A DNA stretch of 64,000 nucleotides from Candidatus Saccharimonadota bacterium (GTDB lineage Bacteria > Patescibacteriota > Saccharimonadia > CAILAD01 > BJGX01). Position numbers and translations under genes: made by a program. This document shows, one piece after another, positions 1 to 64,000 of the stretch. The stretch spans positions 721 to 64,720 of the forward strand of contig JACPPH010000005.1 of the NCBI GenBank assembly GCA_016191105.1, in the 5' to 3' direction. The notes below the pieces were generated by a model. It saw only the letters and a program-made list of their open reading frames with translations, made no database searches and was not told the DNA's origin. The first letter of the stretch is position 1; every line of letters begins with the position of its first letter.

Positions 1-324
1 CGACATAGGCTCAAGTTCTATGGCGAGACCTGCCCACATTGCATGGCAATGAAGCCAGTTGTGGCGCAGCTCGAAAAAGATTTAGATATTGAGATTCAAA
101 AACTCGAGGTATGGAACAACGCTAAGAACCAAGAGGTAATGAAAAAGTACGAAGATATTATTGGTGAAGCCTGTGGTGGCATGGCTGGCGTGCCAAGCTT
201 TGTAAATACCGAAACCAAACAGGCCTTATGTGGTGCTCACGACCCGGCCGATCTCAAATTGTTGATTGATGGTGCTGACTGCAAAGACAATGTCTGTAAG
301 CCCCACAGCAAAATGAAGAAGTAA
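1..324 (+). CDS. thioredoxin-family protein, 5' partial (starts before the window)
   Basis: The in-frame translation from position 1 reads RHRLKFYGETCPHCMAMKPV..., so a CPHC redox motif lies upstream of the tracked ORF 43..324. Confidence 0.55.
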   Translation, partial: RHRLKFYGETCPHCMAMKPVVAQLEKDLDIEIQKLEVWNNAKNQEVMKKYEDIIGEACGGMAGVPSFVNTETKQALCGAHDPADLKLLIDGADCKDNVCKPHSKMKK

Positions 325-500
325 CTAGGAGAGCATTTATTATCAAGCAAGAGCAAAAAAAACCAGCCTGGTTGCGGCTAAATCGATTGGCCGGTCGGCT
401 GGGAATTCGCAAAGACAAGTCTAGCGGAAGCAAGCCCGACCAGCGCGAACTGCGTGGCCACGAACACCCTAAAGAGCCAGAGCGTAACAAAAAATAGCCA

Positions 501-788
501 ATGGAAAAGCTGCCTAGGTTTAGTTTGTATATTGCGGCAACACTCGAAATTATTTGGATTGCAGCGCTTTTATTTGCTGTCGGCACGGGCAATATAACCA
601 GATCATTGCTACTGTTTTTGTTTTTGCTTTTCTTGCCTCTAGCGGCTACTGCTGTAGCACTGGCCGGTTTTTTTGCACATCATAAAAAGCCGATCTTGTT
701 TGTTATACTGGCCGGCATAATTGAGTTTGCAATGATCCTTTTGGTGGCAATTGTAGCTATTGGCTTGGGCAGTCTCCAACTTACTTGA
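501..788 (+). CDS. small hydrophobic membrane protein, hypothetical
   Basis: 95-aa ORF with 3 predicted TM stretches and no recognisable motif. Confidence 0.3.
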   Translation: MEKLPRFSLYIAATLEIIWIAALLFAVGTGNITRSLLLFLFLLFLPLAATAVALAGFFAHHKKPILFVILAGIIEFAMILLVAIVAIGLGSLQLT

Positions 789-840
789 GCCAGGCACCTG
801 TTGCGGTTACAATAGAAGCATAAGCTAAATAGGAGCTTCT

Positions 841-1854
<1,014 letters not shown>

Positions 1855-1861
1855 TATAGCA

Positions 1862-2317
1862 ATGAAGGTATTTATTGCCTCAGACCACCGCGGTTTTGTA
1901 AAAAAGAACGAGCTAGCCGAAAAGCTATCGAAGAATTACGAAGTGGTAGACTTAGGCCCCGAAAATCTTAACCCGGCCGACGATTATCCGGTTTTTGCCG
2001 AGCGTGTGGCCCGAGCTGTGGTAGAAGATCCTGGCAGTTTTGGTGTGCTGCTGTGCAATAGCGGCGAGGGCATGGAGATAGCTGCCAACAAGGTTAATGG
2101 CGCCCGCGCTGCGCTTGTTTGGCAAGAACACATAGCTCGCGAAACCCGGGCCGACAACGATAGCAACATAGTCGTTTTTGCTAGCGATGAGCATGGAGTA
2201 GAGGCGCTTCACAAGATGACCGAAGTTTTTTTGGACACAAAATTTTCTGGTGCAAAGCGGCACAAGCGCCGGCTGCACGAAATAGAGCAAATCGAACAAG
2301 AAGAGTCGAATGATTAA
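1862..2317 (+). CDS. rpiB: ribose-5-phosphate isomerase B
   Basis: MKVFIASDHRGF... N-terminus and length typical of RpiB/LacAB. Confidence 0.8.
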   Translation: MKVFIASDHRGFVKKNELAEKLSKNYEVVDLGPENLNPADDYPVFAERVARAVVEDPGSFGVLLCNSGEGMEIAANKVNGARAALVWQEHIARETRADNDSNIVVFASDEHGVEALHKMTEVFLDTKFSGAKRHKRRLHEIEQIEQEESND

Positions 2318-2475
2318 TACTCACAATAAAACCACTTCTGATCTGCAGATCCACCAGGCGCTAATCTATCCGTCTTTTTCTTCGCAACATAGCTACGGCT
2401 ATGCTTTGTCGAAAGAAAAAGAAAACGAATATTTTATTCACCGAGTAAATTTTCGAAATTCAAAAGGGGTTTACT

Positions 2476-3111
2476 GTGAGTATTAAAATAGTGCCGGCAG
2501 TTTTGGTAAAAACTAAGGAAGAATACAATCAGCGGGTGGGGGTTATTCGCCAACTAACCGATCGTTTTCAACTAGACGTAATAGATGCAGACTTTGTGGA
2601 CAATCCGACCTTGAGCTTGCAAGAAGTTGGCCGCCCGGCCGATCTAAAGATCGACCTTGACATGATGGTGGGCGATCCGCGCAAATATTACGACCATATT
2701 ATTCGCTTACACCCCTACACGGTTATATTGCATTTTGAATGCCAAGTGGAGTTGGGCCCTGTAATAGAAAAGATTAAGAAGTCTGGTTTACGGGCTGGGC
2801 TTGCTATCGACCCCGAAACTCCAGTTAAAAAAATTAAAGGTCTTATTGAGTATCTCGACTACTTCCAAATAATGGGCCATTCATCGGGCTTTGCTGGTCA
2901 GAAATTTCAACCAGAGGTACTAAATAAAATTCCAGAAGTTCGTAAACTAAGGCCGGATATTGAATTGGGGCTTGATAGCGGTGTGCGCGAACAAACTTTG
3001 AAAAAAATCTGCTCAACCGACTTAGATGTGGTTGCTGTGAATACATATTTATTTGAGACCGAGGACTCACTGAATCGCTACAGCACAATTTTGGCGGAGT
3101 GTATGCAGTGA
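2476..3111 (+). CDS. ribulose-phosphate 3-epimerase-like TIM-barrel protein
   Basis: The IVPAVL...DVIDADFV N-terminus resembles the RPE family (SIL..D...HxDxMDG); it fits the surrounding pentose-phosphate genes. Confidence 0.5.
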   Translation: MSIKIVPAVLVKTKEEYNQRVGVIRQLTDRFQLDVIDADFVDNPTLSLQEVGRPADLKIDLDMMVGDPRKYYDHIIRLHPYTVILHFECQVELGPVIEKIKKSGLRAGLAIDPETPVKKIKGLIEYLDYFQIMGHSSGFAGQKFQPEVLNKIPEVRKLRPDIELGLDSGVREQTLKKICSTDLDVVAVNTYLFETEDSLNRYSTILAECMQ

Positions 3112-3998
3112 TCAAGCCAATGACTACCAAGCAATTAGAATTGACCGCCAACGAAATTCGGCAGACTATTATTAAAATGTTGGTCGAAGCCGGCAGCGGC
3201 CACACAGCTGGTCCGCTTGGCATGGCCGATGTGTTTACGGCGCTGTTTTTTGGCGGAGTGCTAAATTATAGAGCCAAGGAGCCAAACTGGGAAGAGCGCG
3301 ATCGACTTGTTTTGAGCAACGGCCATATCAACCCTGTGCTGTATGTAACCATGTCGAAGGCAGGCTACTTTGCGCACAAAGAGCTAGCGACTTTGCGCAA
3401 GTTTAACACCCGCCTACAAGGCCACCCCGAGCGTACTCGGTTGCCGGGCTTAGAGACTACCAGCGGTCCGCTCGGCTCTGGAATCAGCCAGGCCTCAGGC
3501 ATGGCCTACGGGCTGAGGATGGACGGCAAGAAGTTGCAGCGGGTTTATTGCCTGTGTAGCGATGGCGAACTACAAGAGGGTAATAGTTGGGAGGCAATTA
3601 TGTTTGCCGGCAAAAACAAACTCAGCAACCTAACCGTAATTGTAGATCGTAACAACATCCAAATCGATGGTAACACCGAAGATGTGATGCCACTAGAGCC
3701 ACTAGCCATGAAATGGCAGGCTTTTAATTGGCACGTAATAGAGGTTGATGGTCACAATTTCGATGAAATAATTGGTGCTTGTAATCAAGCCAAAGCAATT
3801 TTTGAAAAGCCAACTTGCATTATTGCTCACACTATTCCTGGCAAAGGTGTAGATTTTATGGAATACGATTTTCGTTGGCACGGCATACCGCCCGACAAGC
3901 AAGACATTCCTGGCGATCCACCGAAAGCTGTTCAGGACAGAGTAGCCCTCGACAGGCTCCGGACCCTAAACGGCCGCATCAGGAGTGAGCATGAATAA
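3099..3998 (+). CDS. tktA: transketolase, N-terminal (TPP-binding) subunit
   Basis: GSGHTAGPLGMADVF and GHPE motifs; a split transketolase with adjacent, partly overlapping ORFs. Confidence 0.85.
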   Translation: MYAVIKPMTTKQLELTANEIRQTIIKMLVEAGSGHTAGPLGMADVFTALFFGGVLNYRAKEPNWEERDRLVLSNGHINPVLYVTMSKAGYFAHKELATLRKFNTRLQGHPERTRLPGLETTSGPLGSGISQASGMAYGLRMDGKKLQRVYCLCSDGELQEGNSWEAIMFAGKNKLSNLTVIVDRNNIQIDGNTEDVMPLEPLAMKWQAFNWHVIEVDGHNFDEIIGACNQAKAIFEKPTCIIAHTIPGKGVDFMEYDFRWHGIPPDKQDIPGDPPKAVQDRVALDRLRTLNGRIRSEHE

Positions 3999-4974
3999 AT
4001 CACAGCATTTGAGCAACAAACTTTTTCGCGACGACATTGAGATGCTGCCAATACGCAAAGGCTTTGGCGATGGCTTGCTAGAGGCTGGCAAAAAAGATAG
4101 CGAAATTGTTGCGCTGAGCGCAGACCTTGTAGAGTCTACGCAAATGCAAGCCTTTGCTTTAAAATATCCGGATCGCTACATAGAGATTGGTGTAGCCGAA
4201 CAGAACCTAGTTACGGTTGCTAGCGGCTTAGCAGCGGTTGGCAAGCGCCCGTTTGTAACTAGCTACGCTGGCTTTAGCCCGGGTCGCAATTGGGAGCAAA
4301 TTAGAACTACAATCTGCTTAAATAATAGAAATGTAAAGATTGTTGGTAGCCACGCCGGTGTTTCGGTGGGGCCCGATGGCGCAACCCACCAAATGCTCGA
4401 AGACATTGCGCTTATGCGGGTGCTGCCAAACATGGTGGTGGTGGTGCCGACCGATGTACACGAGGCTCAAAAAGCTACTTTGGCCTTAGCCAAAATCCAA
4501 AAACCGGCTTACTTGCGGCTAGCTCGCGAAAAAACTGCCGTTATTACAACCGAAAAATCACCATTTGAGATTGGTAAAGCTCAGATCTTACAATCTGGTA
4601 GTGATATTACAGTTGTAGCTTGTGGGCCATTGGTTTACGAAGCTTTGAAAGCGGCTCACACACTGACAGGCAAGGCTTCGGTCGAGGTAATAAATAGCTC
4701 CAGCATTAAACCGCTCGATGAACAAACAATTACCAAAAGTGCCCATAAAACCGGCTGCGTAGTGACTGTCGAAGAAGCCCAGGCAGCTGGCGGACTGGGT
4801 GGTGCTGTGGCTGAGTTGTTGGCCAGGACCTATCCGGTGCCGGTTAGTCGTGTGGGTGTACACGATAGATTTGGTCAATCGGGCGAAGTTCAACAGCTCT
4901 GGCAGGAATATCAATTAGATGCCCCGGCCATATCGGCGGCGATTCTGGCGACCATAGAAGGCAAGCAAAAATGA
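3985..4974 (+). CDS. tktB: transketolase, C-terminal (pyrimidine-binding) subunit
   Basis: Transketolase Pyr and C-terminal domain motifs (EQNLVTVASGLA, GPDGATHQ). Confidence 0.85.
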   Translation: MSMNKSQHLSNKLFRDDIEMLPIRKGFGDGLLEAGKKDSEIVALSADLVESTQMQAFALKYPDRYIEIGVAEQNLVTVASGLAAVGKRPFVTSYAGFSPGRNWEQIRTTICLNNRNVKIVGSHAGVSVGPDGATHQMLEDIALMRVLPNMVVVVPTDVHEAQKATLALAKIQKPAYLRLAREKTAVITTEKSPFEIGKAQILQSGSDITVVACGPLVYEALKAAHTLTGKASVEVINSSSIKPLDEQTITKSAHKTGCVVTVEEAQAAGGLGGAVAELLARTYPVPVSRVGVHDRFGQSGEVQQLWQEYQLDAPAISAAILATIEGKQK

Positions 4975-5954
4975 GCTACGACCTAATTGTACTTGGCTCT
5001 TCAGCCATGGATGTTTTTGCTGTTTCAAGGAGGCTAAAGCCAGAGAAGCACGACCGTCATGAGCTTATTGTGCTTCCTAGTGAGCAAATACTATGGCTCG
5101 ATAATGCTATTCACGATGTTGGTGGTGGCGGACTAATTGCGGCTGTACTTTGTGCTCGCCAGGGTCTTAAGCCGGCTTTGGTTAGCAAGCTTGGTGCCGA
5201 CATTTTTGCCCGTACCATTGAGCAAATTTTGAGCGAAGAAAAGGTGGGTCTAGACCACATAGTGACTGATCGTAAGCACCACACCGACAACACCATTCGG
5301 CTGACCGTCAACGGTAAGCACCAAACACTCTTAAAATACCAGGGCTCATACATAAGCCTTACCCCGCGCGAGATCAAGATGCCAAAAGTTAAAAAAGGCT
5401 GGCTATACATTGCTACTCTGCCGGCAGAATATAAGACATTGCGCACAGCTGTAAATTGGGCTAAGCAGCACAAGTTGAATGTAGCTATTCACCCCAATAA
5501 TGTTCACACTCTTAAATCTAACCGGCTGTGGTCGCTACTGGCAGAATGCGATCTGGTAATCTTGAATAGAGATGAATTGAGTATGCTATTGGGGGGTTAC
5601 TACAGTGCTACTGAGGGACTGGTAGCCGCACATCAACACGGCCTAAAAAAACTAGCCCTATACGACGGTCTCGAGGGCTCTTACTATATGAACGAGAACA
5701 ACATTTTTCATGCCCCGGCCTACAAAAAGACCAAACCACTCGAAATAACCGGTGCCGAAGATAGTTTTGCAGCTGGACTTTTGGCGGCCACAATTGCCGG
5801 CGAGACAGTTGCCAAATGCCTGGCTTTAGCTGGCGCCCAAGCAGCAGCATCGTTAAGCGTGGTGGGGGGGCGCTCAGGCATATTACGCAAGCCACTGGTT
5901 AAGGAGCAAAAACTTAAGCACTTTGTGATTTCGGACCAAACGAGGCATAATTAG
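4971..5954 (+). CDS. PfkB-family carbohydrate/nucleoside kinase
   Basis: Ribokinase-like fold: the tail has a GAEDSFAAG-type anion hole; overlaps the tkt stop. Confidence 0.55.
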   Translation: MSYDLIVLGSSAMDVFAVSRRLKPEKHDRHELIVLPSEQILWLDNAIHDVGGGGLIAAVLCARQGLKPALVSKLGADIFARTIEQILSEEKVGLDHIVTDRKHHTDNTIRLTVNGKHQTLLKYQGSYISLTPREIKMPKVKKGWLYIATLPAEYKTLRTAVNWAKQHKLNVAIHPNNVHTLKSNRLWSLLAECDLVILNRDELSMLLGGYYSATEGLVAAHQHGLKKLALYDGLEGSYYMNENNIFHAPAYKKTKPLEITGAEDSFAAGLLAATIAGETVAKCLALAGAQAAASLSVVGGRSGILRKPLVKEQKLKHFVISDQTRHN

Positions 5955-5970
5955 GTAAAGGAGAAAGCTG

Positions 5971-6978
5971 GTGAAAAACAACTTCGAGTTTATAGCCGTA
6001 GGCGATGTAGTGACCGACGCTTTTATTGAGCTTCTGTCGACCGAAGCCAAGGTCGAGCAAGACAGATCACATCACCCCTTGTTGTGTATGACCTATGGCA
6101 CCAAGATTCCTTTTCAGGAGGCGATCGTTGTTCCAGCTGTTGGCAACGCTGCCAATGCCGCTGTAGCAGCGGCTCGCCTGGGATTAAACACGGGGTTCAT
6201 AAGCGATGTTGGCAATGACGACAACGGCCGTGAAATGCTCCATAGCTTAACCAATAATAACGTTTCGACCGAATTTGTAAGGATTCACCATGGCAAACAC
6301 AGCAACTATCATTACGTGTTGTGGTATAAGGCCGATCGCACAATTTTAATTAAGCACGAAGCCTACGACTATCGCTGGCCCAGGCTACATGATCACAATA
6401 AGTCAGAATGGTTGTATATGAGCTCAATCGCCGAAAGTGGTGAACCAATTCATGTTGGGCTTGCCAAGTATCTGGAGGCCAACAAAGATGTTAAGTTTGC
6501 TTTTCAACCAGGAACATTTCAGATACGTGAGGGCAAAGCCAAACTTGCTAAACTTTATAGCCGAGCCGAAGTTTTCGCGGCCAACAAAGAGGAGTTTCAG
6601 CAAATCTTGAACAGCAATTCGAATGATGAAAAAATCTTAATAAACGATATGCACAAACTTGGCCCCAAAGTCGTGTTGCTAACCGATGGCCCCAAGGGCG
6701 CGTTTGCTAGTGATGGTAAAGAGGTGGTGTTTATGCCACCCTACCCAGACCCCAAGCCACCCTATGATCGCACCGGCGCCGGTGATGCTTATGCCAGCAC
6801 ATTTACAGCCGCCTTGGCACAGGGCAAGGATTTGGCCACCGGCTTGGCGTGGGCCGGCGTGAATTCTATGAGTGTGGTGCAGCAAGTCGGCGCTCAAGCC
6901 GGACTGCTCAAAAAGCCAGAGATTGATCACTGGCTCAAGAAAGCGCCAACTAGTTTTAAACCTAAGTTGGTGAATTAG
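5971..6978 (+). CDS. PfkB-family sugar kinase (ribokinase-like)
   Basis: C-terminal TGAGDAYAS motif, the PfkB signature. Confidence 0.7.
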   Translation: MKNNFEFIAVGDVVTDAFIELLSTEAKVEQDRSHHPLLCMTYGTKIPFQEAIVVPAVGNAANAAVAAARLGLNTGFISDVGNDDNGREMLHSLTNNNVSTEFVRIHHGKHSNYHYVLWYKADRTILIKHEAYDYRWPRLHDHNKSEWLYMSSIAESGEPIHVGLAKYLEANKDVKFAFQPGTFQIREGKAKLAKLYSRAEVFAANKEEFQQILNSNSNDEKILINDMHKLGPKVVLLTDGPKGAFASDGKEVVFMPPYPDPKPPYDRTGAGDAYASTFTAALAQGKDLATGLAWAGVNSMSVVQQVGAQAGLLKKPEIDHWLKKAPTSFKPKLVN

Positions 6979-6981
6979 TCT

Positions 6982-7503
6982 ATGAATAAATCTCCAGATC
7001 CGATTTTACAAACAGAGGGTATTTTGTTTTTTCAGAATCCAAACGACAAACTTCAGTCTAAGTTAATGCAGCATTCAAAGTTTGGCAGTTTATGTTCAGA
7101 CGGCAAGCAGATTTGGTGGCAGTCCGATTCGCAGAAGCTTTTTAGAACCCGCTTAAAAAGCGCATCGGTCAGAATCGAAAACGAAAGCCAAAGAGAAGCA
7201 ACTTTGCAGAATAAGCTGCCTTACATGCGCCTAACAGCTGACACTAGAGATTATTGGATTGATTTTGGACCAAATGCTTTTGCTGGTCCAACTGCAGCGT
7301 TGCTATCTAGCCGAAGGGTACAATACACCAATGCTTGGCTAAAACTATTTAACGGCGGTTCAGTTGCCGAAGCTCAGAAGATTGCCAACGAAAAAAGTCA
7401 TAGCAATCGAAACAGTTTGATAATTATCTGCACAGTACTTGGCATCTTCTTGCTAGCAGCGGGTTTGATCTGGATTTTCTTGCCAAAACTCTCGGGCTTT
7501 TAG
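6982..7503 (+). CDS. hypothetical protein with C-terminal TM anchor
   Basis: 173-aa ORF ending in a TM helix. Confidence 0.35.
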   Translation: MNKSPDPILQTEGILFFQNPNDKLQSKLMQHSKFGSLCSDGKQIWWQSDSQKLFRTRLKSASVRIENESQREATLQNKLPYMRLTADTRDYWIDFGPNAFAGPTAALLSSRRVQYTNAWLKLFNGGSVAEAQKIANEKSHSNRNSLIIICTVLGIFLLAAGLIWIFLPKLSGF

Positions 7504-7791
7504 ATGAGCCTAAACAAGGTTTACCCTTGTACAAGGGTAAACCTTGTTTGCGGTTATTATGGTCGTCTCTGGCAATGGGATAAGATCAGGAATAACCAAA
7601 AATGGATAGTTCAATTCGTCTCCACCGATGACTCATATATCTCAATTGAAGAAGCGCGCCATATTCACAAGGAGCTCAAAACGGAATATCACGAGCAAAA
7701 TGATCAAGGTCACTATGGCAGCGATGTGAGCGAGAAGCTTGAATTTCCTGAGTTGGTTAAGATTATCACTAAGAAGCTCAAACATGACTAG
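7504..7791 (+). CDS. hypothetical protein (start uncertain; 5' end overlaps the REP palindrome)
   Basis: 95-aa ORF; the only in-frame ATG sits before the palindrome. Confidence 0.25.
   Translation: MSLNKVYPCTRVNLVCGYYGRLWQWDKIRNNQKWIVQFVSTDDSYISIEEARHIHKELKTEYHEQNDQGHYGSDVSEKLEFPELVKIITKKLKHD
7512..7549. repeat. REP-type perfect palindrome (AAACAAGGTTTACCCTTGT|ACAAGGGTAAACCTTGTTT)
   Basis: 38-bp perfect palindrome of the same family as the hairpins flanking the Y1 transposase at 47.4-48.1 kb. Confidence 0.7.
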
Positions 7792-7838
7792 GTCAAAAGC
7801 ACTTTAGCCTTTTATAATAGCTTGCTATAATACTGCTT

Positions 7839-8762
7839 ATGTATGATTTAATCATCGTGGGCGCTGGGCCGGCCGGTATGACCGCTGGAGTATATGCCGC
7901 CCGCAAAGAACTAAAAACCCTGGTAATTAGTCGAGATGTAGGTGGTCAGGCGGCCTGGAGTAGCGACATCGAAAACTACTTGGGCTTTAGTATGATCACC
8001 GGGCCAGATTTGGTTAAGAAGTTCGAAAACCACCTCGAAGAATTCAAGGATCATGTTGAGTTGCGGCTGGTGCCCAGCGGGGTTAAAAAGATCGAGAAGT
8101 CTGGCAAACACTTTAAGGTTACAACTGGCGACGGCAAGAGCGAACAGGCTCGTAGCATAATAGTCGCTGGCGGCAAGGTGCCACGACCACTTGGTGTAAA
8201 AGGCGAGCAAGAGTATTTGAACAAAGGCGTGGCCTATTGTGCTTGGTGCGACGGCCCGCTGTTTCGCAACAAAGAAGTTGCAATTATTGGTGGCGGCAAT
8301 GCCGCGCTCGATGCCGCGCTCAATTTGGCCAAGACGGTTAAACAGATATATATAGTAAACATAACCGCCGAGCTGACCGGCGATCCAATAATGATCGATA
8401 AAGTAAAGGCTGCAGTCCACGCCCGAATTTTAAACAATACCGAGGTAGTAGAAATTAAGGGCGATAAATTTGTTAACTCGATTGTTATTAAGCCCCACGA
8501 CTACAGCGCTACCAAAGAGCTGCCGGTTGAGGGCGTGTTTGTGGAGGTGGGCAGCTTGCCGGCTACAGATTACCTAAAGGGTCTGGTGAAGCTCAACCAG
8601 GCTAACGAGATAGTTATAGATAAGAACAATATGAGCTCGGTACCAGGAATATTTGCGGCCGGCGATATTACCGACGTGATTGAAAAACAAATTATTACAG
8701 CCGCTGGCGAAGGCGCTAAGGCTTCGATAGAGGCCTCCCAGTATCTAGCCAAGCAGGGCTAA
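7839..8762 (+). CDS. trxB: thioredoxin-disulfide reductase
   Basis: GAGPAG FAD motif, CAWC redox pair, GGGNAA NADPH motif. Confidence 0.85.
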   Translation: MYDLIIVGAGPAGMTAGVYAARKELKTLVISRDVGGQAAWSSDIENYLGFSMITGPDLVKKFENHLEEFKDHVELRLVPSGVKKIEKSGKHFKVTTGDGKSEQARSIIVAGGKVPRPLGVKGEQEYLNKGVAYCAWCDGPLFRNKEVAIIGGGNAALDAALNLAKTVKQIYIVNITAELTGDPIMIDKVKAAVHARILNNTEVVEIKGDKFVNSIVIKPHDYSATKELPVEGVFVEVGSLPATDYLKGLVKLNQANEIVIDKNNMSSVPGIFAAGDITDVIEKQIITAAGEGAKASIEASQYLAKQG

Positions 8763-8817
8763 TCTAAAATCTGTTATGCTATAATCAAATTCTTAACTCA
8801 GAAACAAGGAGATTCCT

Positions 8818-9306
8818 GTGTCGCCCAATAAAAAATCTGTCGACGGCATGATTGTTCGCTCAGCCCAGCCCAAAACACCGGCCAAGAAGCCAGTGCCCAC
8901 TAAGACCCAACCCCCTAAGCAGCCAGTAGACACCAAGCCTGCTGCACAGAACAGTGTCCAGCTTAAGTCTGAACCAGCCAATCCCAATCAGCCGCCCTTA
9001 ACGGGGTGGAGCTGGGGCGCGTTTTTGCTTAACTGGATCTGGGGAATAGGCAACCATGTCTGGATTGCATTGCTGGTTTTGATTCCAATAGCCCCAATTA
9101 ACCTAATCCTCGCGATCTACTTGGGTTTAAAGGGCAATGAATTAGCTTGGCGGGCAAGACAATGGGAAAGCCCTGAGAAATTTATTGAAGCCCAAAGGCA
9201 GTGGGCCAAGTGGGGTGTTGTTATTCTCATTCTTGGTGTAGTAGTGGTCTTAGCTTCAATTGCACTGGTAGCTTTGCTAGCCAGCTCCACCACCACTGGC
9301 TATTAA
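8818..9306 (+). CDS. membrane protein with Pro/Lys-rich N-terminus
   Basis: Two TM helices follow a GWSWGAFLLNWIWGIGN Trp-rich segment. Confidence 0.4.
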   Translation: MSPNKKSVDGMIVRSAQPKTPAKKPVPTKTQPPKQPVDTKPAAQNSVQLKSEPANPNQPPLTGWSWGAFLLNWIWGIGNHVWIALLVLIPIAPINLILAIYLGLKGNELAWRARQWESPEKFIEAQRQWAKWGVVILILGVVVVLASIALVALLASSTTTGY

Positions 9307-9380
9307 AATATGTTAGCTACTAACTATTTTTTAGGTACTCAAGATAGAGTATAATTAATGGTCTAAGGGAGAACCGTAAG

Positions 9381-9632
9381 ATGGCAGATGGGTCAGGATC
9401 AGGCAAAGCGATTATCTACACTACACCGTGGTGCCAGTTTTGCAAACATGTTGAAGCTTACTTAGATGAACAAAAATATCCCTACGAGAAAATCGATGTT
9501 TCAACCAATCAGGCTAAGGCTCAAGAGATGGTAGAAAAATCGGGTCAAATGGGGGTGCCGGTAACAGAGATCAAAGATCAGATTATTGTTGGTTGGGATA
9601 AGCCTAGGTTTGAGGCTCTGTTTTCTAAATAG
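9381..9632 (+). CDS. glutaredoxin/NrdH-like redoxin
   Basis: 83 aa with a CQFC CxxC motif near the N-terminus. Confidence 0.6.
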   Translation: MADGSGSGKAIIYTTPWCQFCKHVEAYLDEQKYPYEKIDVSTNQAKAQEMVEKSGQMGVPVTEIKDQIIVGWDKPRFEALFSK

Positions 9633-9755
9633 TTTTGTTGTTGATAGGTTTGTCTGGTTCATATAGATGAGCGCCGCTTAGATTTGACATCTGACACTGT
9701 TTGTATTACCATAAGCGTAATAACCAGCAGCTGCTAATGATGCCAAAAAACAAAC

Positions 9756-10859
9756 ATGCCAGCTAAGCCGCGTACCGGTAAGTCCCAACCCCTAGGCAAA
9801 AAGGGTGCTTTTAGGTTTCGATGGTGGATGGTGGTAGTTTTGGTAATGATTGTAGCGGTAGTCGGCATAGCCGTGCTGCGGTTTTCCAGAGCCAGCGGCA
9901 GTCAGGGGATTATGTTGCCCGACAGCCCCTATACTCGGCATGATGGTGGTGAATTCACCTCTTCTGCAGATGGTATTGCTTGGACGACAAGCGTAAATAA
10001 TATTGGGCCTGGAACCTGGCAGTGGTATGGCCCTTTCGAAAAACTTACGGTTTGGCCCAATGATGCTGCCAAGTCGGTGGTTGCTTGCTGGACATTACGC
10101 GATAACTTGCCTTATGGCATACAGGCCGAGTATGCGCTCGATATAACCGCCGACAACGGTGCAAAGGTTTTAGGTAGTCGGATGGTCAGGGGGCAAGAAG
10201 GCGCCTTTAAAACTGTTGCTAACTCGCTAACCCAACAGTGCCTGAGCGCAAATATAGATAATGGTTATTATGATCTGAACAGGGTTGAGTATCGTCTTAG
10301 CATGCGCCGGGGTTCAGTAAGTATTTTTCGTGCCAATCGACAGCTAGTTGGTGCAATTACGAGTGATATGCAATTAGCTACTAGTTTTCCAGCCTACATA
10401 TGGCCCTTGTTGCCAGGAGTTGGCAGTGTACGCGGGCCAGATGCGCAGGGTGGTGGCTGCTGGGGAGGCCCGCGTCCGGGCCGGCCGCACAATGGCCTAG
10501 ACATATTTGCGCCTGATGGTTCCCAAGTGATATCTGTACAGGGGGGTACGGTGGTAAATATTGACAACCCACCAGACCCAGCTGGCTTTGGGCGCTTTCT
10601 GATAGTGAAAAACGACGACGGCCGCTACGCACTCTACGGGCACGTTAAAGATGTGCGTGTTGGTGTGGGCGAGCGTGTAGCGCAAGGACAGTGGATTGCA
10701 AGCGTTAGCAATACCGGCAATGCCGAAGGGGTAGGCAGCCAACTACACCTACAGATCCAGACCAACTATAACGGCAGTGCCTCAACTACTTTTGGCCAAA
10801 CTATAAACCCTGCAAGCATACTGCCCCAGACACGACTACTAAACGGTTGCACACTATAG
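9756..10859 (+). CDS. M23-family peptidase (LytM-like) with N-terminal TM anchor
   Basis: C-terminal HNGLD...YGH...GNAEGVGSQLHLQ matches the M23 Zn-binding HxxxD/HxH signature. Confidence 0.8.
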   Translation: MPAKPRTGKSQPLGKKGAFRFRWWMVVVLVMIVAVVGIAVLRFSRASGSQGIMLPDSPYTRHDGGEFTSSADGIAWTTSVNNIGPGTWQWYGPFEKLTVWPNDAAKSVVACWTLRDNLPYGIQAEYALDITADNGAKVLGSRMVRGQEGAFKTVANSLTQQCLSANIDNGYYDLNRVEYRLSMRRGSVSIFRANRQLVGAITSDMQLATSFPAYIWPLLPGVGSVRGPDAQGGGCWGGPRPGRPHNGLDIFAPDGSQVISVQGGTVVNIDNPPDPAGFGRFLIVKNDDGRYALYGHVKDVRVGVGERVAQGQWIASVSNTGNAEGVGSQLHLQIQTNYNGSASTTFGQTINPASILPQTRLLNGCTL

Positions 10860-11239
10860 TTAAAAAAGGATACCAAACAGGTAAGGCGACAAAATAAAAA
10901 TAGCAGCACGAAGTGATGTATAACAATCATTGTTATCGCACCGATTGCAATTGTTGGTATCGCCTTCGTCGGGCTGGCACCAAATAGTATAAAGCCCAAA
11001 GCCATGGGGGTAGCTGAGTACTTTATGGCAACAGCTCGGACAACATGCCACAACCAAATGATGCTAAAAGTTGGCAATATTTAAAGCCAAGAATGCAAGA
11101 ATAAAAGAAAGGCCAACCAAATCAATAGCTAGCCGACTGTACAGGCGCAAGAAATCAATATAATCCCCCAGAGCCAGAACTGCCACTATAACTTTCAGGC
11201 AAAGAGGAATAGTAGTTGCTTGACTGCTATAATTAGCAT

Positions 11240-13228
11240 GTGAGCTTGTTTAAACTTACATTCAAATACCAGGCAGCTGGTGATCAGCCCAAAGCCATAG
11301 AGCAGTTAAACAGTGGTTTGCGAACTGGCAACAAAGAGCAAACCCTACTTGGCATTACTGGTAGCGGCAAGACCTTTACTATGGCCAATGTGATTGCCGA
11401 TTATGGCCAGCCAACCTTAGTACTGAGCCACAACAAAACCTTAGCGGCTCAGCTGTATGGCGAGTTCAAAGAGTTTTTCCCGAACAACGCTGTGCACTAC
11501 TTTGTAAGCTACTTCGATTACTACCAGCCAGAGGCTTACATCCCGCGCAGTGATACCTATATCGAAAAAGACAGCGATATCAACGAAGAGATCGATAGGT
11601 TACGGCATGCTGCAACCGCAGGCCTGCTTAGTCGCAAAGATGTAATAATTGTGGCTTCGGTAAGCTGCATATATGGCATAGGCAGCATCGACGACTACAC
11701 TAGTATGACCATAACGCTAAAGAAAGACGAAAGGCGGGTACGCGATAAGTTGCTGCGGCAGCTTAACGACATACAGTATAGTCGCAATGATACAGCTTTT
11801 GAACGAGGCACGTTCCGCGTGCGCGGCGAGAACTTAGATATCTTTCCGGTTGGCGAAGAATCGGCGTATAGGGTGGAGTTTTTCGGTGATGAAGTCGAAA
11901 GTATTAAGCAAATTGATTATCTGACCGGCGAAGTCACAAGAACCCTAAACGAATACACGATTTTTCCAGCTAAGCACTACGTAACTCCGCGCGAGCAACT
12001 CGAGCGCGCAATCGTCAATATCAAAGCCGAGGCCGAGCAGCGGGTGGCCTGGTTTAAAGACAACGACATGCTAATTGAGGCTCAACGACTGGGTGAGCGG
12101 GTGCGCTACGACATTGAGATAATGGAACAAACAGGCTACGTAAAAGGCATTGAAAACTATGCCCGTTACTTAACCAACCGCGAACCAGGCGCCCAGCCGG
12201 CCACACTTATGGACTACTTCCCAGACGACTTTTTAATGTTGATTGACGAAAGTCATATGACCATTCCGCAAGTAGGCGGCATGTACAATGGCGACCGAGC
12301 CCGTAAACAAGTGCTGATAGATCATGGTTTTCGCTTGCCCAGCGCACTCGATAACCGTCCACTAACTTTTACCGAGTTTGAACGACATATTAATAACGTG
12401 GTGTATGTTTCGGCCACACCAGGCAGCTATGAACTAGCTCGCAGTCAACAAACGGTCGAGCAGATTATTCGCCCCACCGGCTTACTCGACCCGATTGTTG
12501 AGGTGCGTCCCAGCGAACACCAGGTAGACGATGTGATTGCCGAGATTCGTGATCGAGTGGGTAAAAAGCAGCGGGTGTTAGTAACAACTCTTACCAAGCG
12601 TATGGCCGAGGATCTAGCTGAATACCTGGCTGATCTTGGTATAAAAGTGCAATATCTGCATAGCGAGGTCGACACCTTTGAGCGAACCGACATTTTGCGT
12701 GATTTGCGCATGGGGGTTTATGATGTGTTGGTGGGTATAAACTTGTTACGCGAGGGCCTGGATTTGCCCGAAGTTAGCTTGGTGGCAATCATCGATGCCG
12801 ACAAAGAAGGTTTTTTGCGCTCCGAAACCAGCTTGATTCAAACTATTGGTCGGGCTGCCCGCCACCAAGAGGGCAAGGTTATAATGTATGCCGATAACAT
12901 AACCGGCAGCATGAGCCGAGCGATCGAAGTTACCAAAAAGCGCCGCAAGGTTCAAGAAGAGTACAACAAAAAGCACGACATTACCCCAACCACGGTGCAA
13001 AAAGCTATTACCGAGCGTATGCATGAAGAGGCTGAGGCCGAAACGGCCGATGTTAAGGCCATAGATTTTAAGAAGGTGCCCAAAGACGAGCTGGCGTTTT
13101 TAACCAAGCAGCTTACGGAGCAAATGGAGCTAGCGGCTGCTAACTTGCAATTCGAAAAAGCTGCCGAGCTGCGCGATCAAATTGAAGAGATCAAAGAGAT
13201 TCTAAAGGCTAAGAGGATAGGCAAATGA
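11240..13228 (+). CDS. uvrB: excinuclease ABC subunit B
   Basis: GITGSGKT Walker A, helicase motifs, C-terminal UVR domain ([17 protein letters not shown]). Confidence 0.95.
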
Positions 13229-13452
13229 GTGTAGAAACTAATAACGATAATGCCAAAGATGCTAAGCCAGCCATGTCGGCCGACACCTTGGGGGATTTAA
13301 AAACTATGGCGGCGCGCACGTAGTTAGTCTAGAACCTGTGTTGAAATCATACTATGGCTCAATGAAAACAAATATTCAACACCATGCTTAACCCTTGAAC
13401 AATCTTGACAATAGGCGTACAATGGGTGGGTTTTAGTGCTAATGGACTAACA

Positions 13453-13512
13453 TTATTGTTCGAACAAAGTGAGAACTAAATAGTTCTCGTCGATTACTCC
13501 TCGAACAATAAA
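13453..13512. repeat. nested palindromic repeat, copy A
   Basis: ATTATTGTTCGAAC...GAGAACTA-AA-TAGTTCTC...TCGAACAATAAA; outer arms and inner arms are each reverse complements; 5 bp upstream of the uvrA GTG start. Confidence 0.7.
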
Positions 13513-13517
13513 CTGCA

Positions 13518-16352
13518 GTGGAGAAAATTGTGGCTCAGAACGACAAGATAGTTATAAAAGGTGCCCGCGAACACAACCTAAAAAACATTGACCTTGAAAT
13601 CCCGCGCGACAAGCTGGTGGTGATTACCGGACTCTCCGGGAGCGGCAAATCGTCGTTGGCATTCGACACTATTTATGCCGAAGGTCAGCGACGCTATGTT
13701 GAGTCTTTGAGCGCCTATGCTCGACAGTTTTTGGGGTTAATGGAAAAGCCCGATGTCGATCAGATCGATGGTCTCAGCCCGGCCATTAGCATCGACCAAA
13801 AGTCGGCTAGTCGCAATCCGCGATCTACGGTTGCTACCGTTACCGAAATTTATGATTATTTGCGCTTGCTGTTTGCCCGCATTGGCACACCGCATGACCC
13901 AAATACCGGTGAGGTCTTAACTAAACAAACACCCACCGAGATTGTCGACAAAATCAAGGCTTACCAAAAGGACACCCGGATAATTTTACTGGCACCAATT
14001 GTGAAAGATAAAAAAGGCGAGCACCGACACTTGCTCGATGAAATCCAAAAGGCCGGCTACTCGAGAGTTCGTTTAGATGGCACAATTATGCCAATCGAAG
14101 AGGTGCCGAGTTTGGATCGTAACAAAAAGCACACCATCGAAGTGGCCGTTGACCGGATTGCGATCGACCCAAGCAACCCCCAGCGATTAGTAGAGGCCGT
14201 AGAGGCGGCACTCCACTTGGGCGAGGGCGTGATTACGGTCTTGAATTTCGACTCAGGCGAGGAACAGCTCTTTAGTGAGCATTACACAGCCGCCGGTAGC
14301 ACCTTTGCTTTGCCCGAGATCGAGCCACGCCTGTTTAGTTTTAATAGCCCGCACGGGGCTTGCCCAACCTGCATGGGCCTGGGCTCACTGTTGATAGTAG
14401 ACCCCGAGCTTATTGTGCCCAACAAAAAACTTAGTATTGCTGAGGGCGCCATTCGCCCCTGGAGTCGTACCACCCAGCGCCTCAATTGGTACACAAAATT
14501 GCTGGAGGCAGTTGCCAAAAAACATGGCTTTGATTTAAATGTGCCGGTTGAAATGCTAACCAAAGACAACCTATACATCCTATTTTATGGCACCGGCGAG
14601 GAGGTGGTGGGTGTGCCGGGGCCAGGTGGGCGAACTTACAAAACAAAATTTGAGGGTATAATCCCCAATCTCGAACGGCGTTATCGCGAAACCGACAGCG
14701 ATTTTGTAAAGCGTGAAATCGAAAAGTACATGACCACTCAGATTTGTGGAAGCTGCCAGGGCAAGCGCTTAAAGCCCGAGGTTTTGGCCATCACTATAGA
14801 CGACAAGTCTATTGCCGACGCCTCTGAGCTAACGGTTGAATCGGCCTTTGAATATTTTCAAAAGCTTAAGCTAAACCCCCAACAACAAAAAATTGCCAGC
14901 CAAATACTCAAAGAAATCTGTGCCCGTTTGCGGTTTTTGAATGACGTGGGTCTAAACTACCTTACTCTTGACCGTAGCGCCAATACTCTGGCGGGTGGCG
15001 AGGCCCAGCGGATTCGTTTGGCCACCCAAATAGGCTCTAGCTTAATGGGCGTGTTGTATATATTAGACGAGCCTTCAATTGGCCTGCATCAGCGCGACAA
15101 CGACCGGCTGATAACAACGCTTAAACGGCTGCGAGACTTGGGCAATACTGTAATTGTGGTCGAACACGACGAGGATACGATTTTGGCTAGCGACTACGTG
15201 ATCGACATAGGCCCTCTGGCCGGCGAGCATGGTGGCCAGGTTGTGGCGGTTGGTGCGCCCACTCAAATTGCAAAAGTTAAAGCATCCTTAACTGGTCAGT
15301 ACTTAAGCGGCCACAAGAAAATCGATGTACCTAGCAGTAGGCGCAAGCCCGATGGCCGCAGCTTAAAAATAGTTGGTGCTACCGAGCACAACCTAAAAGA
15401 CATAACTGTCGACATTCCACTGGGTATTATGACTGTTGTTACCGGTGTTTCTGGCAGTGGCAAGTCGAGCCTTATTAATGACATCTTGGCGCGCAAGTTG
15501 AGCCAGGAATACCACCGGTCTCAAGAACCAACTGGTAAATTCAAGTCTATCGAAGGTACCGAGAATCTCGACAAGGTAATTGATATCGACCAAAGCCCAA
15601 TTGGCCGCACTCCGCGTAGCAACCCCGCAACCTATACTGGTGCTTTCAACGACATACGCGAGCTATTTGCCATGGTGCCCGAGGCCAAGATCCGTGGTTA
15701 TTCGGCTGGCCGATTTAGTTTTAACGTAAAAGGAGGTAGGTGCGAGAACTGTAAGGGTGATGGAATTATCAAGATTGAAATGCACTTTTTGCCCGATGTT
15801 TATGTAACTTGCGATGTTTGTCATGGCAAACGGTATAATCGCGAGGCACTCGAGATTGTGTACAAGGGCAAAAACATCTCCGATGTTTTGGAGATGACGA
15901 TCGAGGAGGCCTGCAGCTTTTTTGGCAACATACCAACTATTAGTCGCAAGTTAGAAACCTTAAACAACGTCGGTTTAGGTTATGTTAAACTGGGCCAGCC
16001 AGCTACTACGCTGTCGGGCGGAGAAGCCCAACGTATTAAGTTGGCAGCCGAGCTGAGTCGAAGGGCCACCGGCCGCACACTATATATTTTAGATGAGCCC
16101 ACCACCGGCCTGCATTTCGAAGACGTGCGCAAACTCTTGGAAGTTTTGAATGCTCTAGTAGCCATGGGTAATTCGGTACTTATAATTGAACACAACCTAG
16201 ACGTTGTAAAATCAACTGACTGGGTGATCGACCTGGGTCCAGAGGGCGGCACCGGCGGTGGTGAGGTGGTGGCCCAGGGCACGCCCGAAGAGGTAGCCAA
16301 AGCCGCCAGGAGTTATACGGGTCAATATCTTAAGAAATTGCTAAAAAAATAG
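13518..16352 (+). CDS. uvrA: excinuclease ABC subunit A
   Basis: Two ABC ATPase modules ([18 protein letters not shown]) and zinc-finger cysteines; 944 aa. Confidence 0.95.
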
Positions 16353-16385
16353 ACCAAACGGCCTTCTTATCTATTTGTCTGCAGG

Positions 16386-16417
16386 CCTAGACACTGTCGC
16401 CATTGACAGTGTCTAGG
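16386..16417. terminator. perfect 13-bp inverted repeat (CCTAGACACTGTC-GCCATT-GACAGTGTCTAGG), likely bidirectional terminator
   Basis: Sits between convergent uvrA (+) and a GC-rich minus-strand ORF. Confidence 0.45.
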
Positions 16418-16435
16418 ACCCGATTTGTGGTTGCA

Positions 16436-16734
16436 TCACGATGCCCTCTTTTCCGGTGGGTCAGACTGCTTGGCTGGCGGGGTCGGTTCGGCTGAATGGA
16501 TCTTTCGCCAGCTCGCTATCTGTTCCAGCCAGTAGCTGTCGTCTTGTGCGATGTCGAACAGAAAACCGCTGGCGAGAGACCAAGGACGTGCCGACAGAAG
16601 ACCCCAGCTATCCCGACTGGGAGGTGGTTCCTCCGCTCTGAAATAGCTTTCAAGCAGGTCGACTAGCTGACGTCGGCGCACATCGTTGGGTTGACGCGCC
16701 AGCAGGTCCTCGAGCTCCATGTATACGTGCTGCA
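16436..16734 (-). CDS. hypothetical protein in a GC-rich islet
   Basis: ~58% GC against ~47% background; perfect GGAGGTG RBS 4 nt before the ATG (MQHVYMELED...). Confidence 0.4.
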
Positions 16735-16806
16735 TTTCACCTCCTTTCGAGGTGTAGGTACGGTTGGACAGCCCCATTGTAGAACAAATACCAAAAATTG
16801 CAAGCT

Positions 16807-17106
16807 CTAGAAGTTATCTGAGGTCTCGACTGCAAACCAATTGAACTGTAACTCGCTTTCTTGAGCCGGGTCAATCTGGATTTCGAAACCTTTTTCGGTA
16901 ACGTTAACAACACCGTATTTTGGCGATACTATACCGATTGGTGTTACATTTATTACTGGTGGTTTGGAATATGGCCTAGTGAATTCAAGCCTAAGATTGG
17001 TTTGGCCGGCAGGAATCTTAACTGTTCCGGCGGTGTTATTGCTGACGGTAATAGTATTACCAAAGCTGACCTTTGACTCAAAGCCAACGTTGTTCTTGAA
17101 CACCAC
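16807..17106 (-). CDS. hypothetical beta-rich protein (non-ATG start; reading frame stays open upstream to ~17304)
   Basis: The ORF continues in frame upstream of the tracked GTG start; Thr/Asn/Val-rich, surface-protein-like. Confidence 0.3.
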   Translation of the reverse strand: MVFKNNVGFESKVSFGNTITVSNNTAGTVKIPAGQTNLRLEFTRPYSKPPVINVTPIGIVSPKYGVVNVTEKGFEIQIDPAQESELQFNWFAVETSDNF

Positions 17107-17242
17107 CTTGTCTATAAAAGTTGCTAGCTTATAGAATACAGAACTATTTAAGAACTCGGCCGGCCCCGTAACTTTGATTGCACCATTGGCAAAAAGGGTG
17201 CCGTTGGCAGTTAAGTCTTTGGTGGTTGTGGCGTTCTGAACC

Positions 17243-17917
17243 GTGAAGTTGGAAAGGTCGGCTATCGAATTAGCTGCAGGGTCAGACGAAGCTCGTATAA
17301 CTACTTATTCGGACAGCTCGTGGACAACCGCAATCGATGGTACTGGCGCAGGTAGCTCGGGCGTAGTTGCGGCCAGTACGGCCAGCCAGATTACTGTTAG
17401 CGGTACTGTTGATGAGACATTAACATTTTGCACAGGCACCTCTGGCATAACAAGCTCGAGCTGTGCTGGAGCCACCGGTACCAGTGCTGGGCTCGGAACG
17501 CTTTCAACAAGCTCCGCTAAAACCAGCACTTCACAGATTGGCGTAGCAACAAACGCTGGCTCTGGCTATGCCATAACCTATACAGGAGCCACTCTAACCT
17601 CTGGCTCCAACACAATTGCTGCTTGTTCGTCTGGTTGCACCTCCTCGACAGGCTCAGGCCAATATGGCTTTAACCTAAGAGCTAACACTTCGCCATCGGT
17701 AGGGTCGAATCCAGCTGGAGCTGGTTTAGCCAACCCAGTTGCTAACTACAATACCAACAACACCTTTCGCTTTGCTACTGGTGACACGGTGGTGAGTAAT
17801 AGCAGCGCAGATGATTTTAGACTGTTTACAGTTGCCTACTTGGCTAACATAGCCAATACCACACCGGCAGGCATATATAGCTCGACTGTGACTTGGGTTG
17901 CAACACCAACTTTTTAA
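17243..17917 (+). CDS. Ser/Thr/Gly-rich putative cell-surface protein, possible WxL-like C-terminus
   Basis: 224 aa, >40% S/T/G, ends ...YSSTVTWVATPTF; GTG start. Confidence 0.4.
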   Translation: MKLERSAIELAAGSDEARITTYSDSSWTTAIDGTGAGSSGVVAASTASQITVSGTVDETLTFCTGTSGITSSSCAGATGTSAGLGTLSTSSAKTSTSQIGVATNAGSGYAITYTGATLTSGSNTIAACSSGCTSSTGSGQYGFNLRANTSPSVGSNPAGAGLANPVANYNTNNTFRFATGDTVVSNSSADDFRLFTVAYLANIANTTPAGIYSSTVTWVATPTF

Positions 17918-17972
17918 GTGTAACTCACAAGTTGTTGGTGACAACTACCTAGAGCTCGTATAGAATTAGATT

Positions 17973-19052
17973 ATGACGCTAAGAATCAGACAGTTTTGTA
18001 GCTTTGGTGGGTTAACAATAATTATGGCTGTCGTCATGTTGGGTGGCTATGCTCATAAGGCTAAGGCTGAAGCGGGTCAGGCTTTGTCGATTTCGCCGCC
18101 ACTAGTAGAAGTAAAGAGTGATCCGGGCAAGCTTGAGAAGGTTTCTATTAAGGTCACCAATCTTTCGAGCGGTGAATTATTAGTTAAAAACCAAGTCAAT
18201 GACTTTGGTGCCAAAAATGAATCGGGCGAGCCCAATATTATATTCGACGACAACCAGAACGAACCTTACAGTTTGCGAAACTGGGTAGAGGCACCGGCGC
18301 CCTTTAAATTGGCCAGCCAACAGTCGCGGGTGGTGGAGTTTAAAATAAATGTACCCACCAACGCTGAGCCAGGCGGGCACTACGCCGTGTTTCGCTTTAC
18401 CGGCCAGGCTCCAGAATTAGAGCAGTCTGGGGTGGCGTTGTCAGCCAGCATTGGTTCGCTCATACTTTTGCGTGTCTCGGGCAATGTTTCTGAGCAGGCC
18501 AATTTGGTAAGTTTTTATAGTGCCAGCCGGCCACAATTTAGCAAGTCAGGTTTTTTTGAGAATGGTCCGATTGGTTTCGTAGAGCGAGTTCAAAATAATG
18601 GTAATATTCATGTCCAACCGACCGGTACAATAACTATCAAAGACATGTTTGGCCGGCAGGTTGCCAGCCTTAGAGTCAACGGCGAGCCGGCCAGCAAACA
18701 GAATCCGCCTCGCAGTGTATTGCCAAAAAGTATTCGTAAATTCGAGCAAATCTACGACAAAAAATGGCTCTTTGGATATTATAGCGCGACTCTAGATCTT
18801 ACTTATGGCTCAACCAATCAAACGCTGCGTGGCACCACTGGTTTTTGGGTAATACCATATAAGTTAGTGTTATTAGCGCTGTTAATTGTTGTGGTACTTG
18901 TGTTGCTGGCTCGCTGGTTACTCAGGCGCTACAAGGCTCATGTTGTAAAACAGATCCAAAAAAGCCAAGAACAAAATAATGGTTCTGACAGGCAAACTAA
19001 AAATCTAAGCGGCCACAAAAAGGTACGCCCCAAAAAGCGATCTAAGCTATAA
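17973..19052 (+). CDS. cell-surface protein with signal peptide and C-terminal TM anchor (DUF916/DUF3324-like architecture)
   Basis: N-terminal signal peptide, beta-rich ectodomain, C-terminal LVLLALLIVVVLVLLARWLL helix followed by a basic tail. Confidence 0.5.
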   Translation: MTLRIRQFCSFGGLTIIMAVVMLGGYAHKAKAEAGQALSISPPLVEVKSDPGKLEKVSIKVTNLSSGELLVKNQVNDFGAKNESGEPNIIFDDNQNEPYSLRNWVEAPAPFKLASQQSRVVEFKINVPTNAEPGGHYAVFRFTGQAPELEQSGVALSASIGSLILLRVSGNVSEQANLVSFYSASRPQFSKSGFFENGPIGFVERVQNNGNIHVQPTGTITIKDMFGRQVASLRVNGEPASKQNPPRSVLPKSIRKFEQIYDKKWLFGYYSATLDLTYGSTNQTLRGTTGFWVIPYKLVLLALLIVVVLVLLARWLLRRYKAHVVKQIQKSQEQNNGSDRQTKNLSGHKKVRPKKRSKL

Positions 19053-19059
19053 TTGCAGC

Positions 19060-20511
19060 GTGAAGAAGTCGTTGCAGCAAAAATTAAAAGAGCTTCCACT
19101 TAAACCAGGTGTCTATTTTTTTTACAACCAGGCTGGGGAAATTATTTACATTGGCAAGGCCTCGATATTAAAACGAAGAGTGGCTAGCTATTTTCAAAAA
19201 CACCACCGCGACTACAAAACCCCGCTATTAGTAGAAAACATTGCCAACACTAGCTGGATAGAGACGGACTCAGAAATTGAAGCCTTGTTTTTAGAGGCTG
19301 AATTTATTAAGCGCTATAAGCCGCTTTACAATGTGCTCGAAAAAGACGACAAAAACTTTATTTATGTACGTATTACCACTAACCAAGACTGGCCAGCTGT
19401 TAGCTTTGTGCGTCGCCCAAGCGATGACAGGGCGAGATATTTTGGGCCCTTTGTGCATGGCTATGCGGTCAAGAAGGCTCTACGGTATTTACGACGGATA
19501 TTCCCTTACTATGTAAAGCCAGAACGCAATATATCATCGAAGCTAGAACACCAGATAGGGGTGGTTCCCAAGCCAGATATGAATAAGACTGAATATCGCA
19601 AACTAGTGAAGCGGTTGATTTACGTACTCGAGGGCAAAACCTCGCAACTGCTTACGCAGCTCGAGCGCGAAATGAAAAAACTGGCTCAAGATAAAAGGTA
19701 TGAACAAGCCGCTGAGGCTCGCAATCAGTACTTGGCACTTAAGGCGCTTAGTACCAAAATAGTTTTTGGCACTCAAGAAAAATTCGATCTCACACTCGAC
19801 CAAGCTCTCAATGGTTTAGCTGATCGGCTAGGCCTAATGGGCGCACCAAGACGTATAGAGTGCTACGACATAAGTAACTTTGCTGGCGGCGATGCAGTTA
19901 GCAGCATGATAGTTTTTACCGACGGCGTGCCCAATCAAAGTGAGTACCGGCATTTTAAGATGCACAGTGTTGGCCCAAACGACTTTGCTATGATGCGCGA
20001 AACTTTGCGACGCCGTTTTTCTGGCCGTCACGATGCTTGGGCTAAGCCAGACTTGGTTGTGATTGATGGTGGCAAGGGGCAGCTTAGTTCGGCTTTGAAT
20101 GCCATGCAAGAGGTTGGCGTGGCGATACCAACGGTTGGTTTGGCCAAACGGCATGAGCAAATAATTCAGTTAGCTTCGAGCGCCACAACAGGCCTGCAGG
20201 CTGGTGAAAGGATAGAAGGCGATTACAAGATTATTGCTCTCAACCATGGATCGGCAACTTTGCAGCTAGTGCAGCGGATTCGCGATGAGGCTCATAGATT
20301 TGCTGTTAGCTATCACACCGCTGTGCGTAACCAGCGCACCAAAACATCGCAACTCGATGCTATCGCGGGCGTTGGCCCAGCTACTCGTAAAAAACTTGTT
20401 AAGCATTTTGGCAGCGTGGCCGGCATAAAGGCAGCCAGTCGGGCCGAACTAAGTGGCGTGGTGGGGCCCAAGCTAGCCAGCACAATTAAGGCCGACTTAG
20501 GCACCGTTTAG
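19060..20511 (+). CDS. uvrC: excinuclease ABC subunit C
   Basis: GIY-YIG N-terminus (PGVYFFYNQAGEIIYIGKA), RNase H-like and C-terminal HhH regions; GTG start. Confidence 0.9.
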   Translation: MKKSLQQKLKELPLKPGVYFFYNQAGEIIYIGKASILKRRVASYFQKHHRDYKTPLLVENIANTSWIETDSEIEALFLEAEFIKRYKPLYNVLEKDDKNFIYVRITTNQDWPAVSFVRRPSDDRARYFGPFVHGYAVKKALRYLRRIFPYYVKPERNISSKLEHQIGVVPKPDMNKTEYRKLVKRLIYVLEGKTSQLLTQLEREMKKLAQDKRYEQAAEARNQYLALKALSTKIVFGTQEKFDLTLDQALNGLADRLGLMGAPRRIECYDISNFAGGDAVSSMIVFTDGVPNQSEYRHFKMHSVGPNDFAMMRETLRRRFSGRHDAWAKPDLVVIDGGKGQLSSALNAMQEVGVAIPTVGLAKRHEQIIQLASSATTGLQAGERIEGDYKIIALNHGSATLQLVQRIRDEAHRFAVSYHTAVRNQRTKTSQLDAIAGVGPATRKKLVKHFGSVAGIKAASRAELSGVVGPKLASTIKADLGTV

Positions 20512-20548
20512 ACTACCATGCAATCTGAAAATATGGTAAAATAGCGAA

Positions 20549-20911
20549 ATGATAAAACGCTTGCTTTTGAGCTGGCTGGTGAATTTTTTGGGTCTCTGGG
20601 CAGCCGCTAGCCTATTGGTTGGCATACAGTATAATCAACAGCTAACGGTGCTCTTGATTGCTAGCTTGATTTTTGGTATTGTCAATGCGCTAGTGCGGCC
20701 AGTGGTGGTTATACTTAGCTTGCCAGCAATAGTAGTTACCATGGGGCTATTTACGCTCGTAGTAAACATGCTAATGCTTTACATTACTAGTGCTCTCTAT
20801 AAGCCATTTCAGGTTAACTCTGTTTGGGCAGCACTCGGTGCTGTGATTATTATCTGGGTCGTAAACTACCTAATGAACGATTTATTAGTTGAAGAAAAAC
20901 AAGAATTATGA
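20549..20911 (+). CDS. DUF360 / phage-holin-family-IV-like 4-TM membrane protein
   Basis: 120 aa, 4 TM helices. Confidence 0.5.
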   Translation: MIKRLLLSWLVNFLGLWAAASLLVGIQYNQQLTVLLIASLIFGIVNALVRPVVVILSLPAIVVTMGLFTLVVNMLMLYITSALYKPFQVNSVWAALGAVIIIWVVNYLMNDLLVEEKQEL

Positions 20912-21126
20912 AAAACATCCTACCCTACATAACAATTATCTCAGCCGTTCTTTTGATCGGTTGTGTTTTGTTACAAAACCAGGGTATGGGACTGGGCTCG
21001 GCTTTTGGCGGCGACAGTAGTTTTTACCGTTCAAAGCGGGGTATTGAGCGGATATTGTTTATAGCTACCATTATTCTAGCTATTATTTTTGTGGGCAGCA
21101 TCATAGGTAGCTTGGTTATTTACTAA
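20908..21126 (+). CDS. secG: preprotein translocase subunit SecG
   Basis: LLQ...GLGSAFGG motif and two TM helices; 72 aa. Confidence 0.7.
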   Translation: MKNILPYITIISAVLLIGCVLLQNQGMGLGSAFGGDSSFYRSKRGIERILFIATIILAIIFVGSIIGSLVIY

Positions 21127-21133
21127 ACAACCA

Positions 21134-22858
21134 ATGTGGAAGTATCTACGGTTTAAATTACGTCGTAAATCTCGCCGCATGTATTATCATCTTCACCTTT
21201 GGCGTATTTGGCTGTTGAACTACTTTAGTCGTCATATCTACGGTGGCTGGCAAAAGCTAGGTTCTATGCGAAGCGTAATGGTGGCTTGGCTGGGGTTAGT
21301 TTTGATTTGTTACTGGGGATTGCTGGTAGGCATTCAAAATCTCGATGCCCGCTATGTTGCCACAGTACCCGCCTATGGAGGTAATTATTCTGAAGGATTG
21401 ACCGGAGAGTTGAGATCTATGAATCCAATTTTTGCCGACAACTCGGCGTCCAAGGACATCTCGGCTTTAATATTTTCGGGCTTAACCAAGATCGACCCGA
21501 GCGGAGGCTATGCTGGTGATCTAGCCAACAATTGGGATGTAAGCCCAGACAAAAAGAGCTATACATTTTATCTTCGATCCAATGCCAAATGGCAAGATGG
21601 CCGTCCGGTAACAGCCGAGGATATAGCCTTTACGGTCTCTGTTATTCAAAACCCTGATACCCGCAGCCCATATAGCGCTGACTGGAAGGGTGTTCAGGCC
21701 GAAGTACTCAATAGCTCAACCGTACGCTTTAACTTGCCAGCCAGCTATAGCGAGTTTTTATACACGACTACGGTAGGGATATTGCCCAAACACATACTGG
21801 CCAATGTTAAACCTTCGTTGCTCAAGCTGCATGAATTCAATCAAAGACCAATCGGCAGCGGTCCGTATCGGTATGTAGGTGGGTCGGCCAATTCGGGAGT
21901 GGTTCGACTACAAGCATTTAGTGAGTTTTATATGGGTCGGCCATACATTCCAACCATGCAAATGTACATATACCCAACCGAGCGCGACCAGATTACGGCC
22001 TATGAGCGCAAAGAAATTATGGGTATTTCTCAAATAGAACCCCCAGACTACCAAACGCTTTCTAAAATTGAAAACCTTAAGCTATATCAGCTCAAGCAGC
22101 CGGCCTATGTGGCGGTGTTTTTCAACCTCAAAAACAGTAAGCTTACCAAGCCTCTTCGTCAAGCTCTAGCCTACGCCACCAATCGCGACACTATAGTAAG
22201 TGGAGTGCTGTACAGTCAGGGGGTGCGATCACAACTGCCATTGCCGGCCGGCTTTAGTGGTTTTACTGCTGACACCACCCGTTATGACTATAGTCAAGAT
22301 TTGGCACGCTCATCGCTAGCTACTGCTAAGGCACAAGACACCACTCTGAATCTTGTAACCCTAAAAGGCTCGGTCTACCAACAGGTAGCCGAATCGTTAA
22401 AAAAACAGTGGCAAGCAATAGGGGTTAATCTAAACATAAATGCAGTTGACGCCACGAGTTTGCAGCAAGACTATGTTCGACCCCGTAATTATGATCTACT
22501 GCTGTATGGCCAAAACCTGGGTGCTGGCTCAGACGAATATAGTTTTTGGCATTCCAGCCAAGTCGACGATCCTGGGTTAAATTTAAGCAGTTACAAGAAT
22601 AGTAATGTCGATCGCGATCTAGAAGCCGGGCGAATTGCCAAGGACCCTGCCTACAAAGCTAGCAAATACACAGATTTTTTAAAGCTCTGGAGTCAAGACG
22701 AGCCAGCCATAATCTTATACAATCCTTATTATGACTACGCGCAGAGTGTCGTGTTGAAGGGCTTTAACACAACCCGCATAATAGAGCCCCAAAACCGGTT
22801 CAACAATGTTTACAAATGGTACATAAATACCCGGCCGGCCCTAAAAGCCAGGCAGTAA
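21134..22858 (+). CDS. ABC transporter substrate-binding protein, family 5 (oligopeptide/nickel type)
   Basis: SBP_bac_5-like length and motifs; the true start is probably the internal Met near 21266 (MRSVMVAWLG...), just before a TM/signal segment. Confidence 0.7.
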   Translation: MWKYLRFKLRRKSRRMYYHLHLWRIWLLNYFSRHIYGGWQKLGSMRSVMVAWLGLVLICYWGLLVGIQNLDARYVATVPAYGGNYSEGLTGELRSMNPIFADNSASKDISALIFSGLTKIDPSGGYAGDLANNWDVSPDKKSYTFYLRSNAKWQDGRPVTAEDIAFTVSVIQNPDTRSPYSADWKGVQAEVLNSSTVRFNLPASYSEFLYTTTVGILPKHILANVKPSLLKLHEFNQRPIGSGPYRYVGGSANSGVVRLQAFSEFYMGRPYIPTMQMYIYPTERDQITAYERKEIMGISQIEPPDYQTLSKIENLKLYQLKQPAYVAVFFNLKNSKLTKPLRQALAYATNRDTIVSGVLYSQGVRSQLPLPAGFSGFTADTTRYDYSQDLARSSLATAKAQDTTLNLVTLKGSVYQQVAESLKKQWQAIGVNLNINAVDATSLQQDYVRPRNYDLLLYGQNLGAGSDEYSFWHSSQVDDPGLNLSSYKNSNVDRDLEAGRIAKDPAYKASKYTDFLKLWSQDEPAIILYNPYYDYAQSVVLKGFNTTRIIEPQNRFNNVYKWYINTRPALKARQ

Positions 22859-23314
22859 TTATTTAGCTTTTTCCCAGTCTTCAACTACACCCAAGGCTAG
22901 TTGTTCAAGCTCTTGGAGATGGACAAGCTCTACTGGCCTCAACGACTGTCTGTTTATTTCGGCTAAATTATGATCACCCTCAAAGTGCTGTTGTGATAAT
23001 TTCTCTCTTGCGCAGGCATATACTACCCTTGGAATATTGGACCACTCAGTTGCTCCATAGCACATTAAACAAGGCTCCATCGATGAATACATAGTGGTAT
23101 CACTCAAGTCTGTTGTCTTAAGTTGGTGACAAGCTTTGCGGATGGCCTCAATTTCTGCGTGGCTGGTAGGGTCATTGAGCTGGTTGCCACTACTTACACC
23201 AGACGCGAGGATTTTGCTTTCTTTAACAACAATGGCGCCGGCGGGGAATCCGCCCCTTTCAACTGACTCCCGCGATAGCTCAATTGCTTTCTCTAAGTAA
23301 GCTCTATCATTCAT
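22859..23314 (-). CDS. nucleoside/tRNA-adenosine deaminase (CDA fold)
   Basis: HAE...PCxMC zinc-binding signature (HAEIEAIRKA...PCLMCYGA). Confidence 0.75.
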   Translation of the reverse strand: MNDRAYLEKAIELSRESVERGGFPAGAIVVKESKILASGVSSGNQLNDPTSHAEIEAIRKACHQLKTTDLSDTTMYSSMEPCLMCYGATEWSNIPRVVYACAREKLSQQHFEGDHNLAEINRQSLRPVELVHLQELEQLALGVVEDWEKAK

Positions 23315-23368
23315 AATTGCAGTGGTGTCTATCTACAACGAGGCTCGAACCTATTTCCAAGAAAAAGC

Positions 23369-24235
23369 CTAAAGTAAGCCCCGCCGTTTGCCAGCCAAAG
23401 GCTGACCCGCCCCGCCAGCCCTGGATTTTGATTGTTTTTGGATTTCCCCCGCCAAATTTCTTTGCGTTGTATTTTCGGGTTCGGTCAACCAGAAGACAAC
23501 CGGATTTTTGCTACCAAAAATGGCTATCTTAGGTTCTGGTTTTGGCTGCGGGATAGAGCGGCTCAAGGTCATAACGGTCTCTGCTTGTACTCGGGCACCA
23601 GTATCGTCCAAGCCTATTTTGAATTTTTGTTTAACTTCATCTAGTTCGTTTCTGTTTAACGCTACGATCTCTGTCATTTTTCTTTCATAATCAATCTGCT
23701 GTGCCGGAACTATTACTTGGTCGTAGTGTTCGGGAGCTGCGTCCTTGAAGCCCGCAGCTAGTCTACTAGCCGCAATAAACAGATTATAGTAACCGCTGCT
23801 TTGCAGGCTTTCGAGCGGTATTTCCGCAAACCACATAAGCGCAGCTCGTCCGTCGTCAAGATTAAGGGGTGCAATCGCTACTTGAACATTGTTGACGTTG
23901 GCGAGAGCTAGGTCTGAAAACGAAACAGCTAGACGTGCAGCACCGGCATAGTCAGTCAGTGTAGACTTCTTTGCTTTTATAGTCTCCCGCCAAACCATCT
24001 TTTTCGTATCAATTGTTGCCGTAACAGTTCGTGTTCCGGGGTCTATATCTATACACATTAGGTCATCAAAGAAACCTGTTTGCAAATTTTCTGCCACAGT
24101 TGGTAGAACAATTTCTTGGTGTTGCACATATGAGTCGGCAGCTTTTGCCGCACCGTTCAACGTAATAATGTCAATCGCCGAAACACCTTTTTCAAAAACA
24201 AGGGCTTGGTCATCAAATTGGCTCTGGTATCGCAT
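23369..24235 (-). CDS. hypothetical protein (cargo gene A; 3' end runs through IR1-left)
   Basis: 288 aa; the last ~25 codons are encoded by the inverted repeat. Confidence 0.5.
   Translation of the reverse strand: MRYQSQFDDQALVFEKGVSAIDIITLNGAAKAADSYVQHQEIVLPTVAENLQTGFFDDLMCIDIDPGTRTVTATIDTKKMVWRETIKAKKSTLTDYAGAARLAVSFSDLALANVNNVQVAIAPLNLDDGRAALMWFAEIPLESLQSSGYYNLFIAASRLAAGFKDAAPEHYDQVIVPAQQIDYERKMTEIVALNRNELDEVKQKFKIGLDDTGARVQAETVMTLSRSIPQPKPEPKIAIFGSKNPVVFWLTEPENTTQRNLAGEIQKQSKSRAGGAGQPLAGKRRGLL
23387..23453. repeat. IR1 left copy (~65 bp, perfect inverted match to 24820-24886)
   Basis: GGCTGACCCGCCCCGCCAGCCCTGGATTTTGATTGTTTTTGGATTTCCCCCGCCAAATTTC; its reverse complement is present at 24820-24886. 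Confidence 0.9.
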
Positions 24236-24297
24236 TTTTATTACTCCTTGCGTATAATTATAACTGAAATTGTTAGCAAAAACTTGAAAGGGAAACT

Positions 24298-24747
24298 ATG
24301 CAAGACGACAATCAGCAACCACGAGACGACCAGCAATACCACAACCCAGTAGACGGCCAAACTTACGTAACGAACGGCACATGGCAGACACACAACCCTG
24401 CAAGCCCTGCGCCCGAACCAACAGGACCAGTGAAGCTGGAGGGCGTCCGTCTCTTGGCCGATGAACAGACAGTTGCGGCTAGTGTTTCCACTGAAGCCCT
24501 CAGCCAGTACATTAAAAGTATCTCTGGAGTTGTTGAAGCAGTCGCAAAAGACTCGCCTACGGCATTCGAGCTTCTTATTCAGTTTGAGCTGGCAACCGAT
24601 AAGCCAGTGTCTGTACAAATCAGTAATCAGGGTGAAGTATCTCAAGAGTTATTACAAAAAATCTACGAAGCACTAGGCACATTACAAGCACCTGCTGTTT
24701 CTGGAAATCCAGTACCATTCCAGGTGCACTACAAGATTAACCCCTAG
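24298..24747 (+). CDS. hypothetical protein (cargo gene B), Gln/Asp-rich N-terminus
   Basis: 149 aa, divergent from gene A, with a 62-bp AT-rich shared promoter region between them. Confidence 0.45.
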   Translation: MQDDNQQPRDDQQYHNPVDGQTYVTNGTWQTHNPASPAPEPTGPVKLEGVRLLADEQTVAASVSTEALSQYIKSISGVVEAVAKDSPTAFELLIQFELATDKPVSVQISNQGEVSQELLQKIYEALGTLQAPAVSGNPVPFQVHYKINP

Positions 24748-24819
24748 CACCGACCACCACGCCGTTTCTGCCGTTTTCGGCAGCCGACCCGACAGACCTG
24801 GATTTTCTCAACTGAAAAA

Positions 24820-24886
24820 AAGAAATTTGGCGGGGGAAATCCAAAAACAATCAAAATCCAGGGCTGGCGGGGCGGGTCAGCCTTTT
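24820..24886. repeat. IR1 right copy
   Basis: Reverse complement of 23387-23453. Confidence 0.9.
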
Positions 24887-25001
24887 TCGGAATTGCCGCT
24901 CATTCGGGCGGTATTTTCTTTGGCTTTGCGGAGCAAAAGCCATATGTTCTTGGGGGGAAACGTATTTGGGGCAGCCGTTGGATGCGCCTTTTTGGTTTTT
25001 A
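24883..25001. repeat. IR2 left copy (~120 bp; 2 mismatches to the inverted copy at 26547-26667)
   Basis: Immediately abuts IR1-right; lies upstream of the recombinase start. Confidence 0.9.
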
Positions 25002-25151
25002 GCCGCCATTGGCGGTTTTTGGTATAATTGCAAGTGGAACCAATTCAGTAGTTGTCTTTTTCGTTTGTCGGCTTTAATAGCCGTCTCGGACAATTTAAGG
25101 CAACTTGAATTGGTTCCACCGAGGCGGCTATTTAAGTTGAGAGGGGGTGCT

Positions 25152-26714
25152 ATGAACGAAAAATATTATTTATACGCCAGAAAATCTACTGACGTAGAGG
25201 ACAAACAAGTTTTGTCTATTGAGGCGCAACTCGTTGAGTTGCGAGAATACGCCAAGCGAGAGAGTTTGCATATTGCCGCCGAGTTTGTGGAGAAAAAGTC
25301 CGCCAAGACAACGGGCAGACCCATATTCGGCAAGTTGTTAGCTGAAATAGAGCAAAATGGCGGCAATATTCTGGCGTGGCACCCAGATAGACTGGCTAGA
25401 AATAGTGTGGACGGTGGACAGATTGTCTATTTACTAGACAGCGGACAACTCGGCACACTCAAGTTCCCCTCTTTTTGGTTTGAGAATACTTCTCAAGGCA
25501 AGTTTATGTTGTCCATAGCGTTTGGACAGTCAAAGTATTATGTAGACAATCTGTCCGAAAACACCAAAAGAGGTTTGCGCCAAAAGGTGCGGCGGGGCGA
25601 ACGCCCCGGCCTTGCACCTGTCGGTTACATCAACGATGTACGCACAAAAACAGTTGTCGTAGACAAACGGCGTTCGCCTATTGTCATTGAGGCTTTTGGG
25701 TTGTACGCAAAAGGCAATCAACGGCTTGAGGATATTGCGAGCTTTCTTGCTAGTAAAGGAATACTAACCAAATCTGGCAAGCAATTCCCCAAAGACAAAA
25801 TTAAGCGTATGCTGACAAATCCGTTTTACTACGGACATTTCCGCTATTTTGGCGAGATACACGAGGGCAAACATACAGCCATAATTTCCAAGAAACTGTT
25901 TGACGAGGTGCAAGCTACGCTTGCCAAGCGTGGACGACCACAAAAAGGCGCAACTGCTCCACAGATTTTCTGTGGCTTGCTGCGTTGTGCAACCTGCAAT
26001 CTAGCCATAACTGCCGAAAAGAAAGTAAAACATCAAAAGAACGGCAATATTCACGAATACGTGTACTACCGTTGCACAAGAAAGCACAAAACAATCCGTT
26101 GCACCGAGCCAGCAGTAACCGAACCAGAACTAGCAACACAGCTCACAGACATTTTGCATAGCTACGCTATACCCAAAAGTTGGGCAGAACAACTAGAAAC
26201 AATGCTTGCTGCTGATGAAAAGAAAGCTAACCAATCCTCTGGAGTGTTTGTGGCTAACGCACAAACACGACTTGCGAGCTTGCAGGGCAAGCTCCAGCGA
26301 CTTTTAGACGGCTATTTAGACCAAGATATAGAGCAGAGTGTCTATCGGGCTAAACAAGCTGAGCTAATGTCCGAGAAAAAGTCGCTAGAGGAACAAGTCA
26401 GCAAGTTCACGCTTGCTAGTAATAGTTGGGTTGAACCTATGCGCCAGTGGCTCAAACAAGCGTATGACCTCAATGGAATTGCAGAGAGTGGCGAGCATAG
26501 TGCGATAAAGTCCGCTTTTCTTGAGATGGACGGATTGAAACTGTTTCTAAAAACCAAAAAGGCGCAGCCAACGGCTGCCCCAAATACGTTTCCCCCCAAG
26601 AACATATGGCTTCTGCTCCGCAAAGCCAAAGAAAATACCGCCCGAATGAGCGGCAATTCCGAAAAAAGTTTTCTAATGGTGCCGCGGAGAGGACTCGAAC
26701 CTCCACGAGCGTAA
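25152..26714 (+). CDS. large serine recombinase (resolvase catalytic domain, zinc ribbon, coiled coil)
   Basis: YLYARKSTDVEDKQ...SIEAQ catalytic-Ser region; CGLLRCATCN...YYRCT zinc ribbon. GAGGGGG RBS before the ATG at 25152. The last 12 codons (..MVPRRGLEPPRA*) read antisense through the tRNA-Leu T-arm. Confidence 0.9.
   Translation: MNEKYYLYARKSTDVEDKQVLSIEAQLVELREYAKRESLHIAAEFVEKKSAKTTGRPIFGKLLAEIEQNGGNILAWHPDRLARNSVDGGQIVYLLDSGQLGTLKFPSFWFENTSQGKFMLSIAFGQSKYYVDNLSENTKRGLRQKVRRGERPGLAPVGYINDVRTKTVVVDKRRSPIVIEAFGLYAKGNQRLEDIASFLASKGILTKSGKQFPKDKIKRMLTNPFYYGHFRYFGEIHEGKHTAIISKKLFDEVQATLAKRGRPQKGATAPQIFCGLLRCATCNLAITAEKKVKHQKNGNIHEYVYYRCTRKHKTIRCTEPAVTEPELATQLTDILHSYAIPKSWAEQLETMLAADEKKANQSSGVFVANAQTRLASLQGKLQRLLDGYLDQDIEQSVYRAKQAELMSEKKSLEEQVSKFTLASNSWVEPMRQWLKQAYDLNGIAESGEHSAIKSAFLEMDGLKLFLKTKKAQPTAAPNTFPPKNIWLLLRKAKENTARMSGNSEKSFLMVPRRGLEPPRA
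26547..26667. repeat. IR2 right copy (inside the recombinase 3' coding region)
   Basis: Reverse complement of 24883-25001 with 2 mismatches. Confidence 0.9.
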
Positions 26715-26763
26715 TGCTCACTAGAACCTGAATCTAGCGTGTCTACCAATTCCACCACCGCGG
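26678..26763 (-). tRNA. tRNA-Leu (anticodon CAG)
   Basis: Hand-folded cloverleaf: GCCGCGG acceptor, CTAGA-TTCAGGT-TCTAG anticodon arm, long variable arm, GGTTCGAGT T-loop, CCA encoded. Confidence 0.8.
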
Positions 26764-26806
26764 CGTGGTTTAACTTGAGTATTTTACTATAGACGGGTCA
26801 ATATGG

Positions 26807-27673
26807 CTATTTTGTATAGAAGAAGTTATAGCCGCCGTCGTAAGCTCGATCCCAGGTGTAAGCTGGGTCTAGCAAACACCACACACTATGGTAGCAATCA
26901 ACACCGGCCCGTTGGGCCTCATAGCTCACGGCCTTAGCGTGTTCCACTACGTTATTAACACGCGCCAAGGTTGCGCCCTCTGGGGCGCCAGCGACTACAC
27001 GCAAACAAAATGAATTATTAACTGGAATGCCAAAGCTAAAGCGCCCATCATCACCAGTTACTACATTACGATCACCGCTACAGGTGTTTAGGGTAACCCC
27101 CTTAACAGGTTCATTATTAAGGGTTACCCGGCCGTTAACAACTACGTTGTAGCTACCAGAGGTAACCACGAAGGGGTTGGGTGGCGGAGATGATGCCGAC
27201 ACGGCCGCAATTTGAGAAGACGGGTTAAGCGTGTTGTCGTTGGTGCTGGCAGGCACATCGGCGCCGCTTATCCAGCAACGATAGCTGGCATTCCAGGGCT
27301 GAGTGCCGCGCCTGGCAAAGGTGTTGTTAAATGCCTGGTCTTGCACAGCCGGTGGGGCTTGACGTGGATCGGGGTATTGAGCTGCCAAGTCGGGGCCAAC
27401 TGCACCTTTCCATGTGCCATAGTCAAACTGATAAGCGCCAAAGTTGGTGCCATTGCTGGCCTGGTAGTTGCCTCCAGATTCACAACGAGCGATTCTTGAA
27501 CGCCAGTAGTCTGGGTTGGTGTTAAAAACTGGAGTTCCGGCTGCATATATTTGAGTAATTATAAATACGCCAACACCCACAAATACAAAAACTAAACCGA
27601 GCAACAGAAACTTGTTGCGTTTGGTAATGGTAAGTTTGTTTTTGCCGATTCGGGACTTGGTTTTGGCAGCCAT
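26807..27673 (-). CDS. Rpf-like transglycosylase-domain protein with N-terminal TM anchor
   Basis: IARCESGGNYQASNGTNFGAYQFDYGTW matches the transglycosylase-like (Rpf) domain signature. Confidence 0.7.
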   Translation of the reverse strand: MAAKTKSRIGKNKLTITKRNKFLLLGLVFVFVGVGVFIITQIYAAGTPVFNTNPDYWRSRIARCESGGNYQASNGTNFGAYQFDYGTWKGAVGPDLAAQYPDPRQAPPAVQDQAFNNTFARRGTQPWNASYRCWISGADVPASTNDNTLNPSSQIAAVSASSPPPNPFVVTSGSYNVVVNGRVTLNNEPVKGVTLNTCSGDRNVVTGDDGRFSFGIPVNNSFCLRVVAGAPEGATLARVNNVVEHAKAVSYEAQRAGVDCYHSVWCLLDPAYTWDRAYDGGYNFFYTK

Positions 27674-27773
27674 AATTTGGTATAAACCTTACGCTTAGCC
27701 TATCTTATAATCAGGCCATAGTCAAGCTGGCTAGCTTGCTGCCTACCAACATACTTGTTATGATTTTAGAGAT

Positions 27774-29411
27774 ATGAAAAGCCCCATCAAAGATCTCGCT
27801 AGCCAATTAAGCGGTGAAGTTACAATAGCCGAGTCAGCTCGTCGCTACTTTTCTACCGATGGCAGCATATTTACTGTTAAACCAAAAATGGTCATTTATC
27901 CGCGCAATGAGACCGATGTGGTAAATGTGGTTAAGTATTTGAACTGGAAGGCTCAAGAAGGCGAGGTGATTAATCTAACCGCCCGTGGCAAAGGCACCGA
28001 CCAAGGCGGCGGCGCTCTGGGCAATGGTGCCATGTTGGTGTTTCCGGCCCATATGAAGGCACTCAAACACATCGATAAAGAAACCATTACCGTGCAACCC
28101 GGCATGATTTACGCTCACCTGCAAGGAATCTTGCACAGCCACTGGCGTTTTTTACCGCCGTACCCTGCTAGCATAGATTTTTGTACTATTGGTGGGGCAG
28201 TGGCCAACAATGCGGCTGGCGAGAAGACCCTTAAGTACGGCTCTACTCGGCACTGGGTTAAGGCGTTGCGTGTAGTTTTGAGCAATGGCGATGTTATTAC
28301 CACCAGTCGTTTAAACAAAAAAGAGCTAAGAGCCAAGAAAGCTCAAAGCGACTTCGAAGGCCATTTGTATCGCGAGATCGATGCTATGATCGAAGCCAAC
28401 CAAAAACTGTTACACGATCACAACTTGCACGTTAGCAAAAACTCTGCCGGTTACGATCTGTGGGACGTTAAACGTTCAGATGGTAGCCTTGACTTAAGTC
28501 AATTAATTGTCGGCTCCCAAGGCACGCTGGGGGTTGTGTCCGAAGCCACTTTTTATACCGAGGCCTACTCATCCAAAACCACCCTCGTGGTCGGTTATTT
28601 TGAAAGCATTCATAAGGCCCAAGAGGCTGTTCAGCACCTAATGAAGTTACAGCCCAGTGCGCTCGAGGTGGTGGATCATCACTTATTGGAGTTTTTGCAA
28701 AAAAACAAGCCCGAGCAGCTCGCAGGCTTACTGCCGAGCGAAGAGATCCCCCGAATTGTGCTGCTGTGTGAATTTGACGACTCTAAGCCAAAAGCCCAAG
28801 CCAAAAAGGCCAAAGCAGCCAGCGCCATATTCAAACACTATGCCCACGATCAACGCCTAGCAGTCAACAAAGATCAAGAAGACCAGCTGTGGCGCATCCG
28901 CCGGGGAGCGGCGGCCGTAATTTGGACCGTCGATGGGCCCAAAAAAGCCTTGCCAATTATCGAAGACGGTGCCGTGCCGGTCGAAAAACTAGGCGAGTTG
29001 CTAGAAGAAGCCGACAAGATGTTCGCCAAGTACAAGGTCGAAGTAGCTATTTGGGGTCATGCGGGCAATGGCCACCTGCATATTCAGCCGTTTCTGGACC
29101 TGGCCAACTTGCGTGATCGTGCCAAACTGTTTGCGCTTACTAATGCCTTTTACAAATTAGTCATTAAACTTGGCGGCACCACATGCGGTGAACACAACGA
29201 CGGCATTATGCGCGCGCCGTATTTAAAAGCTCTTTATGGTGCTGATCTGTACAAACTTTTCGAAGACGTTAAAAACTTGTTCGACCCCAACAACTTTTTG
29301 AACAATCAAGTGAAAATTGGTGTTAGCCACGAAGACGCTGTAACCAAACTGCGCCGTGAATACAACATGCGTCATTTGCACGACCATCTGCCAGCTAGCT
29401 ACAACCACTAG
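27774..29411 (+). CDS. FAD-binding oxidoreductase (GlcD/D-lactate dehydrogenase family)
   Basis: FAD_binding_4-type N-terminal domain and FAD-oxidase C-terminal domain; 545 aa. Confidence 0.8.
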   Translation: MKSPIKDLASQLSGEVTIAESARRYFSTDGSIFTVKPKMVIYPRNETDVVNVVKYLNWKAQEGEVINLTARGKGTDQGGGALGNGAMLVFPAHMKALKHIDKETITVQPGMIYAHLQGILHSHWRFLPPYPASIDFCTIGGAVANNAAGEKTLKYGSTRHWVKALRVVLSNGDVITTSRLNKKELRAKKAQSDFEGHLYREIDAMIEANQKLLHDHNLHVSKNSAGYDLWDVKRSDGSLDLSQLIVGSQGTLGVVSEATFYTEAYSSKTTLVVGYFESIHKAQEAVQHLMKLQPSALEVVDHHLLEFLQKNKPEQLAGLLPSEEIPRIVLLCEFDDSKPKAQAKKAKAASAIFKHYAHDQRLAVNKDQEDQLWRIRRGAAAVIWTVDGPKKALPIIEDGAVPVEKLGELLEEADKMFAKYKVEVAIWGHAGNGHLHIQPFLDLANLRDRAKLFALTNAFYKLVIKLGGTTCGEHNDGIMRAPYLKALYGADLYKLFEDVKNLFDPNNFLNNQVKIGVSHEDAVTKLRREYNMRHLHDHLPASYNH

Positions 29412-29416
29412 CTGAC

Positions 29417-29479
29417 TTATTGTTCGAAGCTTTAGCTGAGAACTACAGCAGTTCTCGACTGTGGTCTCGAACAATAAAA
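29417..29479. repeat. nested palindromic repeat, copy B
   Basis: CTTATTGTTCGAAG...GAGAACTACAGCAGTTCTC...TCGAACAATAAAA; begins 6 bp after the oxidase stop. Confidence 0.7.
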
Positions 29480-29584
29480 CTAAATATAGTAAAATGTAGC
29501 GGTTAGGCCGCGGTGGTGGAAGTTCGCAAAACACGCAAGCTGTCGAGCAGAAGCGAGCAAGTTATATTAGGCTAGACTAGCCCC

Positions 29585-29686
29585 TCAACTAGTTTGGGGA
29601 GCTGATCAACTTAAAGATTAATAGGCCGCGGTGGCTCAACTAGTTTGGGGAGCTGATCAACTTAAAGATTAATAGGCCGCGGTGGT
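29585..29686 (+). repeat. tandem 51-bp direct repeat x2, each ending in the tRNA-Leu 5' acceptor sequence; a third partial copy lies at 29500-29512
   Basis: Unit CTCAACTAGTTTGGGGAGCTGATCAACTTAAAGATTAATAGGCCGCGGTGG occurs at 29585-29635 and 29636-29686; the second copy runs into the real tRNA start. Confidence 0.8.
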
Positions 29687-29765
29687 GGAATTGGTAGACA
29701 CGCTAGCTTGAGGGGCTAGTGCCCACTTTTCGGGCGTGGAAGTTCGAGTCTTCTCCGCGGCACCA
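29676..29765 (+). tRNA. tRNA-Leu (anticodon GAG)
   Basis: Near-identical arms to the Leu(CAG) gene; anticodon loop CTTGAGG; CCA encoded. Confidence 0.8.
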
Positions 29766-29771
29766 GAAATT

Positions 29772-30200
29772 ATGAATATTATAGACGAAGTTAAAAAACT
29801 CAATCTCCCCATAGGAAGCTATGCGGTTTTCGGAAGCGGCCCAATGCAGGTTCGGAAAATTAAGCCTTTTAATAAAGATATAGACTTAATTGTTACACCC
29901 CAACTTTATGAGCAAATGAAGAGTGCGGGGTGGGATGAGAAATTTTGGGATGAAGGCACCAGATATCTGGTAAAAGGTATTCTTGAAGTATGTGATACTT
30001 GGGATTATCCTCCTTACCACCCAGATGTGGCTAAGCTGATAAAGCAAGCAGAAGTTATCGAAGGTGTGCCATTTGTTCAATTAGAAGAGGTTTTAAAGTA
30101 CAAAAAAGCCTATAATCGCCCAAAGGATCAAGTGGACGCAAAGCTTATTGAGGACTACTTAAGTTCTCAGCTGCCTCAACCACATTCTCCAGCAGCATAG
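29772..30200 (+). CDS. putative nucleotidyltransferase-fold protein
   Basis: GS...DIDL (GSYAVFGSG...NKDIDLIV) resembles a pol-beta-type NTase motif; its 3' end overlaps the folD 3' end convergently. Confidence 0.35.
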   Translation: MNIIDEVKKLNLPIGSYAVFGSGPMQVRKIKPFNKDIDLIVTPQLYEQMKSAGWDEKFWDEGTRYLVKGILEVCDTWDYPPYHPDVAKLIKQAEVIEGVPFVQLEEVLKYKKAYNRPKDQVDAKLIEDYLSSQLPQPHSPAA

Positions 30201-30993
30201 CCACCGTAACCGGCCCCACACCGCCAGGGACTGGCGAGATGTAGCTGGCTTTTTCTTTCACACTGCTAAAATCAACGTCACCCTTTAGTTCACCGCCCAC
30301 ATCCATGGTGCCGGCATCTATCACAACCGCCCCCTTCTTAACCATATCGCCCGTAACTAGGCCAGCTTTGCCGGCGGCAGAGATAATAACATCGGCTTTT
30401 TGCAGGGTGCCGCTAAAATCTTCGGTTTGTCGGTGGGCTACAGTTACATCTTGGCTTTCGCTGGCTAAAATATCGTGCAGTGGTTTGCCCACCAACTGGC
30501 CGCGACCAACAATAACGATGTGTTTGCCCTTTAATTCAATATCCTCTCGGCGCAAGAGTTCCAGAATAGACTTGGGAGTAGCTGGCACTAGCGGGGCTTT
30601 GTCGGTTTTTAACAACTCCTGGCTGGTGCTGCTCAGCCCATCCACATCCTTTTCGGCCGGTATGTGGTCGAGCAGCTCTTGAGCACTGCCCCAACCATTA
30701 AAGGGCAGCTGGGCAATTATGCCATGAACTTTTAGGTCTTCAGCAAGCCCAGCTACAATCTTTTCGCACTCAGCTGGCGATTGACTGCTCAAGTCTAAGT
30801 ACTCGGTAGCTATGTCGAGCTCGCCAGCCCGGCGTTGCTTCATGCGAATATAAACTTTCGAAGGTTCGTCGGGATTAACGCCAATAATAACTAGCTTGGG
30901 CTGCACCCCGGCTTTTGCTAGCTTTTCTACACGAGGCTTAAGGTCTTTATAAACTTTTTGGGCGATCTTGCGGCCATCTATGATTTTGGTCAT
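30145..30993 (-). CDS. folD: bifunctional methylenetetrahydrofolate dehydrogenase/cyclohydrolase
   Basis: Typical FolD N-terminus (MTKIIDGRKIAQKV) and Rossmann region; 282 aa. Confidence 0.85.
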   Translation of the reverse strand: MTKIIDGRKIAQKVYKDLKPRVEKLAKAGVQPKLVIIGVNPDEPSKVYIRMKQRRAGELDIATEYLDLSSQSPAECEKIVAGLAEDLKVHGIIAQLPFNGWGSAQELLDHIPAEKDVDGLSSTSQELLKTDKAPLVPATPKSILELLRREDIELKGKHIVIVGRGQLVGKPLHDILASESQDVTVAHRQTEDFSGTLQKADVIISAAGKAGLVTGDMVKKGAVVIDAGTMDVGGELKGDVDFSSVKEKASYISPVPGGVGPVTVAMLLENVVEAAENLSSPQ

Positions 30994-31044
30994 AACTTAA
31001 TTCTATCAAAAAAGAGCCAATAGGCTCTAATGTTGGAATAATTT

Positions 31045-31542
31045 ATGGTGGCCCTTTTCCAACGGCTTTCGAATCCGCGCGGCGCGTTGGCGAATTCCCC
31101 TGAGGCATCCGATGAAATCGGCGCTGATGCGACACCTGAACCGTCTGGCACAACGACCGATCGGACTGTCCAGAAGCAAGTTCGACTCTCGTCTGAGCAA
31201 GTTGACGACCTCGTGGCCGCGTATCAGGCCGGGTGCTCAGTCCGTGACTGCGCACGGGACTTTGGCGTCCACCGGACAACTGTCATGAGTCATCTCGAGC
31301 GTCGCGGCGTTGAGCGGCGGGCACAGGGCCGCAAACTTGACGACGAAGCGGTAGCCCATGCCCGCTCGTTGTTCGCCGCTGGCCAGTCGGCTGCCTCGAT
31401 CGCTCGCGAGTACGAGGTAGATGCGGAGACAGTTCGCCGAGCGCTGCACAACGACTATCTAACGTCGTCGCTGCCGAGCACACAGCAACCTCGTCTGACG
31501 TCAGTGGAACAACGGCCGATCAACGCGGAGTGCCGGAGATGA
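31045..31542 (+). CDS. tandem helix-turn-helix DNA-binding protein (resolvase-HTH / sigma-70 region-4-like)
   Basis: Two repeats of an HTH module (…AGCSVRDCARDFGVHRTTVMSHL… and …AGQSAASIAREYEVDAETVRRAL…). Confidence 0.5.
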   Translation: MVALFQRLSNPRGALANSPEASDEIGADATPEPSGTTTDRTVQKQVRLSSEQVDDLVAAYQAGCSVRDCARDFGVHRTTVMSHLERRGVERRAQGRKLDDEAVAHARSLFAAGQSAASIAREYEVDAETVRRALHNDYLTSSLPSTQQPRLTSVEQRPINAECRR

Positions 31543-32272
31543 CGACATACCCATAGTCCTTCTCAGGCGCGGTCACGAGGTCGGCATTCTGCTCAGACCA
31601 TCGGCCGGTAGTGATGTCGTTCTCAAGTCGTTGCATTGCGGTCGCGAGGTCACGGTCACCGATGCGCGCGAAGGCCGAGATGTTCCGGCGTACCCGGGGA
31701 TTGAGATACTGCTGAGGGCGTCGCCAGAATGCTTCGTATATACCGTCCTCAAAGTCCCACGGAAGTGGGAACGGACGCACCGAACCATCATTCAGATACT
31801 CGGTTATCTCTCCGATAGCAGGAAAGTTCGACCAGTCCTCGTCAAGCAGTTGAGGAAGGTACTGTCGTTCAAGCCAAAAGTCGTACTCGCAATCAGGATC
31901 TTGGGTGATGATCACCACCCTCGAAACACCAACGCGACAGACTTCGTCCAAGCCCAGTCGCCAGTCCTTCCAATGATGCAATGTGTGAACCGCGAGCACT
32001 CCACTCACGGACTTTGATCGTAGTGGGAGGTCTTCAGCAACGGCTCGCACTGAGATACCGCCCCCTCGCTGCGAAAGCATCGTTCTCGATGGGTCAAGAC
32101 CGATGACGAACTTGTCCGGCGGCTCGTACGAACCGCTACCGCATCCGACGTTTACAACCGAGTCGGTTCCACCTAGAAGTCGATCCACGATTTCGCGTAG
32201 ACGAGGATCAGTCCTTCTCGTCTCTGCGTATCCCGCGTCGAAGGCATTCGCCCCCAAGCCTGGAACAGTCAT
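31520..32272 (-). CDS. class I SAM-dependent methyltransferase
   Basis: VVNVGCGSG motif I and downstream acidic post-I residues. Confidence 0.7.
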   Translation of the reverse strand: MTVPGLGANAFDAGYAETRRTDPRLREIVDRLLGGTDSVVNVGCGSGSYEPPDKFVIGLDPSRTMLSQRGGGISVRAVAEDLPLRSKSVSGVLAVHTLHHWKDWRLGLDEVCRVGVSRVVIITQDPDCEYDFWLERQYLPQLLDEDWSNFPAIGEITEYLNDGSVRPFPLPWDFEDGIYEAFWRRPQQYLNPRVRRNISAFARIGDRDLATAMQRLENDITTGRWSEQNADLVTAPEKDYGYVVISGTPR

Positions 32273-33348
32273 TGCTTTTGCAGTTCCGGGTGTTGACGAA
32301 GAAGGCGAACTGGATCAGAGCTCGCCACGAACCACAGGCGAAAGAATCGCCGAATGTAGGCGTCATACTCAACTGCGGGCTCAGATGGCATCCGAAACAT
32401 GAACAGGTACACCCGGAAGTACACGTCACGCAAGATCAATGCTGCCTCCGCTCGTTGCAACTCTCGCATCGTCGTAGACCTCTCGCTCAATGGCACGAGG
32501 CCAAACAATCCGGCATCCGCCAAGGCCAATTCGGATGGCACTGTCAGTGCTTCCAGTCCATCCGCCTCTGGCAATACGTAACCGTCGAGGTGAAGACATT
32601 CGTGGCCGGTCTTTCTCGCGAAATCCGAGAACAGACGCCACCGACTAATCGATCGACTGCCGGAACCGGTGATCTCAAAAGACAGCCACTCGACACCATC
32701 AAGCTTCGCAATGATCAATTCGAGTTTGGCGACAAGATGACGAGATATTTCACCTTGTCCGATGCCTGCCACATTCTGGGCCCCGAAGAATCCGACATAG
32801 AGCTGACGACTCTTGCGCAATGCGATCGCCTTGACGAATCCCACCACCTCGTTGCCTGACTTTGCGACTACGAGGAGATGAATTGGATCCTCAGCATCGG
32901 CCATCCATAGCTTGTGCATGGCCCTCATGGTCTTGGGCGAGTATCGCTTGTCGCCGAGCCACACGGCCAGCTTGTCCGGCGATACTCGATCGCAGTCCTC
33001 GATGAGGTCAATGTATTGATGCACGAAGCGGTCTACCGTCGCCGGCCGTCGTGGGTTCAGTACACACCGCACGTGGCGCTTGTACTTGTCGTACATCAGG
33101 TAGGCGAAGAACCCGCCAATCGTCGCGCCCACGATCGCCACCGTCCATGCACCAATTGGGCTCGCTGTTCCATTTGGGTCAGAAGGCGTCTGCGAGGGCT
33201 TCGGTTCGGTGCCCGTCGACACGGCTGAAGACGGCGGATCTTCGCTAGCTATTGCAGTGACTGGTGTTGCCACGCCAAGAGAAACGACGAAAGCACATGC
33301 GCCGAGTACGCAGAGACAAAGGGATCGGACGAGGTCTCGGCAACCCAT
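32269..33348 (-). CDS. hypothetical lipoprotein/membrane protein (start assumed at MGCRDL; the tracked ORF extends to 33414)
   Basis: LCLCVLGAC lipobox-like signal, Pro/Ser-rich linker, TM helix; C-terminal domain unassigned. Confidence 0.4.
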   Translation of the reverse strand: MGCRDLVRSLCLCVLGACAFVVSLGVATPVTAIASEDPPSSAVSTGTEPKPSQTPSDPNGTASPIGAWTVAIVGATIGGFFAYLMYDKYKRHVRCVLNPRRPATVDRFVHQYIDLIEDCDRVSPDKLAVWLGDKRYSPKTMRAMHKLWMADAEDPIHLLVVAKSGNEVVGFVKAIALRKSRQLYVGFFGAQNVAGIGQGEISRHLVAKLELIIAKLDGVEWLSFEITGSGSRSISRWRLFSDFARKTGHECLHLDGYVLPEADGLEALTVPSELALADAGLFGLVPLSERSTTMRELQRAEAALILRDVYFRVYLFMFRMPSEPAVEYDAYIRRFFRLWFVASSDPVRLLRQHPELQKQ

Positions 33349-33692
33349 TCCGCTTCTCCGTACTTCCGGTAGTAGCTCCTGTACGTGCACTCGGGGGATG
33401 GCCCCCACCAACACGGTAGGTAAAAATAGCAGGTGATACCTCGATTCCCCAGTTCAATTATCGCTAGACCCCGGATCGGAGCGTACGCCTGATACTCGAC
33501 TGTCCGCTTCAGAGACCTGACCACTCGCGGAGCCAGCGTCTCGACGACGTCGGTGGCCGCGTCCAAGTGTGCTTCTCGGCCATCCGCAGTCACAGCCACC
33601 ACGTCGAGCGAGAGCGGATGAGCGTCATATCGTGGCAACGTTGTGCTGGCCCGCGGCCGAGGCCGTTGGGGTGACTGCTGCTCCCCCTGCAT
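33249..33692 (-). CDS. hypothetical protein (overlaps the downstream ORF by ~100 bp; possible frameshifted fusion)
   Basis: The 147-aa ORF shares 33249-33348 with the 32269..33348 ORF in a different frame; could be one disrupted gene. Confidence 0.25.
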   Translation of the reverse strand: MQGEQQSPQRPRPRASTTLPRYDAHPLSLDVVAVTADGREAHLDAATDVVETLAPRVVRSLKRTVEYQAYAPIRGLAIIELGNRGITCYFYLPCWWGPSPECTYRSYYRKYGEAEWVAETSSDPFVSAYSAHVLSSFLLAWQHQSLQ

Positions 33693-33695
33693 GAG

Positions 33696-34421
33696 CTAGT
33701 GCGGATCGCCAAGCATCGACCGGATCGAGATCTCCTCCACCACTGCCTGAGGCGAGAGGCTGAGGACGGCAGCCAGCAGTATGCCATGGTCATCCGGATC
33801 GAGAAGGCGCCCTTCCGGGAGTTCCTCGTCTGCCCACATGTCTGTCGCCGTCGCACCCGCCGCAAGATGCGTTACACCGATGTTCTCTCCGACAAGCTCT
33901 TTTCGAAGGTTCTGAGCAAATCCCCGCAGCCCCCATTTCGTGATCCCATAGTGCGCACCTCCCGGATAGGGCTCGAAGCCTGCGGTGGAGCCCGTTATCA
34001 CTATCCTCCTCCGCGTCCCACGCTTCAGAAGCGGGAGCATGCAGTGCGCGATGTCCATGTTCGCCAGTAGATTCACGCGGAGTTGAGTCAGAAAATCGTC
34101 GCTCGCGCCGTCTACCGCGTCACCGTCCAGGTAGATCCCGCCATTTAGCACGAGCACGTCGAGTTGGTCACGATGGGTCGCCACGGCGTCTGCGATCGCG
34201 CGAGGGCTTCCTTCGTCGGCTAGGTCCGCGGATACGCGAAATTGCTTGCATTCTGGGGCCAGCTCGTCCAGCCGCTTGCTTATTGCGTCCAACGCTCGAT
34301 CGGTACGCGCATGAAGAAATATCGCGTCGGCCATCGGCGCCGTCGCACATGCCATCGCGAAGCCGATTCCCCGCGACGCGCCGGTGATCAATATAGAGTC
34401 AATTCGCCTGCTCTCACTCAT
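33696..34421 (-). CDS. SDR-family short-chain dehydrogenase/reductase
   Basis: ILITGASRGIG cofactor motif; 241 aa. Confidence 0.8.
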   Translation of the reverse strand: MSESRRIDSILITGASRGIGFAMACATAPMADAIFLHARTDRALDAISKRLDELAPECKQFRVSADLADEGSPRAIADAVATHRDQLDVLVLNGGIYLDGDAVDGASDDFLTQLRVNLLANMDIAHCMLPLLKRGTRRRIVITGSTAGFEPYPGGAHYGITKWGLRGFAQNLRKELVGENIGVTHLAAGATATDMWADEELPEGRLLDPDDHGILLAAVLSLSPQAVVEEISIRSMLGDPH

Positions 34422-34480
34422 GATCTACTCCTCGTTACCTTCCAATTGTCGCGTAGTCTTACTGCAAATACAAGGTATCA

Positions 34481-35095
34481 CTAGCCGATAAGGCCGCTAA
34501 GCCAGGTTTCCACCGATGTTCCCAGCGAAGGAAGGTGGTAACCGCCTTCCTGAACTACCACCGTTGGGATACCCAAGGCCCCAACTCGAGTGGCGGCGCC
34601 CTCATATCCACCAAGCGTAAGCAGAAAATCGCCAAGTTGATCGTCAACATAGGTATCGAGCCCAAGAGACAGCACCAAGTATGCGGGCTCGAATCGTGCG
34701 ATTTCGTCGCATGCTGCCTTCAGACATTCAAGGTAAGCGGGGTCAGACGTGCCGGTTGGTAGCGGAAAGTTCCTGTTAGCACCAATGCCATCCGATTTAC
34801 CCAGCTCCGTGGCCCGACCAGAGAAATAGGGATAAGCATGGTCTGGATCTCCGTGGATTGAGACATACAACACGTCTCCACGCGTATAGAACAGGTCCTG
34901 TGTTCCATTTCCATGATGGAAGTCCACATCCAAAATTGCTACCCGCTGTCCGCCTTCGCAGAGGAACTCCGCCGCCGCCGCGGCATTGTTGAAATAGCAG
35001 TAGCCGCCGAAACTTGCTCTACCTGCATGGTGGCCGGGTGGACGGCAGAGTGCGTATGCAGATCGATCGCCCAAGACCATGAGGGCCATGCACAA
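34481..35095 (-). pseudogene. histone-deacetylase/acetoin-utilisation (AcuC)-family protein, N-terminally truncated
   Basis: CRPPGHHA...ILDVDFHHGNGTQD core is present, but ~100 residues normally preceding it are missing. The upstream sequence is a duplicated fragment of another gene. Confidence 0.55.
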
Positions 35096-35163
35096 GCTAT
35101 GGATGGCCGATGCTGAGGATCCAATTCATCTCCTCGTAGTCGCAAAGTCAGGCAACGAGGTGG
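35086..35163. repeat. ~78-bp inverted duplicate of 32858-32937 (fragment of the 32269..33348 gene) abutting the tRNA-Val(TAC) 3' end
   Basis: Exact reverse-complement match: ...ATGGCCGATGCTGAGGATCCAATTCATCTCCTCGTAGTCGCAAAGTCAGGCAACGAGGTGGTGGG... Confidence 0.85.
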
Positions 35164-35237
35164 TGGGCGATGTAGGACTCGAACCTACGACCTCCTCGGT
35201 GTAAACGAGATGCTCTAGCCAACTGAGCTAATCGCCC
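35161..35237 (-). tRNA. tRNA-Val (anticodon TAC)
   Basis: GGGCGAT acceptor, anticodon loop TTTACAC, GGTTCGAGT T-loop, CCA encoded. Confidence 0.8.
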
Positions 35238-35352
35238 TTGTTATTTGGGTGCCCGCAAAAGTTCAGACTTTTGTGGGAGAAGGAACATTAATGCAAGAGT
35301 TACAAATGCAAATTGGTAATTTGTCTTTATCAACTGAAGCATTAAAGTGCTG

Positions 35353-35429
35353 TGGTGCGGGTAGTGGGACTCTAACCCACGGCCTCATCCTTGGCAAGGA
35401 TGCGCTCTAAACAACTGAGCTATACCCGC
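35353..35429 (-). tRNA. tRNA-Gly (anticodon GCC)
   Basis: GCGGGTA acceptor, anticodon loop TTGCCAA, CCA encoded. Confidence 0.75.
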
Positions 35430-35430
35430 T

Positions 35431-35506
35431 TGGTGGCGCCTGCTGGAATCGAACCAGCGACGCATGGCTCTTCAGGCCATCGCTCTACCAACTGAGCTAA
35501 GGCGCC
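35431..35506 (-). tRNA. tRNA-Phe (anticodon GAA)
   Basis: GGCGCCT acceptor, anticodon loop CTGAAGA, GGTTCGATT T-loop, CCA encoded. Confidence 0.8.
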
Positions 35507-35774
35507 TTAACGGCCAAAACCATTCTCGCTTTTGGCCGGGCATAAACAACTAAATAACGCAACTTATAATACCAAATTTTTGCACCTTTTTCTACCCCTT
35601 TATAAGATTAGCTATAACAGGTATAATATGGTGGTCTTGAGCTTGCGATTTGCCGCTTTAGTGAACTAATCCGCCGCAAGGCGGATGTTTGATAAGCGAG
35701 AGGAAAAATGAACACGCAAAAAAGTTGAAAATTAAATACTTTTTTGTTTTCAATATCAAGAAGTTTATTTTGAC

Positions 35775-35848
35775 GAGGCACGTTGGCCGAGTGGTTAGGC
35801 AAAGGTCTGCAAAACCTTTTACGCCGGTTCGATTCCGGTACGTGCCTC
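35775..35848 (+). tRNA. tRNA-Cys (anticodon GCA)
   Basis: GAGGCAC acceptor, anticodon loop CTGCAAA, GGTTCGATT T-loop. Confidence 0.75.
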
Positions 35849-35851
35849 CAA

Positions 35852-35936
35852 GCGCGGGTGGTGGAACTGGTATACACGACGGACTTAAAATCCGTTGCCT
35901 CACGGCTTGCGGGTTCGAGTCCCGCCCCGCGCACCA
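35852..35936 (+). tRNA. tRNA-Leu (anticodon TAA)
   Basis: Long variable arm, anticodon loop CTTAAAA, CCA encoded. Confidence 0.8.
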
Positions 35937-35948
35937 AGTAATAATTAA

Positions 35949-37565
<1,617 letters not shown>

Positions 37566-37736
37566 AAAATTTGAAAACTTAAATGGCCGCCCCGGTGCAC
37601 TCAATCCAAGTTGCCCTGAACTGACCCGAGACGGCCATTAAAAAAGACAACTTGTCCGATTGAGAGCAAACTCATTATAGCAAAAATTCTTTTTGTTGGG
37701 CAAATCAAATCCGAGACAGAATTAAATCGCACAAGA

Positions 37737-37865
37737 GCAAACCTCGTTTTGGCCAACCGCGAGGCGCGCCTGCGCGCGCCGAGCGGAGAGGATTTACCTC
37801 CACAAAATCAATGGGCGGCACTTTGTGCCGCCCACGATCTGGCTCTCAAAAAGCCGAAAAGTTTT
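37737..37865. repeat. ~129-bp perfect inverted repeat, right copy (upstream of the recombinase 2 start)
   Basis: Reverse complement of 36022-36150. Confidence 0.9.
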
Positions 37866-38293
37866 GTCTTGGTGTATTTATACAACCGCGCTCGAACCTA
37901 TTTTAGCAAAAATCTCTAACCGAAACCAATCGCTCCGCCCCGCCGCCAGCCGCCGCAAAGCGGCGGCCTGCCTCGCAGAAAAACCTTCTTTACAATTTTG
38001 ACTTTGCGCGCGCCACTAAAAAATTCTTCTAAAAAGGAAAAGAAAGTTTTTCTGCTCGGCTCCGCGCTCAATCGCGCGGGGCGGCGGGGCTTCGCTTCGG
38101 CTCGGGCGGGGCGGAATTCCCCCCCCACACCCCCCATCCGCCACGCCCTCGCTTCCGGCGGCTATTTTTTCGACGGGCTTGTCTTTTCCTTGTCCCACCT
38201 CCCAGCGCGGAAAAGATTGAGGAGCTCCCTATGAATAGAATACTTGTTGTCCTTTTTCTTTTTGTCTGCTATCATTTGAATGTAGGTTCAAAT

Positions 38294-38611
38294 ATGAAAA
38301 AGAACGAACTCAAAAAGGAACTCAAGAATAAGGAAGCAATTCTCGCGTGTGCGCGAGAATTTAACATGGTCGGCGATCCAACACGCCTGAAAATTTGTTA
38401 TCTCTTGTGCCGCCACAAAGAACTTTCGGTCGGTGAGATTACCGAAGTCGTCGGCGTTTCGGTTTCTGCCGTTTCTCATACGCTTCGTAAGCTCCAAAAA
38501 GCGAATATGGTTGAAAGCCGCCGCGAATTCCGCACCGTTTATTATAAACTTAAGAAATCACCTGTCGTCGAGGTGATGAAAGAAAGAATCACCCATTATG
38601 AAAACATTTGA
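38294..38611 (+). CDS. ArsR/SmtB-family metalloregulatory transcriptional repressor
   Basis: DPTRLKICYLLCRHKELSVGEITEVVGVSVSAVSHTLRKL winged-HTH with CxC metal-site-like cysteines; start taken at MKKNELKK. Confidence 0.7.
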   Translation: MKKNELKKELKNKEAILACAREFNMVGDPTRLKICYLLCRHKELSVGEITEVVGVSVSAVSHTLRKLQKANMVESRREFRTVYYKLKKSPVVEVMKERITHYENI

Positions 38612-40001
38612 CCTTATCATTATCGGAGGCGGAGCCGGAGCATTCGCGGCGGCAATTCGTGCTAACGAACTTAAAGCGAAAACGGCTCTTGTGAATGCCG
38701 GGCTTCCACTCGGCGGCACCTGTGTCAATGTCGGGTGTGTTCCCTCAAAGACGCTTCTTTATGCTGGCGAAATTTTGCACCATGCCAAACATCACGGCGT
38801 TACTGGCGTTGAGCTTGAAGTGAAAAACTTTGATTTTCAAAAAGTCGTGCATGACGAGCTTTCGCTTGTGGAGAAATTGCGCCAAGAAAAATACGAAAAG
38901 GTGCTCAAAAGTTTAGAATATGTAACGGCAGTTGAGGGTAAGGCAAAGTTTATTTCTCAAAACGAGGTGGAAGTGAACGGCGAAACATTGAGTGCGGAAA
39001 AATTTATCATCGCCGTGGGCTCCACTGCCAATGTTCCGCCGATTGAGGGAATACGAGAGACGGGGTTTGTCACGCATATTGAGGCGTTGCGCCTAGAAAA
39101 GCAACCGAAAGAATTGGTTGTGGTCGGTGCAGGGCCGCTTGGCTTGGAATTTGCTCAAATGTTTTCTCGCTTTGGCACGAAAGTAACCATTTTACACCGC
39201 GGCGACTCAATTTTCCCGCACTCTGAAAAAGCACTCACTGATCGCCTCGCCGAAATACTCTCAAAGGAAGGAATAACAATCAAAACGAATGTTGAGATAA
39301 AAAGCGTGCGCAAAGAGGGCGATAAAAATGTTGTCTCGTATCAAATCGGCGAGGCACAAGAGGAAGTATCCGCTGACGAAATACTTTTGGCGGCAGGCAA
39401 AACGCCTAACACGCAAGGACTCCGTCTTGATGTTGTTAGTGTTGAAATAAATAAAGGTCAAGCGGTAGTCGTCAATCAGTATTTCCAAACATCCAATCCG
39501 AAAGTTTTTGCCGTTGGAGATGTTACCAATGGTCCTTTACGGCTTGAACCAACTGCCGGACGTGAGGGAACGCTTGCCGCAGAAAATGCGCTCAAAGGCA
39601 CAACACTTTCGATTGATTACAATGCCGTGCCTTACACCATTTTTACCGACCCTCAGCTTGCCGGAGTTGGTTTCACCGAAGACGAGCAAATGAAGCAAAT
39701 GGGCGTTTGCGCCTGCCGCACCGTTTCGTTTGAGGATGTGCCCAAAGCAATTATTATGCGGCGCACAGAAGGAATGATAAAAATGGCGATTCATCCGCAG
39801 ACAAAACAAATTCTCGGCGTGCATATTCTCGCACCGAATGCTGGAGAACTCATCGCTGAAGCGATGGTATTGGTGAAGAACAAAAACACGATTGACGATG
39901 TGGTGAATTCTCTGCCGATGTTCCCAACACTTTCGGAGGCAATAAAAATCGTCGCACTTTCGTTTACAAAAGATATTTCTAAATTAAGTTGTTGTATATG
40001 A
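38598..40001 (+). CDS. merA: pyridine nucleotide-disulfide oxidoreductase, mercuric reductase (MerA)-like core
   Basis: GGTCVNVGCVPSK redox-active disulfide; C-terminal vicinal Cys pair (...KLSCCI*), the MerA hallmark; no N-terminal metal-binding (NmerA) domain. Confidence 0.6.
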   Translation: MKTFDLIIIGGGAGAFAAAIRANELKAKTALVNAGLPLGGTCVNVGCVPSKTLLYAGEILHHAKHHGVTGVELEVKNFDFQKVVHDELSLVEKLRQEKYEKVLKSLEYVTAVEGKAKFISQNEVEVNGETLSAEKFIIAVGSTANVPPIEGIRETGFVTHIEALRLEKQPKELVVVGAGPLGLEFAQMFSRFGTKVTILHRGDSIFPHSEKALTDRLAEILSKEGITIKTNVEIKSVRKEGDKNVVSYQIGEAQEEVSADEILLAAGKTPNTQGLRLDVVSVEINKGQAVVVNQYFQTSNPKVFAVGDVTNGPLRLEPTAGREGTLAAENALKGTTLSIDYNAVPYTIFTDPQLAGVGFTEDEQMKQMGVCACRTVSFEDVPKAIIMRRTEGMIKMAIHPQTKQILGVHILAPNAGELIAEAMVLVKNKNTIDDVVNSLPMFPTLSEAIKIVALSFTKDISKLSCCI

Positions 40002-40084
40002 AAAACGACGATAAAACGTTTCTTAAAATCGGGATTATAGGGGCATTTCTCGCTTCGCTCTGTTGTCTCCCCCCTTATTTTGAT
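39998..40084 (+). pseudogene. 28-aa MerT/MerF-like N-terminal stub (MKNDDKTFLKIGIIGAFLASLCCLPPYF*)
   Basis: Vicinal Cys pair in a first-TM context, like the MerT CC motif; overlaps the merA stop (ATGA). Followed by ~530 bp of non-coding-looking DNA. Confidence 0.4.
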
Positions 40085-40619
40085 TGCGTTCGGGGTACAA
40101 AGGAGCAGCATTGAACGACGAAGCGACACGAACCACTGAACTCGCTCCGCTTTCTAAAACTTTTGGACTTTAATTTGATTCTCGTGCATTTTTCAAAGCA
40201 CGAGCCCACCAAAGAAGTCTCTCTCGAACCCCATCCGAACAATGTTTCGGCGGGGTTCTTTGATTCGGCTTCCAGGTCGTTCGCGAGGTCGTCGCGTCGG
40301 AGGGTGGCGTACGGCTCCTTCAAGATCGCTCGAACAACACCCTCGGTATCGATGCCACCGCTTTGCGCTCTCTACAGAAGGTCTTCGAGCTTGCTGACCT
40401 CGCTCTTGATCGCGTCGCGGGTGATGGACCAAGCCGAGGCGTTGGAGGTCAGTGTGTTGGACAGCCAGGCGACGCCGAGTCTGTCATTGACACGATCTTG
40501 GCTCCCAGTCGATTGTGGCGCAAAAAAACCGGCTTTACAGAAGTCACTTTCTACTACTTCGACATGATGAGCACCAACTAGCCTATCTACCAAATTAAAG
40601 TTGTTCTGGTATAATCTCA

Positions 40620-41225
40620 TTGATGTTGCAAAAATTCAGTAAAGAGATATTTTCCGATCCAGATGTTCACCACATGAGTATCCCGGAGTTTGTAGCCGAA
40701 CACATGGCAAATAGGCTTAATAACTACGACTCTGCTGTTGAGTTATGCTCTGGAGTGGGCATGCTCTGTGTAATCCTGGCCAAGCAGATTAATCATGTAA
40801 CGGGTATAGATATCAATGCCGATCGCATTAATATGTCTCAAAAGAATGCCGAACTATACGGCGTAAGCAAAAAAACTGGATTCGTCTTGGGCGATGTCTT
40901 AGCCCCAGAGCTTCTAAAGAAGCAATCCGCCGAAGTTGTGATTCTAGATCCTGACTGGAGGGAAGGTGGACCAAAGGGGGAGTTCCCGCCACTTTTAGAA
41001 AAAACCAACCCCAGCTCAAAAACACTGTTTGATCTAGCGAAACGATGGATAGCACCAAATATTGTAATTCGTGCACCAAAAACTATTCCGGTTGATGAAT
41101 TTAACAAATATGGCGCTTGTGAAATTGAGAACGTTATCTGGGACGGGAGTCTTAAGTTTAAGATTGCATACTACACGCCAAACATGGAACAAACTATCGA
41201 GAAAGAGGTAGTCTTTGAAGGATGA
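40620..41225 (+). CDS. class I SAM-dependent methyltransferase
   Basis: VELCSGVGML motif I and VVILDPDW motif IV-like segment. Confidence 0.6.
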   Translation: MMLQKFSKEIFSDPDVHHMSIPEFVAEHMANRLNNYDSAVELCSGVGMLCVILAKQINHVTGIDINADRINMSQKNAELYGVSKKTGFVLGDVLAPELLKKQSAEVVILDPDWREGGPKGEFPPLLEKTNPSSKTLFDLAKRWIAPNIVIRAPKTIPVDEFNKYGACEIENVIWDGSLKFKIAYYTPNMEQTIEKEVVFEG

Positions 41226-41874
41226 GCAAACGAAGTTAATTTTTTTTGATCTGGACGGCACCCTTACTGACGGTTGTGAGTTTGTGTTTGGCCACGTCTG
41301 GGATTACTTTAATCTTGACCACGAATTAAGCAAAAAACTTATCGCCGACTTCAATGCTGGGCGATTAAGTTATGAGGATTGGGTCAAAGAAGATATCAGA
41401 ATTTTTAAGGAAGCAGGTGTGACTAGAGACGAGATGATTAGGTCGTTTGGTAAGATTTACGTCACTAAAGGTGCCCACGAAGTTTTAGGTGTACTTAAGG
41501 GAGAAAACTATAAGATTTTTGTTGTCTCGGGCGGTATTGATCTGGTCATTTATCATTTATTTCCGCACTGGCAGGAGATATTCGAAGACATCTTTATTAA
41601 CAAGTACATTTTTGACCCGCAAGGAAGCATAGCCGATGCGATCCCCACGCCTTATGATTTTGAGCACAAAGCCACTTGTATACGCGACATGGCCAAGAAG
41701 TATGGGGTTAACATCGATCAAACAGTTTTTGTGGGCGACAATCACAACGATATTCACGCAGCAATAGCAGCCGGCACCTCAGTTGCCTTTAACTGCAAGT
41801 CTGATCAGCTGGTTCAGGTGGCAACTCATCATGTTGAATCGAATGACCTGCGCGACATTCTGCCTTACTGCTGA
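41215..41874 (+). CDS. HAD-superfamily hydrolase (HAD-IB/phosphoserine-phosphatase-like)
   Basis: FFDLDGTLTDG motif I and the GDxxND motif near the C-terminus. Confidence 0.75.
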   Translation: MKDEQTKLIFFDLDGTLTDGCEFVFGHVWDYFNLDHELSKKLIADFNAGRLSYEDWVKEDIRIFKEAGVTRDEMIRSFGKIYVTKGAHEVLGVLKGENYKIFVVSGGIDLVIYHLFPHWQEIFEDIFINKYIFDPQGSIADAIPTPYDFEHKATCIRDMAKKYGVNIDQTVFVGDNHNDIHAAIAAGTSVAFNCKSDQLVQVATHHVESNDLRDILPYC

Positions 41875-41927
41875 TTGCACTATGTCTGCACCGGGCGTAT
41901 AATAACATCTAGATAAAGGAGTAATTT

Positions 41928-42494
41928 ATGATTCTTTGGATTGTCTTAATTTTAGTCGTAGTGGTGCTAGTTTGGCTCTGGGCTACCTACAACGGCCTAA
42001 TCAAATCGCGCAACCGGGCCGATGAGGCACTGAGCGACATTACTGTGCAAGAAAAGCGTCGCCTAGACCTTATTCCCAACCTGGTGGAGTCGGTAAAAGG
42101 CTACGCCAAGCACGAAAAAGGCGTATTCGAAGAGGTTACCAAAGCTCGTAGTGCAGTAATGAATGCTCCAGAGGGCGACCTGGGTAAACGAGCCGAGAGC
42201 GACAACATGCTTAGCGGGGCGCTTAAAAGCCTATTCGCAGTTAGCGAAAACTACCCAGACCTTAAAGCTAATCAGAATTTTATGCAGCTGCAAGAGGAGT
42301 TGGTCGATACTGAAGATAAAATTCAAGCCAGCCGCCGCTTTTACAACGGTAATGTGCGTGACTTTAATACCAAGTTACAGGTTTTTCCAACTAGCCTAAT
42401 TGGTAACATGTTGGGTTTTAAGGCCAAAGATCTTTACGACGTAGCAGACAGCGAAAAAGAAGCTGTTAAGAAAGCCCCCGACGTAAAGTTCTAG
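41928..42494 (+). CDS. LemA-family protein
   Basis: N-terminal TM followed by YNGLIKSRNRADEALSDITVQEKRRLDLIPNLV, the LemA signature. Confidence 0.8.
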   Translation: MILWIVLILVVVVLVWLWATYNGLIKSRNRADEALSDITVQEKRRLDLIPNLVESVKGYAKHEKGVFEEVTKARSAVMNAPEGDLGKRAESDNMLSGALKSLFAVSENYPDLKANQNFMQLQEELVDTEDKIQASRRFYNGNVRDFNTKLQVFPTSLIGNMLGFKAKDLYDVADSEKEAVKKAPDVKF

Positions 42495-42500
42495 TCCTTT

Positions 42501-43073
42501 ATGATTCTCGCGGATCCAAAACGTCTTATACCCAGCGACAGCTTCGGGGTAAAAGGCAAGAACTACTATTGGAACAATCCCCAGCGATTTGGCATTAGTG
42601 AGCACGAGCTTAAAGACCTAGGAATTACCGATGAGACGGTCTTGGTTGATCTAGACCTCAAAGCACCACTGGCATTGGCAAAGCAGAGGTTGGGTAAATA
42701 TGGCTATACTATCGCAATAGTAGACGGTTACCGCAGCCCCGAACTATATAAAATAGCCCATCGCACTCGCAGCAAAGTAATGGGAAAAGCTAATGCCAAC
42801 GCTTTAATGAATCTCAAAGATATGCCACATGCTAGTGGGCGTGTTGTTGATGTACAGTTAATCGATACAAAAACAGGCAAGGAAGTTTATATGCGTGATT
42901 CCAAAGACAGCATACCGGCGCATTTTGTTGGGTTCTATACTGATAAAAATGATGCCCAAAGCAAAACCTTTCAACGTCTACAGGATTTGTTAGTGAAAAC
43001 CATGTTGAGCTTGGGTTTCAAACTCGGCAGCAAAAAAGAATATTGGCATTTTGAGTTACCACTTGATAAATAA
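42501..43073 (+). CDS. M15-family D-Ala-D-Ala dipeptidase/carboxypeptidase (VanX/VanY-like)
   Basis: HASGRVVD (SxHxxGxAxD-type) and EYWHFE (EWWH-type) zinc-site motifs. Confidence 0.6.
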   Translation: MILADPKRLIPSDSFGVKGKNYYWNNPQRFGISEHELKDLGITDETVLVDLDLKAPLALAKQRLGKYGYTIAIVDGYRSPELYKIAHRTRSKVMGKANANALMNLKDMPHASGRVVDVQLIDTKTGKEVYMRDSKDSIPAHFVGFYTDKNDAQSKTFQRLQDLLVKTMLSLGFKLGSKKEYWHFELPLDK

Positions 43074-43077
43074 ACGG

Positions 43078-43115
43078 CTATAAAAAGAAAGAGACCCGCC
43101 CACGAAGGAGCGGGC
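43078..43115 (-). terminator. intrinsic terminator hairpin (GCCCGC-UCCUUCGUG-GGCGGG followed by a U-tract) for the GC-rich gene 43158..43523
   Basis: GC stem followed by TCTCTTTCTTTTT on the minus strand. Confidence 0.6.
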
Positions 43116-43157
43116 TTCTTTCGTGAGCGGGCTTGGTTGAGCTAGGCGACCGATCGG

Positions 43158-43523
43158 TCAGACGACGGTGTCGACGAGCTGCTGGAGCTCTTGGCGAGCC
43201 TTCTGCTCGGCCGGTGATCCTGCCAGAGTTGGCAGGTTGTCGTGGATCCAGCTGTCGACGCTCGAGAACCGGACCACCTTCTCGGGCTCCACCAGGTACC
43301 ACAGGCTGTGGCGACCGCCACCCGTTGCACGGCAGAACAGCCTGAGCACGTCCATGCTGTCGTAGGCATGGTTCTTGACGGCAGGCAGCTCGGCGAAGAG
43401 CCTGGTTGTCTCCTCGAGTGAATCGGGGCCAGCGATCAGTTGTCCGTCAGGGTTGGCTTCGGTTCCGCGCGTTCCACGAGTGATCGTGATCTTGTACTCG
43501 TAGACTGCTTGAAGTATTGTCAT
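43158..43523 (-). CDS. hypothetical protein in a GC-rich (~60%) single-gene islet
   Basis: GGAGG RBS before the ATG (MTILQAVYEYK...); the tracked ORF runs to 43595, but the upstream part is Arg-rich junk. Confidence 0.45.
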   Translation of the reverse strand: MTILQAVYEYKITITRGTRGTEANPDGQLIAGPDSLEETTRLFAELPAVKNHAYDSMDVLRLFCRATGGGRHSLWYLVEPEKVVRFSSVDSWIHDNLPTLAGSPAEQKARQELQQLVDTVV

Positions 43524-43643
43524 GGCGCCTCCTGGGCGTTTGGTGCGGACGGTTTGTCTGGCGCCCATGTTACAATGGCAGATAGCATTAGTCAATACTT
43601 ACAGCTTCATTTTCAGGTTAAAACCAGGTATAATTAGGGCTAC

Positions 43644-44549
43644 ATGTATACCGAAATATCCAAAAACAAGCGCAATAGTTGGTTTTTGATAGGCGGCTTT
43701 GTGATTGTAATTACATTGCTTTGCTATGTCTTTGCCTTGGCGTTTAATAATCAAGCCGTACTATACTTAGGGGTTGGCTTTGCTGTTTTTTATGCCGCTA
43801 TAAGCTACTATTTTGCCGACAGCATGATATTGGCAGTCTCCAAGGCACAAAAAATAGCCAAAAAAGACAACCCCCAGCTATATAGAACTGTCGAAAACTT
43901 GAGCATCACGGCTGGTTTGCCAATGCCATCTATTTATATAATCGATGATACAGCTCCAAACGCCTTTGCAACTGGCAGAGATCCTAAACACGCGATTGTG
44001 GCGGTAACCTCTGGTTTGCTAGAGAAGCTGGATAAGCCAGAGCTAGAGGGTGTAATTGCTCATGAGCTGAGCCATGTTGGTAACTACGACGTAAGGCTTA
44101 TGGCATTGGTGGTGGTTTTGGTGGCGGTGATTGTATTGTTGAGCGATTGGTTTTTGCGGTTTAGTTTTATATTTGGTGATGATAACGATTCCGGTGGCGG
44201 AACATTTCAGTTGATTATGATTGTTATCGGCATAGCCCTGGCATTACTAGCACCACTAATCGGCGTGTTATTACAACTGGCGATTAGTCGCAAACGCGAG
44301 TATTTGGCCGACGCCAGTGGGGCTATGTTAACGCGTTATCCCGAAGGGTTGGCTAAGGCACTACGCAAGATCGAAGGCGACACGGAGCCCCTAGAAGCTG
44401 CTAATAGAGCCACCGAAAACCTGTACATCATCAACCCTTTGCGTGATAATGTGCATGGGCACCGCAGTTGGTTTGCGGGGCTGTTTAGCACTCATCCGCC
44501 GACCGCTGAGCGCATAAAAAGATTAGAAAGCATGGATCTACACCCATAA
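43644..44549 (+). CDS. htpX: zinc metalloprotease HtpX (M48)
   Basis: HELSHVGNYD HExxH motif; TM helices flanking the catalytic domain. Confidence 0.85.
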   Translation: MYTEISKNKRNSWFLIGGFVIVITLLCYVFALAFNNQAVLYLGVGFAVFYAAISYYFADSMILAVSKAQKIAKKDNPQLYRTVENLSITAGLPMPSIYIIDDTAPNAFATGRDPKHAIVAVTSGLLEKLDKPELEGVIAHELSHVGNYDVRLMALVVVLVAVIVLLSDWFLRFSFIFGDDNDSGGGTFQLIMIVIGIALALLAPLIGVLLQLAISRKREYLADASGAMLTRYPEGLAKALRKIEGDTEPLEAANRATENLYIINPLRDNVHGHRSWFAGLFSTHPPTAERIKRLESMDLHP

Positions 44550-44564
44550 ACAGGAAAATTATAG

Positions 44565-47316
<2,752 letters not shown>

Positions 47317-47356
47317 CACTTCCATCCATGTCGTCCCAGCCTACGAGTTCGAGTTC

Positions 47357-47392
47357 TGCAAGGTTTACCCTTGTGCAAGGGTAAACCTTGCA
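47357..47392. repeat. REP-type hairpin (16-bp perfect stem) upstream of the Y1 transposase
   Basis: TGCAAGGTTTACCCTTG-TG-CAAGGGTAAACCTTGCA; a half-site copy lies at 47424-47441. Confidence 0.75.
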
Positions 47393-47461
47393 CCCGTCTT
47401 AAATCGATTCTTGAAAGTGCTTAAGCTGTACAAGGCTAACCCTTGTGGCTACAATCCAGAT

Positions 47462-48118
47462 ATGCCAAGCAAAAATGTTACGAAGCAATTTGTGGAAGGC
47501 GGCTACTATCATGCCTACAACCGTGGCGTTGAAAAACGAAACATCTTTTTAGATGAAATGGACTATAGGGTTTTTATTAGCCGAATTGTTCAGATATTGA
47601 GTCCTGTAAGCCCCCAGGCAGAAACATCTATTCGCTTAAAAAATTATGTTAACGAAATTGAACTTGTGGCTTTCTGCTTAATGCCGAATCACTTTCATTT
47701 ACTTATAAAACAAGTAAATCGAACTAGTATGACTGCTTTTATGCGGACACTTTGTACTAGCTATTCAATGTATTTTAACGCAAAGTATAAGCGAGTCGGG
47801 CGCTTGTTCCAAGGTTCGTATAAGGCTACCCAAATTGAATCTGGTGAATATATTACCCACCTTTCTCGCTATATACATCGCAACCCGCTTGTGCTTGGCT
47901 TCGAGCTGGAGAATTACCAATATTCTAGCTTCAATCTATTGCGGTACCCACCAAGCTGGCTCAGGCACGATATAGTTAATCAAAGCTTTCGGTCGATAGA
48001 TGAATATCTGGAATTCGTATTGGATGAGTCTCAAGCCCCAGACGAAATTTTAAATCGACTAATATTGGAGGAGGTCGAAAAAATTCCTGCAAGTACTGCA
48101 AGGATTACCCTTGCATAA
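47462..48118 (+). CDS. IS200-like / REP-associated tyrosine transposase (Y1 HUH transposase)
   Basis: YHAYNRG, HUH motif NHFHLLI, catalytic Tyr region (SRYIHRNP); flanked by inverted REP hairpins. The tracked ORF from 47411 starts inside the REP. Confidence 0.7.
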   Translation: MPSKNVTKQFVEGGYYHAYNRGVEKRNIFLDEMDYRVFISRIVQILSPVSPQAETSIRLKNYVNEIELVAFCLMPNHFHLLIKQVNRTSMTAFMRTLCTSYSMYFNAKYKRVGRLFQGSYKATQIESGEYITHLSRYIHRNPLVLGFELENYQYSSFNLLRYPPSWLRHDIVNQSFRSIDEYLEFVLDESQAPDEILNRLILEEVEKIPASTARITLA

Positions 48119-48137
48119 GGGTAATCCTTGCAGTACT
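48092..48137. repeat. REP-type hairpin (21-bp perfect stem) overlapping the transposase stop codon
   Basis: AGTACTGCAAGGATTACCCTT-GCAT-AAGGGTAATCCTTGCAGTACT; the TAA stop sits in the loop. Confidence 0.8.
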
Positions 48138-48226
48138 TGCACTAGAAGTCTAGGGTAGAGCTTGTTTTTGTGAAATCGCCCGTGCTTTATAGGCTTATCT
48201 GAAGCTGGTATAATTATGTAGTATTT

Positions 48227-48517
48227 ATGCCCAAATTAAGTTTATCTGAGATCCAAAAAGTTGCCCGCTTAGCGCGCATAGAACTAGCCAGCGAAGAGCT
48301 CGACAGGATGACGCTCGAAGTTGGTTCTATCTTAGAGTTCGTAGATAGTCTGCAGGCTATTAAAACCGAAGGTGTTAAACCCACCAGCCAAGTTACCGGG
48401 CTTAAAGATGTCTGGCGCGAAGATGTCGTGCAAGACTGTGAGATCCCACGTGAAGAGTTACTCAGCCAATCCCCGGCTACTCAAGATGGGTATGTTAAGG
48501 TGAAGAAAGTATTATGA
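48227..48517 (+). CDS. gatC: Asp/Glu-tRNA amidotransferase subunit C
   Basis: 96 aa, MPKLSLSEIQKVARLARIEL... typical of GatC. Confidence 0.8.
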   Translation: MPKLSLSEIQKVARLARIELASEELDRMTLEVGSILEFVDSLQAIKTEGVKPTSQVTGLKDVWREDVVQDCEIPREELLSQSPATQDGYVKVKKVL

Positions 48518-48522
48518 CAGAT

Positions 48523-48593
48523 TTTATTGTTCGAACCCAAGCGAAAACTATGGTTTTCACCCGCCAGCCGGCAGACTCGGACGATAACGGGGT
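48523..48593. repeat. nested palindromic repeat, copy D (diverged right arm)
   Basis: TTTTATTGTTCGAAC...GAAAACTATGGTTTTC...CGGACGATAACGG between gatC and gatA. Confidence 0.5.
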
Positions 48594-48598
48594 GGAAT

Positions 48599-50029
48599 AT
48601 GGCTGAGCTCGGATACCTTTCAATTAAACAGACCCACGAACTTTTGGTGAGTAAAGAAGTGTCGGCGGTTGTGCTTACCCAATATTATCTGGATCGTATT
48701 AAACAATACGATGATAAGGTTAAGGCTTGCCTATATGTCTGTGAAAAAGAAGCAATCGCTCAAGCTAAGGCTGTCGACGAAAAAATAGCTAGTGGTCAGG
48801 TAATTGGAGCGATAGAGGGAATTCCCTACACCGCCAAGGACATGTTTTTAACTACAGGCATTGTTACCACAGCAGCCAGCAAAATTCTTAAAGACTACAT
48901 GCCACCGTATTCGGCAACGGTAGTCGAAAAACTGAACAAGGCTGGAGCAATCCTGCTTGCTAAGGTTAATCAAGATGAGTATGGGCATGGAGGCAGCACT
49001 GAAAACTCCGGCTATCACCCGACCCATAATCCCTGGGATCTCGAGCGAGTGCCAGGAGGGAGTTCGGGCGGCTCGGCCGCTGCAGTGGCTATGGATTTTG
49101 GAATTTTTAGCTTGGGTACAGACACTGGAGGCTCAACTCGACAGCCAGCAGCTTATTGTGGGGTGGTTGGGTATAAGCCCACCTATGGGCTGATAAGCCG
49201 CTACGGAGTAGTAGCTATGGCCTCGAGCCTAGACACAATCGGTACCTTGGCACGAAATGCCGACGATGTAGCGAGGCTGGTTGAGACCATAGCTGGTCGA
49301 GACCAACAAGATTCGACAACGATTGAATCTAACTTTAAGCTTGAAGACTTGAGTAGTGATGTCAAAATTGGAGTACTCGATTCTTATAAAGACTTAGAAC
49401 AGGTAAAAAACTTCGTTGGTGCAATAAAGCCCACAGAAGAATTTACCCAGGCTGAATTTATTAATCCAGAGTTAGCTTTGGCAACCTACTATGTTTTAAC
49501 TCCATCTGAGATAAGCTCGAATTTAGAGCGATACGATGGCATTCGTTATGGTCAGAGTTCGGCCAAAGCCGATGATCTGTATGAGGTTTATGCCAAAACC
49601 CGTGATGAATTTTTTGGACCCGAAGTTAAACGCCGCAATATGATTGGCACCTATGCACTATCGGCCGGCTACTACGATGCTTATTACAAAAAGGCTATGC
49701 AGGCTCGAACCCTAATATGTCAGACATTCGATAGGCTTTTTGAACAGTTTGATTTGATTGTTACACCTACTACCCTTACAGCAGCATTCAAACTAGGCGA
49801 CAAGTCGGATCCGGTGGAAATGTATAAAGAAGATATTTTAACTGTCTCGGCAAACTTGGCTGGCATTCCGGCCGTAAGTATCCCAGCTGGTGTAGACTCA
49901 GAAACCGGGTTGCCCTTAGGCCTGCAAGTAATGGGTCGACAAGGTGAGGATGCGAAGGTAATATCTGCAGCCAGGGCTTTTCAGGCCAAAACAGATTGGC
50001 ATAAACGGGTAGAGGGGATAAGGCTATGA
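48599..50029 (+). CDS. gatA: Asp/Glu-tRNA amidotransferase subunit A
   Basis: Amidase signature (GGSSGGSAAAVA); start placed at MAELGYLSIKQ rather than the tracked 48527, which lies inside the repeat. Confidence 0.9.
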   Translation: MAELGYLSIKQTHELLVSKEVSAVVLTQYYLDRIKQYDDKVKACLYVCEKEAIAQAKAVDEKIASGQVIGAIEGIPYTAKDMFLTTGIVTTAASKILKDYMPPYSATVVEKLNKAGAILLAKVNQDEYGHGGSTENSGYHPTHNPWDLERVPGGSSGGSAAAVAMDFGIFSLGTDTGGSTRQPAAYCGVVGYKPTYGLISRYGVVAMASSLDTIGTLARNADDVARLVETIAGRDQQDSTTIESNFKLEDLSSDVKIGVLDSYKDLEQVKNFVGAIKPTEEFTQAEFINPELALATYYVLTPSEISSNLERYDGIRYGQSSAKADDLYEVYAKTRDEFFGPEVKRRNMIGTYALSAGYYDAYYKKAMQARTLICQTFDRLFEQFDLIVTPTTLTAAFKLGDKSDPVEMYKEDILTVSANLAGIPAVSIPAGVDSETGLPLGLQVMGRQGEDAKVISAARAFQAKTDWHKRVEGIRL

Positions 50030-50493
50030 CACTTGTCTCGGTGATTGTTGCCATTATCGTGCTGTCTGGGCTGATGTATTTTGTTATGCGCGGTAAAGCC
50101 AGCAAGCAGAAAAAGCGGCTTAACCCAGCCATGGCCGCTAAAAAGCTGGGGTTTGCTGATAGACCCAAACTCGACGTTGCTTTAGTGCAAAATAAGTGGA
50201 GAGATATACAAGCAATGCAAAACTCTGGCCCTAGTGGGATAAAAAACGCACTTATGGAGGCTGATAAACTCTTGGATTATGTGTTACGAGCCAAGGGCTT
50301 TCGCGGCGAGACTATGGCCGACCGAATGCGCTCAGCTGGCCCTCAGTTAGGCAGCGTAACGGCTGTTTGGGCGGCCCATAAACTGCGCAATATGTTGGCT
50401 CACGAAGTTGAGCACGACATTGTGCCCAATCAAGTTAAACAAGCTGTTGCCGACTTGGGCCAGAGCATACGAGATTTAGGAGTAGGCATCTAA
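50026..50493 (+). CDS. membrane-anchored hypothetical protein
   Basis: N-terminal TM followed by a basic stretch; 155 aa. Confidence 0.4.
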   Translation: MTLVSVIVAIIVLSGLMYFVMRGKASKQKKRLNPAMAAKKLGFADRPKLDVALVQNKWRDIQAMQNSGPSGIKNALMEADKLLDYVLRAKGFRGETMADRMRSAGPQLGSVTAVWAAHKLRNMLAHEVEHDIVPNQVKQAVADLGQSIRDLGVGI

Positions 50494-51314
50494 TGCCAGA
50501 CAAACCTATCCCAAGACCACCAAGCGATGAAGAAATGGGCCGAGCTGACCTGCGTATTGATCAGTCAAACCGCCAGGCTGTGGTGTTGGCTCGTATAGCA
50601 GAACTACAAAAATATGGTTTTAGCCAAGAGTTTGTAAACGATTTTAGAGCCGAAACACTGGTTGGAGCTAATGTTTCTGTAGGGGAGCGGCTTGATAGCC
50701 TAACTAGCCAAGGCTTCCACAGCCCCGTCAGCTTGATTGAAAAACAGCCCAACATACTCAAATATGCTCCAGAATCTATCCAAGGCAAACTTGATAGCCT
50801 AACTAGCCAAGGCTTCCACAGCCCCGTCAGCTTGATTGAAAAACAGCCCAGCATACTTGGTTTGGCTCCGGGAAACATTCAAAAACGAGTTGTTCTATTT
50901 TCTAAGTTAGTAGGCTTATTCAACTCACCAATTAACCCGGTTAAGCTTATGGAACAAGAAGCTGGGCTATTTTCAACAAAGATCGACAAGTTGTTAGTGT
51001 TAACCCGAATAGCTCGTAATTCCACAGCCGACGCCAGCCAGGTAGATCGCAAGCTGATCCATGATATTATGTTTGCAAACCTAGAAGATGTGTTGCTTGG
51101 TCTGGAAGATTTGGGTGAAGAGCAGCAAAACGCCAACCCCAACTATACTATTCAGCAATTACTGGCCAGGGCTAAAGAAATTAAAAAGCAAAGTCTGGGT
51201 AAAAACACCAAACGAGCCAGGATAGAGCGGGCTGCAGAGCTCGATCCAAAGGTGAAGGCTCGATACTTTAAAGGCTATCCATTAAAATCTGCTTTGGAGC
51301 AAAAGGATGAGTAA
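50493..51314 (+). CDS. hypothetical protein with an internal 99-bp tandem duplication
   Basis: A perfect 61-bp direct repeat at 50691-50751 and 50790-50850 encodes a duplicated LDSLTSQGFHSPVSLIEKQP module. Confidence 0.45.
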   Translation: MPDKPIPRPPSDEEMGRADLRIDQSNRQAVVLARIAELQKYGFSQEFVNDFRAETLVGANVSVGERLDSLTSQGFHSPVSLIEKQPNILKYAPESIQGKLDSLTSQGFHSPVSLIEKQPSILGLAPGNIQKRVVLFSKLVGLFNSPINPVKLMEQEAGLFSTKIDKLLVLTRIARNSTADASQVDRKLIHDIMFANLEDVLLGLEDLGEEQQNANPNYTIQQLLARAKEIKKQSLGKNTKRARIERAAELDPKVKARYFKGYPLKSALEQKDE

Positions 51315-52740
51315 GCAATATACTCCTACCATTGGTGTAGAGATACACGTTCAGCTAGCCACCAAGAGCAAAATGTTTTGCGCTTGCAACAACGACAGCC
51401 GACAGGCCGAGCCAAACACCAATGTTTGCCCAGTTTGTTTGGGCTTGCCCGGCACATTGCCAGTTATTAACAAAGGTGCTGTTGAGAAAGCCATAATCCT
51501 AGGAACTGGCCTAAATGCTAAAGTTGCCACAAACACTAGCTTTGACAGAAAAAACTATTTTTATCCCGATTCGCCCAAAGGCTACCAAATCACTCAAATG
51601 GACGAGCCGATTGTTCAGTCGGGATATGTAGAGATATTGGTAGGCGACGAATTTAAAAAGGTTGGTGTCCATCACGCTCACTTAGAAGAAGATGCTGGCA
51701 AGCTAACTCATCCGGCTGGGGCCGACTATAGCTTGGTAGACTTCAATCGTGCTGGCACGCCGCTTGTCGAAATCGTATCTGAACCCGATATGCATTCTCC
51801 CGAAGAGGCCAAACGCTATCTGCAAGAAGTTTACAATATAACTACAACTCTAGGAGTGAGTGATGGCGATATGCAGCACGGTAATTTTAAGTTTGATCTT
51901 AATGTATCGGTAAGCTCCGATGACAATTTGGGTACCAAGGTCGAATTGAAAAATCTTAACTCGTTTCGCAATGCCGAGCGAGCATTAACCTATGAAATCA
52001 AGCGCCAAGTCGAGCTTCTAGAACACAGCCAAGCAGTAGAACAAGAAACCCGCGGTTGGAACGACGGTAAGGCCAAAACCTTCTCGCAACGCAGCAAAGA
52101 AGAAGCTAACGACTATCGTTATTTTCCGGAGCCTGATTTGCCGCCTCTGGTTTTGACTGGCGAAATTGTGGAACCGATCCAAAGCCAACTAGCTGGCCAG
52201 GCTATGCCTATAGAGGTTCGCAAGCAACTGAAGGATTTGGGCTTAAACATCGACGAGCAAGATGTTTTGATTGGCCAGGCCAAAACTCGAGACATTTTCT
52301 TTAGTGCCTCCACAACACTCAACGATCAAAAGCTAACTAAAAAAGCAGTTAACTGGCTAGTTGGTGATTATCAAGCTTGGATAAAAGAAAACGACATAAG
52401 CGAATCCAAGCTGACAGGTGCGAATTTAGCTAATTTGATCAAGGAAGTTGACAACGGCACTATCAACAATACAAAAGCAAAGGAGCTTTTCGTTGAAGTT
52501 GTTAGTAATGGTAAGCCTCTCGAGATCAAAACTAGTGACCTTATCGATGTTTCAGACTTGGAGCTCGAAGTAGTTGCCCAGAAAATAGTAGCCGAAAATC
52601 CCAAGGCTGTAGAAGATTTTAGATCTGGCAATCAAAAAGCGCTTGGATTCTTTTTGGGCGCACTCATGCGCGAAACCCGCGGCCAAGCCAACCCTACCAA
52701 GGCCAATCAAATTATGCTTAAATTATTAAAAGGCGATTAG
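51307..52740 (+). CDS. gatB: Asp/Glu-tRNA amidotransferase subunit B
   Basis: GatB catalytic core and C-terminal GatB/YqeY domain; 477 aa. Confidence 0.9.
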   Translation: MSKQYTPTIGVEIHVQLATKSKMFCACNNDSRQAEPNTNVCPVCLGLPGTLPVINKGAVEKAIILGTGLNAKVATNTSFDRKNYFYPDSPKGYQITQMDEPIVQSGYVEILVGDEFKKVGVHHAHLEEDAGKLTHPAGADYSLVDFNRAGTPLVEIVSEPDMHSPEEAKRYLQEVYNITTTLGVSDGDMQHGNFKFDLNVSVSSDDNLGTKVELKNLNSFRNAERALTYEIKRQVELLEHSQAVEQETRGWNDGKAKTFSQRSKEEANDYRYFPEPDLPPLVLTGEIVEPIQSQLAGQAMPIEVRKQLKDLGLNIDEQDVLIGQAKTRDIFFSASTTLNDQKLTKKAVNWLVGDYQAWIKENDISESKLTGANLANLIKEVDNGTINNTKAKELFVEVVSNGKPLEIKTSDLIDVSDLELEVVAQKIVAENPKAVEDFRSGNQKALGFFLGALMRETRGQANPTKANQIMLKLLKGD

Positions 52741-52743
52741 TAC

Positions 52744-53367
52744 ATGCAAAATATAGGCACAGATTTTTTAAATAGCTTTAAGAGCGTGGGCACTAGCTTT
52801 AACTCAGTAATCCCAAATCTACCCAAGGCCATTATTATTGCCATAATTGGCTACGTTGTAATGAGGGTTGTGGCTGTCATTTTGCGCCAGCTAATACGAT
52901 GGACGCATTGGCCAATAGGCTTGCAAGAAATTATGAACACAGTAGTTCGGATTGCACTGTGGTTGTTTTTGATTATAACAATTTTACAGATTTTGGGGCT
53001 TAGTAGCATTGCCCTGGCTATTACCGGCTCGTTTGCAGTCTTGCTGCTTGGCTTTTCGCAGGGCATTTCGGCCACCGTGAGTGATTTAGTGGCCGGGTTG
53101 CAACTCAGTAGTGACAAGGATTTTAAGGTCGGTTACCGCATTAAGGCTGGTGATCAGCAAACAGCAGGTATTGTGCGCGAGATGGATATCAAAAAAACTA
53201 GGATCGAAGATGATGACGGTAATTTGCATGTTATACCCAATGCCGTGATAGACAAAAACGAGTGGACAGTGCTGGAGCGGCACGTGCATAGCTCAATGCC
53301 GAGTAGTATAATGAAGCGGACAGCCAAGGCGGCTGACAAAATTAAGCAGAAAGTGAGAAAGAAATGA
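52744..53367 (+). CDS. small MscS-family mechanosensitive channel
   Basis: Pore-lining helix GLSSIALAITGSFAVLLLGFSQGISATVSDLVAGL followed by a beta domain. Confidence 0.6.
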   Translation: MQNIGTDFLNSFKSVGTSFNSVIPNLPKAIIIAIIGYVVMRVVAVILRQLIRWTHWPIGLQEIMNTVVRIALWLFLIITILQILGLSSIALAITGSFAVLLLGFSQGISATVSDLVAGLQLSSDKDFKVGYRIKAGDQQTAGIVREMDIKKTRIEDDDGNLHVIPNAVIDKNEWTVLERHVHSSMPSSIMKRTAKAADKIKQKVRKK

Positions 53368-53636
53368 ATATTTTAGTAATCGCACTTTTGGTAGTAATGT
53401 CGATCGCGCTAATTATTTTAATAACCTATACCGTAATATTTTTGGTGGTGCTGGTGAAAGCTCTCAAACAAGTACGCCTAGCAGCTCAAAAAGTTCAGGA
53501 CAGTGCTGAACAGGCCAGTGATTTGGTCGACGAGGTTCGTCGCACCGTTGTAAATCCAGGAGTAGTCGCCATGATGATCGAAAAATACCTAACCAAATTT
53601 AGGCACAGCAGCAAAAGGAAGAAAGACGATGAGTAA
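53364..53636 (+). CDS. small membrane protein, hypothetical
   Basis: N-terminal TM; 90 aa. Confidence 0.35.
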   Translation: MNILVIALLVVMSIALIILITYTVIFLVVLVKALKQVRLAAQKVQDSAEQASDLVDEVRRTVVNPGVVAMMIEKYLTKFRHSSKRKKDDE

Positions 53637-54069
53637 GAACAAAGGCTTTTTAAAAGGAGCGATAGTTGGCGGCATTGTGGCCGGTGTAGCTGCGTTGTTG
53701 TATGCACCCAAAAGCGGTAAAGAAACCCGCGCCGAACTCAAAAAAAAGTTAGACGACACTCACAAAGATCTAAGCGCAATGGTAGCCGAAGCCAAAAAGT
53801 CCGGCTCCACTGAGGCCAAAAAGTTAGCCGAGAGGGGTGATCAAATGTTAACCCAGTTAGCCAACCGAAGTGGTGATTTGGGCAAGAGTACCAAAAAAGT
53901 TAGCAAAGTCGCAACCGATGAAAGTAAGCTATTGGTTCATCGCGCCTCAGAGCTAATGGCTGAGATATCAAAGTCAACCAAAAAAGTTATTCGCCAGGGT
54001 CAAAGAGAATACAACAAGATTCAAAAAAAGAATCAGGCCAACAAAGCCAAGCCTAATACTGGCAAGTAA
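53629..54069 (+). CDS. YtxH-like membrane-anchored stress protein
   Basis: GFLKGAIVGGIVAGVAALLYAPKSGKETR N-terminus followed by a Lys-rich helical region. Confidence 0.5.
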   Translation: MSKNKGFLKGAIVGGIVAGVAALLYAPKSGKETRAELKKKLDDTHKDLSAMVAEAKKSGSTEAKKLAERGDQMLTQLANRSGDLGKSTKKVSKVATDESKLLVHRASELMAEISKSTKKVIRQGQREYNKIQKKNQANKAKPNTGK

Positions 54070-54329
54070 TGTCCAACAAGACCAACGAGCCAAGAAATCA
54101 GGAAGTTAAGCTTCAAAATAGTTTGGCGTTTGATCAGATTGCCGAGCTGTTACACAACAAACGCAAGCTATTCTGGCTTAATGTTAAAACCGGCTTTGTA
54201 CGTGGCTTCGCCGGCGTATTAGGGGCTGCTCTAGCCATAGTTGTTATTGGGTTCTTGGTGTCGGCCTTGGGTGGATTGCCGGTAATTGGGCAGTTTTTGC
54301 ATACTTTGAATGCAGCTACAACTAAATAA
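54069..54329 (+). CDS. small membrane protein, hypothetical
   Basis: 86 aa, one TM helix. Confidence 0.35.
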   Translation: MSNKTNEPRNQEVKLQNSLAFDQIAELLHNKRKLFWLNVKTGFVRGFAGVLGAALAIVVIGFLVSALGGLPVIGQFLHTLNAATTK

Positions 54330-54362
54330 CTAGCCTAAATACTTAGTTTTGGGGTAGGTGCT

Positions 54363-54396
54363 AAGGCTAGCTACCGATCCGTAGGTTTTCTCTCCT
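54363..54396. terminator. 13-bp perfect-stem hairpin (ACCGATCCGTAGG-N8-CCTACGGATCGGT), bidirectional terminator
   Basis: Lies between the convergent 54069..54329 (+) and 54429..54815 (-) genes. Confidence 0.55.
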
Positions 54397-54428
54397 ACGG
54401 ATCGGTTATTGGGCGGGTCTTTTTGGTG

Positions 54429-54815
54429 TCAACCAGCTCGAGCGTGCACCCAGGACAGGCTGTGATGCTGCCGCCCGAGCTCCCTTAAGTAATCCTGGTG
54501 GATCCTAATGAGCAGTCCGCGAGCCACCTCCTCGGACTCGCCACCGATCTCGCGGAGTGTTCGACGGCCACCTTGGCGGTGGAACACAACCCCGCAGTCA
54601 ATCTGAGGGTCGGGATCGAAGAAGCTGATGGTCTCGATGATCGTATGGGCCATCGAAGTACGTACAACGACCTCAATATCCCACTCACCAACACGGAATC
54701 TGGATTCGTAAACACGACCATCTTCTTTGTCGGTCTTGCGAATGGGCCGGCCGGCACCAGAGACCAGCGTTTCGAGAAGCGCCGTACACTTTTCGGTTGT
54801 CAACTTGGTAGGCAT
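54429..54815 (-). CDS. hypothetical protein in a GC-rich (~57%) islet
   Basis: 128 aa with Arg/Glu-rich composition unlike the backbone. Confidence 0.4.
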   Translation of the reverse strand: MPTKLTTEKCTALLETLVSGAGRPIRKTDKEDGRVYESRFRVGEWDIEVVVRTSMAHTIIETISFFDPDPQIDCGVVFHRQGGRRTLREIGGESEEVARGLLIRIHQDYLRELGRQHHSLSWVHARAG

Positions 54816-54935
54816 AAAATCTCCTTATTGAGTAGCCTTGCCTTTCAAAGTAGCAGCATTATAGTACAAAAATCGGAGTTTATCAACTACCAATCGGCAT
54901 GAGCAGTTTGCTATAATAAATCTCTAAGGGGAAAA

Positions 54936-57900
54936 ATGGCGGATAGCAACAAAGAGGCCAATGGAGTTATGCAAAAGGCTCGGCAAGCACCGGGCTTTGT
55001 GGATTTTGTGCACTTGCACAACCACACCCACTACAGTTTGCTCGACGGCCTACAGAAGATACCAGGTTTAATAGACAGGGTAGAGGCCATGGGGCAGCAA
55101 GCGGTAGCCATCACCGACCACGGCACGCTGTCGGGCGCAATTGAGTTTTACAAGTCCTGCACGGAGCGCGGCATAAAACCAATCATTGGTATCGAAACCT
55201 ATGTTGCTCCGCGCAGCTATAAGGACAAAAATAGTGCCGAAGATCGCAACCCTTTTCACCTAATTTTGTTAGCCAAAAATAACATCGGCTACCAAAACCT
55301 AATGAAGTTAAGTACCATTGCCAACTTAGATGGGTTTTACTATAAGCCACGCATCGACCACGAGCTCCTAGAAAAATATCATGAGGGGCTAATTTGTCTT
55401 TCTGGCTGCATTGGTGGTGAGGTCGGCACTTATATATTGAATGATGAATATGATCGAGCTGTAGAAACAGCCAAGCTGTACAAGCAGATTATGGGGTCAG
55501 ATAATTATTACCTCGAAATGCAACCGCACACAGAGTGGGAGCCACAACAAAAGGTCAACACGGCATTGCGCCAGATTTCCAAGGAGCTCAATATACCACT
55601 AGTGGTAACCGGCGACGCCCACTATACGCTTGCCGACGATCACTATCCGCATGACATTTTACTGTGTGTGCAAACTGGCAGCACCGTCGAGGATCCCAAT
55701 CGCATGAAGCTCGAGCAAGATCTAAGTGTTAATGACGGCGAATCTTTTATGGCCAAGTTTAAAGATACCCCCGAGGCTATTTATAACACTGTCAAGATTG
55801 CCAAAATGTGTAATATAAGCATAGAAATGGGCAAGATCTTGATACCAAAATTCGATGTACCTGAGGGCGAGACCGAAAAAAGTTACTTACGCAAACTGGT
55901 ATTTAGAGGCGCCGCCAATCGCTATACCGATACTCCCAAGGAAGATTTACCCGGCTTAAGTGAGGGGCAGGTAAAGGCCAAGCTGCCGGCTGAAGTTTTA
56001 GAAAGAATCGATTTTGAATTAGGTGTAATTGGCGACATGGGCTACGAAGGCTACATGCTAATCGTGGCAGATCTTATAAACTGGAGTAAAAATCAGGGTA
56101 TTGTGTGCGGACCTGGACGCGGATCAGCCGCCGGTAGCATAATTGCCTATGTTACTAACATTACTGAGTTAGACCCACTTAAATACGATCTATTGTTTGA
56201 GCGGTTCTTAAACCCCGACCGCATTAGTATGCCCGATATCGATATGGACTACGCCGATGACCGGCGTGAGGAGGTGATTCAATATGCCACCGAAAAATAC
56301 GGTCAAGAGAGGGTGGCTCAGATTATTACCTTTGGAATCATGGCAGCTCGTAACGCTGTGCGCGATACTGGCCGGGTTTTAGGCATGCCCTATGGCGAAG
56401 TCGATGCTATTGCCAAGTTAATACCGGCACCCATACAAGGCCGACATATTCCGCTGGCCAAATCAATTGTCGACAATGCCGAGCTTAAGAAAGAATACGA
56501 CTCGAATCCCAGAGCCAAGGAGTTGATAGATGTGGCGGTTCGGCTCGAGGGCACAATCCGCAATGCTGGCACCCATGCCGCCGGCGTAGTGATCGCCCCC
56601 GAGAACCTGGTGGAATACGTGCCACTAACTAGAGCCAGTAAGGGCGGTGTGGCCACCCAATACACCATGTTTCCGATCGAAGACCTGGGCTTGTTAAAGT
56701 TTGATTTCTTGGGCTTAAGCAACTTAACTATCATCAAAAATGCTCTGCGCATAATTCGCAAGGTTTACGACAAAGAAATCGATGTTACCGAGATCCCGGT
56801 CGATGACCCCAAAACCTTTGAATTATTAAGTAGTGGTGATACCACCGGCGTATTTCAACTTGAGTCGGCAGGCATGAAGCGCTACTTAAAAGAACTTAAA
56901 CCGACTGTGTTTGAAGACATTATTGCTATGGTGGCGCTGTATCGCCCTGGGCCCATGCAATGGATCGATGATTTTATTAACCGCAAACACAACCCAGAGC
57001 TGGTACAGTTCGATCACCCTAAAATGGAAAACGCCCTTTCTAACACCTATGGCGTGATTGTGTATCAAGAACAGGTTATGCAGCTAGCCAAGGATCTCTC
57101 GGGCTTTACCGGTGGTCAGGCCGACACTCTGCGTAAGGGTATTGGTAAAAAGATTCCAGAGGTTTTGGCCAAGATGAAAAAAGACTTTATTGAGGGTGCC
57201 ATTAAAACTAGCAATGTCGATAGGCAATTCGTGGAAAAGCTCTGGAGGAGCCTCGAAGACTTTGCGGCCTATTGTTTTAACAAGTGTCACTCGGCCTGCT
57301 ATGCGCTGATTGCTGTTCAAACCGCCTGGCTCAAAGCCCATTACCCGGTGGCCTTTATGGCGGCGCTGCTAACTAGTGATCACGAAAACTTAGATCGTAT
57401 AGCTATCGAGGTGGCCGAGTGCCGCAAGATGGGAATCGAGGTATTGCCGCCCGATGTCAATGAATCATTCTCAGAGTTTGCGGTGGTGCCAGAGAGTGAG
57501 AACATTCGTTTTGGACTGGGTGCGGTTAAGAACGTGGGACTGGGCCCGGTCGAAAAGATACTCGAGGCTAGAAGCAAAGATGGCAAGTTCAAAAGCCTAG
57601 AAGATTTTTGCCAGCGCGTTGATGCCACAGTTATTAACAAAAAAGTTATGGAGTCGCTCATTAAGTGCGGGGCCTTTGACTCTATGGGTGATCGCGACAC
57701 TATGCTGCATAATGTCGACAAGATTATCACTTACGCAGCTCGGGCTCAAAAAAACGCCTTAAGTGGCCAGATCGATATATTTGGCGCCCTAAATATGCAC
57801 GAAGAGGTGCCGCCGTTGCATTTGGACACACCTACCGAGAAGGCCGATTCGCGCCAGCACCTTATGTGGGAGAGAGAATTGCTAGGTCTTTACCTTAGTT

Positions 57901-58559
57901 CGCATCCGCTCGATGATTACAAAAACTATCTACTAACCAAAACAGCCAGCATGGCCGAGTTTACAAAGAATGACGACGGCAAGGTTGTAACGGTTGGCGG
58001 CATTATTACTAGTTTACGGAAAATATTTACCCGCAATAACGACCCCATGGCTTTTTTGCAGTTAGAAACATTGGCGGGTGATGTTGAGGTGATTGTGTTT
58101 CCAAGAACTTTCGAAAAAGCCCAGGCCCTGCTAGTACCCGACAATGTAGTTGAGATTACTGGCAAGATCAATGCTCGAGGTCGTGACGGCAAGAGCACCG
58201 AGGAGCTCAAGGTTATGGCCGACAAGTTTAAGTTGATAGATCACGAGATTGCCAAAAAAATCCCAGCTCCGGCCGAAAAGCCAGAGGAGATCGAGAAGGC
58301 CAAAACCTCGCCCCAGTATGGTAGTGTCGAGATCCGGCTGCGCTCCAGCTCCGACACTGAGCAGCTACTTAAGATTAAGGGCATTATTGATAAATTCCCC
58401 GGTACCACACCGGTTGTGTTGTACTTCGAAAATAGCCAGCAAAAGCTCAAACTCAATCAAGGTATAGATGCCCTGGGAGACTTTTTTACCGAACTTTATA
58501 AGGTTGTAGAATCTGAGAACGTAGTGCCGATCGAAAAGCAGGCGGCTGTAGCTTCGTAA
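54936..58559 (+). CDS. dnaE: DNA polymerase III alpha subunit
   Basis: PHP domain (HLHNHTHYSLLDG), polymerase core, OB fold; 1207 aa. Confidence 0.95.
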   Translation: MADSNKEANGVMQKARQAPGFVDFVHLHNHTHYSLLDGLQKIPGLIDRVEAMGQQAVAITDHGTLSGAIEFYKSCTERGIKPIIGIETYVAPRSYKDKNSAEDRNPFHLILLAKNNIGYQNLMKLSTIANLDGFYYKPRIDHELLEKYHEGLICLSGCIGGEVGTYILNDEYDRAVETAKLYKQIMGSDNYYLEMQPHTEWEPQQKVNTALRQISKELNIPLVVTGDAHYTLADDHYPHDILLCVQTGSTVEDPNRMKLEQDLSVNDGESFMAKFKDTPEAIYNTVKIAKMCNISIEMGKILIPKFDVPEGETEKSYLRKLVFRGAANRYTDTPKEDLPGLSEGQVKAKLPAEVLERIDFELGVIGDMGYEGYMLIVADLINWSKNQGIVCGPGRGSAAGSIIAYVTNITELDPLKYDLLFERFLNPDRISMPDIDMDYADDRREEVIQYATEKYGQERVAQIITFGIMAARNAVRDTGRVLGMPYGEVDAIAKLIPAPIQGRHIPLAKSIVDNAELKKEYDSNPRAKELIDVAVRLEGTIRNAGTHAAGVVIAPENLVEYVPLTRASKGGVATQYTMFPIEDLGLLKFDFLGLSNLTIIKNALRIIRKVYDKEIDVTEIPVDDPKTFELLSSGDTTGVFQLESAGMKRYLKELKPTVFEDIIAMVALYRPGPMQWIDDFINRKHNPELVQFDHPKMENALSNTYGVIVYQEQVMQLAKDLSGFTGGQADTLRKGIGKKIPEVLAKMKKDFIEGAIKTSNVDRQFVEKLWRSLEDFAAYCFNKCHSACYALIAVQTAWLKAHYPVAFMAALLTSDHENLDRIAIEVAECRKMGIEVLPPDVNESFSEFAVVPESENIRFGLGAVKNVGLGPVEKILEARSKDGKFKSLEDFCQRVDATVINKKVMESLIKCGAFDSMGDRDTMLHNVDKIITYAARAQKNALSGQIDIFGALNMHEEVPPLHLDTPTEKADSRQHLMWERELLGLYLSSHPLDDYKNYLLTKTASMAEFTKNDDGKVVTVGGIITSLRKIFTRNNDPMAFLQLETLAGDVEVIVFPRTFEKAQALLVPDNVVEITGKINARGRDGKSTEELKVMADKFKLIDHEIAKKIPAPAEKPEEIEKAKTSPQYGSVEIRLRSSSDTEQLLKIKGIIDKFPGTTPVVLYFENSQQKLKLNQGIDALGDFFTELYKVVESENVVPIEKQAAVAS

Positions 58560-58611
58560 CTGAAAGACCCCCGAAGGGGCCCTTCAGGGGTTTGAGGTGA
58601 GTGGTCAGCTG

Positions 58612-58803
58612 CTAACAGATCCAGCGTCTCACGATGAGCAGGACCAGGCGAGCGATCAGGAAGGGCAGCCAGAAGCCGCCAACCAGTAGGCGTTCGCCAA
58701 TTTCTGGTTCGTACTTCCAAGCTCCTTGGACGAGCCAGAGCCATGCGAATCCGAACACAGCACCAATCAGGTACAGAACCAGGATCCATTCCCACCAGAT
58801 CAT
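58612..58803 (-). CDS. small 2-TM membrane protein, translationally coupled to the upstream PadR-like gene
   Basis: MIWWEWILVLYLIGAVFGF...; ATGA stop/start overlap at 58800-58803; GC-rich. Confidence 0.45.
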   Translation of the reverse strand: MIWWEWILVLYLIGAVFGFAWLWLVQGAWKYEPEIGERLLVGGFWLPFLIARLVLLIVRRWIC

Positions 58804-59234
58804 GTGGTTGCTTTTCTTCTGTGCCCAGTCAGTAGCTCCCGGCCGACCGGTGTGATGGTGTAGAACTCGCGCTCCACCACGTCTTCTGGGTGCGTTGCTG
58901 GTCTGGCGTTCTTCATCTCGCTCTCGATGTAGCCAGAACTCTCGAGCTGCCACAGGATCTTGCCGAGCACCTCGTTGGCAGGTGTCCCCCAAAACGCTCT
59001 CCGGATCATGCTGGCTGTTCTTGGCCTGCCGTCTGTCAGGACACCCAACACGCCTTGCCGATACCTGTCGACCATGCCACGAGCGTATTGATCGCCAAAC
59101 CACTGCCAGGCGATTGTCGTTGGTACTGACAACAAGAGGATCTTGATCCCCAGCAGCTCATCACTGCCGTAGACGAGCGTCAGCAGGACGCCGCTCCTTG
59201 ATAGATAGTGGGTGGGTGCGACTTTCGCGATCAT
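58800..59234 (-). CDS. PadR-family transcriptional regulator
   Basis: RRAFWGTPANEVLGKILWQLESSGYIESE...REFYTITPVGRELL matches the PadR wing/recognition-helix consensus. Confidence 0.55.
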   Translation of the reverse strand: MIAKVAPTHYLSRSGVLLTLVYGSDELLGIKILLLSVPTTIAWQWFGDQYARGMVDRYRQGVLGVLTDGRPRTASMIRRAFWGTPANEVLGKILWQLESSGYIESEMKNARPATHPEDVVEREFYTITPVGRELLTGHRRKATT

Positions 59235-59277
59235 TATACAGGTGCTTGAAATTAATTACCAGATGTGCTAAAATTTT

Positions 59278-59982
59278 GTGGTTATGAACAAACTAGCTAG
59301 CATAGAAAAAGCCCAATTAAAGACCAAATTGCCCAGTGTGCGTGTAGGCGACACCGTGCGTGTACACCAGCTAATTCGCGAAGGCAACAAGCAACGGGTG
59401 CAGGTATTCGAAGGTTTGGCAATTCGTTACCGAAAAGTCAACAGCCTGCAAGCTTTTATTACTGTTCGCAAAATTGCTAGCGGCATAGGTGTTGAAAAAA
59501 GTTGGTTTGTGCACAGTCCTAATGTTCAAAAAATCGAAGTTGTTAAGCGCAGCAAGGTGCGCCGAGCAGTCTTAAGCTATATGCGCGAACGCCGTGGCAA
59601 ATCGGCCCGCATGAGTGAGCTCGAGTTTGATAAAGCCGGCACCAACGAGGCCGATACTCGCACGGCTGCTCAAATTGCCGCCGAAGAACAAGCCAATTCG
59701 CTGGCCAGCGAAGCCGAAACCGAAGCCAAGCTCGATGGTGATGCTAAAGGAAAAGATGATGCTTTAAATCAAGCCGACACCGAAAGCTTAGACCAGGAGG
59801 TTAAGCAAGAAGATAAGGCTGCCAGTAAAGACGATCCTTCGGGAGCCGACGATGCCGTGCGAAAAGGTGCCACTCAAGAAGAGAAAGTTCAAGCCGATGG
59901 TGATGACGAGGCTCAAACCCCAGCCGAAGAAGTCCAAGAGGGCCTAGATAAAGCCCAAACTCAAGAAGACAAAGGCAAATAA
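59278..59982 (+). CDS. rplS: 50S ribosomal protein L19 with a long acidic/Lys-rich C-terminal extension
   Basis: Conserved L19 core (VRVGDTVRVH...EGNKQRVQVFEG) plus a ~120-aa low-complexity tail. Confidence 0.85.
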   Translation: MVMNKLASIEKAQLKTKLPSVRVGDTVRVHQLIREGNKQRVQVFEGLAIRYRKVNSLQAFITVRKIASGIGVEKSWFVHSPNVQKIEVVKRSKVRRAVLSYMRERRGKSARMSELEFDKAGTNEADTRTAAQIAAEEQANSLASEAETEAKLDGDAKGKDDALNQADTESLDQEVKQEDKAASKDDPSGADDAVRKGATQEEKVQADGDDEAQTPAEEVQEGLDKAQTQEDKGK

Positions 59983-60039
59983 TAGATACAGCAATTTGTA
60001 AAAAGGCTCTACGGAGCCTTTTTTGATATACTTCAAATA

Positions 60040-60300
60040 ATGATTGTTGAAAAGAAAATATTACCAGAATATTTTGAGCTAGTTAAAAGTGGCAAGAAGA
60101 TGTATGACTTTCGGTTGGCAGACTTTGACATTAATCCTGGCGACACACTCATTCTTAAAGAATGGGATGAAACTAAGAAGACCTTTACGGGCCGTGAAGT
60201 AAAAAAGCAGGTTTCCTATGTTGGCAAGACAAAAGGGGACACTACTTGGACACAAAAGGAGATTGATAAATACGGATATCAGATAATCAGCTTTAAATAA
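60040..60300 (+). CDS. DUF3850/ASCH-like small protein
   Basis: 86 aa, YFELVKSGKKMYDFRLADFDINPGDTLILKEW pattern. Confidence 0.45.
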   Translation: MIVEKKILPEYFELVKSGKKMYDFRLADFDINPGDTLILKEWDETKKTFTGREVKKQVSYVGKTKGDTTWTQKEIDKYGYQIISFK

Positions 60301-60315
60301 GGTATAATTCAGTGC

Positions 60316-60927
60316 ATGAGGGTGAGTGCAGGATATTCTATGGAAAAAGCAATGCAGGCAAAAGGCAGCTTACTGGTTTGCGGTATCGACGAGGTCGGCC
60401 GTGGCTGTTTGGCTGGCCCATTGGTGGCCGCAGCTGTGGTGTTGCCGGCAGGTTGTGAGCTCGAACTATACGACTCTAAAATGCTCTCACCAATTGAGCG
60501 CTTGCAGCTCGCTAACTTGGTGTCTGAAGAGGCAATTGCTGCCGGTACTGGTTGGGTTAAGAATACCGAAATCGATGAGCACGGCATGGCTTGGGCATTG
60601 CGCGAGGCCTACGAGCGAGCCCTCGAAGATATGGAATGCGAGGTAAGCCAGATATTTTTGGATGGCAATTATAACTACCTGGCCGATTACGAAATTTGCG
60701 AGACTTGCATTAAGGGCGATCAAAAAATCGCCTGTGTGGCTGCAGCTAGTATATTGGCCAAAGTGCAGCGCGATAGATTTATGATTGAGCTGGCCGGCCA
60801 ATATCCAGAATATGGGTTTGAGACCAATGTGGGCTACGGCACCAAAAAACACAGGAATGCGGTTGAAGCCAAAGGCCTAACCGACCTACATCGTAAAAGT
60901 TTCTGCCGCTCTATTGTTCGGGCGTAG
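60316..60927 (+). CDS. rnhB: ribonuclease HII
   Basis: GIDEVGRGCLAGPLVAAAVVL active-site region; 203 aa. Confidence 0.9.
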   Translation: MRVSAGYSMEKAMQAKGSLLVCGIDEVGRGCLAGPLVAAAVVLPAGCELELYDSKMLSPIERLQLANLVSEEAIAAGTGWVKNTEIDEHGMAWALREAYERALEDMECEVSQIFLDGNYNYLADYEICETCIKGDQKIACVAAASILAKVQRDRFMIELAGQYPEYGFETNVGYGTKKHRNAVEAKGLTDLHRKSFCRSIVRA

Positions 60928-60970
60928 CGAGAACTACGGGCTAGTTCTCATTGCATTCGAACAATAAATA
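60912..60970. repeat. nested palindromic repeat, copy C (left arm overlaps the rnhB stop)
   Basis: CTATTGTTCGGGCG-TAGC-GAGAACTACGGGCTAGTTCTC...TTCGAACAATAAA. Confidence 0.65.
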
Positions 60971-61035
60971 TTGTAAAATAGCGCTGCATATCGGGGAACA
61001 CGCCTCGGTATTAGTTTCGCCGCTGGAGGCAGAAA

Positions 61036-61394
61036 TGAGAGATGAACGAAGATTCACCCGCTTTGAAGAGGCACAGCAGGTCGTGCGACTTGCCCCCGTC
61101 GTGCCAAGAGCTATGCCGCGCTCGAAGAGAGAGGCGGTCTGGCGGCTCTTCACCGATGTGCTCGAGTCGGACGAAGGAAGCGAGGTGGATCGCGCCAACT
61201 TCCGAGAGCAGGTTCGCATGCTCGAAGAGTACGAAGAGACTCTTGGGCAGAGCTTCTCCCCTGCCCCCGTACAAGCAGATCCGCGCGATGGGCTTCTCAC
61301 GACCGAGCAGTCGGTTCACGCCCGCCCAGGGAGGATCGAAGACGGCCCGCCCGTTGCCGGGCCATCAATCGGCCGCGCGCCATACTCGGGCTGA
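61036..61394 (+). CDS. hypothetical protein in a GC-rich (~63%) islet
   Basis: Arg/Glu/Pro-rich; followed by a 9-bp GC hairpin terminator at 61422-61455. Confidence 0.3.
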
Positions 61395-61503
61395 TCTGTG
61401 CCCAACCCCCTGCGGCCAAGCGCCCCGACCATCAAGGTCGGGGCGGCTGCATTTTAAGCGGCTTATGCTCGCATAAAAACCCAGACATTATTAGTATTAG
61501 GGC

Positions 61504-61860
61504 ATGAAGAATACCACTAAAGTTGGTAATAAGGGAGAGACACTAGCCTGTGAATTCTTGACTAAGAATAAGTATCGAATTATCGAGCGCAATTATCGCG
61601 ATCGGTTTTGCGAGATCGACGTAATTGCCATCAAGAAGAAAGAAATCGCATTTGTTGAGGTAAAATATAGATCTCGCACAGATTTTGGCGGGGCGGTGGG
61701 CTCAATCACGCCAGACAAGTTTAATCGAATGCAAACTTCGGCTGAATATTGGTTAAGTACCCACCCTAGATTCAGTCACATGCAGCCGAGTTTAGACGTA
61801 GTAACTATTGAAGGCTCCGGCGAGCCCGCAATTGAGCACTTAAAAAGCGTGTTTTTGTAG
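61504..61860 (+). CDS. YraN-family (UPF0102) endonuclease-fold protein
   Basis: GETLACEFLTKNKYRIIERNYR...EIDVIA...VEVKYR pattern. Confidence 0.7.
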   Translation: MKNTTKVGNKGETLACEFLTKNKYRIIERNYRDRFCEIDVIAIKKKEIAFVEVKYRSRTDFGGAVGSITPDKFNRMQTSAEYWLSTHPRFSHMQPSLDVVTIEGSGEPAIEHLKSVFL

Positions 61861-62008
61861 TCCTTCCGTAATCCTCGAGTCGAAGCGACGCATTCGACAC
61901 CGGGGATCCGGGGTGGATTCCCTGCCCGAATTCGATCGAGATCGATTCGATAGGGAATGACTATTTAGTGTTTTTGTAAAAAAGTCCGTTAGCACTCTTG
62001 ACAGGCGA

Positions 62009-62037
62009 GTGCTAAATCCGCTAGAATCGTAAGTATA
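62009..62037 (+). promoter_or_regulatory. sigma70-type promoter (TTGACA-18 bp-TAGAAT) ahead of a structured ~200-nt nusA leader
   Basis: Consensus -35 and near-consensus -10; the downstream leader has long-range complementarity CCTAACG (62092-62098) / CGTTAGG (62201-62207). Confidence 0.5.
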
Positions 62038-62246
62038 CTCAGGTACGAAGTGATGGAAGTCGGAGCAAGTTGTTGCCGGCTTTTTTTAAACCCTCCTAAC
62101 GCACATCTACAGCGAAATACTTTGTTAAAAGCTCCGGTGCGCCCTCGGCGTAGGTAATCTACGTCTCGGTTTGCTCCTCGCTCTTGCCTCGTATTTCATC
62201 TGCAGCTGAACGTTAGGACAACAAGCAAATGAAAGGATAGAAAAAC

Positions 62247-63503
62247 ATGAACAACCAATTTGTATTGGCAATCGAGCAGATTTGCGAAGAAAAGGGTATA
62301 AGTAAAGACATGGTAATCGAGGCCATCGAGGCTGCCTTGGCTGCTGCATACAAAAAGGACTTTGGTGATCGCGACCAAGAGGTGCGCGTAGTGCTCGACA
62401 GCGGTAGTGGTGCCATGCGAATTTTTGTAACCAAAGAGGTTGCAAAAGAGGTTGAGAACGACCATCTTCAGATTAGTCTAGACGAAGCCAAGAAAGTTGA
62501 TTCAGACGCCAAGCTCGAAGGCACGGTCGAGATTGAAGTCGATGACAAAGACTTTGGCCGCGTGGCCGCTCAAACTGCCAAGCAGGTAATAGTGCAGCGC
62601 ATTCGCGAGGCCGAGCGCGATGTAATCTTTAATGAGTTCGAAGACAAAGAGGGCACCATTATTAATACTGTGGTGCAACGAGCCGAGAATGGCAATGTCT
62701 ATGTCGACTTGGGTCGAGCCGTGGGTATAATGTTCCCGAACGATCAGATTGATAGCGAAAAGTATTATCCAGGCCAGCGCATAAAAGTTTATGTGGTGCG
62801 AGTCGAACAAACTCAAAAAGGTCCACAGATTGTAGTTAGCCGAACTCACCCCGACATGATCCGCAAACTGTTCGAGATGGAAGTGCCCGAAATCGCGGCC
62901 GGCACGGTTGAGATTGCCGGTATTGCCCGCGAGGCTGGTATGCGCACCAAGATAGCTGTAAAGAGTAATGCTGAGGGTGTGGATCCAGTTGGCACCTTTG
63001 TGGGTGGCCGTGGTACTCGCGTTCAGGCGGTGATGGCTGACTTGGGCGAAGAAAAAATCGACATTATTGCTTATAGTGAGGATCCTGCAGTATACATTAC
63101 CAACGCGCTTAGTCCCACCAAAGTTATAAGCGTAAAGACCGACGATGATAGCAAAAAAGCTTTGGTAAAGGTTCCGGAAGATCAGCTGAGCTTAGCGATC
63201 GGTAAGGCCGGACAAAATGTGCGCTTGGCTGCTAAACTAACCGGCTGGAATGTCGATATCGATGGTGCCGACGAGGCCGGCGTAGAGGCTACAGCCGAAG
63301 CCACCGAAGATCAAGACCAGCCCAAGCCTAAGCGCACTGGTGATCTCGAAGAATCGCTAATTGCTAGTCTAGCCGGTGATGAAAAAGACAAGGCCGCAGA
63401 AGAGCCAAAAGAAACTACTGAAGACAAAACAAGTGCAAAATCCGACAAAGCCGAAGAAAAAGCAGAAAAAACCGACAAGCCCAAAACCACCGAAGAAAAG
63501 TAG
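62247..63503 (+). CDS. nusA: transcription termination/antitermination factor NusA
   Basis: N-terminal domain, S1 and tandem KH domains, acidic C-terminal tail; 418 aa. Confidence 0.9.
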   Translation: MNNQFVLAIEQICEEKGISKDMVIEAIEAALAAAYKKDFGDRDQEVRVVLDSGSGAMRIFVTKEVAKEVENDHLQISLDEAKKVDSDAKLEGTVEIEVDDKDFGRVAAQTAKQVIVQRIREAERDVIFNEFEDKEGTIINTVVQRAENGNVYVDLGRAVGIMFPNDQIDSEKYYPGQRIKVYVVRVEQTQKGPQIVVSRTHPDMIRKLFEMEVPEIAAGTVEIAGIAREAGMRTKIAVKSNAEGVDPVGTFVGGRGTRVQAVMADLGEEKIDIIAYSEDPAVYITNALSPTKVISVKTDDDSKKALVKVPEDQLSLAIGKAGQNVRLAAKLTGWNVDIDGADEAGVEATAEATEDQDQPKPKRTGDLEESLIASLAGDEKDKAAEEPKETTEDKTSAKSDKAEEKAEKTDKPKTTEEK

Positions 63504-63607
63504 TTTTTGAAACTCCAGTAATCTCGCACCCTAGCCCGCAAACAAAATATTCGAATTTAGCTTAAAAAACAGATTGTAAGTGGTAAGATATAGAAAGGAT
63601 AAGAAGT

Positions 63608-64000
63608 ATGCAAGATAATTTCCCTAGCCAGTTTGATCGGTTTACTCAAAACGCTAAAAAAAGCTTAGAAAACGCCGGCGCGCTAGCCCTTAGTATGGGC
63701 TCGCACTATGTTGGTACCGAACACTTGCTGTTGGGCATTTTGCGCACCAACACATCTTTGGGAGCGCGCATGCTCTCAGACATGGGTGTAAGCTTAGACA
63801 AAATCAAGCTCGATACGTTCAGTAGCGTGTCTAGTACCACGCCACAGTTAATTGATTTAAGCGAAACCGCCAAAAAGACCCTGGCTCTGGCTCTGCGAGT
63901 GGCTCAGCAGTTTAATCACCCCTATGCTGGCACTGAGCACCTCCTGTACGCGCTGGTTAGCCAAAAAAACTCCCGGGCCAACACAATTTTGCGCGAGATC
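63608..64000 (+). CDS. Clp ATPase (ClpC/ClpB-type) N-terminal repeat domain, 3' partial
   Basis: Two Clp_N repeats (GTEHLLLGIL... and GTEHLLYALV...); the ORF continues past the window end. Confidence 0.7.
   Translation, partial: MQDNFPSQFDRFTQNAKKSLENAGALALSMGSHYVGTEHLLLGILRTNTSLGARMLSDMGVSLDKIKLDTFSSVSSTTPQLIDLSETAKKTLALALRVAQQFNHPYAGTEHLLYALVSQKNSRANTILREI

Follow-up and report, generated by a model that had tools for sequence, protein, structure and literature searches.

The two divergent genes enclosed by the perfect inverted repeat IR1 are likely to form the damaged cargo bay of an integrative element that targets tRNA genes by means of a large serine recombinase (LSR), and that belongs to a family widespread in Patescibacteria. 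The comparison of related sequences on which this reading is built started from the window, by which we mean the whole stretch of DNA that was analysed (64,000 nucleotides of contig JACPPH010000005.1). The features of the locus, with positions as in the window, are the following:

22859-23314, minus strand: deaminase gene, its start codon 8 nt from the left core
23323-26681: whole predicted integrative element, 3.35 kb, encoding the LSR
23323-23327: left junction core TGGTG (reverse complement CACCA), the distal, attR-type end and true left end
23328-23463, minus strand: IR1-left, outer 136 nt of the left P arm, with T-loop look-alike GGTTCGAG
23369-24235, minus strand: 288-aa ORF, 3′-truncated serpin-fold gene
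23463/23464: deletion scar 1, 153 nt gone
24236-24297: divergent intergenic region of 62 nt, presumed site of both promoters
24298-24747, plus strand: 149-aa partner gene
24743-24885, plus strand: IR1-right, inner 143 nt of the right P arm, beginning at the stop codon of the 149-aa gene
24883-24885: deletion scar 2, 87 nt gone, TTT microhomology
24883-25002, plus strand: IR2-left, internal copy of the P′ arm, with hairpins and inward-reading terminator-like sites
25152-26714, plus strand: LSR gene, 520 aa, Pfam Resolvase, Recombinase and Zn_ribbon_recom
26547-26676, minus strand: IR2-right, P′ arm adjoining the tRNA, three hairpins
26677-26681: core shared with the tRNA, the 3′-terminal CACCA of tRNA-Leu(CAG), TGGTG on the plus strand
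26677-26764, minus strand: tRNA-Leu(CAG), the integration target
Predicted empty site (element-free junction): ...CCGCGGCACCA followed directly by CTGCAATTATGAATG

Sequence comparison placed the right end of the element exactly at the 3′-terminal N73-CCA of the tRNA gene, which was the sole match in an Rfam scan of the locus. At the left end the reverse complement of 23323-23351 consists of GGTTCGAGCCTCGTTGTAGATAGA followed by CACCA, and is identical to the P arm plus core of the related locus L012. A model with the crossover core at the TTT of 24883-24885 and attB 10 nt downstream of the tRNA was dropped; it is ruled out by 41 related loci, which put the core at the tRNA CCA, and by the canonical P arm at 23323-23351. 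The Logan contig covering the right flank ends inside the tRNA, short of IR2, because of a 30-nt repeat in common with the other tRNA-Leu.

IR1 is perfect over 67 nt (23397-23463 and 24819-24885). In an 8-kb stretch it is far beyond chance: IR2 excepted, the other pairs are imperfect and measure 14-25 nt. The earlier note had recognised a perfect repeat at 23387-23453 and 24820-24886; the repeat exists, its length is 67 nt rather than the 65 bp claimed, and the left arm had been placed 10 nt off. IR1 is evidently the remnant of a repeat of ~217 nt, and within the left P arm a partner in the window survives for 23397-23463 only. IR2 pairs 24883-25002 with 26547-26666 (120 nt, 2 mismatches). IR1-right is contiguous with IR2-left, as had been stated, the TTT at 24883-24885 being common to both. 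The first hairpin of IR2-right, followed by a T-run, lies directly past the tRNA CCA.

One layout is common to at least 70 related loci in Saccharibacteria and other Patescibacteria: flank, core, IR1, cargo, IR1′, core, IR2, LSR, IR2′, and a core that is the 3′ end of a tRNA gene. We retrieved 79 genome loci, with IR2 detected in 69 and both repeat pairs in 40; all observed copies were integrated at tRNA genes. The tRNA junction is canonical in 55 loci, which use 24 tRNA species for 15 amino acids as targets, and IR2-right overlaps the tRNA by 3-6 nt in 49 of these 55. The three junctions of an element have the core alone in common (3-10 nt, mostly of the NCACCA type; 41 loci). The centre reads P-core-P′, the outer junctions tRNA-core-P′ and P-core-flank. 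Between cargo and LSR of intact members there is a complete attP, inverted relative to the copy split by integration, and it is the retention of this second attP inside the element that generates two abutting inverted-repeat pairs with nothing but the core in common. The inverted repeats of the family measure 100-290 nt and the elements 3-7 kb. Often there are several copies per genome, and two elements may be stacked in tandem at one tRNA. The same 64-kb window contains a second family member at tRNA-Val(CAC), and a bracketed unit without LSR adjoins tRNA-Val(TAC). A literature search retrieved no description of this nested-repeat architecture, which is apparently undescribed; for the retained inverted attP we know of no natural serine-integrase counterpart.

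The P arms imitate a tRNA. The T-loop-like pattern GTTCNA starts 22-23 nt before the core in the P arms of 37 of the 47 loci with the pattern, and 18-19 nt before the core in 44 of 53 tRNAs, that is, the distance to the core is 4 nt greater for the look-alike in attP than for the T-loop of the tRNA itself. The flank-side (B′) half-sites are unrelated between loci, which is unusual for LSR attB sites. The P′ arms are conserved, carry no T-loop-like motif and form a series of covarying hairpins, of which two resemble terminators: 87.6% of the cells were paired, as against 35-50% with the partners slid, 11 pairs had compensatory changes, and 0 of 500 shuffles was as good. The LSR ORF stays open across IR2-right and core and extends into the tRNA, on its antisense strand, as it does in nearly all loci. 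We considered that the P′ arm might be conserved as code for the LSR tail, and dropped the idea since the substitutions per codon position (205/223/200) showed no periodicity and the covarying hairpins fit better; the ratio of synonymous to non-synonymous changes was equal in all three frames. The arms of one pair are 97-100% identical within an element and 62-96% identical between related elements, a pattern indicating that the arms undergo concerted evolution.

The LSR matched the catalytic domain PF00239 (E 1.6e-21, residues 6-150), with the YARKST motif near the N-terminus, the C-terminal domains PF07508 (2.3e-17) and PF13408 (1.5e-07), and the integrase family PHROG 95 (E 5.6e-75). It has more than 7800 homologues; an exact look-up of the window protein found it not on record. 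Viral contigs scanned with the LSR contained no relatives, thus at that sensitivity there is no sign of phage origin.

The cargo is hypervariable: 114 ORFs from 38 loci fell into 100 clusters. Cargo orientation across the loci was 16:14 with 8 mixed, a ratio to be read with the caveat that in metagenome-assembled genomes it may be arbitrary where the repeat exceeds the read length. The inversion proposed in the earlier note finds support at the level of the family, in which bracketed cargo occurs in either orientation and is flipped between related elements. The notion of a two-gene cargo on an integrative element was likewise borne out, the cargo being physically coupled with the recombinase unit. 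As to the suggested defence or toxin context, most cargo genes of the family are metabolic or accessory, and they are not specifically defence or toxin genes. None of the cargo was recognisable as a recombination directionality factor.

An unlikely alternative is that two independent transposon-like elements abut, a non-autonomous one carrying the cargo between IR1 and an autonomous one carrying the recombinase between IR2. Each unit does have its own long terminal inverted repeats, with the core alone in common, the cargo is replaced at a far higher rate than the LSR, L022 and L025 contain chains of 3-4 repeat-bracketed units, and the unit at tRNA-Val(TAC) in the window is bracketed without an LSR. 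However, the cores flanking each unit are inverted, and direct orientation is found at the two outermost sites only, so a serine recombinase could only invert a single unit, not excise it. Moreover, the pairing of P with P′ arms at the centre is invariant in ~40 loci, and the chain in L025 resolves into two complete two-unit elements in tandem.

It is very improbable that the locus is an integrated relative of the yeast 2-micron plasmid, in which site-bearing inverted repeats split the circle and flipping amplifies copy number. The 2-micron plasmid encodes the tyrosine recombinase Flp and replicates autonomously. The excised circle, as inferred, would consist of repeats of ~300-350 bp separating an LSR half from a cargo half, and in the inverted repeats of the 2-micron plasmid and of plastids, as in the window family, two unique regions are held apart, the copies are kept identical and the repeat boundaries reach coding sequences. 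Against this analogy, the window family is chromosomally integrated, every copy seen lying at a tRNA gene, and there is no evident replication module, initiator or origin: no replication initiator was found in the window element, and 2 of 97 cargo proteins of the family matched Replic_Relax. The orientation of the LSR unit across the family is essentially fixed (55:1), which argues against free flip-flop.

The window copy differs from intact ones by two deletions. The first, at 23463/23464, removed 153 nt: 76 nt of inner IR1-left and 77 nt holding the native C-terminus and stop codon of the serpin-fold gene. L006 and L092 (sample SRR12113392) are 100% identical to the window on both sides of 23463/23464 and retain the missing 153 nt; the Logan contig L092 follows the window with 100% identity up to 23463 and continues with 76 nt absent from it. 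As deletion 1 lacks microhomology, it is not a k-mer assembly shortcut. Of the 87 nt missing at the second deletion, 69 belonged to the outer part of the P arm and 10 to the beginning of the P′ arm; with these went the core CACCA and 3 nt more. The internal attP copy was left without crossover core. When a centre is rebuilt from the two outer arms, it is colinear with that of L012, which is intact. L092 crosses core and P arm without the branch expected from an internal attP copy. Jointly, the deletions shortened IR1 from ~217 to 67 nt, eliminated the internal core and truncated the serpin-fold gene. In principle both may be confined to the assembly from which the window comes; IR1 was present, and longer, in an independent assembly of the identical strain. 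The window copy may still excise via its intact outer sites, the internal site presumably being no longer usable, and its serpin-fold gene is probably inactive.

The 288-aa ORF, the 149-aa ORF and the 62-nt divergent gap were confirmed, and both ORFs proved to be genuine, conserved genes, the pair being kept in other genomes and in the same divergent order in L001, L005 and L006-L010. The pair is not always near a recombinase, as distant homologues stand in ordinary chromosomal contexts, with neither repeat nor recombinase. The gap contains one weak sigma-70-like match. In the 149-aa protein a disordered N-terminus rich in Q, N and P precedes an alpha/beta domain of ~100 aa.

No motif had been recognised in the 288-aa protein, which has a serpin fold. 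It shares the fold with serpins without a link at the level of sequence: Pfam, PADLOC and PHROG searches of both cargo proteins yielded nothing useful, the 288-aa protein had no Pfam match at E≤1, thus none to the serpin signature PF00079, PDB sequences searched with a family profile contained no match at E≤10, and distant members of the 90-cluster family were not connected to serpins by Pfam either. The length is about 280 aa, compared with 350-400 aa in serpins, the hinge-like stretch of the 288-aa protein has bulky residues, unlike that of serpins, and the window copy is without the C-terminal strands of serpins.

Residues 1-257 of the 288-aa ORF are native; the final 31 are encoded by the P arm. 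The overlap of gene end and repeat claimed in the earlier note is thus real: of the 31 codons, 22 are in IR1-left and 9 in the outer part of the same arm. The repeat-encoded codons replace the conserved last 24 codons of the gene. The window copy lacks the native C-terminal tail, PFAVVATTSEAWLDP..., which is conserved in 19/19 homologues; missing after the reactive-centre-loop region is the segment PFAV..ATTSEAWLDP, present in all 19. In intact copies the repeat starts at or past the stop codons of both cargo genes. A native tail in all homologues and a repeat beyond the stop codons of intact copies identify the overlap as the scar of the 153-nt deletion.

These results bear on a further alternative, the C-terminal swap proposed earlier, in which a phase-variable segment inverts and re-joins the 288-aa gene to another 3′ end in the manner of a shufflon or a Min/Pin-type switch. 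A perfect inverted repeat does bracket the segment, the ORF does enter the left arm, related elements carry inverted cargo, and inversion would change the end of the ORF from ...GAGQP-LAGKRRGLL to ...GAGQP-FSELPLIRAV... However, both alternative tails are unconserved repeat- or flank-encoded sequence, set against the tail that all homologues share and the window gene lost by deletion. The recombinase, an LSR of 520 aa, is not a small invertase (about 190 aa) or an Rci, the internal crossover core is deleted in the window copy, and the presumed promoters lie within the segment, which speaks against an invertible switch. Finally, in the independent dataset of the identical strain left arm and gene are intact, so there is no shufflon-like swap, and we give this reading even less credence than the plasmid analogy.

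Least probable of all is that assembly or amplification created the nested repeats, for instance through a chimeric inverted junction in a metagenome-assembled genome. In its favour, metagenome assembly is the source of the window and of most related loci, many contigs are broken within the repeats, and the Logan contigs of the identical strain lack the deletions of the window. Against it, the same architecture recurs in ~70 loci that come from different projects and assemblers, among them a genome deposited as complete (L018, CP064994.1). The 3-10 nt shared by the junctions are too few for k-mer joins, the arms show covariation between elements, and at the ends of independent Logan contigs there are exact terminal inverted repeats of 30 nt, which fits a real repeat at k=31.

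For the tRNA-targeting LSR element, the following course of events is suggested. At the tRNA end, recombination of attP with attB by the LSR would integrate a circular form of the element; we infer its activity, and the position of the crossover in the core, from junction identities only. The enzyme may read the T-loop sequence with its zinc-ribbon domain, and this would account for a target range of at least 24 tRNA species. Behind the tRNA, the P′ arm would restore a terminator, and it would shield the LSR gene against transcription from outside. Identity of the arms may be maintained through gene conversion or through recombination of one arm with the other, a process that could also flip the cargo or let it be exchanged. 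Conservative recombination by the LSR is not sufficient to account for arm identity; were RecA-driven flipping the cause, the LSR unit should flip too, yet its orientation is fixed. Models of the repeats based on single-stranded DNA folding, hairpins or dumbbells were set aside by reasoning alone, since serine recombinases need duplex sites and an integrated hairpin stem would break the chromosome.

A more speculative proposal, possible but in our view rather doubtful, is that the internal inverted attP is a functional design feature and that the elements represent natural recombinase-mediated cassette exchange, a general cassette system. The LSR would then read the universal T-loop DNA sequence with the discriminator-CCA as crossover core, which would allow docking behind almost any tRNA gene, and would flip bracketed cargo, or swap it between elements, without a directionality factor. 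Patescibacteria lack conjugative elements; if the proposal is true, they gain a general gene-cassette system, analogous in role to integrons, here with a serine recombinase and double-stranded sites.

The LSR is the same three-domain enzyme as phiC31, Bxb1, A118/LI integrase, TnpX of Tn4451 and TndX of Tn5397, and, as in serine integrases, only a few bp at the crossover are identical between the sites. The motif of the LI integrase zinc-ribbon domain is shifted 5 bp between attP and attB (PMC3783163); in LI integrase as in the window family the attP motif lies further out than that of attB, by 5 bp and 4 nt, respectively. Unlike serine integrases, the window family targets the 3′-terminal NCCA of many tRNA genes with an attP that mimics the T-loop, keeps a complete second attP, inverted, in the integrated element, has a flank-side attB half that is not conserved, and carries cargo in which a directionality factor was not identified.

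Tycheposons and Islander-type islands are likewise small and tRNA-adjoining, with hypervariable cargo and tandem stacking (Hackl et al., bioRxiv 10.1101/2020.12.28.424599). Tycheposons, like the window family, reside in streamlined genomes without conjugative elements; they have tyrosine integrases in 910 of 937 cases, replication modules and a size of 10-20 kb (Hackl et al., bioRxiv 10.1101/2020.12.28.424599), compared with 3-7 kb, an LSR only and 3-10 nt shared with the tRNA in the window family, and the nested inverted-repeat architecture of the latter is not described for them. The direct repeat of a tRNA 3′ fragment that marks islands of the Islander / tycheposon type is absent, the distal end consisting of the core and a diverged T-loop look-alike.

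The man-made MiMIC cassette lies between two inverted phiC31 attP sites, is replaceable in either orientation, and uses these two attP sites against two attB sites on the donor (PMC4417149). The cassette of the window family is similarly placed between two inverted LSR sites, with exchange only a candidate function here, and differs from MiMIC in having an intact attP on one side and a hybrid (attR-type) site on the other.

The attP that mimics a T-loop, with a target class apparently set by a core of 3-10 nt, amounts to relaxed but rule-based targeting, and is of interest for integrase engineering. Patescibacteria (Candidate Phyla Radiation) have tiny genomes in which few mobile elements are recognised. 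One recognisable element type in many of their lineages would explain part of the strain-level variation in gene content. For annotation, what counts is that the repeats break short-read assemblies and lead to recombinase ORFs running into tRNA genes. The window locus itself teaches a negative lesson: the overlap of C-terminus and repeat is damage, not regulation.

A large serine recombinase (LSR) gene and a pair of cargo genes make up a 3.35-kb element in the window, at the CCA end of a tRNA-Leu(CAG) gene. One inverted repeat (IR1) surrounds the cargo and a second (IR2) the LSR gene:

23397-23463 and 24819-24885: IR1 remnant, perfect 67-nt inverted repeat
23369-24235, minus strand: 288-aa serpin-fold ORF, inside IR1, diverging from the 149-aa ORF
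24298-24747, plus strand: 149-aa ORF, inside IR1
24883-25002 and 26547-26666: IR2, 120 nt with 2 mismatches, bracketing the LSR gene and contiguous with IR1-right
26677-26764, minus strand: tRNA-Leu(CAG), adjoining IR2-right

The earlier note had reported a perfect 65-bp repeat around the cargo. The repeat exists and is perfect, but its length is 67 nt, and its left and right arms had been placed 10 nt and 1 nt off, respectively. The two divergent ORFs inside the repeat with a 62-nt gap between them, and the direct contiguity of IR1-right with the recombinase's IR2-left, were described correctly. The window LSR (520 aa) matches Resolvase, Recombinase and Zn_ribbon_recom in Pfam and an integrase in PHROG. 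Base composition over the locus is not unusual.

A scan with the window LSR, using one genome per species, yielded 79 loci in Saccharibacteria and many other Patescibacteria (44-94% LSR identity); the LSR family has >7800 members at E<1e-60. Self-comparison of the loci revealed IR2 in 69 (typically 115-139 nt) and IR1 (86-286 nt) together with IR2 in 40. The order of the parts is invariable: IR1-left, cargo (0.7-5 kb), IR1-right, IR2-left, LSR, IR2-right, tRNA, and the IR1 and IR2 pairs overlap by 3-10 nt. IR2-right lies directly at the tRNA 3′ end in 55 loci, with an overlap of 3-6 nt in 49 of them; 24 tRNA species for 15 amino acids serve as integration targets. The LSR unit is flipped at a single locus (L029, 5634-7488), where a plus-strand tRNA-Arg(CCT), TACCA and an IR2 arm (P′) lie upstream of the LSR start and the contig ends in the other arm. 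Because one of the genomes (L018) was deposited as complete and the loci stem from several assemblers, the repeats are not an assembly artefact.

The centre of every locus reads P arm-core-P′ arm, where P and P′ denote the arms of IR1 and IR2 and the core is a short crossover sequence. The tRNA-side junction reads tRNA 3′ end-core-P′ arm, the distal one P arm-core-unrelated flank. The core comprises the last acceptor-stem base(s), the discriminator and CCA (CACCA, TACCA, AGCCA etc.). This pattern is what would be expected if attP (P-core-P′) had recombined with attB (tRNA end-core-flank). The unusual feature is an intact inverted copy of attP that stays within the element and whose arms each form an inverted repeat with one of the outer junctions. 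The P arm has a T-loop look-alike (AAATAGGTTCGAGC...), in which GTTCNA begins 22-23 nt before the core, versus 18-19 nt in tRNAs. This constant 4-nt offset fits the rule for the LI serine integrase, whose zinc-ribbon-domain motif occupies positions 16-24 in attP and 11-19 in attB (PMC3783163). [quoted passage not shown] One tRNA-Leu(CAG) in L025 (3636-10952) carries a head-to-tail stack of two complete elements; their LSRs are 79% and, in the second, 53% identical to that of the window, and the inter-element junction is a hybrid with the P arm of one and the P′ arm of the other.

Compared with these loci, the window element (23323-26681) is a decayed member of the family. A canonical P arm with core, identical to that of the intact locus L012, lies at 23323-23351, 8 nt from a deaminase start codon, and a canonical P′ arm reaches the CACCA of tRNA-Leu at 26677-26681. 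A centre rebuilt by joining both outer arms aligns colinearly with the intact centre of L012. The window centre is 87 nt shorter, having lost the outer 69 nt of the P arm, all of the core, 10 nt from the start of P′ and another 3 nt, with TTT microhomology at the scar. Of the roughly 217 nt of IR1, the 67 nt common to both arms remain, and the internal core is lost; no damage is apparent in the LSR gene or at either outer junction. The shared TTT (24883-24885) was also considered as the crossover and rejected, as the family rule puts the cores at the P arm end in 23323-23351 and at the tRNA CACCA.

All homologues of the 288-aa protein share a conserved C-terminal segment, PFAV-VATTSEAWLDP...; the window copy ends instead in QRNLAGEIQKQSKSRAGGAGQPLAGKRRGLL, coded by the repeat arm. 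Two Logan contigs of SRR12113392, from a strain identical to that of the window, cover the site. L006 is 100% identical to window 23464-24772 and continues with 77 nt absent from the window, which code the native C-terminus and stop of the gene. L092 is 100% identical to 18859-23463 and continues with 76 nt of the inner repeat arm, likewise missing from the window; the two contigs overlap by 30 nt. Because they carry the missing 77 and 76 nt, the window sequence has a 153-nt deletion between 23463 and 23464, and the joint has no microhomology, hence it is not a k-mer shortcut. The lost segment holds near-invariant residues and two predicted strands, so the serpin-fold copy in the window is probably non-functional. 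The phase-variable C-terminal swap proposed earlier is thus wrong: the tail is the result of the deletion, and homologues keep the conserved C-terminus.

Absence of the repeat from independent assemblies had been named as refuting evidence; it is present, and longer, in Logan contigs. The gene pair occurs at 86-100% identity in four such contigs from four samples; the ends of each are formed by an exact terminal inverted repeat of 30 nt (k-1 for k=31), starting at the stop codons of both genes. In contig L009 the arm is covered for 75 nt, with an inverted match to window 24743-24810. L092 (1-225) links the deaminase flank, the core and the entire P arm in one unbroken path, though an internal attP copy should branch the assembly graph. 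The protein collection has no Logan-derived LSR of ≥90% identity. Either pruning removed a short connector from the graph, or the SRR12113392 population is without the LSR unit.

Arms within one element are 97-100% identical (perfect in 22 of 40 IR1 and 33 of 69 IR2 pairs), against only 62-96% when the same arms are compared between related elements, a case of concerted evolution. IR1 inner boundaries lie 0-100 nt from the cargo ORF ends. At L091, where the pair lies outside any element, the stretch directly downstream of the 149-aa gene shows homology to the inner repeat end. The repeat thus seems to have extended into sequence beside the cargo, in the way that gene conversion moves the boundaries of plastid repeats.

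The LSR ORF is open through the entire P′ arm in nearly all loci. Substitutions in this arm had no codon periodicity (205/223/200), and the synonymous ratio was equal in all three frames. Its hairpins covary: 87.6% of cells are paired, versus 35-50% with partners slid, compensatory changes occur in 11 pairs, and the observed score was reached by 0 of 500 shuffles. Hairpin 1 and a T-run directly follow the tRNA CCA, and the arm has a further terminator-like hairpin at its inner end. From this we infer that the P′ arm may act as terminator for the tRNA and as insulator of the LSR gene on both sides. Because the ORF stays open into the tRNA antisense strand, public LSR records (515-560 aa) carry 10-90 C-terminal residues of tRNA antisense; the mirrored arm also yields spurious ORFs (window 26342-26758, minus; 24827-25027, plus).

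Relative to the LSR, cargo is oriented plus in 16 loci, minus in 14 and mixed in 8, and in two related pairs (L021/L023 and L044/L050) a shared cargo gene is inverted with the LSR colinear, orientation calls to be read with the caveat that in metagenome-assembled genomes the assembler may orient repeat-bounded loops arbitrarily. Arm homogenisation cannot come from conservative recombination, and under general recombination flips of the LSR unit should be as frequent as those of the cargo, contrary to the observed ratios (55:1 vs 16:14). Three options rank highest for why every member retains the inverted attP: LSR-driven cassette inversion or exchange, with the internal attP and the distal hybrid site as partners, which would give MiMIC-type cassette exchange (PMC4417149) a counterpart in nature; an LSR that prefers the attP copy overlapping its own 3′ end; and selection for symmetric insulators.

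A full-text literature search found no description of this nested-repeat architecture, and the value of the earlier finding is as a pointer to an unusual element family. Of the closest concepts, serine-integrase elements share its enzyme and site logic; tycheposons are likewise tRNA-docked cargo shuttles, but mostly use tyrosine integrases. The others are engineered inverted-attP cassette exchange and the 2-micron or plastid inverted repeats.

The 114 cargo ORFs of 38 loci fall into 100 clusters. Pfam matches include lactate/malate dehydrogenase, SAM methyltransferases, NUDIX, HTH regulators, ADH, GDSL lipases, HD, APH, glyoxalase and others; only a few ORFs match defence models. The 288-aa protein belongs to a rare family without Pfam domain or assigned name: a word-indexed search of 5.8 billion proteins gave 19 clusters, and an exhaustive profile search of 1.84 billion gave 90 cluster representatives. 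Its conserved divergent partner, the 149-aa gene, is 44-48% identical in L001 and L005 and 83-91% in closer relatives. Both genes are real and their divergent pairing is kept in relatives, yet the pair is not always near a recombinase: distant copies lie in ordinary chromosomal contexts with neither repeat nor recombinase around them. The intact homologue P0001 was modelled by AlphaFold2 from 19 homologues with pLDDT 91.6; no link to serpins was found at the sequence level. The partner model (pLDDT 73.7) has a disordered N-terminus and a generic alpha/beta domain. A 404-aa serpin-fold variant (P0005) has an additional ~120-aa C-terminal domain, and P0144, 36% identical to the partner, starts with a lipoprotein-like signal (…LLCGC), a hint that in some lineages the pair may work outside the cytoplasm. 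Fic-domain genes adjoin chromosomal serpin-fold homologues on two unrelated contigs (L004 5530-5913, L005 3825-4574).

The window holds a second family element in mirror orientation (35949-38060, cargo to about 41900) and a further inverted repeat:

35949-36025, plus strand: tRNA-Val(CAC) of the second element
36021-36155 and 37740-37874: its IR2 arms, 135 nt, perfect; the latter is followed by core TTGGTG and a P arm with GGTTCGAGCGCGGTTGTATAAATACACCA
36150-37544, minus strand: LSR2, 59% identical to the first LSR
32840-32940 and 35067-35167: perfect 101-nt inverted repeat beside tRNA-Val(TAC) (35161-35237)

The cargo side of the second element encodes an ArsR-type regulator, a pyridine-nucleotide disulphide oxidoreductase, a methyltransferase and a HAD hydrolase; a search up to 44000 gave no IR1 partner. 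The right arm of the 101-nt repeat overlaps the tRNA-Val(TAC) 3′ end by 7 nt (CCCACCA). Inside the repeat lie a 147-aa ORF, a short-chain dehydrogenase and a histone-deacetylase-like gene truncated at its N-terminus, and no recombinase; the left end of the repeat has no T-loop-like motif. Nearby, 31000-32000 has 59-63% GC versus about 46% elsewhere. A perfect 51-nt tandem duplication (29584-29685) comprises the upstream region and first 10 nt of tRNA-Leu(GAG) (29676-29765), and a 68-nt direct repeat, 98.5% identical, lies at 50691-50758 and 50790-50857, the copies starting 99 nt apart.

Follow-up and report, generated by a model that had tools for sequence, protein, structure and literature searches.

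A foreign and probably horizontally acquired remnant at the 3' end of a tRNA-Val gene in a Saccharibacteria chromosome

Within the window, the whole 64,000-nt stretch of DNA analysed here, a compositionally foreign island lies between the 3' end of tRNA-Val(UAC) and a terminator-like hairpin (Table 1). The island is probably a horizontally acquired remnant from a higher-GC donor (~60% GC or more), that entered the Saccharibacteria chromosome precisely at the tRNA 3' (CCA) end. Its composition is foreign, it is continuous with the backbone, the tRNA is intact, 6 nt of the tRNA end recur as a direct repeat at its far border, it encodes no recombinase and its HDAC gene is truncated. The island is an ordinary kind of gene acquisition, and its inverted-repeat scar matches the layout of elements of a large-serine-recombinase (LSR) family.

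Table 1. Features of the island and its surroundings, in window positions.
Feature	Position	Strand	Evidence or description
Compositionally foreign island	31047..35160	.	~4.1 kb, 58% GC; change-point fit and GC, delta*, tetranucleotide outlier tests
Terminator-like hairpin and T-run, between island edge and folD start	31013..31028	-	consensus scan
TGGTGG, left edge of island	31046..31051	+	direct repeat of tRNA-Val 3' end core TGGTGGG (35161-35167); sequence reading
Double helix-turn-helix (HTH) protein, 165 aa	31045..31542	+	Pfam HTH_38 2.1e-10, HTH_7 2e-6
Class I SAM-dependent methyltransferase, 250 aa	31520..32272	-	Pfam Methyltransf_11
ORF381, orphan, 381 aa, contains repeat arm R	32269..33414	-	no homologue, no family match
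Arm R, inside ORF381	32840..32940	.	repeat search and blastn, 101 nt, 100% identity
ORF147, orphan, 147 aa	33249..33692	-	ORF list
Short-chain dehydrogenase/reductase (SDR), 241 aa	33696..34421	-	Pfam adh_short 1.9e-34
HDAC/AcuC-family gene, 5'-truncated	34481..35066	-	Pfam profile positions 96-296 of 298
Arm R', between HDAC break point and tRNA-Val	35067..35167	.	repeat search, 101 nt, 100% identity
tRNA-Val(UAC), intact, right border of island	35161..35237	-	ARAGORN; Rfam tRNA 70.7 bits
LSR1 unit	23323..26681	+	ends at tRNA-Leu(CAG); 120-nt arms
LSR2 unit	36021..37874	-	135-nt perfect inverted repeats; left arm begins 5 nt inside tRNA-Val(CAC) 3' end

The island stood out from the backbone in every compositional test applied. 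Its GC content was 57.9%, against 47.3 +/- 1.2% in 517 backbone windows of the same size (maximum 50.5%), and both its Karlin delta* (0.2075 vs 0.051 +/- 0.027) and its tetranucleotide distance (0.0409 vs 0.0143 +/- 0.0037) lay 6-7 SD out. The initial annotation had proposed such a comparison, which confirmed the deviation; the GC of ~62% and the jump of about 15 points that it gave were too high, the measured step being 10.6 points. Maximum-likelihood change-points fell at 31047 and 35199, with 2-log-likelihood support of 31040-31083 for the left edge and 35072-35279 for the right. The island is as sharp as first described, and the limits given then, 31040 and 35163, lie inside these ranges. 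Codon usage had also been called foreign and GC3-biased. Composition and amino-acid usage are indeed outliers, but no GC3 bias was found, as GC3 (0.626) was below GC1 (0.647). GC2 was 0.474, compared with 0.380 in the backbone, and lysine made up 1-4% of island proteins against 6-9% in the backbone, a level unmatched by any backbone gene. The difference is as much one of amino-acid composition as of codon usage, and GC3 is not its driver. Classical regressions on GC1, GC2 and GC3 implied donor GC values of 61.5, 76.7 and 56.1, respectively, and GC3 lags behind the other positions as partial amelioration would give. With GC, dinucleotide, tetranucleotide and amino-acid usage all outliers, a foreign origin of the island is well supported.

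The gene content as first read, an HTH protein, a methyltransferase, a lipoprotein-like protein, an SDR and a truncated HDAC, was borne out by Pfam profile matches for all but the lipoprotein-like protein. That gene, ORF381, encodes a protein with a transmembrane segment and, at its N-terminus, a signal or lipobox-like segment. A homologue search returned only the protein itself, Pfam and NCBIfam gave no match, and its AlphaFold2 model (pLDDT 41.7) produced weak and mixed fold matches to GNAT and RNase H-like proteins. A sixth ORF, ORF147, had been overlooked and likewise had no Pfam or NCBIfam match. Aligned to full-length homologues, the HDAC fragment begins shortly before the RPPGHH motif and retains the C-terminal ~195 of ~316-340 residues; it lacks ~120-130 N-terminal residues, and a stop codon precedes the junction by 19 codons. 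The cargo of HTH regulator, methyltransferase, membrane protein, SDR and deacetylase fragment is predicted to be a decaying piece of a small-molecule modification cluster. The gene calls vary between sources: the NCBI record leaves the HTH gene unannotated and gives ORF381 as 334 aa, and ORF147 is called as a gene only in the Logan assembly.

No island gene had a close relative. Methyltransferase homologues were at most 45% identical, and the organism-named matches were all from Actinomycetota (10/10, at 39-43% identity). The only plasmid matches of the HTH protein were from Streptomyces (36.5% identity, E = 8e-4). Amongst 1.84 billion cluster representatives, the nearest SDR relative was 46% identical and sat among housekeeping genes on a contig of 35% GC. 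The HDAC fragment reached 60% identity, and its named matches included Saccharimonadales, Gottesmanbacteria, Levyibacteriota and Chloroflexota, with one Saccharimonadales copy in a native chromosomal context. A high-GC type of amino-acid composition was seen in 20/20 top methyltransferase and 18/20 top HDAC homologues, and the best long contigs carrying relatives of these two genes were ~70% GC. These data support a higher-GC source for the methyltransferase and HDAC genes. Of the acquisition from a high-GC host such as an actinomycete proposed earlier, the foreign origin and this higher-GC source hold, whilst an actinomycete donor is only weakly suggested, by the distant methyltransferase and HTH matches. 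Taken together, the best matches place the island genes neither clearly within nor clearly outside the backbone lineage.

It is very unlikely that the segment is native and deviates in composition for functional reasons. HDAC-family genes are native in Saccharimonadales and the nearest SDR relative is on a low-GC contig, as this reading would have it, but the deviation covers six unrelated genes and intergenic DNA with sharp edges, the lysine content has no equal in the backbone, two orphan genes and a truncated one are present, and the site is the end of a tRNA gene within a recombination hot spot. A FolD scan of GTDB representatives for an island-free sibling found none (best identity at most 43%), and the island junction was absent from the JGI metagenomes searched; it is composition alone that points to insertion rather than ancestral presence.

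We compared assemblies that all derive from one read set, SRR12113392. A Logan unitig (L001) matched positions 29689-32869 exactly, passing unbroken from backbone through folD into the island (backbone 1351 nt, island 1830 nt; independent assembler, k = 31), and another (L002) matched 32911-35096, again exactly. The unitig ends at 32869, 32911 and 35096 lie exactly k-1 into the repeat arms. The end of L001 (32840 + 29) implies a second predecessor at the exact outer arm boundary, and the R'/tRNA-Val junction provides one. All four arm junctions are thus present in the reads, the right junction indirectly, from the unitig ends. The independent assembly spans the junction of folD and island, and its breaks coincide exactly with the repeat boundaries; the island is therefore part of the Saccharibacteria contig and not a misjoin. 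An assembly or binning chimera, in which a high-GC stretch of another organism was joined to this contig, is largely refuted and the least probable reading we considered. In its favour, the sequence comes from a metagenome-assembled genome, one junction carries a perfect repeat, and palindromic assembly artefacts surround inverted repeats in two related LSR contigs (L064, L130). [quoted passage not shown]

As first annotated, the right boundary directly adjoins the tRNA-Val 3' end. Read on the minus strand, the tRNA terminates in ...GCCCACCA and the island comes next. At the far border the island ends ...GGGC-CACCA-T-AAATTATTCC, after which come the hairpin with its T-run and the folD ATG. The 6-nt direct repeat of the tRNA end that flanks the island, CCACCA, overlaps the start codon of the HTH gene (ATGGTGGCC). 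This repeat could be due to chance, as the probability of a 6-mer match in the 44-nt boundary support interval is ~1% (44 x 4^-6). The hairpin may be the terminator of the tRNA operon, now parted from tRNA-Val by the island; in the consensus scan the region held no more terminators than shuffled sequence.

An inverted copy of part of the island's own ORF381 lies at the right border. It had been reported as 78 bp (35086-35163 vs 32858-32937); the copy is real but longer, comprising two identical 101-nt arms, R and R'. The last 7 nt of R' (35161-35167) are the tRNA-Val 3' end itself. Arm R is probably the source copy, since it sits in continuous coding context and ORF381 is uninterrupted across both arm boundaries. 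Core sequences occur at 31046 (TGGTGG), 32840 (CCCACCA) and 35161 (TGGTGGG), and the candidate core site in ORF381 reads GCAAAGTCAGGCAACGAGGTGGTGGGATTC. The left segment's two ends are not inverted repeats of each other (score 15 vs 16 +/- 2 in shuffles).

Two LSR copies lie 0.9 and 8.5 kb from the island. Both carry Resolvase, Recombinase and Zn_ribbon_recom domains, with CcrB and XisF as best NCBIfam matches, and belong to a distinct clade whose identity to LSRs of phages and plasmids is only 24-29%. From left to right, the LSR1 unit consists of a TGGTG core, an outer flank F, two cargo ORFs, a truncated inner F, a 120-nt arm, LSR1, a second arm and tRNA-Leu(CAG); the conserved outer F of the LSR2 unit begins at 37875. 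LSR units are bounded by 100-170-nt inverted repeats and involve only ~5 nt of the tRNA. In both nearby units and in 44/50 related metagenome loci an arm overlaps a tRNA 3' end, by 4-7 nt and most often by 5 (43 junctions from the related loci), and this overlap varies with the tRNA discriminator (Gly TGGAG, Asp TGGCG, His TGGGG, Glu TGGTA). Three of these loci (L076, L089, L113) have a unit at tRNA-Val(UAC), and in ~10 loci LSR units are adjoined by repeat-bounded cargo modules (1.5-2.7 kb) that vary in gene content and deviate in GC. All four long perfect or near-perfect inverted repeats of the window fall within 23.4-37.9 kb, together with 8 tRNAs and the two LSRs. Calling the inverted copy a scar of rearrangement was plausible, but the initial annotation missed the matching geometry of these neighbouring units.

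We propose that incoming DNA was inserted by recombination in the tRNA 3'-end core (TGGNN), which would be the crossover point of the resident LSR family, and that the tRNA-rich stretch with its two LSR copies may act as a hot spot where such DNA collects. A later deletion would have removed the 5' part of HDAC and whatever separated it from the tRNA, and the break may have been patched by the inverted ORF381 copy through 3-nt and 7-nt microhomologies, preserving the tRNA end.

Two further readings concern how the repeat arose. [quoted passage not shown] Microhomology at both joints (TCG, 35067-35069; TGGTGGG, 35161-35167), a source copy only 2.1 kb from R' and the truncation of the adjacent HDAC gene are in line with this. 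DDAI, a concept cited in PMC8963470 (citing Furuta 2011), is documented in bacteria: the break point of a rearrangement carries an inverted duplicate of a short segment, with microhomologous joints, and the island resembles it in both respects. DDAI was described for large chromosomal inversions; for the island no ancestral state was found against which an inversion would show. Unlike in DDAI, the joint is precisely at the tRNA end and the pattern is repeated by the LSR units. An accident leaves unexplained both the arm-into-tRNA geometry, shared by 44 of 50 LSR loci and seen twice more in the window, and the matching direct repeat at the island's far end.

It seems rather unlikely that the LSR system itself produced or mobilised, as a cargo module, the whole island or at least the 2.3-kb part bounded by the repeats (32840-35167). 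Units would then be arranged as X-TGGNN-F'-cargo-F-NNCCA-A'-LSR-A-TGGNN-tRNA, with attR-like, intact inverted attP-like and attL-like sites, and the R'/tRNA junction and the inverted core in ORF381 would be products of an LSR reaction on a pseudo-site in foreign DNA. The 7-nt reach of R' into the tRNA falls within the range of the family, the three cores are all in the predicted orientation, the family targets tRNA-Val(UAC) elsewhere and has comparable cargo modules, and R' ends in AAAGTCAGGcaacgagg before TGGTG much as an LSR arm ends in AAAGTCAGGTTC before TGGTG. However, the two 9-mers are similar only with a 5-nt offset, and the resemblance was a post hoc observation. A domain search found no LSR in the island, which also lacks the conserved F flank; arm R is plain coding sequence within an orphan gene, and the lack of an inverted repeat between the left segment's ends makes the left end X/z rather than the predicted X/q.

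Like classical integrase-borne, tRNA-linked islands, the block of deviant accessory genes adjoins an intact tRNA 3' end, with a direct repeat of that end at the far border. Unlike them, it has no integrase or other mobility gene, is small (4.1 kb), has a direct repeat of only 6 nt rather than 15-50 nt, and contains a 101-nt inverted repeat. In Prochlorococcus, Tycheposon islands build up at tRNA seeds where transient recombinase-bearing elements integrate and unexcised or degenerated DNA accumulates (Hackl et al., bioRxiv 10.1101/2020.12.28.424599). The cluster studied here similarly combines recombinase units with a recombinase-less foreign remnant. Tycheposons rely mainly on tyrosine recombinases, and the direct repeats they leave behind are partial tRNA copies; the resident elements here differ in their LSR clade, their minimal tRNA involvement and their long bounding inverted repeats. 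In domain content the neighbouring LSRs resemble phiC31/Bxb1-type integrases, SCCmec Ccr and XisF; the island differs from LSR integrative elements in having no LSR of its own. LSR partner sites must share a short core under a 2-nt crossover rule, which the tRNA-end core fits. To our knowledge, no described LSR element has at its ends long perfect inverted repeats covering the 3' end of the recombinase gene itself, keeps an intact inverted attP-like site inside, or targets the CCA end of many different tRNAs. The recombinase elements seen here, which target tRNA gene ends, form a widespread and apparently undescribed family.

GC content rises from about 47% to about 58% across roughly 31.0-35.2 kb of the window. 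A two-change-point likelihood fit over the window placed the edges of this island at 31047 and 35199, with 2-log-likelihood support intervals of 31040-31083 on the left and 35072-35279 on the right. Both edges given in the initial annotation of this DNA lie inside these intervals. The island (31040-35160) has a GC content of 57.9%, which is 8.6 SD over the 517 equal-size backbone windows (mean 47.3%, SD 1.24, max 50.5), so the ~62% GC and 15-point shift first reported were too high. The claim of foreign composition itself held up against the backbone of the window, as the island is an outlier not only in GC but also in Karlin dinucleotide delta* (0.2075 vs 0.051 +/- 0.027 for backbone) and in tetranucleotide distance (0.0409 vs 0.0143 +/- 0.0037).

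Amino-acid composition contributes to the island signal no less than GC3 does. Pooled GC1/GC2/GC3 values were 0.647/0.474/0.626 for the six island ORFs and 0.562/0.380/0.503 for 21 backbone genes. Lysine makes up 1-4% of island proteins and 6-9% of backbone proteins, and the GARP/FYMINK ratio is 1.75-1.97 in the former and 0.8-1.1 in the latter. GC3 is thus raised, as originally proposed, but is not the main driver of the deviation. Classical regressions, with the coefficients of Lawrence and Ochman, gave an implied donor GC of 61.5, 76.7 and 56.1% from codon positions 1, 2 and 3, respectively. The lag in GC3 is in the direction that would be expected under partial amelioration in a 47% GC host.

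We checked whether the island is physically part of this genome. The window's proteins MBI2798177-MBI2798201, annotated on a 104,685-bp contig of an NCBI metagenome-assembled genome, recur in the Logan assembly of SRR12113392, the one read set from which all assembly evidence derives. The backbone, with genes for UvrA, UvrB, UvrC, LigA, DnaE, FolD and MerA, is chromosomal. Two Logan contigs of this run match the window exactly, L001 over 29689-32869 and L002 over 32911-35096. In L001, 1830 nt of island follow without a break on 1351 nt of backbone, which hold orf154 and folD, and the left junction is therefore real. It stops 30 nt into R, the arm of an inverted repeat that lies inside the island gene ORF381, whilst L002 begins and ends 30 nt into each arm. 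In a k = 31 graph, a true inverted repeat with two different outer sequences produces such ends. The junction of the other arm, R', with tRNA-Val provides the second outer sequence, and the right junction is thus supported only indirectly. With L001 spanning the left junction and the ends of both contigs falling exactly k-1 into the repeat arms, it is very improbable that the island was misjoined from another organism in an assembly chimera.

At its right border the island adjoins an intact tRNA-Val(tac) (70.7 bits vs Rfam), the foreign sequence beginning at the CCA end, as in the border first described. An Rfam scan of 22-39 kb returned tRNAs only. On the minus strand, ...ATCGCCCACCA closes the tRNA, and after it comes the island; at the left border the island ends ...GGAAAAGGGC-CACCA-T-AAATTATTCCAACATT, beyond which lie a hairpin with a T-run (AGAGCCTATTGGCTCT TTTTTG, 31028-31013) and the folD start. 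A direct 6-nt CCACCA repeat brackets the island, with its distal copy overlapping a start codon (31046-31051); the chance of a 6-mer match inside the 44-nt boundary interval is about 1%. The island splits tRNA-Val from this terminator-like element, the terminator being a consensus match only. The predicted empty site before insertion would read GCCCACCA-TAAATTATTCCAACATTAGAGCCTATTGGCTCT, with tRNA-Val, terminator and folD in succession. A scan of GTDB representative genomes for a sibling returned FolD relatives of only 35-43% identity, and an exact search of JGI metagenomes did not find the R'/tRNA-Val junction. Taken together, the island is a real islet of compositionally foreign DNA, physically integrated at a tRNA 3' end; features of this kind are ordinary. 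It resembles tRNA-linked genomic islands in its deviant composition and its border at an intact tRNA 3' end. By contrast, such islands carry their own integrase or recombinase and this one does not: no recombinase, transposase or phage signature was found in the six island ORFs with Pfam, NCBIfam or PHROGs, which returned only HTH motifs.

Coordinates of the island, its genes and repeat arms, and of the two large serine recombinase (LSR) units nearby, with metagenome loci that carry cargo modules
Feature	Coordinates	Strand	Remarks
LSR1	24966-26714	+	arms 24883-25002 and 26547-26666
LSR2	35982-37604	-	arms 36021-36155 and 37740-37874
HTH protein	31045-31542	+	165 aa; two HTH motifs (HTH_38, HTH_7)
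Methyltransferase	31520-32272	-	Methyltransf_11
ORF381	32269-33414	-	381 aa (334 aa in NCBI); signal/lipobox-like N-terminus; no family match
ORF147	33249-33692	-	147 aa; no family match
SDR	33696-34421	-	
HDAC/AcuC fragment	34481-35095	-	Pfam profile positions 96-296 of 298
Inverted repeat arms R and R'	32840-32940 and 35067-35167		
tRNA-Val(tac)	35161-35237	-	
Island cores	31046; 32840; 35161		TGGTGG; CCCACCA; TGGTGGG; orientation as in the LSR scheme
Site in ORF381			GCAAAGTCAGGCAACGAGG-TGGTGGG-ATTCGTC
Cargo-module loci	L070, L090, L092, L096, L099, L104, L116, L120, L129, L059		bounded by the conserved flank F; abutting LSR units

The family assignments of the island genes agree with those first made, namely a double-HTH protein, a methyltransferase, a lipoprotein-like protein, an SDR and an HDAC/AcuC gene lacking its N-terminus. 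The HDAC domain (Hist_deacetyl, PF00850) is incomplete, with the fragment beginning at about residue 119-125 of full-length homologues of 316-340 aa, and the absent N-terminal part was not found anywhere else in the window. The NCBI annotation omits the HTH ORF and ORF147, whose gene calls come from the Logan assembly only. No family match to ORF381 was found even at E = 10. A single-sequence AlphaFold2 model of its C-terminal domain was poor (pLDDT 41.7), and comparison of this model with the PDB by Foldseek gave weak, mixed GNAT and RNase H-like matches (best E = 5e-3); with such matches and such a model, assignment to either fold was set aside. In combination, the regulator, methyltransferase, membrane protein, SDR and deacetylase fragment resemble a portion of a cluster for small-molecule modification. 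As one gene is truncated and two are orphans, no benefit of the island to its host can be claimed.

Next, the origin of the island genes was studied. Every island protein forms a singleton cluster, and a search of 5.8 billion clusters with ORF381 returned no homologue other than the protein itself. For the methyltransferase, 67 homologues were found, with identities of 31-45%. All ten of those with a named organism are from Actinomycetota (39-43% identity; Streptomyces, Streptodolium, Pseudonocardia, Actinoplanes, Actinokineospora and Acidimicrobiia), and the best match lies on a contig of 70.7% GC. Homologues of the HDAC fragment number in the thousands and reach 60% identity, and those named are mixed, including Saccharimonadales, Gottesmanbacteria, Levyibacteriota, Chloroflexota and Limnocylindrales; one match at 60% lies on a contig of 70% GC, and one from Saccharimonadales, at 55%, sits in a native 47%-GC context. 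In an exhaustive search of 1.84 billion cluster representatives, the SDR reached at most 46% identity over its full length, its best relatives being metagenome proteins. The closest of these lies on 35%-GC contigs (L055 and L056, from JGI 3300036198 and 3300036203), between a pyruvate kinase gene and the genes of ribosomal proteins S7/S12, with RecJ also among its neighbours. This native-looking setting in a low-GC organism runs against a simple single-donor story. The HTH protein gave only weak matches, all in Streptomyces plasmids.

As a taxonomy-free tally, we scored the top homologues by their GARP/FYMINK amino-acid ratio. Composition of the high-GC type was found in 20/20 methyltransferase and 18/20 HDAC matches, whilst those of the SDR were mixed (6 high and 6 low). 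A higher-GC source is thus supported for the methyltransferase and the HDAC. Under the best-match taxonomy proposed as a check in the initial annotation, the actinobacterial origin suggested there has distant support from the methyltransferase and weak support from the HTH protein. The HDAC, with CPR and Chloroflexota among its relatives, and the SDR give it no clear support, and two proteins are orphans. No close donor of the island was found; "actinomycete" is a lead only, and transfer from an actinomycete host is not demonstrated.

The inverted repeat of the island is 101 nt long with 100% identity, and R' reaches 7 nt into tRNA-Val(tac). An inverted copy of a piece of ORF381 had been recognised earlier, but its length was put at 78 bp. 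Between the arms lie the N-terminal part of ORF381, ORF147, the SDR and the HDAC fragment, and the joints carry microhomologies of 3 nt (TCG) and 7 nt (TGGTGGG). The ORF381 reading frame is unbroken through R and across both of its boundaries. The HDAC frame, by contrast, has a stop 19 codons upstream of the inner joint of R', and alignment to homologues suggests family-like HDAC residues for about 6 codons into R'. Given the continuity of ORF381 and the stop in the HDAC frame, we regard R as the probable origin of the duplicated sequence, with R' copied from it, and the candidate that R' is original HDAC sequence was rejected. A comparison of the ends of the left segment (31046-31250 vs 32640-32839) found no inverted repeat joining them, the score being under the shuffle mean.

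The four long inverted repeats of the window all lie within 23.4-37.9 kb, and two of them bracket large serine recombinases. LSR1 and LSR2 each carry Resolvase, Recombinase and Zn_ribbon_recom domains and are 56% identical to one another but only 24-29% identical to phage or plasmid LSRs; scanning viral contigs with LSR2 gave no match. Both units are 1.8 kb, with near-perfect inverted repeats of 120-135 nt. The arm at the 3' end of the gene, which includes the codons of the LSR C-terminus, extends toward a convergent tRNA, and its inverted copy lies upstream of the gene. The LSR2 arm begins 5 nt inside the 3' end of tRNA-Val(CAC), and that of LSR1 ends 10 nt before tRNA-Leu(CAG).

A metagenome scan with an alignment of LSR1 and LSR2 found more than 576 relatives, of which the best 80 (loci L059-L138, 62-81% identical) were analysed. 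Among these 80, a convergent tRNA was present at the LSR 3' end in 52/64 loci with enough downstream sequence, covering 24 isoacceptors, and an inverted repeat in 44/50 loci with enough upstream sequence (median 115 nt, 98.9% identity). Family repeats span about 100-170 nt. The arm reaches 4-7 nt (most often 5) into the tRNA, and the distal arm finishes with identical nucleotides. This core varies together with the discriminator of the tRNA and reads TGGAG at Gly, TGGCG at Asp, TGGGG at His and TGGTA at Glu(CUC). The distal arm is followed on its outer side by a conserved flank, F, of about 150 nt, and about ten loci carry a second, inverted F 1.5-2.7 kb farther out with diverse cargo between (TolB-like, binding-protein/channel and membrane proteins, a protease, an N6-methyltransferase, GrpB with APH, and hydrolases). 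F arms are 75-97% alike across loci although the cargo genes are unrelated, and the GC of cargo modules is mostly under the locus mean. Judged from sequence, the sites would be of three kinds, A/tRNA (A being the LSR arm), an internal inverted A/F, and X/F, which may correspond to attL-, intact attP- and attR-like sites. Crossover by a serine recombinase at the two nucleotides after TGG would give such sites. Many LSR loci stop at or within their own repeat arm and have to be read with caution. Giant palindromes around the LSR centre in L064 (1-1550 / 3102-4651) and L130 (1-476 / 2057-2532) are most likely assembler artefacts of inverted repeats.

F heads (TATTTATAC..CGCTCGAAC.TATTT) occur in the window at 23323 and 37870 only. 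The LSR1 unit matches the family scheme from 23323 (TGGTG, then the F head) to 26681. Its cargo module (23323-24885) contains two ORFs, of 288 and 134 aa, with no assigned function, and an inner F copy that lacks the head. Just past the F flank of LSR2, at 38231-40001, are an ArsR-family regulator and a mercuric reductase (MerA, over the NCBIfam cut-off). This pair may be LSR2 cargo, though no outer F copy for LSR2 was found within the window.

Like other CPR bacteria, Saccharibacteria combine tiny genomes with a life on other bacteria, and how they gain genes is an open question. The island alone is modest news, another tRNA-adjacent foreign islet with partly decayed genes and no identifiable donor. 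Its tRNA cluster, however, also carries two LSR units, whose architecture recurs in most of the 80 metagenome loci. The more interesting result is this abundant, apparently undescribed tRNA-end LSR family with a repeat geometry common to the island. We found no description of the LSR/tRNA/inverted-repeat architecture in the literature searched, which is not proof of novelty; tycheposon-seeded islands are the nearest concept. If the LSR system imports DNA at tRNA ends, gene flow into CPR genomes would have a mechanism open to testing, and the system would also supply recombinases whose tRNA-end targets can be programmed.

Whether LSRs took a direct part in making the island repeat has thus to be weighed. 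The repeat, with its length, perfect identity and 7-nt tRNA overlap, has the arm geometry of the LSR family, the three cores of the island are oriented as in the LSR scheme, and tRNA-Val(UAC) itself holds a unit of the same family in L076, L089 and L113. The island nevertheless has no LSR between its arms, ORF381 coding sequence takes the place of F outside R, and the ends of its left segment share no inverted repeat. We consider direct LSR involvement unlikely. An accidental scar, in which a deletion was patched by an inverted templated insertion as in DDAI or MMBIR, is conceivable but doubtful. It would account for the repeat equally well if selection preserved the tRNA end. Both explanations are compatible with the main reading, that of foreign DNA inserted at the tRNA end.

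Extending LSR involvement to the repeat-bounded part of the island, this part would be a cargo cassette captured by undescribed mobile or invertible LSR units of Saccharibacteria-like (CPR) genomes, again an improbable reading. The capturing units would be 1.8 kb in size, lie at the CCA end of at least 24 tRNA isoacceptors and have 100-170-nt repeats that include the LSR 3' end. They would keep an intact inverted attP-like site and accrete adjacent repeat-bounded cassettes of diverse cargo. Were this true, the LSR system would be a route for foreign genes into reduced genomes, here from a high-GC organism.

Several smaller features of the sequence were also recorded. The tRNA-proximal arm end of the island (35141-35160) reads AAAGTCAGGcaacgagg followed by TGGTG, and LSR arms, compared in L087, end in AAAGTCAGGTTC followed by TGGTG. 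A 9-mer is common to the island arm and the LSR arms, 5 nt farther from the core, a similarity that was spotted post hoc and may have arisen by chance. A tandem 93-nt unit occurs twice at 50691-50882 (86% identity, 99 nt spacing), within a coding region. A stretch of 51 nt, duplicated perfectly in tandem (29584-29634 / 29635-29685), ends in the first 10 nt of tRNA-Leu(gag), and a third copy of about the first 15 nt of this tRNA, with 3 nt upstream, is located at 29504-29521 (region 29504-29690). The joints of this duplication fall in GGTGG/TGG, which resembles the LSR core.
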